A stretch of 38,185 nucleotides of DNA, from the sequence record DRR723986_2407. One strand, given 5' to 3'. Shown here piece after piece: positions 1 to 38,185 of the stretch (position 1 is the stretch's first letter; each line of letters begins with the position of its first letter). The notes beneath the pieces were generated by a model. That model was not told the DNA's origin. It was given only the letters and a program-made list of their open reading frames with translations, and did no database searches. A program made the translations under genes and the position numbers.

Positions 1-367
1 GGCGGCCATCTATCACGCTGGCTCTTTTTCTACCCTTTATTAATGCATTGTTTTTTATAGAGTATTTTGAACCCTGGTTTGGTCGCGACCAATAACAGGG
101 CCATTTCACTGGCAAGAAGGAATTACTGGGGTATGCGTACAGACTACGGACAGGGGTTGTCATTATGAGCGCGTTACCATTCCTTCGGTCATTGCGGGGG
201 CACATTCTTGTGCGTCGCTATTGCTTACGTACGATAAAGTCGTGCAGCAACTGGATCAAGTCTTTCATTATTTTTATGGCTAGCACCACCCAGCTAGGCT
301 GAGTGGTTAAAGCAGGGCGCACACGGCGTGCGCAGCCCCTTGAGCGGTTTGCTTGCTGAGGGCTGAG

Positions 368-1351
368 TTAATTCAGCAGACTAAGATCGACTTGTTTGTC
401 GGCGTGGTAAGAGGAGCGCACCATCGGGCCGCTGGCAACGCTTTTAAAGCCGAGTTCTTCGGCGATGCGGCCGAATTCGTCGAATTCTTCGGGGGTAACA
501 AAGCGGTCCACGGGTAGGTGGTCACGGCTGGGCTGCAGGTACTGCCCGAGGGTGATCATGTCGATGTTGTGGGCGCGCATGTCTTTCATTACCTGAATCA
601 GCTCGTCGGCGGTTTCACCGAGGCCAAGCATCAGGCCGGACTTGGTAAGCACGTCGGGGCGGCGCTCTTTGTATTTTTTGAGCAGGTCGAGCGACCATTG
701 GTAGTCGGAACCCGGGCGGATTTTTTTGTAAAGGCTGGGTACCGATTCCAGATTGTGGTTGAACACGTCGGGCGCTTCTTGCTCGAGTATATCCAGCGCC
801 ACATCCATGCGGCCACGGAAGTCGGGTACGAGCACTTCAATGCGAATACCTTCGCTGCGCTGACGGGTTTCTCGAATGCAGTCGGCAAAGTGCTGGGCAC
901 CGCCGTCGCGCAGATCGTCGCGGTCCACCGAGGTGATAACCACGTACTTCAGCTGCATTTCGGCAATGGCTTCGGCCAGCTCGCGAGGCTCGTTTTCGTC
1001 CAGGGCATTGGGGCGGCCGTGGGCAACGTCGCAGAAAGGGCAGCGACGGGTACAGATTTCGCCCATGATCATAAAGGTGGCGGTGCCGCCACTGAAGCAC
1101 TCGCCCAGGTTGGGGCAAGCAGCCTCTTCACATACCGAGGCGAGTTTGTGTTTGCGCAGAATTTGCTTAATACGGCTGATTTCCGGGCTGGCGGGCAGCT
1201 TGGCGCGAATCCAGCTCGGTTTAACCGGCAGTTCGACCGAGGGAATGACCTTGACCGGAATACGGGCGACTTTTTCGGCACCGCGCAGTTTTTCGCCCTG
1301 CACCACTTTTTTGGCGGCGGGGCGTTTTTGGCCTTGGCTTGTCTCGCTCAT
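368..1351 (-). CDS. lipA: Lipoyl synthase (radical SAM)
   Basis: 327-aa ORF with [12 protein letters not shown], the radical-SAM motif CTRRCPFC and C-terminal RSSYHA. Confidence 0.98.
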
Positions 1352-1376
1352 TGCTATTACCTCTGCCGGGCTGTGA

Positions 1377-2048
1377 CTACAGCTCGGGTAGTTGATTGTC
1401 GTCCAGCACGGGGCTACTGCTGTAGCCCAGACGCGTGGCTAGTTGACGCGACAGGCTGTCCATCAGCCTTGCCATGTCTCTGTTTTGCTGCGGTGCCTGG
1501 CGAAGAATGTCGGTAACTTCCATACCGACATGGCCGCAGGGGTTGATGCGCTGAAACACCGACAAGTCCATATCGACATTCAGGCTCAAGCCGTGAAAGC
1601 TGCAACCGCGCCGCACACGCAGGCCCAGCTGGGCAATTTTAGCGCCGCTTTGCACATAAACGCCGGGGGCGTCGGCACGCGGGTGAGCGGCAATGGACAG
1701 CTCGGCAAGGGCTTCGACAATGCTTTGCTCAATGGCGGTAACCAGGTCGCGTACGCCAATACCGAGCCGCCGCAGATCAATGAGTACATAGCCCACCAAC
1801 TGGCCGGGGCCGTGGTAGGTAACCTGGCCGCCGCGATCCACTTGCACCACGGGAATGTCGCCGGGCATTAAAATATGTTCGGCCTTGCCCGCCTGCCCCT
1901 GAGTAAATACCGCCTGGTGTTCTAAAAACCACAGTTCATCGGGACTGTCGGCATCGCGCTGATCGGTATAGGCCTGCATGGCCTGCCACACTGGCTGGTA
2001 GTCTTGCAGCCCGGCCAAGCGGCGCTGATAGAGGATTTTCTCGCTCAC
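1377..2048 (-). CDS. lipB: Lipoyl(octanoyl) transferase
   Basis: Motifs [22 protein letters not shown] and INPCG; GTG start overlaps the ybeD stop (TAGTG). Confidence 0.97.
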
Positions 2049-2317
2049 TACATTACCATTTTGACGACGCCGGTCGCCTTCAGGTCTACGTGGATGCGCT
2101 CAAGCTGGTCTTTGCCGGTGGCCACAATGGTCACGGTGAGCGACATAAAGCGCCCTTCGCGGCTCAGCCGCTCGGTAACACAGCCCTCGGCCAGCGGCGC
2201 GGCGTGCTGTTCCATCACCGCCAGTACCTTGCCCCGCGCTTCCTCGTGATTGTCGGCAATCACCTTGATGGGATAGTCGCAGGGGAATTCAATTTTCGGT
2301 GGTTCTTGCTGCGTCAT
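2048..2317 (-). CDS. ybeD: YbeD/DUF493 family protein
   Basis: 89 aa with [12 protein letters not shown] and [11 protein letters not shown]; conserved position between dacA and lipB. Confidence 0.92.
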
Positions 2318-2327
2318 GCTTTTACCC

Positions 2328-3488
2328 TCACGACACCAGGCTCAGGAAGAACAGCACGATGCTGTCCCACAGGCGTTTGAAGATACTGCCCTCTTCCACC
2401 GACTCCAGTGCCACCAGCGGTACGCTCACTTCCAACTTGCCGTCCAAGCTCACTTGCAGCTCACCGTATTCACTGTCGGCAGCGATGGGCGCAGTAAGCA
2501 CCTCGTTAACAATTAACTGCGCATCCAGGTCGTCGGCCTTGCCGCGGGGAATGGTCAGGTAGACATCGTCTTGCACGCCCAGCGCCACATCGGCACTGCT
2601 GCCCTTCCACACCTTGGCCTTGGTCAGCTCAGTGCCGGCCGAATACAGGTGGTGGGTTTCAAAATACCGGAAGCCGTACGACAACAGTTTTTGCGTTTCG
2701 CGCTCGCGAACCCGCTCACTGGAAGCGCCCATTACCACGGAGATCAGGCGCATGCCCTCACGCTTGGCGGAGGTCACCAAGCAGTAACCCGCTTCATTGG
2801 TATGGCCGGTTTTCAGGCCGTCGACGCTGGGGTCCGTCCACAACAGGCCGTTGCGATTGTTCTGGCGAATATTGTTGTAGACAAACTCTTTTTCGCTGTA
2901 CAGCGCGTACTCATTGGGGAAGTCGATGATCGCCCGCGCCAGAATGGCCAGGTCGCGCGCCGAGGTGTAGTGCTCGGGGTGGGGCAAGCCGTGGGAGTTC
3001 ACAAAGTGGGTGTTTTCCAAACCCAGCATTTGCGCGTGCTGATTCATAATGCCGGCGAAGGCATCTTCGCTGCCGGCGAGGTATTCGGCCACGGCAACAC
3101 TGGCGTCGTTACCCGAGCTAATCACCACACCTTTATGCAGATCGCCAAGGGTGACTTGCTTGCCAACTTCGATCCACATCAGCGATGAGCCGGTGAAGAT
3201 GGGGTTTTGCGCCCAGGCATTTTTGCTGATGGTAACCAGGTCGCTGTTGCTCACCTGGCCTTGCTCCAGCTCGTATGACAGCACATAGCTGGTCATCAGT
3301 TTAGTGAGGCTGGCGGGCGGCAGGCGCTCATCGGCATTGTGTTCAATCAATACCTCTCCGCTGTCGGCGTCCATTAGCAAGTAGCCAGACGCGGAGATAG
3401 CCGGTGGCGCTGGCACCAGGCTTTGCTGGGCGGCAGCGTGACTGGCAAAGACCAGGGCGGAGACAATCAACAACACTAAGCGTTTCAA
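2328..3488 (-). CDS. dacA: D-alanyl-D-alanine carboxypeptidase (PBP5/6 family)
   Basis: Signal peptide; SxxK (PASLTK), SxN (SGNDA) and KTG motifs; TTG start. dacA versus dacC cannot be resolved. Confidence 0.93.
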   Translation of the reverse strand: MKRLVLLIVSALVFASHAAAQQSLVPAPPAISASGYLLMDADSGEVLIEHNADERLPPASLTKLMTSYVLSYELEQGQVSNSDLVTISKNAWAQNPIFTGSSLMWIEVGKQVTLGDLHKGVVISSGNDASVAVAEYLAGSEDAFAGIMNQHAQMLGLENTHFVNSHGLPHPEHYTSARDLAILARAIIDFPNEYALYSEKEFVYNNIRQNNRNGLLWTDPSVDGLKTGHTNEAGYCLVTSAKREGMRLISVVMGASSERVRERETQKLLSYGFRYFETHHLYSAGTELTKAKVWKGSSADVALGVQDDVYLTIPRGKADDLDAQLIVNEVLTAPIAADSEYGELQVSLDGKLEVSVPLVALESVEEGSIFKRLWDSIVLFFLSLVS

Positions 3489-3540
3489 AACAAAACCTTT
3501 TTCGATGAGTTTTCGTTAGCTAATTTATCGCGACAGCGCC

Positions 3541-4359
3541 CTATTGACGCTCGTCGACCAGTAACTGCGGTTCACCAGACCAACGACTGCGCAACGCTTT
3601 GCGCGCCGCCTGTGCCGTTGCGTAGTCCGGTAGCGGGCCAATGCGCACGCGGTGAATCGCGGACTCCGGCAATGCCTGACTCGCGATGGATACCGGGTAG
3701 GCCATGCCGGCGCCGAGTGCATCTTTCAGCGCCTGGGCGGAGTCCAGCTGCGAGAAAGCGGCCACCTGCAAATAGTAATCGGCAGCGGCTTTTTCTGCGC
3801 CGTCGATATTATCCGTGTCAATCACCTCAATTTCCACTGCGGCCGTGCCTTTGCGCGCAAAGCCGAGCTTAACCGCGGCAGCATAGGAGAGGTCGATAAT
3901 GCGGTCTGAATGGAATGGCCCTCGATCATTCACGCGAACAATTGTTGCGCGGCCATTTTCCAAATTTTTCACCCGCACATACACCGGAATGGGCAGTGTT
4001 TTGTGCGCCGCCGACATTTGGTAGAGGCTGTAGGTCTCGCCATTGGCGGTGGCTTTGCCGTGAAACTTGGTGCCGTACCACGAGGCGATGCCGCGCTGTT
4101 TGAAGCCGCGGTGGTCATCCACCAAGTGGTAGGTTTTTCCCAGCACTTTGTAGGGATTGCTGTTGCCGGCCATACGGATGATTTCCGGGCGCGGCGTGGC
4201 ATCGGCGAGGCTATTTGGGTCGACGTCGCGCAGCGGGGCGCCGTCGTTCTCGGTGGGTGTTACCGGTGGTTCAACGGGCCCGCTTTGACGAATTGCCGGC
4301 TGGCTACAGGCCTGCAGCAGCAGTAACAACAGCAGGCCATAAGGTAAGCGTCGCGTCAT
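3541..4359 (-). CDS. rlpA: Septal ring lytic transglycosylase RlpA (lipoprotein, DPBB + SPOR domains)
   Basis: Lipobox LQAC; GIASWYG, AAHKTLP and RVNDRGPF motifs; C-terminal SPOR-like YLQVAAF...RVRIGP. Confidence 0.95.
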   Translation of the reverse strand: MTRRLPYGLLLLLLLQACSQPAIRQSGPVEPPVTPTENDGAPLRDVDPNSLADATPRPEIIRMAGNSNPYKVLGKTYHLVDDHRGFKQRGIASWYGTKFHGKATANGETYSLYQMSAAHKTLPIPVYVRVKNLENGRATIVRVNDRGPFHSDRIIDLSYAAAVKLGFARKGTAAVEIEVIDTDNIDGAEKAAADYYLQVAAFSQLDSAQALKDALGAGMAYPVSIASQALPESAIHRVRIGPLPDYATAQAARKALRSRWSGEPQLLVDERQ

Positions 4360-5372
4360 TTCTGCGCGACTTCACTGCGGTAGGCCTCGGCCACTTTTTG
4401 GCTGAGCTGGTGCGCAGCCAATGCGTACATAGAGCTGTGGTTGTAGCGCGTAATCACGTAGAAGTTTTTCAGCCCTACCCAGTACTCGTCGCCCTTGGCG
4501 CCGTCGAACTTCATTGCCGTGGCCTTCATGCTTTCATCCAGCGCTTGATTGCTGCTGATGCCGCCCAGCTTCAACTCAGCAAGGGTTTTTACCGGCTTCA
4601 GGCCCGCGTTAAACAGGGTTTCATCTACTGGCTCGCTCAATACCGCTGGCGTAACCACGGTTTCACCTTTGCGCCAGCCGTGTTCGGCAAAGTAGTTGGC
4701 AACGCTGCCGATGGCATCAACGGGATTGTTCACGATGTCTGCCTGGCCGTCGTCGTCGAAGTCGACGGCGTAGGCGCGATAGCTGCTGGGAATAAACTGA
4801 CCATAACCCATTGCACCGGCGTAGCTGCCTTTGAAACTAAGCGGATCAAAGTCCTGCTCGCGTACCATTAACAGGTACTGCTCCAGCTGACCGAGGAAGA
4901 AGGTGCTGCGGCGGGGGAAGTCGAAACCCAGGGTCGCCAGCGCATCCACCACGCGGTAGCTGCCTTTATTGCGGCCGTAGCGGGTTTCCACACCGATAAT
5001 GCCGACGATCATTTCAGCGGGAACGCCAAATTCTTTTTCCGCCCGCGCCAGCGTGTCGGCGTGTTCCTGCCAGAACTTCACGCCCTGTTTGATGCGCGAG
5101 TCCTGAATAAATATTTTGCGGTAGCGCGCCCAGGTCATTACCGACTCGGCCGGCCGCTCCATGGCGTCGATAATGGACTGCTTCTTTTTTGCCTGCTGCA
5201 GAATATTGACCACCCAGTCGCGGTCAAAGCTGTGTTTTTCGACCACTTTGTCGACAAATTCAGCGGCCTTATCGTGTTGGCTGTAATCGGCCGACGCCAG
5301 CAGCGGCGTCGACATAGCCACGGCGGCAGCAAGGCAGCGCAGCGGCGAAGAAATCAATTTGCGTAAAATCAC
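4356..5372 (-). CDS. mltB: Lytic murein transglycosylase B
   Basis: GVETRYG, GSYAGAMGYGQFIPSSY and ITRYNHS motifs; exact start uncertain. Confidence 0.95.
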   Translation of the reverse strand: MILRKLISSPLRCLAAAVAMSTPLLASADYSQHDKAAEFVDKVVEKHSFDRDWVVNILQQAKKKQSIIDAMERPAESVMTWARYRKIFIQDSRIKQGVKFWQEHADTLARAEKEFGVPAEMIVGIIGVETRYGRNKGSYRVVDALATLGFDFPRRSTFFLGQLEQYLLMVREQDFDPLSFKGSYAGAMGYGQFIPSSYRAYAVDFDDDGQADIVNNPVDAIGSVANYFAEHGWRKGETVVTPAVLSEPVDETLFNAGLKPVKTLAELKLGGISSNQALDESMKATAMKFDGAKGDEYWVGLKNFYVITRYNHSSMYALAAHQLSQKVAEAYRSEVAQK

Positions 5373-5423
5373 TGTGTATTCTCTCTTTTATTGAAGGCCC
5401 GTGAACAGCGGCCGATAGCGCGT

Positions 5424-6569
5424 TTACTGATGCACCAATCGCTCGTCGGCATAAATCCCCATCAAGATGCCAAAACCCACCAGCAATGTCACCAATGATG
5501 TACCGCCCTGACTGACCAGCGGCAGGGGCACACCCACCACTGGCAGCAGCCCGGAGACCATGCCCATATTTACAAATACGTAGACAAAGAAAGTTAGGAT
5601 AATACTCCCGCCTAATAAGCGACCGAAGCAATGTTTTGCCTGGGTGGAGATCCAGATGCCGCGACCGATGATCAAGGCGTACAACAGCAACAGCAGCAAC
5701 ACCCCGCGCAGGCCGTATTCTTCGGCGAGTACCGCAATAATAAAGTCGGTGTGACTCTCCGGCAGGAAGTCCAGGTGGGACTGGGTGCCCATCAGCCAGC
5801 CCTTACCCTCGAAGCCGCCGGAACCGATGGCGGTTTTGGACTGAATAATATTCCAACCCGCGCCCAGCTTGTCGCTCTCTGGGTTTAGCAGCGTCAGGAT
5901 TCGGCGGCGCTGGTAGTCGTGCAGGACAAACTCCCACATCGGCCACGCGGCGGCCAACAGCAGACCAAAGGCGGAGAAGATAAAGGTCCAGCTAATGCCC
6001 CCCAAAAACAGCACGAACATGCCCGAGGCGGCGATCAGGATGGAGGTTCCCAGATCGGGCTGGGTGGCAACCAGCACGGTGGGCACAAAAATAATCACCA
6101 AACTCGCCGCGGTATAGCGCCAGCTCGGCGGCAGTGGATGCGACGACAAGTACCAGGCCACGGTCATCGGCATAATCAGTTTTGCCAACTCCGAGGGCTG
6201 AAAGCGAAAGCCGCCAAGCGACAGCCAGCGCTGCGCGCCCTTCGCGCCAACCCCCATAAAATGCACGGCGATCAGCAGTAAAATACAGCCAATAAAAGCA
6301 AACGGCGCCCAGCGCTGTAACTGTTCCGGGTGAAGCTGGGCCACCAGCACCATCACCACAAAGGCAACGGAGAGGAAGCGCCCCTGCCGCAACACCACCG
6401 CAGCGTTTTCATCGCTGGCGCTGTACAGCACCATTAAACCCACACCGCTTAACAACAACAGCAGAAACAACATTACCGGGTCGATACGCAGGCGCTGGGA
6501 CAGCGTGCGCTGGCTGTACATAGGACCTGCGCCACTGGGCAACTGGCGCAGAAAATCGGACTGGCTCAT
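5424..6569 (-). CDS. rodA: Rod shape-determining protein RodA (SEDS glycosyltransferase)
   Basis: Multi-TM protein with GAQRW, QPSE, QPDLGT and LPESHTDFI; overlaps the mrdA stop. Confidence 0.97.
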   Translation of the reverse strand: MSQSDFLRQLPSGAGPMYSQRTLSQRLRIDPVMLFLLLLLSGVGLMVLYSASDENAAVVLRQGRFLSVAFVVMVLVAQLHPEQLQRWAPFAFIGCILLLIAVHFMGVGAKGAQRWLSLGGFRFQPSELAKLIMPMTVAWYLSSHPLPPSWRYTAASLVIIFVPTVLVATQPDLGTSILIAASGMFVLFLGGISWTFIFSAFGLLLAAAWPMWEFVLHDYQRRRILTLLNPESDKLGAGWNIIQSKTAIGSGGFEGKGWLMGTQSHLDFLPESHTDFIIAVLAEEYGLRGVLLLLLLYALIIGRGIWISTQAKHCFGRLLGGSIILTFFVYVFVNMGMVSGLLPVVGVPLPLVSQGGTSLVTLLVGFGILMGIYADERLVHQ

Positions 6570-8431
6570 TGCTGCTCTCCGCTCGCCACATCCGGCGAAT
6601 TCAATAAATACGCGTCCATCACCGCGCGCGCAACTGGCCCAGCCACACCGCCGCCACTCTCGCCGTTTTCAATAATTACGGCGACGGCAATTTGCGGGTC
6701 TTCCGACGGGGCGTAGGCAACAAACAGGGCGTGGTCACGCTTGCGCTTTTCCAGGGACTCCGAGTCGTACTCTTCCCCGGCGGCAATACTAATCACCTGA
6801 GCGGTACCGGTTTTCCCCGCCATGCGATATTGCAGGCCTTTGCGCAGCGAGCGACCGGTGCCGCGCACGTCGTAAATCACTTCTTCCATGGAATGCTGGA
6901 TCGCATCCCACTGACTTTCGGGGACATCTTCCATTTTGCCCAGTAGCGGCGCCTCAACCGGTTCGCCACCGACGGCGGCTAACAGCCGCGGTGCACGCAG
7001 TTCACCGCGCGACGCCAGCACCGAGGTGGCCACGGCGATCTGCAGCGGCGTTGCCAACATAAAGCCCTGCCCAATGCCCACGTTGATGGTTTCGCCGGGG
7101 TACCAGTGGCTGCCGCGGGTGTCGCGCTTCCACTGCCGCGACGGCAACAGCCCACCGCGCTCGTTGGTGTTATCGATGCCAGTGACATCCCCCAAGCCAA
7201 AGCGCGTGCCAAAGTCATGCAGGCGATCAATACCAAGCTTGTAGGCCAGCTCGTAGAAGTACACATCGCAGCTTTCGGCAATGGCCTGATCCATATTCAC
7301 CGAGGCGCCGTGACCGCCGCGCTTCCAGTCGCGGTAGCGCCGGGTGTCGTTGGGCAGACTGAAGAACCCGGGGTCAGCGTAGCGCGTGGCTGGCGTTACC
7401 ACGCCGTAATACATGCCAGCCAGCGCCCACAGCGGTTTTACGGTAGAGGCCGGCGGGTACTGGCCCTGTAAGGCGCGGTTGTACAGCGGCAGGTCGTTGT
7501 CGTTTTGCAGGGCGCGGTAGTCTTTGCCGCTAATGCCGCCAACAAATAAATTGGCGTCGTAGCTCGGCGTGCTGAGCATGGCGATCACGCCCCCGGTTTT
7601 GGGGTCGATGGCCACCACGGCGCCGCGCCGTCCGGCCATGGCGTCGTAGGCAACTTTCTGCACCTGCGCATCAATATGCAGTTGAATATCGCCGCCTGGC
7701 AGCGGATCGTGGCGCTCTAACACGCGCAGAATTCGGCCGTGGGCATTGCTCTCCACATTTTGGTAGCCGACGGTGCCGTGCAGCAGGTCTTCGTAGTATT
7801 TTTCCAGACCAATTTTGCCGATGTGGTGGGTGCCGCTGTAGTTAACAGGGTCGATGGTATCTTGCTCGCGCTCACTGATTCGGCCAACGTAGCCCAGCAC
7901 ATGGGCAAATAACTCACCCTGAGGATAGTGGCGCACCAGCTGGGCGTCGACATCGACACCGGGAATGCGGTGCCGGTTGACGGCAATAATGGCGATCTCT
8001 TTTTCACTGAGGCGGAACTTAAGCGGCACTTCCTCGTAGGGCCGACGCCGACGCAGGCGTTTTTTAAATTGCTCGATATCGTCGTCGCTGAGTTCGATAA
8101 GCTCGCCAATAATGGCCAGCGTTTCATCCAGCTCGTCAACGCGCTCGCGAATCACCGTGAGTGTATAGCTGGGAATATTCTCCGCGAGCAGTATGCCATT
8201 GCGGTCAAAGATCAGGCCGCGCTTGGGCGCTATCGGCATCAGCTGAATGCGGTTGCGGTCAGACTGTGTTTTGTAAATGTCGTAGTCGAGGATTTGCAGC
8301 TGGGTGTAGCGCGACACCAACACCCCGGTCATCACCATCAATAACACAATGCACACAAACATTCGGCGCCGGTAAACATAGCGCTCTCGGTAGGTGTTTT
8401 TTAGGGTCTGGCGTCGGGGTATGGTGGCCAT
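6566..8431 (-). CDS. mrdA: Penicillin-binding protein 2
   Basis: N-terminal TM; RGLIFDRNG, PASTVK (SxxK), SCD and KTGTAQ motifs. Confidence 0.97.
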   Translation of the reverse strand: MATIPRRQTLKNTYRERYVYRRRMFVCIVLLMVMTGVLVSRYTQLQILDYDIYKTQSDRNRIQLMPIAPKRGLIFDRNGILLAENIPSYTLTVIRERVDELDETLAIIGELIELSDDDIEQFKKRLRRRRPYEEVPLKFRLSEKEIAIIAVNRHRIPGVDVDAQLVRHYPQGELFAHVLGYVGRISEREQDTIDPVNYSGTHHIGKIGLEKYYEDLLHGTVGYQNVESNAHGRILRVLERHDPLPGGDIQLHIDAQVQKVAYDAMAGRRGAVVAIDPKTGGVIAMLSTPSYDANLFVGGISGKDYRALQNDNDLPLYNRALQGQYPPASTVKPLWALAGMYYGVVTPATRYADPGFFSLPNDTRRYRDWKRGGHGASVNMDQAIAESCDVYFYELAYKLGIDRLHDFGTRFGLGDVTGIDNTNERGGLLPSRQWKRDTRGSHWYPGETINVGIGQGFMLATPLQIAVATSVLASRGELRAPRLLAAVGGEPVEAPLLGKMEDVPESQWDAIQHSMEEVIYDVRGTGRSLRKGLQYRMAGKTGTAQVISIAAGEEYDSESLEKRKRDHALFVAYAPSEDPQIAVAVIIENGESGGGVAGPVARAVMDAYLLNSPDVASGEQQ

Positions 8432-8434
8432 GAC

Positions 8435-8902
8435 TCAACGGTGATAGGGATGATTAGCTAGGATAGTCCAGGCGCGGTAGAGCTGCTCGGCAAACATAAC
8501 CCGCACCAGTGGGTGCGGCAAGGTCATTGCAGACATCGACCATTTTTCACTGGACGCCGCCAGACAGGGCGCAGCCAAACCGTCGGGACCGCCGACCAGT
8601 ATGCTGACGTTATCGCCCTCCATGCGCCATGCCGCCAAGGATTTTGACAGCGACTCGGTACTAACAGAGCGGCCTTTTACATCCAGCGCGATAATCTTGT
8701 CACCACGGGGAATGGCCGCCAGCATCGCCTCGCCTTCTTGAGCAATGGCGCGGCGAATATCGGTGTTTTTGCCACGCTTGGCCAGCGGCAACTCGCGAAT
8801 ATCCAACTGGATTTCCTGGGGCAGGCGCTTGCGGTATTCCGCCACACCAGCCTCAACCCAGTCGGGCATTTTGCCGCCGATACAGAGCAGGCTAACTCTC
8901 AT
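8435..8902 (-). CDS. rlmH: 23S rRNA m3Psi1915 methyltransferase
   Basis: 155 aa from the ATG at 8902; [14 protein letters not shown] and HPYHR (SPOUT). Confidence 0.97.
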
Positions 8903-9254
8903 CGCCGCCGTCGCTTGATTCGCCGTCTGCCGCCGGTACTTGCCAGAGCCGCTCAAGGTCGTAGAACAGACGCGCTTCGGGCAGCATCACGTGTACAACC
9001 ACATCGCCAAAATCAACCAGCACCCATTCGGCGGTCTGCTGACCTTCCATGCCCATTGGGGTAAAACCTGCTTTCTTGGCTTCTACCCAGACATTGTCTG
9101 CCAGCGACTTAACGTGGCGATTCGAGGTGCCACTGCACACCACCATGTAGTCGGTTACGCCGCTGATTCCGCGTACGTCCAGCGTCGTAATATCGCGCCC
9201 TTTCACTTCTTCCAGTGCGTCGATCACCAGCGTTTTCAATTGCTCAACGGCCAT
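8892..9254 (-). CDS. rsfS: Ribosome silencing factor
   Basis: [14 protein letters not shown] and [11 protein letters not shown] at 9254 overlaps the nadD stop (TAATG). Confidence 0.96.
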
Positions 9255-9928
9255 TAACTTTGTGTTCCTGTTTGCATGTTCTGATAAAGCCCCCAATGGG
9301 CGATACGCTCTGCCACAGCATCGGGCAGCAGGTAGCGAATAGAGCGCCCGGCAGCAACGCGGGCGCGAATATCGGTGGCGGAAATAGGTAATTGGATCAG
9401 GCGGCTGCTGAAAAAACCACCGGCAGCGCGCGTGCGCAATTGCTCAACGCTGGCGAGCCGGCGCGCGTCCATTGCGGCAGCAACCTCGCCATCGGCCTGC
9501 AGTGGATGGTCGGCGCGCTCGATCACCCAGACATTGGCGTAATCAAGCAGGCACTGCCAACGGTGCCAGCGGTGCAGTTTGGCGTAGGCATCGCTGCCCA
9601 TCACCATCGTTAAACCAACGCCGTCGCCCAGTTCAGCGCGCAGCTCTTGCAAGCTATCAACGGTGTAGGACGCGCCATCGCGGCTGAGCTCGCGGTCGTC
9701 AACAATAAACCCCGGTTCATTGGCGGCGGCCAATTGCACCATTTCCAATCGCTGCTGGGCCGTGCCGCCGGGGCGGCCGCGCAGCGGCGGTTGGTGGCTG
9801 GGCATCAGCCTGAGTTCGTCGGCCTGCAGCAACTCGCGCAGCTCAATCGCTGAGCGCAAGTGGCCGTGGTGAATGGGGTCAAAGGTGCCACCAAATACCA
9901 AACAATGCTTGCGCAGAGGTGCCGTCAA
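9254..9928 (-). CDS. nadD: Nicotinate-nucleotide adenylyltransferase
   Basis: [19 protein letters not shown] and ISATDIR motifs. Confidence 0.96.
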
Positions 9929-9934
9929 AGGTGT

Positions 9935-11191
9935 TTAGCTCCGCACATGGCCGTCGCCGAACACCACCCATTTTTGCGATGTCAGTCCTTCCAGACCGAC
10001 CGGGCCACGGGCGTGAATTTTGTCGGTGGAAATACCAATCTCGGCGCCCAGGCCGTATTCGAAGCCGTCGGCAAAGCGCGTGGAAGCATTGATCATTACC
10101 GAGCTGGAATCGACTTCGCGCAGGAAGCGACGCGCCAGGGTGTAGTTCTCGGTAACGATGGATTCGGTGTGGCCCGAGCTGTACTGGGCGATATGGTCCA
10201 TCGCCTCATCGATACCGGCCACTACCTTCACCGACAAGATCGGCGCCAGATATTCTGTCGCCCAGTCTTCTTCGCTGGCCTCAACGGCGCCCATCAATAC
10301 CTGGCGGGTGCGCGGGCAGCCGCGCAGCTCAACACCGGCGGCTTGCAGATCTTCGGCGATGCCGGGCAGTAATTCTTCGGCGCGGCTCTCGGCAACCAGC
10401 AGTGTTTCCATAGTATTGCAGGTGCCAAACCGCTGGGCCTTGGCATTCAGGGCAATGGCGCGGGCTTTGTCGGCATCGGCAGCATCGTCGATATAAACAT
10501 GACAGATGCCGTCGAGGTGCTTGATAACGGTTACCTGAGCATCGCGCGAAATCCGCTCGATCAAGCCCTTGCCGCCACGGGGAACGATCACGTCCACGTA
10601 TTCGGGCATGGTAATCAACTCGCCGACGGCGGCGCGGTCGGTGGTTTCCAGCACTTGCACCGCCGTTTCAGGTAGCCCGGCCACTGCCAAGCCCTGACGA
10701 ATACATGCAGCCAGCGCCTGATTGGAATGAATAGCTTCGGAGCCGCCGCGCAGAATTGCCGCATTGCCCGACTTCAAGCACAGGCTTGCTGCCTCGGCGG
10801 TAACATTGGGGCGCGACTCATAAATAATGCCGACCACACCGAGGGGCACGCGCATTTTACCCACTTGGATACCACTGGGGCGGTAGTTCATGTCGCTGAT
10901 GGCACCAACGGGGTCGGGCAGCGCCGCCACCTGTTGAAGGCCTTCGATCACGCCGTCGATACGCGCCGGCGTGAGTGCCAGGCGGTCCAATAATGCGGCA
11001 TCCAGGCCCGCCGCTTCACCGGCCTGTAAATCTTTTTTGTTAGCGTCAGCAATGGTTTGCCGGGCAGCATCTACCGCCTCGGCAATGGCCAGCAACGCGC
11101 GGTTTTTTGCCCCGCTATCGGCCGCGGCCAACACCCGCGAAGCCGCGCGCGCTTGCTGTCCGAGTTGCTGCATATACTGTTTGACTTCCAT
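9935..11191 (-). CDS. proA: Glutamate-5-semialdehyde dehydrogenase
   Basis: 418 aa from the ATG at 11191; [17 protein letters not shown] and [22 protein letters not shown]. Confidence 0.97.
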
Positions 11192-11305
11192 CGACGCGAA
11201 TCCCCTTGAATACTGCGCGAACTGCCCGCCCGTACTGGGGCGGAAAAAACGCACAGTATACCGGAATGCGGCGGCACTCACTATCGGTGGCGATGCAGAG
11301 GCTGG

Positions 11306-11908
11306 CTATTGTGAAAGGCTCTCGAGCAGGTCGTGCAGGGCGTCTAGCCGGTGCAGCGGTTCGTCTATCTCCAGCAGCGGATACACATCCTCTGGACTGA
11401 GCGGCAGTAACTGGGCGAGTCGGTTGACCAGCTCACCGGTACCGCTCACCTCGGCACAGAAACCCATGCGCTGCACATGGGGGTGCTCCAACAACTGCGC
11501 CAACAAGGCAGACAACTCTTCAGCCTCTTCTGGCAGAGGAATATCCGCCTGTTCGCTGAGCCATTCAACGCGGCCGCGATTCAGCCCGGCGTCGTCGCGG
11601 TAGCTGTGCAGCAGGCGAAAACGCGGACCGCCCTCAACCACCACCGACAACAAACCGTCTTCGGTTTGATCCCAGTCCACCACCCGGGCCTGACAGCCCA
11701 CGGCGGCGATACGCGGCTCATCACCCTTACCGTCCACCTCACTGCCGGCGTGCAGGTGAACAATGCCGAAGTGGCCGTCGTCGCGCAGGGTATTGCGCAG
11801 CAAATCCAGATAGCGGCGCTCGAAGATACGCAACGCCATGCGGCCACCGGGAAATAACACACCACCCAGCGGAAACAGTGGGTAGTGGTCTTGTTGCTCA
11901 GCGTGCAT
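11306..11908 (-). CDS. Stand-alone LON peptidase substrate-binding (N) domain protein
   Basis: PLFPLGGVLFPG...LRIFERRYLDL signature; no AAA+ or protease domain; overlaps the 3' end of the MMPL gene. Confidence 0.88.
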   Translation of the reverse strand: MHAEQQDHYPLFPLGGVLFPGGRMALRIFERRYLDLLRNTLRDDGHFGIVHLHAGSEVDGKGDEPRIAAVGCQARVVDWDQTEDGLLSVVVEGGPRFRLLHSYRDDAGLNRGRVEWLSEQADIPLPEEAEELSALLAQLLEHPHVQRMGFCAEVSGTGELVNRLAQLLPLSPEDVYPLLEIDEPLHRLDALHDLLESLSQ

Positions 11909-14555
11909 TACCTTCCGGCCCCAGTGGCTGAATCATCAGTATCAATTTCGGCAACAGCAACATCGCGCCCATGAGCGCAGCGATCATTGCCAGACCGGTG
12001 AGCAAGCCGAAGTAGATGCTCGGGGTAAAGTTCGACAGCGCCAGAATGGAGAAGCCAAAGACGATAATCACCGAGGTGTAGTACATCGCCTTGCCGATAC
12101 TGCCGTGGCAGCGATACATGGTTTGCAGATAGTTGCGGTCGCGGGGGAATTCATCCCGGAAGCGGTGCACATAGTGAATGGTGTCGTCGACCCCAATACC
12201 CACTGTGATCGCCGCAATGGTAATGGTCATCATATCCAGCGGAATGCCGGCCAGCCCCATCCCCCCAAGCACCGCACCGGCGGCCAGCAGGTTGGGCGTC
12301 AGCGCGATCATCGCCAGACTAAAGGAGCGGAACAGCACCATAAACATTGCCAGGATGGCGACGAACACCGCCGCCAAGGTCAAAATTTGCGAGGTAAACA
12401 GGCTCTGCAACATATTGTTGTAGAGCACCAGTAAGCCCGTCAGGCGCACCTGCTCTTCCTCAAAACCCAGCTCGTCGATCAGGTGCCTGCGCACCTCCTT
12501 AAGAAAGGCATCGCGCTCCAGGCTGCGGCTGGTTTCCTTCACCCGCAGGCTAATCCGCGCCTGATCCACCTCGGCAGACAAATAAGGGTCGAGCAGAATG
12601 CTGCTGATCGACGTCGGCAGTGAGCGCTGAGCGAGCGCCAATTGCAGGTCGTCGACATTCCCCATAATCATCTGCATCAGCTCGTAGAAGGTGGCCAGAG
12701 AAAGCACTTTGCCTGTCTCGGGCAAGCTGTCCAGATAGTTGTGCACCTCTTGAATACGGCGCATGCCCGCCACCGTAAACCACTCGCTCTGGGGACTGGC
12801 AGTACTGCCGCCAAAATCGTCGCCGGCACTGAAATCGTCAAAGCCCGCATCGAAGTCGCCAGCGAAATCATCGGCAAAGTCGCCGCCCTGCTCCGCGGCA
12901 AAGCTGTCGTCAGCCTCGTCGAATTCGGCGTCGCCAAACAGGGCATCGAATTCCTCGCCCGCTTGCTCGGCGGCGGCATTGTCGACAGGGGCATCATTGG
13001 CGGCAGGCGCACCGCCGGCAACCGCCGGCGCGGACGATTCACTCGGGCGATTGAGAATAATATCCAGCCCGATGGTGCCGCCCAGCTCGGCATCGATGGT
13101 TTCCATGCCCTGATAAATTTCGGTGTCTTCGTGGAAGTAGTCGATGAAGCGGTTTTCCACTTTAAGCTGTGAGATACCCCAGGCACTCACCGCCAGCAAG
13201 GCTACCGACACCACCACAATGGTGCCGCCAAAACGCTCGGTAGCAACAGCAAAATAGCGGGTAAAAGCGCCCTCGCCACCGGCGCCGTTTTTCTCTTCGC
13301 GGGCGGGCAAAAGCATCAGTACACAGGGCAGAATCAGGAAGCTGAGTATCAGCGCCGCCATCACCCCCATGGTCATCATCCAACCGAAATCAATGACCGG
13401 ACGAATACCGCTGACCACCAGTGACGCAAAGGCCACCAGCGTGGTGAGGGCGGTGTAGATACAGGGCCGCGCCATCAGGCGAACGGTGTCGCTCACTCGC
13501 TGCAGCTGGCTGCTTTGCGGCGACAGCGCCGAAATCTCCCGGTAGCGCACCACCAAGTGGATGGTAATGGCCAGCGTAATAATCAGCAGCAGCGCGACAA
13601 AGTTGGCGGAAATAACCGTGAGTCGCCAGTCCATAAAGGCCAGCAGCCCCAGCATGAAGGTGACCGTGGCCACGCAGTTCAGCAGCGGAATCAGCACCCA
13701 GCGCGGACTGCCGAAAATCACCACCAGCAAGACCACAATGAACGCCAATATCCCGGTACCGAACACTTTCAGATCGCTTTTTACAAAGTCGATCATATCC
13801 ACGGTGATCATTGGCACACCGCCGAGGAACAATTTGGCGCCGTCGCGGTAGTTGTCGAGCACGCTTCGCGCTTGAGCAACCAGCGCTTCCTGGCGGCCGT
13901 GAATTTCGGTGACGTAGTCATCAAAGGCCTGTTCGGCCGCCTCGAGCTTGGCCTGCTCGTCCAGAGTCAGGGGGCGCTGCGCCGCGTCGGCGCGCAGCAC
14001 ATCGCGGGCGTCCAGCAGCTCATAGAATTTTTGGTCGCGCTCCAGGTTCACCTGCAGCGCAGTGGTCGTACCATCGGGGCTGGTCAGCAGCGAACGATAA
14101 ATAGGGCTGTTGGCAAATTCCTCGCGCGCCATGTCGACATTGGCAGTGCCGTCTCCCAGGGTGGGAATCTCACCCGCGGTGACATCACCCAGGCTCACTG
14201 GCGGGCTCTGCAACAAGGGCACATCGAGAATAGAATTAATGCTCGACACCCGCGGCAGCTTCGCCAGGTCATCGCGCAGCTTGGCGATGGTTTCCAGCTG
14301 CTGGGGCGCGAACAGGTCGCCCTCGGGTTGGTAGGTGACCAGCAAGAAGTCCTCGGTCTGGTAGCGCTTGCTGATTTCGCGGAAATACTCCAGCGACGTA
14401 TCCCCTTCCAGCACCAAAGCCTCGGAGGAAGCATCGAGCTTCATCGCGGGTATATGGCTACCCAGGAAGCCGGTCACCGCCATCAACAGCAGCAACACCC
14501 AGGTAGCATTGCGGAGAATCAGTGTCTGGTATGCGTTGGCAAGCCGCCCAGTCAT
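11898..14555 (-). CDS. MMPL/RND superfamily transporter
   Basis: 885 aa; two repeats of 1 TM + large periplasmic loop + 5 TM; GIGVDDTIH motif. Confidence 0.9.
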   Translation of the reverse strand: MTGRLANAYQTLILRNATWVLLLLMAVTGFLGSHIPAMKLDASSEALVLEGDTSLEYFREISKRYQTEDFLLVTYQPEGDLFAPQQLETIAKLRDDLAKLPRVSSINSILDVPLLQSPPVSLGDVTAGEIPTLGDGTANVDMAREEFANSPIYRSLLTSPDGTTTALQVNLERDQKFYELLDARDVLRADAAQRPLTLDEQAKLEAAEQAFDDYVTEIHGRQEALVAQARSVLDNYRDGAKLFLGGVPMITVDMIDFVKSDLKVFGTGILAFIVVLLVVIFGSPRWVLIPLLNCVATVTFMLGLLAFMDWRLTVISANFVALLLIITLAITIHLVVRYREISALSPQSSQLQRVSDTVRLMARPCIYTALTTLVAFASLVVSGIRPVIDFGWMMTMGVMAALILSFLILPCVLMLLPAREEKNGAGGEGAFTRYFAVATERFGGTIVVVSVALLAVSAWGISQLKVENRFIDYFHEDTEIYQGMETIDAELGGTIGLDIILNRPSESSAPAVAGGAPAANDAPVDNAAAEQAGEEFDALFGDAEFDEADDSFAAEQGGDFADDFAGDFDAGFDDFSAGDDFGGSTASPQSEWFTVAGMRRIQEVHNYLDSLPETGKVLSLATFYELMQMIMGNVDDLQLALAQRSLPTSISSILLDPYLSAEVDQARISLRVKETSRSLERDAFLKEVRRHLIDELGFEEEQVRLTGLLVLYNNMLQSLFTSQILTLAAVFVAILAMFMVLFRSFSLAMIALTPNLLAAGAVLGGMGLAGIPLDMMTITIAAITVGIGVDDTIHYVHRFRDEFPRDRNYLQTMYRCHGSIGKAMYYTSVIIVFGFSILALSNFTPSIYFGLLTGLAMIAALMGAMLLLPKLILMIQPLGPEGNAR

Positions 14556-14615
14556 GGTGTTTCCTTATTGTCATTATCGGGCGCAGGGTCTCTGCGTCCG
14601 GGCCGGTAACGGCCG

Positions 14616-15215
14616 TTATTCACCCCAGCGCGGCAGCAGCGTTTGCGCTACGTCGAGGTGGTCCAATATTCTCGCGACGACAAAATCGACGATCTCATCC
14701 ACGCTTGTCGGGCGCCGATAAAAGCCTGGCGACGCCGGCATAATGGTCGCGCCCATTTGGCTGAGGCTGAGCATATGCTGCAGATGAATGCTCGACAAGG
14801 GCATCTCTCGCGTCACCAAAATTAACTGACGCCGCTCTTTGAGCACAACATCGGCGGCGCGTTCAATTAAATTATTACTGGCGCCACAGGCAATGGCTGA
14901 CAGGGTGCCGGTACTTGCCGGGCAGACCACCATACGGGTTGGCGCGCCACTGCCCGAGGCCACGGCGGCCATCCAGTCTTCCGGCCCGTGCACCTGCAAT
15001 TGATCGGGCGGGCAACCAAAGCGCTCCACCAGATGTTTATGCAGGGCCTGGGGTTTGGCTGGCAGGGGCTCGTCGGTTTCTGTTGCCACGACTAACAGCG
15101 CCGCCTTGGAGATCATAAAGTGAACCGGACAGCCCGCGGCCAGCAGGCATTCGAGCAGGCGCAAACCGTATTGCGCGCCCGATGCGCCGGTCATTGCCAA
15201 GGTTACCGCTTTCAT
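14616..15215 (-). CDS. ubiX: Flavin prenyltransferase UbiX
   Basis: [30 protein letters not shown] and PASPGFY motifs. Confidence 0.96.
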
Positions 15216-15217
15216 AA

Positions 15218-16588
15218 TTAGGCCCTGTTATTAAGCGCCGTCATCAGGCGCTGATGAATACCACCGAAGCCACCGTTACTCATGATGACCACGTGGTCAC
15301 CGCTGCGCAGCATGGCGACAAGCTGCTGGAGACAGGCATCGAGGTCGCGACTTAACTCGGCGGGCACGGGGCTGTTGGCGATCACGCCGTCAAGCGACCA
15401 ATCCAGTCCGGGTGGCTGATACCAAATAACGCGATCTGCCGAGGCCGTCGAGGCTGCCAGGCGGTCTTTGTAGATGCCCATACGCATGGTATTCGAGCGC
15501 GGTTCTATCAGGGCAATAATTCGCCCGTTTTTCTGCACACGACCGCGCAGGCCTTGCAAGGTGGTTTCAATTGCGGTGGGGTGGTGGGCAAAATCATCGT
15601 AGACCGACACGCCGTCTACGCAGCCGAGCAGCTCCATTCTGCGCTTCACGCCCTGGAACTGACAGAGCGCATCGATACTGTCAGCCGGCAGGACGCCGAC
15701 ATGCCGCGCCGCCGCGATGGCAGCTAAAGCGTTGGCCGCATTGTGCTCGCCGGTGTGCTGCCAGCACACTTGCCCCTGATCCTGCCCTTGATGCAGCACG
15801 CGAAACTGCGAGTAGTCCTCGCTGCATTCACCGCGCTGCCACTCGGCAGTATCGCCGCTAACGCTCAGCTGCTCGCGCTCACTCCAGCAACCCATTGCCA
15901 GGGTTTCTTCAATAGCGGGCACGCTCGCCGGGGTGATAATGCGGCCGCTGCCGGGTACGGTGCGCACCACGTGGTGAAACTGACGCTGAATGGCGTGCAG
16001 GTCATCAAAAATATCGGCGTGATCGAATTCCAGGTTGTTGATGATCAAGGTGCGCGGACGGTAGTGAATAAACTTGGAGCGCTTATCAAAGAAAGCGCTG
16101 TCGTACTCATCGGCTTCGATCACAAAAAAGTCCGACTTGCCGATGCGCGCAGACAGCCCGAAGTCGGCGGGCACACCGCCGATCAAAAAGCCCGGCTCAT
16201 AGCCGCAACTCTCTAATATCCACGCCAACATACTGCTGGTGGTGGTTTTGCCGTGTGTGCCGGAACAAGCCAGCACCCAGCGCCCCTGCAAAACATGTTC
16301 GCTCAGCCACTGCGGCCCCGAGGTATAGGGCAAACCTCTTTCTAAAACATATTCCACGGCCGGGTTGCCCCGCGACATGGCATTGCCCACCACCACAAGG
16401 TCCGGCGCGGGGTCGAGGTGCGCCGGATCGTAGCCTTCCATCAGCGCAATACCCTGGGCTTCGAGCTGGGTGCTCATCGGCGGATACACATTGGCATCAG
16501 AGCCGGTAACGCGGTGCCCCTGCTCGCGCGCAAGAATGGCCAACCCGCCCATAAAGGTTCCGCAGATACCAAGGATATGAATATGCAT
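15218..16588 (-). CDS. mpl: UDP-MurNAc:tripeptide ligase (murein peptide ligase)
   Basis: [48 protein letters not shown] and EPRSNTM. Confidence 0.97.
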
Positions 16589-16690
16589 TGCTCGTGCTTC
16601 GACCGTCGAATTTAGCTGGGCATGGTATCACTGCACCCGAGTAAGCTCTACGGCTGGCTTGCGCCTACCATTAATACGCTCAAGCAATAG

Positions 16691-16709
16691 AAAACCGGCC
16701 AGAGGCCGG
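16691..16709 (-). terminator. Probable intrinsic terminator after the porin gene
   Basis: Minus strand reads CCGGCC-TCT-GGCCGG followed by TTTTCT, about 35 nt past the porin stop. Confidence 0.6.
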
Positions 16710-16742
16710 CTGTGACATTGCGCAAAAGCGAGCGCAACAGGG

Positions 16743-17942
16743 TTAAAACGCCGCGCCCACCCAAAACCATAACTTATCGGTGTCTACGGCTAACTCATCG
16801 GCAGAATAGGCGGCATACTTCACTCCCACCGAATAGTGTTTGGCAAATTTTCGGCTGTACACCGCGTTTACTTCACTGCCGTAGGCATCGGCACCCGCGG
16901 CGTCATCGTCCGCGCGGTAGTCGTGATAAATCAGCGCCCACTTACCACCGGCAAGACTGCCGCCCAGCGAGGCGTAACGGTCAACTAAACCGCCGGCCGG
17001 TGTTTTGAGAAAAATATCGGCCCAGCCGTTGAATTTATGTAGCGTCGCTAGGGGCGTGGCAAAGCCGTAGCTGCCGTCGTCACTGCCCAGCACCTCGTAG
17101 CCAACTTTCGCGGTTAAACCCGCGGCGGCGACCCCGGCTTCAAGCAGCATATACTCCGCATCGGCATCGAGCAGCGGCGTGTCGGCCCGCTGACGAGCGA
17201 ACTCAGCGTGGTATAGCAGCTTTGCCTCAGCCAGAGGCTTCGCCCCCTTCACGCTCACACCACTGGTATCGAGACGGTCTTCGCCCGCCTCATTCAGTTC
17301 CAATAAATAGGAATAGGCCGTCACCGTACCCACCGCACTGTTGAAACGCAGGTTTAACAGGTGATCTTTGGCCTGTTTATCCGCCTGTTCGGCAAAGATG
17401 CCATTGCGCTGCCCCAGGTAGGCGTAGCTCAGCGACAATGCATCGTTGGCTTGATAGTTGAGTGAGATGCCATCAAAGGTCTGGCGATCCTGACGCCAAC
17501 CCACGTGCCCGACAAATCGATGGCCATCGTAGGTGATGACCTGTCGCCCTAATTTGGCCGTTAGCCTGCCGTGCTGGTAGCGCAGAAAGGCCTGATCCAG
17601 CTCGGTGGTTTCCGGGTCGGCAATCACCGAGTACTGCCCGGCTTTATACCCGGCTGGCGGCGCACTGAACTCGCCCTCTCCCGCGACGATGCGGCTATCC
17701 TCGAACTCCAGTTGCGCGGAAAAACCCTGATAGGCGGCGGTCTGATATCCCAGCCGGCTACGCAGGGTAAGGGCACTGGCATCATCCAGGGCATTGTCCT
17801 GACTCACCGCTTCATAACGCAGCCTAAAGTCACCGTACACCTTGCCGTTTGCCAACGCGTCGGCAAGGGAATCGGCAAATGAGGTGGCTGGCAAGGTTGC
17901 CGCCACGGCTCCTAGCAGTACGGCGTTTGCAATAACTCTCAT
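16743..17942 (-). CDS. Outer-membrane beta-barrel protein, alginate-export (AlgE-like) porin family
   Basis: ATG at 17942 with AGGAGAG RBS; signal peptide; FRLRYEAV, LDQAFL, GRQVI, GWRQDRQTFDG and LATLHKFNGWAD; amphipathic strands ending in Phe. Confidence 0.8.
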   Translation of the reverse strand: MRVIANAVLLGAVAATLPATSFADSLADALANGKVYGDFRLRYEAVSQDNALDDASALTLRSRLGYQTAAYQGFSAQLEFEDSRIVAGEGEFSAPPAGYKAGQYSVIADPETTELDQAFLRYQHGRLTAKLGRQVITYDGHRFVGHVGWRQDRQTFDGISLNYQANDALSLSYAYLGQRNGIFAEQADKQAKDHLLNLRFNSAVGTVTAYSYLLELNEAGEDRLDTSGVSVKGAKPLAEAKLLYHAEFARQRADTPLLDADAEYMLLEAGVAAAGLTAKVGYEVLGSDDGSYGFATPLATLHKFNGWADIFLKTPAGGLVDRYASLGGSLAGGKWALIYHDYRADDDAAGADAYGSEVNAVYSRKFAKHYSVGVKYAAYSADELAVDTDKLWFWVGAAF

Positions 17943-18089
17943 GCAGTTCTCTCCTACACTATTTTTTATCGGCCGACACAATGCCGGCAGCACCACGACC
18001 ATCAGGCCGAATTGAGAACGCCGTTTATCTCTAACACCTATTATTGTGGGCATTCGGTTTGGGCGACGTCGCCCATCGCAGGGATATTT

Positions 18090-18105
18090 AGCAAGCGGTA
18101 TGCCA
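18090..18105 (-). promoter_or_regulatory. Sigma54 (-24/-12) promoter of the porin gene
   Basis: Minus strand TGGCATACCGCTTGCT versus consensus TGGCAC-N5-TTGCW; correct GG-N10-GC spacing. Confidence 0.8.
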
Positions 18106-18144
18106 GCCGCGGAGAGATCAAGAAAATTAATTTATTTTTATAAT

Positions 18145-18157
18145 TTTCAATACGTTA
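18145..18157 (+). promoter_or_regulatory. Possible IHF site
   Basis: TTTCAATACGTTA, one mismatch to WATCAANNNNTTR, in an AT-rich tract between the sigma54 site and the NtrC-like boxes. Confidence 0.45.
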
Positions 18158-18250
18158 GCGAAAAATAACTCGCTCAAAAAACCTAAAAAGCCAGAGCCGC
18201 CCCAAAACACGACGACGCGCCTTTAGCGGCGCCTCATAACAAGACGACCG

Positions 18251-18312
18251 CGCCCAAAAATATTGCATTTAGAAGTGCGCAATCGGCAGTTTTGGCGCAC
18301 CACAATACTGCA
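18251..18312. promoter_or_regulatory. Two NtrC-like enhancer boxes
   Basis: CGCCCAAAAATATTGCA (18251-18267) and CGCACCACAATACTGCA (18296-18312) resemble TGCACCA-N3-TGGTGCA; about 150-200 bp upstream of the sigma54 site. Confidence 0.55.
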
Positions 18313-18343
18313 TGCCGCCACGCTGCCCAGCAAAAGCCCTCCG

Positions 18344-20062
18344 CTATCGGCTCAAGCTCCATAGCAGCGCCACGAGCAAGACAGCGCTGACGCCCTGCCA
18401 AAACCGCAGGGGGTTGCGGTGAACCAAGGGCTGAAATTCCCTGGCCTGATAGCTGGGGTTGGGGTGATGAAGATCGTGCATAAACTCTGCGATGTCGTGA
18501 TACCGCAGGTCGGGGTTAATACTCAACGCACGCTTTAGCGCGCGATCCATCCAATACGGAATATGCGGGTTGTAATCACTGGCAGAAACGTACTGCAGGC
18601 GCGAGTAATCACCAGCGCTGCGGCACTGCTCCAGCTTGCCCTCATAGGGCAGGGTTCCACTGAGCATTTCAAAGGCCACGACGGCCAGGGAGAACTGGTC
18701 AGCCCGCGCACTCGGCGGTTTGCGCAATACGTGCTCCGGCGCTGAATACTGCGCGGTACCCAGAATATGATCACGCTCTAACGGCACCGCGATCTCAGCT
18801 AAGCCAGCCACATGGCAGCTGCCAAAGTCGATAATGCGCACCCTGCCATCACCGTCCATCATTACATTGTCGGGCTTAATATCTTGGTGGAGGGTATCGC
18901 GCCGATGCATCGCCTGTAGGCCCTTGGCCAACTGACTGAGCACCGCCACTGCCTCACTCACGGCCGATCGGTCGCGCGCGGCCATCCACTGCGCCAGCGA
19001 CTGACCGGGAATATATTCAGCAAGGTAGTACAAACAGCTTGGACGCTGGGGCGGCTCAACCACCGACACAACAGCCGGATGCTCCAGTCGCTTGGCGATC
19101 CAGCTCTCCAGCACAAAGCGCTCGATGTAGGCCGGGTCATCCAAGTACAGCAATGACGGCGTTTTCATCACTAACTGGCGCTGGTTGCGAGTATCCACAA
19201 CCCGATACAACTGGCTGCGCGGGGTGGCGTGAAGCTCTTCTTCAATGCGCAAACCGTCGACCACCGCACCCGGCGGCAGCGGCGGCGGGAATGGCAAGGC
19301 ACTCAGCTGCTGATAAACATCGTCGGCATCGGCCAGCGGCAGCGCCTCTACACGCAGCAGCTGACAGCTGAGGTTATCCTTGCTGCCCGCGGCCAATGCA
19401 TCGTCGATCAACTGCTCGCAGGCGGGCTCCAGCGCACCGGACGCCTCGGCAAGGCACTGGCGAATCTGCTCGTCAGGCAGCACGTCGTGAATACCGTCGG
19501 TAGAAAGTAGAAACAGGTCCCCACAGCAGATATCGACCGAGCGATAGTCGACATCGAGATTGACGTCCAGCCCCATTGCCCGGGTCAAATACGCGTGCTC
19601 CGGAGAGATTCGCCGAGCGTGGTCGCGCGTCAGCTGTTCCAGCGCGCCGTCGCGAAGCCGGTATATGCGGCTATCCCCCACATGGAACAAGTGGGCGAGC
19701 TGGGACTTAAATACCGCCACACTCAGGGTAGACACATAGCCCTTTTCCGCCTGCGCATAGCCCTGACCCTGGGCAAACAGCCAGCGATTCAATGCATTTA
19801 ATACCTGTTGCGCGGAGCGCTTCACAGACCATGACTCGGGCGTTGAAAAGTAGTCATTCAGAAAGCCGGTAATGCAACTTTCCGCCGCCTCTTTGCCCGC
19901 CTCGGCCGCCGACACACCATCGGCAATAGCCGCGACGGCGCCCTTGGTCGTCAGCAGTGAACCCTCGGGCACTCGCGCGCCGAGACTGTCCTCATTAAAC
20001 GGCTTAAGCCCAGCGCTACTGCGCTGGGCTATGCTCAATTTCAGTCCACCATCCAGGTGCAA
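18344..20062 (-). CDS. Bifunctional PP2C-type phosphatase / Hanks-type Ser/Thr kinase with C-terminal membrane anchor
   Basis: PP2C motifs NEDS, ADGVS, HVGDSRIY, LTRAMG, STDGI and DNLS; kinase motifs VMKT, HQDIKPDN, DFG and APE; hydrophobic C-terminal helix; AAGGAG RBS before a TTG start. Confidence 0.92.
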   Translation of the reverse strand: MHLDGGLKLSIAQRSSAGLKPFNEDSLGARVPEGSLLTTKGAVAAIADGVSAAEAGKEAAESCITGFLNDYFSTPESWSVKRSAQQVLNALNRWLFAQGQGYAQAEKGYVSTLSVAVFKSQLAHLFHVGDSRIYRLRDGALEQLTRDHARRISPEHAYLTRAMGLDVNLDVDYRSVDICCGDLFLLSTDGIHDVLPDEQIRQCLAEASGALEPACEQLIDDALAAGSKDNLSCQLLRVEALPLADADDVYQQLSALPFPPPLPPGAVVDGLRIEEELHATPRSQLYRVVDTRNQRQLVMKTPSLLYLDDPAYIERFVLESWIAKRLEHPAVVSVVEPPQRPSCLYYLAEYIPGQSLAQWMAARDRSAVSEAVAVLSQLAKGLQAMHRRDTLHQDIKPDNVMMDGDGRVRIIDFGSCHVAGLAEIAVPLERDHILGTAQYSAPEHVLRKPPSARADQFSLAVVAFEMLSGTLPYEGKLEQCRSAGDYSRLQYVSASDYNPHIPYWMDRALKRALSINPDLRYHDIAEFMHDLHHPNPSYQAREFQPLVHRNPLRFWQGVSAVLLVALLWSLSR

Positions 20063-20094
20063 AACACCACTCCTTTTCGAGTTGAGGTTGCAGA

Positions 20095-21567
20095 CTAGCT
20101 CACTTCAATCAGCGCCACACTGCCATCGTCGTTGTATTCGGCAATGTGTCCCTGCGGCTCTTCCATAAATTGCACCGCAACAAACACAAAGGCAGCGCAA
20201 GCGGCGATCACCATAAAGAAGCTGGAAGCATCGACAAAACTGAGGACGGTCAGGAAGATAACCGCACCCACATTACCGTAAGCGCCGGTCATACCCGCAA
20301 TCTGTCCGGTCATACTGCGTTTGACCAACGGCACGATGGCAAACACCGCACCTTCGCCAGCCTGAACGAAGAAGGAGCAACACATGGTCGCCAATACTGC
20401 CAGCAGCAGCGGCCACGTAGACGTGATCTGACTGAGCAGCATATAGCCCACCGCCAAACCGCAGATCAAAATGCTCAGCGAGCGACGACGGCCAAACCGG
20501 TCAGACAGGTAGCCGCCACTGGGACGAGCAAGCAGGTTCATGAATGCAAAGCCGGAGGCCAACATACCCGCTTTTACGGCGGTCAGCTCAAAGGTCTCCA
20601 TAAAGAACAGCGGCAACATCGATACCACCGCGAGCTCAGAGCCAAAGGTAACCAGGTAGGCAACATTCAGAATAGCCACTTGCTTGAAGGGGTATTTCTG
20701 CATGGCGGGGATTTCTACATTGTTCAATACATCGTGGTTAACGCGCAGAATCTGGCTCACTTGCACAATGAACAACACCACCAACACACCGTAAAGCGAC
20801 ATTGCGGCAACGCCATTTAACATACCCAGATTCGACGGCGACAGCTTCCAGGTCAGTACTGCCAGCGCCAGGTACATGGGGATGCACATGGCAATGTAAA
20901 ACACCAAGTCGCGCTTGCTGGTTACCACCAAGCCGCCACTTTTCTTTGGCTTGAAGTAGGTAGAACCCTTGGGCGTGTTGCGCGCACGTGAGTAAAAGAA
21001 CACGCCGTAGATCATTGCCATCACACCCGTGCTGGCAATGGCGTAACGCCAGCCATCGTCGCCACCGAACATCAGCGCCAGGGTTGGCAGGGTCATCGCG
21101 GCTGCCGCCGAACCAAAGTTACCCCAGCCACCGTAAACGCCCTCGGCCAAGCCGACCTGGCGCGCGGGAAACCACTCACCAACAAGACGAATACCAATCA
21201 CAAAGCCCGCGCCAATAAAACCCATTAAAAAACGCAGCAGCGCGATGGTTTCATAGCTGTCGGCAAACGCAAACGCGATACACATGGCACCGCCACTAAC
21301 GAGGAGTGCCGAGTAGATAATGCGCGGACCGTAGCGATCCACCAGCATGCCAACCACCACCCGGGCGGGAATCGTCAGCGCCACATTGAGAATCATCAGG
21401 GCTTTCACTTGCTGCCCGGTAAGATCGAAGGCCTCTTTAATAGAGGCCAGCATCGGTGCGTGGCTAAACCACACGACAAAAGTCAGGAAGAAGGCAAACC
21501 AGCTCAGATGCAGCAAGCGGATTTTATCCTGCTTGAGATCGAGCAAATTTAATGTAGAGGACGACAT
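20095..21567 (-). CDS. narK: NarK/NasA/NRT2 (NNP family) MFS nitrate/nitrite transporter
   Basis: ATG at 21567 with GGAG RBS; nitrate-signature motifs GGWGNFG and [10 protein letters not shown]; conserved Arg in PARVVVG and LARPSGG; multiple TM helices. Confidence 0.92.
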
Positions 21568-21607
21568 AGTAGCTCCATTCAGCCAACGAGGAATTTGCTT
21601 GCTGCTG

Positions 21608-21623
21608 AGCAAACGCCGTGCCA
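21608..21623 (-). promoter_or_regulatory. Sigma54 promoter of the narK-kinase/phosphatase operon
   Basis: Minus strand TGGCACGGCGTTTGCT, a full consensus match. Confidence 0.85.
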
Positions 21624-21642
21624 AACATCAATACCAGCCCAC

Positions 21643-21655
21643 TAAGCAATTGATA
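21643..21655 (-). promoter_or_regulatory. IHF binding site
   Basis: Minus strand TATCAATTGCTTA is a perfect WATCAANNNNTTR, 20 bp upstream of the -24 element. Confidence 0.65.
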
Positions 21656-21763
21656 TTGTTAACAATAAATATGACTTAGCGACGACTTAACGCGACCAGG
21701 CAAGTGCCAGCCACCACCGCCAACCGCCTGCGGCCTGAATTTTCGCCCCCCGATGAAGCAGCG

Positions 21764-21814
21764 CGCCCCAGAAACAATCAGCCGCGCCACACCACAAAGC
21801 ACCAAAATGCGCCC
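21764..21814. promoter_or_regulatory. Degenerate NtrC-like boxes between the divergent promoters
   Basis: CGCCCCAGAAACAATCA and AGCACCAAAATGCGCCC; only the left half-sites match well. Confidence 0.35.
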
Positions 21815-21847
21815 CAAGCTCGACCACAAAAATACAAAAACCATATA

Positions 21848-21860
21848 AATCAAACACATA
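21848..21860 (+). promoter_or_regulatory. Possible IHF site
   Basis: AATCAAACACATA, one mismatch to consensus, just upstream of the nirB sigma54 site. Confidence 0.5.
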
Positions 21861-21877
21861 ATGAACACAAAATTCAC

Positions 21878-21893
21878 TGGCACGTCTTTTGCT
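21878..21893 (+). promoter_or_regulatory. Sigma54 promoter of nirBD
   Basis: TGGCACGTCTTTTGCT, a full consensus match about 90 bp before the nirB ATG. Confidence 0.85.
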
Positions 21894-21979
21894 TAATACC
21901 TGTTACACGCCCCAGGGCACATTAATAATGCAGCACTCCCCGGTGCTGCCAATGGTAGAAAGAAGCAAAGGACGTCACT

Positions 21980-24529
21980 ATGAGCCATAAACAGCGCTTG
22001 CTTGTTGTGGGCAACGGCCCCGTTGGACATCAATTCCTAGAGTCAATCGTCGAAAGTGGCTGCGCGACGGATTACCAGATCACCGTAATCGGCGAAGAGC
22101 CCCGCCCCGCCTACGACCGCGTACATCTGACGGCCTGGTTTGAAACGCGACAAGCCGACGCGCTAAACATGGTTGCCGATGGCTTCTACGCGACAAACAA
22201 TATCGACGTTAGATGCGGTGAAAAAGTTGTCGCCATTGATCGCGATGCAAAAACCGCAACAACGGATTCAGGGCGCCACTACGACTATGACCAGCTGGTG
22301 CTGGCGACCGGTTCCTACCCCTTTGTTCCCCCTGTTCCCGGCCACGAGCGCGAAAACTGCTTTGTTTACCGCACCATCGAAGACCTTGAAGCGATCACCG
22401 CGGCGGCAAAAAATGCCTCTGTGGGCGCCGTGGTGGGCGGCGGCCTACTCGGCCTGGAGGCCGCTAAAGCCATTAAGGACCTGGGCCTGAAAACCCATGT
22501 CATTGAATTCGCGCCGCGCCTGATGGCGGTGCAAGTGGACGACGGTGGCGGCGCACTGCTGAGACGCAAGATCGAAGACCTTGGCGTTGAAGTGCACACC
22601 CAGAAAAACACGCAAAACATCGGCGACGGCGAGCACTGCGTGCACAAGCTGTCCTTCGCTGACGGCGCAGAACTGGAAACCGACATTCTGGTTTTCTCTG
22701 CAGGTATTCGCCCGCAAGATGCACTGGCTCGCCAGTGTGAACTGGAGATCGGCGAACGCGGCGGCATCGCCATTAACAATTACTGCCAGACCTCTGACCC
22801 CGCCATCTATGCCATCGGCGAATGCGCGCTGTGGAACCAACGCATCTTTGGCCTGATTGCGCCGGGCAATGAAATGGCCCGCGTCGCCGCTGCACATATC
22901 CTTGGCAACGGTGACGACAAGCAGTTCACCGGCGCAGACATGAGCACCAAGCTCAAGCTAATGGGCGTCGACGTTGCCTCGATTGGAGACGCCCACGGCA
23001 ACACCCCCGGTGCCAAGTCCTATACCTTTATCGATGAACAAGCCGAGATCTATAAAAAGATAGTGGTGAGCGAAAGCGGCAAGCACTTGCTCGGCGCGGT
23101 ATTGGTGGGCGATGCCGACGACTACGGCAATTTGCTGCAATTTGCGCTCAATGGCATCGAGCTTCCCGAACACCCGGAAGCGATGATTCTCCCCAATATA
23201 GACGGCAGTGCGAGCGTTGGCCTCGGGGTGGATGCCCTCCCCGACAGCGCGCAAATTTGCAGCTGTAACAACGTCAGCAAGGGCGATATCTGCGCGGCGG
23301 TGCAGGACGGCGCACTGACCGTTGGCGATGTAAAAAGCTGCACCAAGGCCGCCAGCACCTGCGGCGGCTGTACCGCCCTGGTGGGCCAGGTGGTCAACGC
23401 TGAGCTCACTAAACTTGGTGTTGAAGTGAATACCGACCTCTGTGAACACTTCCCCTACACTCGCCAGGAGCTGTTCCACTTAATCCGCGTAGGCGGTATT
23501 AAATCCTTTGACGAGTTATTGGAGAAGCACGGTTCCGGTAAAGGCTGCGCCATCTGTAAACCGACGGCAGCATCCATCTTCGCCTCCTGCTGGAACGAGT
23601 ACATTCTGGAAAATCAGCACGCCGGCCTGCAAGACACCAATGACCGCTTCCTCGCGAATATGCAGAACAACGGCACCTTCTCTGTTGTGCCCCGCATGGC
23701 AGGCGGTGAGGTCACTCCGGACGGCTTGATCACCGTGGGTAGCATCGCCAAAAAATACAAGCTTTACACCAAAATCACCGGCGGCCAGCGGGTGGATTTA
23801 TTCGGCGCCACCCTCGACCAACTTCCGGCGATATGGAAGGAACTGATCGATGCTGGTTTTGAAAGTGGCCACGCCTACGGCAAGTCGCTGCGCACGGTGA
23901 AGTCCTGCGTGGGCTCCAGCTGGTGTCGCTACGGCGTGCAAGACAGCGTTGGTCAGGCCATCGACCTGGAGAACCGCTACAAAGGCCTGCGCTCACCCCA
24001 CAAGATAAAAATGGCCGTGTCTGGCTGCACCCGCGAGTGCGCCGAAGCGCAGAGCAAGGACGTTGGCGTGATCGCCACGGAAAAAGGCTGGAACCTCTAC
24101 GTGTGCGGTAACGGTGGCATGAAACCCCGCCACGCCGACCTCTTTGCCTCCGACATCGATACCGAAACCCTGGTGAAATACGTCGACCGCTTGTTGATGT
24201 TCTACGTGCGCACCGCCGACCGCCTGCAACGCACCTCAGTGTGGATGGAAAACCTTGAGGGCGGTTTGGACTATCTGCGTCAGGTCATCATCGACGACTC
24301 ACTGGGTATCTGCGACGAACTGGAGCGCGACATGCAAAGCGTGGTCGACAGCTACCAATGCGAGTGGAAGACCACCATCGAAGACGAGCAAAAACTCAAA
24401 CAATTCCGCTCCTTCGTGAATGCCGATGACGGCGACAAAGACATTGTTTTCGTGGAAGAGCGCGGTCAAATCAGGCCCGCCAACGAAGAAGAAAAACAAC
24501 TCAACAACAACTTAATTGCTGTTGCCTGA
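21980..24529 (+). CDS. nirB: NAD(P)H-dependent nitrite reductase, large subunit
   Basis: FAD/NAD-binding motifs (VVGNG, GGGLLGLE); BFD-like Cys motifs (CSCNN, CGGC); siroheme/[4Fe-4S] ligands CVGSSWC and SGCTREC. Confidence 0.97.
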   Translation: MSHKQRLLVVGNGPVGHQFLESIVESGCATDYQITVIGEEPRPAYDRVHLTAWFETRQADALNMVADGFYATNNIDVRCGEKVVAIDRDAKTATTDSGRHYDYDQLVLATGSYPFVPPVPGHERENCFVYRTIEDLEAITAAAKNASVGAVVGGGLLGLEAAKAIKDLGLKTHVIEFAPRLMAVQVDDGGGALLRRKIEDLGVEVHTQKNTQNIGDGEHCVHKLSFADGAELETDILVFSAGIRPQDALARQCELEIGERGGIAINNYCQTSDPAIYAIGECALWNQRIFGLIAPGNEMARVAAAHILGNGDDKQFTGADMSTKLKLMGVDVASIGDAHGNTPGAKSYTFIDEQAEIYKKIVVSESGKHLLGAVLVGDADDYGNLLQFALNGIELPEHPEAMILPNIDGSASVGLGVDALPDSAQICSCNNVSKGDICAAVQDGALTVGDVKSCTKAASTCGGCTALVGQVVNAELTKLGVEVNTDLCEHFPYTRQELFHLIRVGGIKSFDELLEKHGSGKGCAICKPTAASIFASCWNEYILENQHAGLQDTNDRFLANMQNNGTFSVVPRMAGGEVTPDGLITVGSIAKKYKLYTKITGGQRVDLFGATLDQLPAIWKELIDAGFESGHAYGKSLRTVKSCVGSSWCRYGVQDSVGQAIDLENRYKGLRSPHKIKMAVSGCTRECAEAQSKDVGVIATEKGWNLYVCGNGGMKPRHADLFASDIDTETLVKYVDRLLMFYVRTADRLQRTSVWMENLEGGLDYLRQVIIDDSLGICDELERDMQSVVDSYQCEWKTTIEDEQKLKQFRSFVNADDGDKDIVFVEERGQIRPANEEEKQLNNNLIAVA

Positions 24530-24597
24530 AGGTCTCACTGACAGGAGCCACACAGAGCAACACAGCGAGAAACCTCGCACAAGTATGGAGATTAGCT

Positions 24598-24915
24598 ATG
24601 AGCTGGACCACCGTCTGCACACTCGACGACATTTTACCCAATGCTGGCGCCGCCGCCTTAGTCGGCGACACGCAGCTTGCTGTCTTTCGCGTCGATGACC
24701 GCATCTTCGCACTCGACAACCACTGCCCCTTCAGCCGCGCCAATGTGCTGGCGCGGGGAATTGTTGGCAGCGTCGGCGACACGCTAGTGGTTGCCTCACC
24801 ACTGTACAAACAGCATTTCAGTCTGGAGGCAGGGCACTGCCTTGAAGACGACAGTATCTCTGTGCGTCGCTTCCCCGCGCGCAACGAGAACGGCCTGGTG
24901 CAGGTCCAACTATAA
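24598..24915 (+). CDS. nirD: Nitrite reductase, small subunit
   Basis: 105 aa with NHCPFSRANVLARGIVG and VASPLYKQHF; GGAG RBS. Confidence 0.95.
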   Translation: MSWTTVCTLDDILPNAGAAALVGDTQLAVFRVDDRIFALDNHCPFSRANVLARGIVGSVGDTLVVASPLYKQHFSLEAGHCLEDDSISVRRFPARNENGLVQVQL

Positions 24916-24946
24916 AACGCACCTTCCAAGGATTAGTCTCCCCCTT

Positions 24947-24979
24947 GCCGGCTGCAACTCCCCGTGCAGCCGGCCCTTT
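24947..24979 (+). terminator. Hairpin after nirD, possibly a weak terminator
   Basis: Perfect 10-bp stem GCCGGCTGCA/TGCAGCCGGC with loop ACTCCCCG, followed only by CCTTT. Confidence 0.45.
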
Positions 24980-25171
24980 CACCACTCCCTTTCCCCGCCG
25001 CAATTCGCTTACGCGCCCTGGCAACCGTTAGCCCGTGGCCTCAAAGTCAGGCCGAAGCGGGCGAAAAGCCGGCCAGCAAGGCTGGTGAATCAAATTAGTG
25101 TTAACCCGCCCTAGCGGGTATAATCAGCGCGATTTTTTCACCTTGCACACAGCTGATAACGGAAACGACTC

Positions 25172-25699
25172 ATGAGCTATAACTCGATCCCAGCCGGCAA
25201 AGAACTGCCGCACGATATTTTCGTCGCCATCGAAATCCCTGCAAACAGCAGCCCTATCAAGTACGAGATTGAAAAAGAGTACGATGCGCTGATGGTTGAC
25301 CGTTTCATGGCCACCCCAATGTTCTACCCAGCCAACTACGGCTACATCCCCAACACCCTGTCTGAAGACGGTGACCCGCTGGACGTACTGGTTGTTACTC
25401 CCTACCCCGTTGTTCCCGGCTCAGTGATTCGTGCCCGCCCCATCGGCATTCTGAACATGAGCGACGAAGCGGGTAAAGACGCCAAACTGCTGGCCGTTCC
25501 CCACGACAAACTGAGCGTGCTCTACAAAGACGTAAAAGAGCCCTCTGACCTGCCCGAGCTGCTTATCCAGCAGATCGAGCACTTCTTCGAGAACTACAAA
25601 GACCTCGAAAAAGGCAAGTGGGTGAAGGTTGACGGTTGGGCAGGCAGCAAAGAAGCCCTGGCCGAAGTTGAAAAAGCCGCTGCTGCTTACAAAGGCTAA
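25172..25699 (+). CDS. ppa: Inorganic pyrophosphatase (family I)
   Basis: [18 protein letters not shown] and FFENYKDLE; a TATAAT lies upstream at 25119-25124. Confidence 0.97.
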
Positions 25700-25711
25700 G
25701 TAGCGCCGCCT

Positions 25712-25750
25712 AAAAAAAGCCCGGCCTCTGAAAAGAGCCCGGGCTTTTTT
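25712..25750 (+). terminator. Intrinsic terminator after ppa (bidirectional form)
   Basis: AAAAAAAGCCCGG...CCGGGCTTTTTT: GC-rich stem flanked by A and T tracts. Confidence 0.85.
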
Positions 25751-25793
25751 GTGCCCAGCTTATCGCCATTCTTAACAAACCTACTGCCAAGCC

Positions 25794-25825
25794 TTGACCC
25801 TGTAGTAACCTACAAGCTCTATTCT
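25794..25825 (+). promoter_or_regulatory. MerR-type (ZntR/CadR-like) metal-responsive promoter
   Basis: -35 TTGACC (25794-25799), a 20-bp spacer containing the dyad TGTAG-TAAC-CTACA, and -10 TATTCT (25820-25825). Confidence 0.8.
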
Positions 25826-25858
25826 GATCTCAGTAGCAACGGAATCAGGGGAATCACC

Positions 25859-26293
25859 ATGGCTCAACTAAGGATTGGAGAACTCGCGAAAAAGCTCGAC
25901 TGCACAGTGGAAACGCTGCGCTTTTACGAGCGCGAGGGCTTACTGGCCGCCACCGGGCGCAGCGCCAATGGCTATCGCTTTTACAACACCGCCTCTATTA
26001 AGCAGCTAGAGTTTATCCTGCGCGCCAAGAGCATGGGCTTCAGCCTCGACGATATTCGCGAATTACTGGCCATTCGCGTCGACCCGGAAGCCAAGTCCTG
26101 TGGCGAAGTGAAGGGCATTGCCCAAGAGAAGCTCGCCCAGGTTGAACGAAAACTGAGTGAGCTGAAAAGCATCCGCGACGCCCTGAGCCGGGTGGTCGAG
26201 GCCTGCTGCGGTGGCGATGTTCCCGCCAATCACTGCAGTATCCTGCAAGCGCTCGATGACGAACTCAGTGCCCAGCAGGAGCAGCACGCATGA
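25859..26293 (+). CDS. zntR: Zn(II)-responsive MerR-family regulator
   Basis: 144 aa from the ATG at 25859; IGELAK...ETLRFYE HTH; metal-binding Cys in KSCGEVK, ACCGG and HCSIL. Confidence 0.88.
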   Translation: MAQLRIGELAKKLDCTVETLRFYEREGLLAATGRSANGYRFYNTASIKQLEFILRAKSMGFSLDDIRELLAIRVDPEAKSCGEVKGIAQEKLAQVERKLSELKSIRDALSRVVEACCGGDVPANHCSILQALDDELSAQQEQHA

Positions 26294-27306
26294 ATTTCCT
26301 CAACAACCTCTACCTACTCAGTTTGGACGCCGCTCCCCTACTCGTTATGGGTCTGGTGCTTGCCGGCTTGATGAAAGCCTGGATTCCCAATGCCCTGCTG
26401 GAACGGCAGCTGGGCAAACCCGGTATTGGCTCGGTGATCAAAGCGGCGCTATTTGGCGCCCCCATGCCCCTGTGCTCGTGCGGCGTTCTGCCGGTGGCAA
26501 TGGGGCTGCGACGCGCCGGCGCGTCGAAGGGCGCAACAGTATCGTTTTTGATTTCCACACCCGAGACCGGTGTCGACTCCATTGCCCTGAGCTACGGCCT
26601 ACTGGGGCCGGTGATGACCATCGCGCGGCCCATCGTGGCCATCGTCAATGCCATTGCCGCGGGCTTGTTAACGGGCTGGAACGATAGCAAACCCGCAATA
26701 CAAGAAGAGGCAACAACGTCTTGTTGCTCAAAGCGCTCTGCCGCGCCGACGAAAACCACCTGGAGAGAGGGCCTTCACTACACCTTCGGGCGACTGCTTG
26801 AGGATATGCTGCCCTGGCTGTTGGTGGGCATGCTGTTTGCGGCAGCGGTGCAGACCTTTGTGCCAGCGGCCTGGCTGGCCGAATGGGGCCGCGGCCCCCT
26901 TGCAATGGTCGTAATGGTGTTGGTAGGTATTCCCATGTATATCTGTGCCAGCGCGTCCACGCCCATCGCCGCAGGACTGCTAATGGCGGGCGTATCACCT
27001 GGCGCGGTACTGGTCTTTATGCTCGCGGGCCCGGCCAGCAATATCGCTGCTGTGGGAATGGTGCATAAGGAACTGGGACGCCGCGCGCTCCTTGCCTACC
27101 TGGGTACGGTAAGCACCATCAGTATCGCTGCGGGTCTGTTGCTAGACCAATTGGTGAGTCTGTTTAACTGGGAGATTAGCGGCGGGCAGGCACACCAGCA
27201 CAGCATGCTGCCCGAGTGGTTAGCGGTGACCGCGCTGGTCGTGCTGGCAGTAGCGGCCATTAAACCGCTGCGCCAACAGACCTTTGGCCGCTTGCTTAAC
27301 GCTTAA
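26290..27306 (+). CDS. Metal-efflux permease (ArsP/DUF318 superfamily, SO_0444-like)
   Basis: PLCSCGVLP, STPETGVDS, YICASASTP and LAGPASN; Cys/His-containing loops; ATGA overlap with zntR. Confidence 0.85.
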   Translation: MNFLNNLYLLSLDAAPLLVMGLVLAGLMKAWIPNALLERQLGKPGIGSVIKAALFGAPMPLCSCGVLPVAMGLRRAGASKGATVSFLISTPETGVDSIALSYGLLGPVMTIARPIVAIVNAIAAGLLTGWNDSKPAIQEEATTSCCSKRSAAPTKTTWREGLHYTFGRLLEDMLPWLLVGMLFAAAVQTFVPAAWLAEWGRGPLAMVVMVLVGIPMYICASASTPIAAGLLMAGVSPGAVLVFMLAGPASNIAAVGMVHKELGRRALLAYLGTVSTISIAAGLLLDQLVSLFNWEISGGQAHQHSMLPEWLAVTALVVLAVAAIKPLRQQTFGRLLNA

Positions 27307-27782
27307 GACGCCACCTTGGGCTTGGCGCTTAACAGGCGCTGATAGAGTTTAGAGTTTTTGTGAATCGTTTTATGTTTCGCATAGGCTTCCACCGCGCGAT
27401 GCCAAGCCTCATCACTGCCGTGAGCATTGAGTGAAAAACTCGTGCACACGGTCTTTTTCTCGACCTTTGACGCCACACCCACCTGAAAGATCGGCGTCAA
27501 ATTGCCACTCTTCTCGGTCTTCAACAGATAGCTGATACCGCGCACGCTGCCATCCGGCTTAAAGCAGCGTTCTTCCTTGGTTTCCTCCAGAAAGCGCTTT
27601 TGCTGCGCTTCTAATTCTTGATCGCGTTCCATCGCTTGCTTCTCTATGGCCTTTTGCGCCCGTCCCTCTAGGCGCTTACCGTCTTTCTTCAGGGAGAAAT
27701 ACTCCTGATAGAGCTCACCCGCCACTGTCCGGCGGACCCGGTAGCCATAAAAAGCTTTGTTATCCAGCAACTTAACGCTCAC
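27303..27782 (-). CDS. Hypothetical basic protein with two AP2-like DNA-binding domains
   Basis: Likely GTG start at 27782 after AAGGGG (ORF open to 27788); Lys-rich; two units resembling three beta strands + FS..G..A...A helix. Domain call made by eye. Confidence 0.7.
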   Translation of the reverse strand: MSVKLLDNKAFYGYRVRRTVAGELYQEYFSLKKDGKRLEGRAQKAIEKQAMERDQELEAQQKRFLEETKEERCFKPDGSVRGISYLLKTEKSGNLTPIFQVGVASKVEKKTVCTSFSLNAHGSDEAWHRAVEAYAKHKTIHKNSKLYQRLLSAKPKVAS

Positions 27783-27972
27783 ACGCACCCCTTATCTATG
27801 CTTCTTTTTTGTTTTCTTATGTCATTGTCACTACCGCCGCAGCAGCAATGTCACTATTGGCAGACATTGTAATCTAAACATTCTGACGAAATTATCAAGC
27901 TGCTGCGACAAAAACCGTGACACAGACGCACAAAAATCGCGCCCGAGGCTCAGGCTCAAAGGAGCATGGGCG

Positions 27973-28764
27973 CTAGCTGTCGCCGTTAATGTTCTGATCC
28001 ATATTCAGGGCGGGGATTTCTCGCGACAGGCGCCCGACCGGCTTCGCGGGTACGCCCGCCACGGTGGTATGGGCGGCAACAGGGTTGAGCACCACACTGC
28101 CCGCGGCGATCTTTGCGCCTTCACCGACGGTGATATTGCCCAGCACCTTGGCACCGGCGGCGATCAACACACCGTCTTCAATGTGTGGGTGCCGTGGGCC
28201 GCGACCACTGCCGCAGCCGCCGAGGGTCACGGAGTGCAGCATGGAAACATTATTGCCCACCACCGCGGTTTCACCAATCACGACGCCGGTGGCGTGATCG
28301 ACCATAATACCGCGGCCAATGCGCGCGGCCGGGTGAATATCAACATCGAATACGGTGGCGATGCGATTTTGCAAAAACAGCGATAAGGACTCGCGCCCCT
28401 GCCGCCACAGCCAATGGGCGATACGGTGGGCCTGAATCGCCTGAAAGCCTTTAAAGTATAGAAAGGGCATACCGTAGTGGTCACAGGCGGGGTCGCGATC
28501 GTAGTGGGCGCAAATATCAGCCACGGCTGCGGCGAGCACCTCCGGGTCAGCGGCATACGCCTCGCTTGCGACATCGCGTATCAGCATCGCGGGCACCGAA
28601 TCGCAGCCCAGGCGCGAGGCAATATGAAAACTCAACGCGGCAGAAAAGCTACCGTGATTGAGAATACTGGCGTGATAAAAGCTGGCCAGTACGGGTTCAT
28701 TGCGACCAAAGGCCTTGGCCTCCTCCTGCATAGCGGCCCACAGCTGCGCGACGCTTAAATTCAA
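27973..28764 (-). CDS. cysE: Serine O-acetyltransferase
   Basis: DRDPAC, FKGFQA, VDIHPAA, DHATGVVIGET and hexapeptide repeats; TTG start overlaps the upstream stop. Confidence 0.96.
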   Translation of the reverse strand: MNLSVAQLWAAMQEEAKAFGRNEPVLASFYHASILNHGSFSAALSFHIASRLGCDSVPAMLIRDVASEAYAADPEVLAAAVADICAHYDRDPACDHYGMPFLYFKGFQAIQAHRIAHWLWRQGRESLSLFLQNRIATVFDVDIHPAARIGRGIMVDHATGVVIGETAVVGNNVSMLHSVTLGGCGSGRGPRHPHIEDGVLIAAGAKVLGNITVGEGAKIAAGSVVLNPVAAHTTVAGVPAKPVGRLSREIPALNMDQNINGDS

Positions 28765-29525
28765 TATTCTTCTCCTACTGCCAACAGCGGTGCATACGCT
28801 GAAGGGTATGCCTCTTTAGGCACGGCAACATAGCGACGATACAACTCGTCTAAGTGCGTCAGTATCGGCTCTTTAAGTTCGATATCCGCCTCGGCGAGTA
28901 CCTGGCGCAATCGCCCTGGCGTGAGTGCGGACTCACAGCGTGCCGACAGCGGCGCATAGCTTAAATGCCAACGCTCCGGAGCGATACCCCCGCGGTCTTC
29001 AGCATAGGGTCGAAAGAAACCGTAACTGGCACCGTTGGCAAGTTGGTGGTCCAGCCAGTCGTGCAACGGAGCAAAGGGGCCGCCGTCGTTCACCTCCTGC
29101 GGGCTGAGCTGTACCGAATAATCACTGGCCACCGCCGCGGCGTCATACACGTCGATGTCGCTGCCCCAATGGTGGCGGGAGGCGCCGGGCAGGGCTGACC
29201 AACGCAAGATAGCATCGAGCAACTGCTCACAGCTTAATTCGTTAAAACACAGGGGCTGGCCGTCGCTATCGAGCAGCGGGCGACGACCACTGGCCTTCGC
29301 ATTCCAAATCGCCAATTGTCGGTCAAAGCCGCGGAACCCGCTGACAATTTTCAACTCAAAGCCTGCGCGCGCGGCATCTGATCGCAGCGCTTCGAAGGGC
29401 GCAACAATCGCAGGATGAACGGGACAGCCCAGCACATCCACCATCAGCGATTCGTCTTGCCCACACAGGAGCGCTTCTGTCAGTCGGTAATCGTCCATGT
29501 CGTCGCGGGTTCTGATAGTGTCCAC
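28761..29525 (-). CDS. M15 family (VanY-like) metallopeptidase / D,D-carboxypeptidase
   Basis: SGFRGFDRQ, WSALPGASRHHWGSDID and ERWHLSY; start may instead be the ATG at 29498. Confidence 0.9.
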   Translation of the reverse strand: MDTIRTRDDMDDYRLTEALLCGQDESLMVDVLGCPVHPAIVAPFEALRSDAARAGFELKIVSGFRGFDRQLAIWNAKASGRRPLLDSDGQPLCFNELSCEQLLDAILRWSALPGASRHHWGSDIDVYDAAAVASDYSVQLSPQEVNDGGPFAPLHDWLDHQLANGASYGFFRPYAEDRGGIAPERWHLSYAPLSARCESALTPGRLRQVLAEADIELKEPILTHLDELYRRYVAVPKEAYPSAYAPLLAVGEEY

Positions 29526-29589
29526 CTTTCAAGTCATGGCATCATAGTAACGCCATCAACTCAGTGGCGAAACCAGGAGCAAAAATACT

Positions 29590-30660
29590 GTGGAAGCTCA
29601 CACCGCCGACCACAAAAAAATCGCGTTAGCACTGGGCAGTGGCTCTGCCCGAGGCATGGCACATATTGGCGTTATTCAACGCCTGGGAGAACTGGGCATC
29701 AAGCCCGATATTATTGTCGGCACTTCCATCGGCTCGGTGATTGCCGCCTGCTATCTCACCGAACACCTGGACGATTTTTCAGCCTGGATTCAAACACTGA
29801 GCAGCGCCCAGGTTTTCCACTACATGAGTGTTAGCCTGACAGCCGCAGGCGGTGTGGCTCACGCGACACGACTGATCGACTACTTCATCAGTGAATACGG
29901 CAACCCCAATATCGAAGACTTATCGCTGCCCTTTGCCGCCGTCGCAACAGACCTCCAACGCGGCCGAGAAGTTTGGCTGCAGCGCGGCCCGCTGTGGGAG
30001 GCCGTACGCGCATCAATGGCGGTGCCCGGTGTATTAACGCCGGTGGCTCACCGCGACTCCTGGCTTGTGGACGGCGGCTTGGTAAACCCCGTTCCGGTGT
30101 CGGTGTGCCGCGCCCTCGGTGCCGACATCACCATTGGCGTTGACCTGAACAGCGACTTAGTTGGCCGCCGCAAAATTGAGCGAGACGCTCGCGCGCCCGA
30201 CAACGAGCAGCAGCGCAAAGAGGAGATCGCCGAAGAGGAGGAGGCCGAGGAGGATCACCCCGCTATCGGCCCGGATACTGACGGAGGGGGCGACGAAGAA
30301 TCGCAACTCGCCGCCGCGTTCAGCCGCTTTGCCAGCAGCGTAAAAGAAGCGGCCAGCAACTGGCGCAGCCCCAGCGAGAAAAAACCAGAAGCGCCCGGCA
30401 CCCTCAGCGTGATGATGAGCTCGATCAATATTATGCAGGACCGCATTACCCGCTCTCGCCTGGCCGGCGAACCGGCGGATATTATGCTGTGGCCGCGCCT
30501 GGGACACATCGGCTTGCTGGACTTTGGCGATGCCGCCGAGGCCATTGCCGAGGGCCGCGACGCCGTGGATCGCATGCTGCCCGCGATACGCCACGCCTTT
30601 AATAGCGAAGGTGATGACCGACTTGTCCAGACCGCCCCCGCCGGAGACCAGGAACTGTGA
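29590..30660 (+). CDS. rssA: Patatin-like phospholipase (RssA/NTE family)
   Basis: LGSGSARG, GTSIG nucleophile motif and DGG; AGGAG RBS with GTG start. Confidence 0.88.
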   Translation: MEAHTADHKKIALALGSGSARGMAHIGVIQRLGELGIKPDIIVGTSIGSVIAACYLTEHLDDFSAWIQTLSSAQVFHYMSVSLTAAGGVAHATRLIDYFISEYGNPNIEDLSLPFAAVATDLQRGREVWLQRGPLWEAVRASMAVPGVLTPVAHRDSWLVDGGLVNPVPVSVCRALGADITIGVDLNSDLVGRRKIERDARAPDNEQQRKEEIAEEEEAEEDHPAIGPDTDGGGDEESQLAAAFSRFASSVKEAASNWRSPSEKKPEAPGTLSVMMSSINIMQDRITRSRLAGEPADIMLWPRLGHIGLLDFGDAAEAIAEGRDAVDRMLPAIRHAFNSEGDDRLVQTAPAGDQEL

Positions 30661-30995
30661 CCGTACTTTGCCGCCTTGACGAGATCCCCGAACCCGGCTC
30701 CAAAGGCCTTAGCTATCAAGGTCACTCACTGTTTGCAGTCCGCAGTAATGGCGGTGTTTACCTGTATCGCAACCGTTGCCCCCACCTCGGCATTGAGCTG
30801 CACTGGCAGGAAGACCAATTCCTCGACGTGGAAGAAACGCTGATCCAATGCGCGACCCACGGCGCGCTGTTTATTATCGAGTCTGGTGAATGCGTCTCCG
30901 GTCCCTGCTTGGGTCAATCTTTGCAGGCACTGCGCTGCCGGGTAGAAAATGGCGAGCTATTACTCGACGAATTACTCGCCGAGCAGGCGCCCTAA
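30657..30995 (+). CDS. Rieske [2Fe-2S] protein
   Basis: NRCPH and CATHGALF Rieske motifs. Confidence 0.92.
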   Translation: MTVLCRLDEIPEPGSKGLSYQGHSLFAVRSNGGVYLYRNRCPHLGIELHWQEDQFLDVEETLIQCATHGALFIIESGECVSGPCLGQSLQALRCRVENGELLLDELLAEQAP

Positions 30996-31690
30996 GCCGT
31001 CACTGGCAGCGATGATTGCAGGCGCATCCCCTGCTCATCAATCTGCGCGCGATATGCCAGCAGTTGCACGCCATCGCGCTGAGCTTCAGCCAATTCGCGC
31101 GCATAGGCGGGGTCGATATCCGCCGCAGCTGCCACCGCGTTAATCCCCTCGTGCAACACCGCAAAAAGCAGCACCGCTTGCCCGCCCGCGGCAACGTGTT
31201 CACGCAAGCCGCGAATGTGGCGACGCGCCCGCGTGCTCACCGCATCGGGAAAACGACCTCCTCCGCCCTCGCTTAACAGGGTTACCGATTTAACCTCCAC
31301 ATTACAGGGGCCACTTGCTGTCTCCAGGACGAAGTCGATGCGACTGCCGTCGGGCAAACGCTGCTCAGTTTGATAGCCTGAACACCCAGCAAGCTCTGTT
31401 ATCACTTGTTCATCCAAGGCCTCGGCCACCAGCTTATTGGCCAAGGCCGAGTGGATACACACCTTGTTACCGTCTACCTCTACCAACTGCCAGGTGTAGG
31501 CATACTTACGCTTGGGGTTGTCGCTGTAACTCAACCACACGCGACTACCGGGCGTATCGCAACCGGTCATGGCACCGGTGTTGGGGCAGTGTACGGTCAA
31601 CTCGGTGCCGCACTCCAGGCGCACATCGGCGAGAAATCGCTTATAGCGACGAAGCAGTACAGCGGGAGTCAGAGGAGACGGCCATTGCAT
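30992..31690 (-). CDS. sfsA: Sugar fermentation stimulation protein / nuclease SfsA
   Basis: RRYKRFLADV, HCPNTGAM, SRIDF, VEVKSVT and FPDAVSTR. Confidence 0.95.
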   Translation of the reverse strand: MQWPSPLTPAVLLRRYKRFLADVRLECGTELTVHCPNTGAMTGCDTPGSRVWLSYSDNPKRKYAYTWQLVEVDGNKVCIHSALANKLVAEALDEQVITELAGCSGYQTEQRLPDGSRIDFVLETASGPCNVEVKSVTLLSEGGGGRFPDAVSTRARRHIRGLREHVAAGGQAVLLFAVLHEGINAVAAAADIDPAYARELAEAQRDGVQLLAYRAQIDEQGMRLQSSLPVTA

Positions 31691-31804
31691 AAACGGGCAC
31701 CCTTTTCATTTTGTTTTCTCAGCGACGTGATCGACGTTGCACATCTATCCTGAAGCTCTCACACTACCCACTAAGATTGTTAATCAGGGGCAGCCCAGCG
31801 CACA

Positions 31805-34462
31805 ATGTTAAAAAAATTGTTGCTTAGCGTCAGTGTTTTACTGCTACTCATCATCATTGGCATCACCGCCATTGTTATTCAGCCACAACTTCTGCAGGGC
31901 GCAATCGCGACGGGCGGCCAGCGTTTTGCCGGCCTCGACATCACCTTCGAGTCGCTCAGTTCCCACCGCAGCCCACTGCGGCTGGAGCTGAAGGGACTGG
32001 AGCTTCGCAATCCCGACTGGCCCGAGCCAACACTGTTACGCCTAGACTCCTTGTCGCTGAAGCTTATCGCCTCCCCCTTTGACGACGGCGCCTTCTGGTC
32101 GCTGCACAGTGAAGGGCTCACCGTTAATCTGGAGCACAACCGCGAGGGCGAACTCAACTGGCTGACCAGCAAACTGCGTGGCAACGGCGAAACCCCTCCG
32201 CCAGATACTGAGCCCTCTGCCCCTGCTCCCGTGCAATTACCGGGCGATTTTAATTTTCAGGAAATTGTCCTGCTAGACAGCCATATTCATATTCTGCGCG
32301 CCGACGGCAAGCGCTATCACATCGACCTGCCCGAGGTGAGAGGTGAGCGCAGTGAAACAGCGAACGGTCACCTCTCATTGGAGCTGGCCTATGCCCAGCA
32401 CCATTTTTTGGTGAGCGGGGATATCGTGTTGTTTGATCCCAGTGCCGGTGTGCTGGACTATCAACTCGCCATCGAACATGAAGATGCCCAACTTAAAAGC
32501 GAGGGCCGTCTATCGCTAAGCCCGGACCTATCCGGCAGCCGCATAGATCTATCCCTCGCCTTGCAGCGCCTGGAGGCACTGGCAACCATGGCAGGTTTGG
32601 AGCAAGCACCTGCGCTACCCGAAAGCCGCCTGGCCACAACCTTAGTCATCGACAATGGCTACCAGCTCAGCGACACCACCCTGGCCCTTGGCGACAACAC
32701 CCTGTCTGGCACACTGACCATCGCCACTGATTTTTCGCAGGTCGACGCCACGCTGAGCAGCCCCGCATTGAATATCGATGCACTGCAGGAAATTTTCGCG
32801 CCCGCCCCGCAGGAGTCAACACAGGCCGATGCGACAGCAGAACCAGCTGAGACCGCGATGGACTGGCAGTGGTTGAGCAAACCAGAAGTGAAAGCAACAC
32901 TCGCGATCGAGCGACTGCTCGCCAGCGGCTGGCAACTGGATGCACTGAAGGTCACCGCCACAACGGGCGAGCAGCTGTCCGCGGACTTTAGTATTGCCAC
33001 GGTAAGTGAGGCGGCCAGCCAACGCCAGCTAAACGACGTAACGGGGGAATTGCGCCTGACGCCACTGGCACCGCAGAGCGGAGGCGCTGATGCCCGCTTA
33101 GAACTGGCACTAAGCGAGCGCGGCGTAAACATCGATATAGAAGGTGACGTTAACCTCAACGGCAAGGCTGGCAACGCGCTAAAGATCCGCGCGCAAGCGC
33201 CACAAAGCGCACACCTTTGGGCACTGGCACAGCTGCCCTGGCAAGAAGCCGGCGCGCTGGAACTAACCGGGCAGTTCGCCAGTGAGGCGCAAGGCTACAC
33301 GGTAAACAGTTCCGCCTCACTGGGTGAGCAACAGGCCGATGTAACGCTGGAATACAACACGCCTGAGGCCTTGGAGTACGGCCACCTAGACGGCCAATTA
33401 ACCCTTAAAAACCTCTCGATGGCCTTCACTTCGCCCGCTAATGAAAGCGCTTCTACGCAAACCAGCACGCCGCGTCCGCGCAGCAAAAAATTGCTGAGTA
33501 AAGACCCCATCGCCTTTGATGCTCTGCATAAATTCGAAGGCCAACTAAACATTGATCTTCAAGATGTCGACACCGGCTACACCTACATTAAGCGAGCCTC
33601 TCTCGCGCCCAGCGTGAAGAAAGGTGTGCTGACTCTCAGCGACAGTCGCATTCTCACCAACGGCGGTGAAGCCCAGCTTTCCGCGCGGTTGGACGCCAAT
33701 GGCGAGCGCCCGCAACTGCGCAGTGAAATCCGTGTTGACGGTAGCGACTACGGCAAGCTCGGCTTAGAAAAAGCGGCGGGCATCCGCGGTGGTACTGGCG
33801 ATATACGCCTTAATCTGCGCGCCAGCGGAAACAGCCCTGCTGACCTGGCCGCCTCCCTCAACGGCCAGGTCGATATCAAAATTACCGACCTGGAGGCCAA
33901 GGGCAATGCGCTGAACCTGATCGGTAGCGACGTGCTCACTGAAACGTTTAACAAGCTCAATCCCTTTCGGGAAAAACGCAGCACCACACAGATCGAGTGT
34001 CTGGCCGTGCACTTTAAAGGCAATGACGGCAAATTCATTAGCAACGACGGCATCGCTCTGGAAACCGAGGCCAGTAAGATTATCGGTACAGGCCATATCG
34101 ATTTTGCCAACGAAGAGTTGCGGTTCGGTATTTCGCCCATCGCTCGCAAGGGCGTTGGCATTAATGTTGGCGCCGCCGCCGGCTTGGTGCGACTGGGAGG
34201 CAGCTTCAGCAAACCGCGCGTGGAGGCCGACCCCGGTGGTATGTTTACCTCGGGTCTCTCTACTGGTGCAGCCATTTATACAGGCGGTCTGTCGCTGGTC
34301 GCGCAGGGTTTAATGAAGCGCGCGCTGTATTCGGGGAGTGCCTGTGATGGCGCCTTGGAAGAAATTCCCAGCGCTGACGAACTACCTCCGGAGTTACTGC
34401 AACCTGCTGACAACCCCGCCGCACCGGCCAGCACAGAACAAGTGACTCAGCCCAAGACCTAA
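31805..34462 (+). CDS. AsmA-family membrane-bridging protein
   Basis: 885 aa; N-terminal TM anchor, beta-rich body with LNW motif, AsmA-like C terminus (GTGHIDFANEEL...VRLGGSFSKPRV). Confidence 0.8.
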   Translation: MLKKLLLSVSVLLLLIIIGITAIVIQPQLLQGAIATGGQRFAGLDITFESLSSHRSPLRLELKGLELRNPDWPEPTLLRLDSLSLKLIASPFDDGAFWSLHSEGLTVNLEHNREGELNWLTSKLRGNGETPPPDTEPSAPAPVQLPGDFNFQEIVLLDSHIHILRADGKRYHIDLPEVRGERSETANGHLSLELAYAQHHFLVSGDIVLFDPSAGVLDYQLAIEHEDAQLKSEGRLSLSPDLSGSRIDLSLALQRLEALATMAGLEQAPALPESRLATTLVIDNGYQLSDTTLALGDNTLSGTLTIATDFSQVDATLSSPALNIDALQEIFAPAPQESTQADATAEPAETAMDWQWLSKPEVKATLAIERLLASGWQLDALKVTATTGEQLSADFSIATVSEAASQRQLNDVTGELRLTPLAPQSGGADARLELALSERGVNIDIEGDVNLNGKAGNALKIRAQAPQSAHLWALAQLPWQEAGALELTGQFASEAQGYTVNSSASLGEQQADVTLEYNTPEALEYGHLDGQLTLKNLSMAFTSPANESASTQTSTPRPRSKKLLSKDPIAFDALHKFEGQLNIDLQDVDTGYTYIKRASLAPSVKKGVLTLSDSRILTNGGEAQLSARLDANGERPQLRSEIRVDGSDYGKLGLEKAAGIRGGTGDIRLNLRASGNSPADLAASLNGQVDIKITDLEAKGNALNLIGSDVLTETFNKLNPFREKRSTTQIECLAVHFKGNDGKFISNDGIALETEASKIIGTGHIDFANEELRFGISPIARKGVGINVGAAAGLVRLGGSFSKPRVEADPGGMFTSGLSTGAAIYTGGLSLVAQGLMKRALYSGSACDGALEEIPSADELPPELLQPADNPAAPASTEQVTQPKT

Positions 34463-34484
34463 GAGAGCCCGAGCCCTGGGCGGG

Positions 34485-35528
34485 TTAGTCAGCCATTTTC
34501 TTTAAGCGGTACACCCGAAAGCCATCCTGTTCGCAGAGCAGCTCATGCTCAGCGAACAACGCTGCGGCATAGCGCGGCAGGGGAATAAACTGGTTAACCA
34601 CAAACAGCGCTTCGCCGTTACGCTTGAGCAAGCGCGCGGCGGACTTTAGGAATCGCTCAATCAGACCGCCTTCAATAGCAAAGCCCTGATGAAACGGCGG
34701 GTTACACAGCACTAAATCCACCGGCCCACTGAGGCCATCGGCACAATCGGCCAGTTGGATGTCTGCGGTCAGACCGTGCACTTTCGCATTTTTCTCGCAG
34801 GCGAGTAGCGCTGTGGCATTGTTATCGGTCATCAACCATTGGCTATCAGGAAGTTGTTGGGCGGCCATAATACTGAGATAGCCATAGCCGCAACCAAGGT
34901 CAGCCAGCCGTTTGGGGGCACGCGCCGTTGACGCCAACACGTCGGATAGTTGCTCAATTAGCAGAGCGCTGCCGCGATCGATTTTCTGCCAGCCGTAGAT
35001 ACCCGGCTTGCTGTACATAGCGGGCGACTCGTGGATCAGCCGCAGTTGCCGGTAGTCTTTATCTGGCAACCTCGCATCGCTGTCACCCTGTTTGGTCAGG
35101 GTGGCAACATAGGCACCGGCGTCGCACTTTTCGATGTGGCGCGAGGCATCGAATACCTTGGCAGCTTTGTCAGCGTAGCCTTTCACACCATCATTCTTGT
35201 AGCCGCTAAGCAGCAGGCGCCCCCCAACCGGGAGCGCTGACATCGCGGCGTTGATTAACATGTTGACCAGCGGCCTTTCTTTCGACACGCGGTACACAAT
35301 AGTCTGCGGCGGTGCCTCAAGCGTTGCGGGCACGTCAAAGTCGCCCAACGACACGGAAAATCCCCCGGCAGAGAGCGCCTGGGCGGTATCGCAGCGATTA
35401 CTAAATACGTGGCAGTCACCCCGCGCGGCCGGCAGCTCTCCCGAGACCTGCTCGTCGGCAAACCACCAAACCGGGCCCGCGAGTTCGGGCAGGCGGTCAT
35501 AGAGCTGTTGCAGCGGCCCATCATTCAT
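34485..35528 (-). CDS. RsmC-like class I SAM-dependent methyltransferase
   Basis: PGIYGWQKIDRGSALL, DLGCGYG and CNPPFHQG; duplicated-domain architecture. Confidence 0.85.
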   Translation of the reverse strand: MNDGPLQQLYDRLPELAGPVWWFADEQVSGELPAARGDCHVFSNRCDTAQALSAGGFSVSLGDFDVPATLEAPPQTIVYRVSKERPLVNMLINAAMSALPVGGRLLLSGYKNDGVKGYADKAAKVFDASRHIEKCDAGAYVATLTKQGDSDARLPDKDYRQLRLIHESPAMYSKPGIYGWQKIDRGSALLIEQLSDVLASTARAPKRLADLGCGYGYLSIMAAQQLPDSQWLMTDNNATALLACEKNAKVHGLTADIQLADCADGLSGPVDLVLCNPPFHQGFAIEGGLIERFLKSAARLLKRNGEALFVVNQFIPLPRYAAALFAEHELLCEQDGFRVYRLKKMAD

Positions 35529-36243
35529 GTGGTGTCATCACGCTTGCGCGCTCCTCAGCGGTTAGCGGGCGGTACTCGCCCTCTTCCAGGGTTTCATCGA
35601 GCTCAATATCCCCAATCGCCTCGCGATGCAGCTCAATCACGGCATTGCCCAGCGCGCCAAACATACGTTTAACTTGGTGGTAACGCCCCTCGCAAATACG
35701 CAGGCGCGCTTCGCAGCTGGCGAGAATTTCCAGCTCGGCAGGTAAGGTACGCTGCTTGTCGTCTTTCAGGAAAATACCTTTCGCGAACTTTGCTATCACC
35801 GCCTCAGCTATGGGCTCGGCCGTGCGCAGCCAGTATCGCTTCCAACACTGCTGCTTGGGCGAGGTAACGGCGTGAGACCAATTGCCATCGTCAGTCAGCA
35901 ACACCAGACCAGTGGTATCTATATCCAAGCGACCGGCAACGTGCAGCTTCTCGGGATTATCTTCATCGAGCAAATCCAGTACCGTTAAATGCCTGCGGTC
36001 GCGGGCTGCGCAAACATAGTCCTGCGGTTTATTGAGCATAAAATAACGTGGCTGAGCACTGCGCAGTGGCTGCCCGCGCAGACGGATATCGGCATCCTCG
36101 GCGACCGCTGCTCGCGGATCGGTCAATAGCGAGCCGTCGAGACTGACCTCACCGGCTTTAATTAGGCGCTTGGCATCACTGCGAGAATAGTCAGTCACCG
36201 TTGCCAAAAAGCGGTCTAGGCGGATGGTTTTACTGGAAGACAC
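35521..36243 (-). CDS. rsuA: 16S rRNA pseudouridine(516) synthase
   Basis: S4 domain (RLDRFL), GRLDIDTTGL and EGRYHQVKRMF; probable GTG start at 36243 after AGGA. Confidence 0.93.
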   Translation of the reverse strand: MSSSKTIRLDRFLATVTDYSRSDAKRLIKAGEVSLDGSLLTDPRAAVAEDADIRLRGQPLRSAQPRYFMLNKPQDYVCAARDRRHLTVLDLLDEDNPEKLHVAGRLDIDTTGLVLLTDDGNWSHAVTSPKQQCWKRYWLRTAEPIAEAVIAKFAKGIFLKDDKQRTLPAELEILASCEARLRICEGRYHQVKRMFGALGNAVIELHREAIGDIELDETLEEGEYRPLTAEERASVMTPHE

Positions 36244-36265
36244 CCAATATATCCTGTTCAGGCAC

Positions 36266-36288
36266 AAAAAAGGGGCTTGCGCCCCTTT
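36266..36288 (-). terminator. Intrinsic terminator after the 152-aa gene
   Basis: Minus strand AAAGGGGC-GCAA-GCCCCTTTTTT: GNRA loop and U tract. Confidence 0.8.
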
Positions 36289-36345
36289 CGTATTTTACAT
36301 GCTTAAACGCGATATGCAGCGTCTAGTTTAGACGCCCGCCGCTAC

Positions 36346-36804
36346 TTACTCGGCGCCCGCCTCTACATTGGCGTTCACACGAATATTACCTAAGCCCTTA
36401 ATCGCTTTCTTGGCATCATCCGCTTTCGCCTTTGCATCGGCTTTTGCTTCAGCTCGGGCTTCAGCACGTGCCTCGGCTTCTTGCTCAGCTTTGGCATCAC
36501 GCTCGGCGCGCTTGGCTTCCATCTCAGCTTTCTTTGCTTCCATTTCTGCGCGCTTTGCCTCGCGCTTGGCTTCCATTTCCGCACGCTTCTCGTCAGCTTT
36601 CGCCTTCATTTCAGCGCTTTTGTCTTTGCCGTACTGGTTCGCTTCTTCTGCTGAAGCGCTGGCATTTACTTCGGCATTTGCCTCAACACTCGCTTCGCTA
36701 GAGCCGCCAAACAAGCGCCCAAAGAAACCGCGATCGTCGTCAGCCAAAGCCACAGTGCTGCTAAACATCACGGTGGCAGCAATAACACAGTGTTTAATCG
36801 ACAT
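36346..36804 (-). CDS. Exported Ala/Glu/Lys-rich repetitive helical hypothetical protein
   Basis: Signal peptide ending ALA; AEM(E/K)AK repeats; GGGGA RBS; has its own terminator. Confidence 0.8.
   Translation of the reverse strand: MSIKHCVIAATVMFSSTVALADDDRGFFGRLFGGSSEASVEANAEVNASASAEEANQYGKDKSAEMKAKADEKRAEMEAKREAKRAEMEAKKAEMEAKRAERDAKAEQEAEARAEARAEAKADAKAKADDAKKAIKGLGNIRVNANVEAGAE
36510..36620 (-). repeat. Imperfect intragenic repeats encoding AEM(E/K)AK four times
   Basis: Recurrent (c/t)tt(g/t)gcttccat..gc units on the + strand. Confidence 0.6.
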
Positions 36805-37180
36805 AATGTATCCCCAGATATTGGTATTTGATTTTTCGTATTGTTACGCACCACGACCCTAGGGTCGTTTTCAGCGCTCACCCAAGTCGATGGGTGATCT
36901 ACCACTTTCACAGTCTAGATTTGGCGGCAAAGAACTCAAGCGCCCTGAGCAGCAATATTCACCGCAACTAAATCCAAGCTGTATTGTCCGGCAGCGCAAA
37001 ACGCCACCGCAAACGCAGCTTACACCACCTAGCTGAATGGAATATGAACACTGACTCACAGAAAACAAACCGGGCGAAGCGAGTATTGCGCGGCAAGTGC
37101 AATTGCCAAATTTTGGGAATACCCCTATCTTACTAGGGTGATTGCAAAAGAAGACAAGAACACCAAGGAAGGAGTTCTCA

Positions 37181-37495
37181 ATGCAACTAGCCAGACCTTA
37201 CCTATTAGCGCTCGGCGTTAACCTTTCACTCTTGGCCTGCTCGGGCAGTAATTCTGCCGATACTAATGACGAGCCACTTACCGGCAAGCGATTCTTCGAC
37301 TCTGCCGCCAGCAAATTTATTTCAGCCTCCCCCGGTATGACTCGCCGCCAAGCCAATTGCATTGTTTCAGCGATGACAGAGAGCGGAGAGATTGGCCTGG
37401 GAGAAATCAACGCCATGCGCAGCACCGAGAACGGCTTGAGCGGCCGCCAGTCGCTGATGGCGGCCTATCAAAAGGCCGCCGACGCCTGTCGCTAG
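37181..37495 (+). CDS. Small hypothetical lipoprotein
   Basis: AAGGAG RBS, ATG at 37181, lipobox LLAC and two further Cys; 104 aa. Confidence 0.7.
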
Positions 37496-38185
37496 TGTTC
37501 CCTGGTCGCGCGGAAGCGGACTTTCGGGTGGCGCTCTTCGGTCAATGACAGGTTTACCCTTGTCGGGGCAAGGTAGGTGAGGTGGCCACCACCATCGATG
37601 GCGAGGTTCTCGGCGCATTTGCGCTTGAACTCGTCAAAGGCTTTGGGATCGTCGCAATCTACCCAGCGAGCGGTATACACGTTGATCGGCTCGTAGATCG
37701 CCTCAACTTTATATTCGTCCTTGAGTCGGTAGGCGACCACATCAAACTGCAGCACCCCAACTGCCCCGACGATCAAGTCACTGTTGCGCTGAGGCATAAA
37801 CACCTGGGTAGAGCCTTCCTCAGACAATTGTTGAAGGCCCTTTTGCAGCTGCTTGGACTTCATCGGATCACGCAGCCGGATGCGGCGAAACAGCTCAGGC
37901 GCAAAGTGGGGAATGCCGGTAAATTTCAGCTCTTCACCGCCGGTAAACGTATCGCCGATCTGAATAGTGCCGTGGTTGTGCAGGCCGATGATATCGCCAG
38001 ACACCGCCTCCTGCACCAGAGAGCGGTCGCCGGCAAGAAAGCTCACCGCATCGGCGATTTTTACATCTTTACCCAGGCGCACATGGCGCATCTTCATACC
38101 CTTGCTGTAAGTGCCTGAGCAGATGCGCATAAAGGCAATGCGGTCGCGGTGTTTCGGGTCCATATTGGCCTGAATTTTAAAAACA
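37492..38185 (-). CDS. prfC: Peptide chain release factor 3 (3' part; the gene starts beyond the window)
   Basis: [33 protein letters not shown] and [11 protein letters not shown]; frame is open to the window edge. Confidence 0.97.

Follow-up and report, generated by a model that had tools for sequence, protein, structure and literature searches.

A phosphatase-kinase fusion encoded behind a NarK-type nitrate transporter as a candidate phospho-switch on nitrate uptake in a marine bacterium

A marine bacterium represented by a 38,185-nt stretch of DNA (record DRR723986_2407; the whole stretch is called the window here) carries on its minus strand, at positions 18344-21567, a gene for a NarK-family transporter followed by a gene for a single polypeptide that joins a PP2C phosphatase to a Hanks-type Ser/Thr kinase. 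As far as can be judged from sequence, both catalytic centres of this fusion are intact and conserved throughout its family, and gene context strongly supports the view that the fusion is functionally linked to a nitrate/nitrite transporter. The best reading of the data, held with a confidence somewhat short of even, is that the fusion is a phospho-switch dedicated to the transporter, with NarK as its candidate substrate.

Within the nitrogen cycle, the nitrate taken up by heterotrophic bacteria of sea and soil forms a major flux, and we know of no molecular basis for post-transcriptional control of this uptake in proteobacteria. The fusion family, present in 119 of the 400 genomes sampled from the class, is also expressed in marine metatranscriptomes and is tied to three kinds of nitrate/nitrite transporter; if the fusion gates uptake, it would constitute a widespread and simple switch and a bacterial model for the phospho-control of plant nitrate transporters. 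Several of the elements have appeared in print before. The PP2C-kinase architecture was first reported in 2005 (PMC1262709), the genome paper of Pseudomonas sp. UW4, from 2013, places ppkB downstream of nasA and raises phosphorylation of the transporter by analogy with Arabidopsis and Hansenula (PMC3596284), and lists of predicted kinases include PA1782 (PMC8560001, PMC11197903). Both the architecture and the transporter-phosphorylation idea are thus already published, and the statement in an initial annotation of this DNA that similar fusions stand beside nitrate genes in pseudomonads is borne out in print (PMC1262709, PMC3596284). A literature search covering the main texts of largely open-access journals found no experimental study of the fusion family. 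The present analysis adds the candidate sites T198/S202/T203 and Ser/Thr 483, the 14-helix NarK subfamily, a single partner switch to an FNT channel and the sigma-54 type promoters.

Gene organization and transcription

The transporter gene, narK (20095-21567, minus strand), encodes a nitrate/nitrite MFS transporter of 490 aa and runs from an ATG at 21567 to a TAG at 20097-20095. A longer open reading frame of 509 aa, opening with a TTG at 21624, was rejected because that start precedes the promoter motif described below and the alignment of homologues begins with the ATG at 21567. Separated from narK by a spacer of exactly 32 nt (20063-20094, minus strand), the fusion gene (18344-20062, minus strand) begins with a TTG at 20062 and encodes 572 aa ending in a membrane anchor. 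The spacer holds an AAGGAG ribosome site at 20075-20070, 7 nt before the TTG, and no terminator-like site was predicted within its 32 nt. RNA-library contigs of four runs (X1 record 3, X2 record 10, X3 record 13 and X6 record 18) extend across the spacer and bridge the junction between the two genes. The initial annotation had placed a fusion gene behind narK, starting 32 nt past the narK stop; the sequence confirms that spacing, and the observation stands as a whole. Its proposal that the two genes are co-transcribed is supported by the short gap, the terminator-free spacer and the bridging contigs.

Upstream of narK lies an exact match to the sigma-54 type promoter motif TGGCAC-N5-TTGCT (21608-21623, minus strand), and a second exact match precedes nirB (21878-21893, plus strand); these are the only two in the 38-kb window, where 0.09 would be expected by chance. 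On the narK side, RNA contigs terminate at 21569-21582, adapter sequence being present in two of them; on the nirB side they start at 21913-21920, and contigs of X1, X2 and X6 give no cover over 21599-21872. Taken together, the gap in cover and the adapter-tagged ends hint weakly that a transcript starts here. The narK leader, at about 30 nt, has no room for an antiterminator; a hairpin is present in the nirB leader. An ammonium shut-off of nitrate uptake, suggested at the outset, finds no support here, the sigma-54 promoter motif being the sole regulatory signal found.

Divergent from narK, nirB (21980-24529) and nirD (24598-24915) encode the assimilatory nitrite reductase (21980-24915, plus strand), with profile scores of 1360 bits for NirB and 129.8 bits for NirD. 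On the other side, 290 nt downstream of the fusion gene, stands a porin-like gene of 436 aa (16743-18053, minus strand) whose product matches Pfam Alginate_exp at 42 bits and, weakly, Opr porins. Homologues of it adjoin narK-fusion pairs in three loci of the context sample (L048, L050 and L084), and one RNA contig (X6 record 17) spans 17900-18460; the porin-like gene possibly belongs to one unit with the narK-fusion pair.

The fusion protein and its NarK partner

A PP2C (PPM) domain occupies residues ~8-240 of the fusion (19343-20041, minus strand), as indicated by Pfam, NCBIfam, Foldseek and the conserved Asp residues, and a Hanks-type Ser/Thr kinase domain, whose P-loop lacks glycine and whose catalytic loop is HQD, occupies residues ~271-535 (18458-19252, minus strand). 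Pfam assigns PP2C_2 to residues 38-211 (57 bits) and Pkinase to 283-521 (116 bits); NCBIfam matches a Stp1-type PP2C at 23-235 and a PknB-type kinase at 283-534, with scores far under the equivalog cut-offs (165 versus 450 and 116 versus 230, respectively). In Foldseek comparisons the PP2C part resembles PppA, tPphA and PstP with TM-scores of 0.81-0.86 on the target, and the kinase part resembles the PknB kinase domain with TM-scores up to 0.86 on the target. The phosphatase thus combines a PPM fold with the conserved acidic metal ligands, its characteristic residues being D25, D48-G49, D130, D189-G190 and D229-N230. In the kinase, the fold, the Lys, the alpha-C Glu, the Asp/Asn pair, DFG and APE of Hanks kinases are all found (K300, E319, H392-Q393-D394, N399, D412-F-G414 and A441-P-E443) and the glycine-rich loop is missing.

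Conservation was counted in two sets, one of 123 full-length proteins representing clusters at 50% identity and the other of 89 family members grouped by gene context. The listed PP2C and kinase residues are conserved in 113-122 of the 123 representatives; for the catalytic Asp, Lys and Asn residues the range is 114-122, and for the phosphatase ligands D25, D48, D189 and D229 it is 117-119. All 89 context-grouped members retain K300, D394, N399 and D412 together with those four Asp residues. In place of the canonical G-x-G-x-x-G, the P-loop reads L-H-A-T-P-R-S-Q-L-Y, and this glycine-less form is a signature of the family, with R282 in 107/123, S283 in 103/123, Y286 in 105/123 and no conserved Gly. 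The catalytic residues and the atypical P-loop named in the initial annotation are accordingly real, the latter as a conserved feature. Its description of the catalytic loop as non-RD (HQD) is correct for the fusion here but does not extend to the family, since position 393 is Q in only about half of the 123 representatives (Q in 51, R in 49) and is R in 14/14 members of a distant clade.

At the C-terminus, residues 545-572 (18347-18430, minus strand) comprise a juxtamembrane motif, P-L-x-(E/H)-R-N-P-x-x-F-W, and a tail-anchor helix. The fusion described here has H at the E position of the motif. In the AlphaFold2 model (pLDDT 89.8) the helix covers residues 551-571 and the chain ends at 572, just past it, so that a periplasmic domain is absent; this bears out the C-terminal membrane helix and the lack of an outside sensor noted earlier. 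W555 is present in 119/123 representatives and in 89/89 context-grouped members, and P551 in 104/123.

Searched with TIGR00886, the NarK partner reaches 322.1 bits, above the cut-off of 311.7, and E. coli NarK aligns just to its residues 19-163 and 297-423. Instead of the canonical 12-helix architecture, the AlphaFold2 model (pLDDT 82.5) has 14 long helices. An extra pair (residues 218-242 and 252-276; 20740-20916, minus strand) is inserted between the six-helix halves, and the whole of this segment, residues 218-276, has no counterpart in the E. coli NarK alignment. Immediately before it, after helix 6, the cytoplasmic loop of residues 195-217 (20917-20985, minus strand) offers a candidate acceptor or docking motif. 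Among 59 NarK sequences, T198 is found in 58/59, S202 in 57/59 and T203 in 59/59, and in alignment A1 the residues T198, P199, G201, T203, Y204 and F205 are invariant; residues 199-209 have pLDDT below 50 and are predicted to be disordered. A second candidate is the C-terminal tail, residues 466-490 (20098-20172, minus strand), modeled as a beta hairpin (strands 473-478 and 484-489, pLDDT ~65) with Ser/Thr at position 483 (T in 53/59, S in 6/59) and with P471, E477, D481, G482 and I487 invariant. Of the two NarK segments singled out at the outset, the Ser/Thr-containing central loop is therefore present and strongly conserved, whereas the N-terminal SSST, though present, lacks conservation among homologues.

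Family context and the likely target

A search for related loci with the fusion protein alone gave just 5 true relatives in 15 loci, and a genome search was used instead. NCBI names the family "bifunctional protein-serine/threonine kinase/phosphatase", and full-length matches bearing this name, at 54-66% identity, come from Zhongshania, Spongiibacter, Cellvibrio and Halioglobus. Protein matches amount to more than 7,297 clusters, which implies thousands of NarK-fusion pairs. The context sample comprised 92 copies in 90 loci, of which four were cut by contig ends, leaving 88 evaluable. A transporter gene lies directly upstream on the same strand in 80/88 copies: a close NarK in 64, a more distant NarK-like MFS gene in 8 and an FNT channel (PF01226) in 8; one further copy has a divergent FNT gene, and an upstream transporter is absent in 7/88. 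Among the eight distant NarK-like partners, one (L102) is a partial NarK at 42% identity, and TIGR00886 was the best match in 5/5 others scanned. Within the 60 loci with 3-kb flanks, a transporter was present in 53 and NirB in 27. Conversely, the NarK subfamily described here occurs in 88/400 genomes, all except one (G095) of which also carry the fusion. The co-occurrence with NNP transporters put forward earlier as a check thus holds, and the transporters that precede the fusion include FNT channels as well.

In the tree, fusions paired with FNT make up a single clade (9 rows, support 99) that falls within those paired with NarK, which indicates that the enzyme followed nitrogen-oxyanion import onto an unrelated transporter fold. 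A further clade, paired with NarK of canonical length, is RD in 14/14 and just 31-37% identical to the fusion here. NarK-paired fusions conserve 156 positions, of which 129 stay the same in the FNT-paired ones and only 5 are fixed differently, so that there is no sign of a docking surface rebuilt when the partner fold changed. Class-specific tail-anchor residues that might mark partner docking were sought among the three classes of transporter partner, and none were found; the juxtamembrane motif is present and alike in all three. A Ser/Thr motif common to the three classes was likewise sought and not found, each class having its own motifs (G-S-T-Y-F in the NarK loop and D-G-T-V in its tail; R-W-R-T-T-W-G at the end of the distant NarK; M-S-Y-L-x-P-S-E-F at the FNT N-terminus). 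The comparison with unpaired NarK proteins comprises three informative copies (L106, L107 and L108, the ORF of L107 having been taken from the wrong strand) and is too thin to carry weight; in it, the paralogue L106 keeps the C-terminal tail.

In the phospho-switch reading, the fusion is a cytoplasm-facing Ser/Thr kinase and PP2C phosphatase, tail-anchored in the inner membrane and made with NarK from one sigma-54-driven transcript. Held in the plane of the membrane beside the transporter, we infer, the enzyme would write and erase phosphate on a cytoplasmic Ser/Thr motif, the best candidate sites being T198/S202/T203 in the disordered loop and Ser/Thr 483 in the C-terminal hairpin. Uptake might thereby be tuned after protein synthesis, with a cytoplasmic cue, perhaps nitrogen status, the level of nitrite or nitrate, or a bound partner, setting the balance between kinase and phosphatase. 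This retains from the initial annotation, which had proposed a write/erase switch on NarK, the tie to the transporter through gene context and drops the ammonium shut-off and the SSST. Counted against the switch are the three partner classes with the same juxtamembrane motif and no common Ser/Thr motif, the tail kept in L106 though unpaired, the 7/88 copies lacking an upstream transporter and the mere 5/156 conserved positions refixed in FNT-paired fusions; the T-P-x-G part of the loop, moreover, may be common to the NarK/NRT2 family at large. A complex prediction for NarK 1-490 with fusion residues 250-572, made from 33-row alignments and without controls, gave a best score of 0.28 against a mark of 0.32 and weighs neither for nor against binding. 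A bolder version, which we regard as a long shot, makes the fusion a direct gate-keeper of nitrogen-oxyanion import, reading a cytoplasmic anion or nitrogen-status cue through the glycine-less, arginine-bearing P-loop, much as WNK kinases read chloride, and switching all three transporter types (14-helix NarK, canonical NarK and FNT channel) via short conserved disordered motifs. Were it true, the fusion would do in bacteria what the NRT2.1 phospho-switch does in plants, and it would provide the mechanism so far missing for rapid post-translational control of nitrate import by proteobacteria.

Among the alternatives, the one to be taken most seriously, though in our judgement unlikely, is that the substrate is a soluble component of nitrogen assimilation (NirBD, nitrate reductase, the NasS/NasT regulators or a PII protein), the tether and the operon merely co-producing the fusion and placing it near the point of nitrate entry. 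An unchanged substrate would fit the refixing of only 5/156 positions at the change from NarK to FNT and the use of three transporter classes without a common motif, and NirB-like genes lie within 3 kb in 27/60 loci and are divergent from narK here. Nevertheless, the transporter is the most constant neighbour (53/60 loci against 27/60 for NirB), and an anchor and juxtamembrane motif kept throughout (W555 in 89/89) are hard to explain on such terms. The PP2C domain does resemble tPphA, among others, and a PP2C phosphatase acting on cyanobacterial PII is named in the reference list of the 2005 paper (PMC1262709), but the likeness to tPphA is a generic PP2C match that PppA and PstP score alike. 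It is also conceivable, if quite improbable, that the fusion is a self-directed signalling device that autophosphorylates, is reset by its own PP2C domain and responds to nitrate/nitrite flux or concentration at the membrane, its state being passed to gene expression or metabolism and the transporter serving as sensor. The protein has no sensor domain beyond its two catalytic domains, one enzyme serves three transporter types, and the short narK leader lacks room for an antiterminator, the hairpin lying in the nirB leader. WNK kinases sense chloride, and by analogy the Arg of the glycine-less P-loop (R282, 107/123) could bind an anion. Against such a device, the loci contain no conserved downstream partner; a NasS/NasT-like pair in the nearest genome could already sense nitrate, and the activation segment has few Ser/Thr besides the structural T436.

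Even less probable is that the kinase domain, having lost the glycine loop for ATP, is a pseudokinase or scaffold, leaving the PP2C domain as the sole catalyst and reversing the work of another kinase. The absence of G-x-G-x-x-G here and across the family, and the Q in place of the HRD arginine in this protein, would suit such a loss. Pseudokinases usually lose catalytic residues, yet K300, E319, D394, N399 and D412 are kept in 114-121/123 representatives and K300, D394, N399 and D412 in 89/89 members, and the substitute loop is itself conserved. We consider it barely credible that the fusion gene is just a passenger, kept in place by operon inheritance and functionally unconnected with nitrate transport: close genomes do share the arrangement by descent, and 7/88 copies have no upstream transporter, but the pairing persists where fusions are only 31-37% identical and across three transporter types, one of them of unrelated fold.

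Comparison with known systems

The closest known system is the family named by NCBI, whose members share domain order and length with the fusion and to which the literature adds a PP2C-kinase protein of Pseudomonas (PA1782) and ppkB of Pseudomonas sp. UW4, the latter also encoded directly behind a nitrate transporter gene; the Pseudomonas proteins are set beside the fusion by description only. Relative to the family as named by NCBI, the fusion analysed here is distinguished by its pairing with the 14-helix NarK subfamily and by its non-RD (HQD) loop. With the PknB/PstP and Stk1/Stp1 pairs it has in common the kinase and PP2C folds and the opposed write/erase logic; in those systems, however, two separate proteins are involved, and the kinase has its membrane helix in mid-protein, with an extracellular PASTA sensor beyond it. 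Compared with PknB/PstP, the fusion is one polypeptide, is tail-anchored, lacks an outside domain and has its glycine-rich loop replaced. AceK and HPr kinase/phosphorylase also write and erase phosphate on a dedicated target with one polypeptide, but these enzymes are soluble and rely on a single active site for both reactions or on unrelated folds, whereas the fusion has a membrane anchor and two distinct domains of eukaryote-like type.

In eukaryotes, the kinases and phosphatases of nitrate transporters are separate soluble proteins encoded apart from the transporter. Arabidopsis NRT2.1 reportedly has a phospho-regulated C-terminal serine on which a PP2C phosphatase bears, and Hansenula Ynt1 is likewise said to be a phospho-regulated nitrate transporter. 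In NRT1.1 the site is T101 and the kinase CIPK23; regulation of T101 by a CIPK is described in PMC7348705. NarK and the plant NRT2 proteins belong to the same NNP transporter family (TIGR00886), and a conserved C-terminal tail, with Ser/Thr 483 in the NarK described here, and the involvement of a PP2C phosphatase give a parallel with NRT2.1 that, by analogy only, marks position 483 as a candidate site.

The fusion gene and its transporter neighbours

On the minus strand, narK (ATG at 21567 to TAG at 20097-20095, 490 aa) is followed after a 32-nt spacer by the fusion gene, a 572-aa frame running from a TTG at 20062 to 18344, with AAGGAG placed 7 nt before its start. The initial annotation had described a PP2C-kinase fusion adjoining narK, and this observation was confirmed by the spacer and by matches to both domains. 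nirB (21980-24529) and nirD (24598-24915) diverge from narK; a nitrate reductase gene is absent from the cluster in the window. A porin-like gene of 436 aa (16743-18053, minus strand; Pfam Alginate_exp at 42 bits, with a weak match to an Opr porin) follows the fusion gene after 290 nt, and housekeeping genes lie beyond it. Homologues of its product with 36-41% identity adjoin narK-fusion pairs at loci L048, L050, and L084, and the protein may be a channel in the outer membrane that accompanies nitrate clusters. Two further ORFs, of 885 aa (31805-34462, plus strand) and 200 aa (11306-11908, minus strand), matched no NCBIfam model at the thresholds applied.

More than 7,297 relatives of the fusion were found among 90%-identity clusters, many of them labelled "bifunctional protein-serine/threonine kinase/phosphatase" by NCBI; among the named relatives, those of Zhongshania and Spongiibacter are closest, and a 99% identical copy lies on a Spongiibacter marinus contig. 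In an even sample of 400 genomes of the class, one of which was not scored, 119 had a match (E ≤ 1e-30), as did 108 of the 348 high-quality genomes. The NarK subfamily encoded here occurs in 88 of the 400 (E ≤ 1e-60), all of which, except G095, also carry the fusion. These tallies count the unpublished genomes G040, G142, and G309, and the context count below includes one locus from G142 (L045); none of the conclusions depends on them.

Gene context was read for 92 copies in 90 loci, comprising the 30 best places, the weakest full-length places and 40 mid-range ones, with about 30 further full-length places lying outside the set. Directly upstream on the same strand, 64 copies have a close NarK gene (at least 45% identity), eight a distant NarK-like MFS gene, and eight an FNT formate/nitrite-type channel gene (PF01226 matched in 8/8); in one copy the FNT gene is divergent, four are cut by a contig end, and seven have no upstream transporter, although two of these (L057 and L058) have a convergent NarK-like gene within 3 kb. 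Among the distant NarK-like genes, that of L102 encodes just a partial NarK (42% identity), and TIGR00886 was the best match in all five of the others scanned (250-314 bits). Two loci beyond this set (L109 and L110) hold FNT-fusion and NarK-fusion pairs. With 3-kb flanks, a transporter gene was present in 53 of 60 loci and a NirB-like gene in 27. Co-occurrence with NNP transporters had been proposed as a check; the fusion gene is locked to nitrate/nitrite transporter genes of three kinds.

Several individual arrangements were also recorded. At L047, one of the seven copies with no upstream transporter, a reverse-transcriptase gene (1059-2813, plus strand; RVT_1, group II intron-like) lies upstream of the fusion, where relatives carry a NarK-like gene. 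At L098 a cyanate lyase gene, cynS (4809-5252, minus strand), separates the FNT channel and fusion genes in one genome, and at L049, from a distant-clade genome, a separate second protein kinase gene (427-1815, plus strand; Pkinase 80 bits) is directly upstream. In G109 (C3:1883089-1884793) the fusion appears as two adjacent frames separated by one base, the first covering residues 7-214 and the second 215-571; the copy is either split or frameshifted.

Catalytic centres and membrane anchor

The phosphatase domain of the fusion is matched by Pfam PP2C_2 at residues 38-211 and by an Stp1-type model at 23-235, and the kinase domain by Pfam Pkinase at 283-521 and a PknB-type model at 283-534. An AlphaFold2 model built with 33 orthologues is confident (pLDDT 89.8, pTM 0.83); in Foldseek searches it matched the PknB kinase domain with a TM-score of up to 0.86 on the target, and the PP2C phosphatases PppA, tPphA, and PstP at 0.81-0.86. 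Every PP2C and kinase residue named in the initial annotation is present. Clusters at 50% identity gave 123 full-length representatives, of which 117-122 retain each of the acidic PP2C residues D25, D48, D130, D189, and D229, and 114-121 each of the kinase residues K300, E319, D394, N399, and D412; D25, D48, D189, D229, K300, D394, N399, and D412 are present in 89/89 members that could be grouped by gene context. The glycine-rich ATP loop is absent, as had been claimed, and its replacement is a family signature (R282 in 107/123, S283 in 103/123, Y286 in 105/123). The non-RD loop was upheld for this fusion, which has HQD, but not as a family trait, since position 393 is Gln in 51/123 and Arg in 49/123.

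The final helix of the model (551-571) ends one residue short of the C-terminus, which agrees with the reported C-terminal transmembrane helix lacking an extracellular sensor and places both catalytic domains in the cytoplasm, with no outside domain. Ahead of this anchor is a juxtamembrane motif, P-L-x-E-R-N-P-x-x-F-W, and W555 is kept in 119/123 representatives and 89/89 context-grouped members; motif and anchor are similar across all three partner classes. Both opposed catalytic centres are thus intact on a tail anchor, and activity is predicted.

Promoters and transcripts

The sigma-54 motif TGGCAC-N5-TTGCW is present just twice in the window, where 0.09 copies would be expected, at 21623-21608 (minus strand), approximately 40 nt before the narK ATG, and at 21878-21893 (plus strand), before nirB. 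No terminator-like site was found in the narK-fusion spacer. RNA contigs from four marine metatranscriptome runs, 95-99% alike, include single contigs crossing the junction (X1, 18838-21582; X2, 19403-21571; X3, 18444-21569; X6, 18446-20612), although such contigs do not prove a single transcript and RNA libraries can carry DNA contamination. Contigs on the narK side end at 21569-21582, with adapter sequence next in two runs, and those on the nirB side start at 21913-21920; 21599-21872 has no cover in X1, X2, or X6. Together, these data give moderate support to a narK-fusion transcript from a sigma-54 (nitrogen-limitation type) promoter.

A 7-bp GC-rich hairpin (21930-21949) lies in the nirB leader between the sigma-54 motif and the start; no such hairpin occurs in the narK leader, which measures only some 30 nt. 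Elsewhere in the nearest genome, G001, lies a NasS/NasT-like pair (L116; its ANTAR match falls below cut-off), so nitrate-dependent antitermination may act on nirBD only. The only NasC/NasA-like molybdoenzyme candidate in G001 (L113, 1198-3450, plus strand; 502 bits versus NasC, below cut-off) adjoins an OmpA-like gene and is unlinked to narK-nirBD.

Transporter partners and candidate targets

NarK scored 322.1 bits against TIGR00886 (cut-off 311.7), and E. coli NarK could be aligned solely to residues 19-163 and 297-423. Its AlphaFold2 model (pLDDT 82.5) has 14 long helices, two of which, at 218-242 and 252-276, form an additional pair. The Ser/Thr-containing central loop of the initial annotation is real and nearly invariant among 59 paired NarKs (T198 58/59, S202 57/59, T203 59/59), with P199, G201, Y204, and F205 invariant in the NarK alignment; this loop follows helix 6 and has a pLDDT below 50 despite its near-invariance. 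The N-terminal SSST is present but not conserved. In the C-terminal tail, modelled as a beta hairpin, P471, E477, D481, G482, and I487 are invariant and position 483 is Ser or Thr in 59/59. The distant NarK type has a conserved tail end (R-W-R-T-T-W-G) and the FNT partners share an N-terminus (M-S-Y-L-x-P-S-E-F); comparison of transporter sequences from each class found no motif common to all three.

In a FastTree phylogeny of 93 fusion proteins with a midpoint root, all nine copies with an FNT partner fall into a single clade (support 99) that sits within the NarK-paired ones, the 14 of the distant group lie on the opposite side of the root, and only two changes of partner type are needed. 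Conservation reaches 85% or more at 156 positions of the NarK-paired fusions; the FNT-paired ones keep the same residue at 129 of these, vary at 22, and have a different fixed residue at only five (G56S, G265R, G323A, K396R, and E465Q). The catalytic-loop Lys at residue 396 (18875-18877) is replaced by Arg in 9/9 FNT-paired fusions and kept in 66/66 NarK-paired and 14/14 distant fusions; the 123 representatives have Lys in 66 and Arg in 48. By the tree and these positions, the enzyme kept to nitrogen-oxyanion import when the transporter fold changed to an unrelated one, but it shows no rebuilt surface.

This pattern cuts both ways, and it counts as evidence against a large fold-specific docking interface. 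On the most likely reading, the fusion would phosphorylate and dephosphorylate a cytoplasmic motif of its transporter, the disordered NarK loop and C-terminal hairpin being candidate sites, and so tune nitrate/nitrite uptake; we give this reading somewhat less than an even chance. Action on a soluble target instead, such as NirBD or PII, is less probable, and a self-phosphorylating flux or anion sensor is unlikely. That the fusion is a pseudokinase with the phosphatase alone active appears quite improbable beside the conserved kinase residues, and a chance passenger is barely credible given the locked gene pairing. For transporter phosphorylation, the proposed ammonium shut-off of uptake is a reasonable physiological guess.

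The fusion belongs to a known, annotated family whose function is predicted. No experiment on the family was found in the literature searched, most subscription journals and supplements lying outside the search. The accessible passages of PMC8560001 and PMC11197903 hold PA1782 solely in predicted-kinase lists, and those found of PMC10783516, a 2023 paper on how P. putida controls nitrate assimilation, do not mention the fusion. As the initial annotation stated, similar fusions beside nitrate genes occur in pseudomonads, and they are in print: a Pseudomonas PP2C-kinase fusion was reported in 2005 (PMC1262709), and the cluster nasST-nasA-ppkB-nasDEC-cobA in 2013, with the remark that nitrate transporters are phosphorylated by kinases in Arabidopsis and Hansenula (PMC3596284). 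The phospho-switch interpretation is partly supported, by the transporter link, intact centres and co-expression, and is not new; what is added to these known systems is a 14-helix NarK subfamily with an invariant disordered loop and conserved tail, a single switch of partner to FNT channels, a P-loop signature across the fusion family, and paired sigma-54 promoters with metatranscriptome support.
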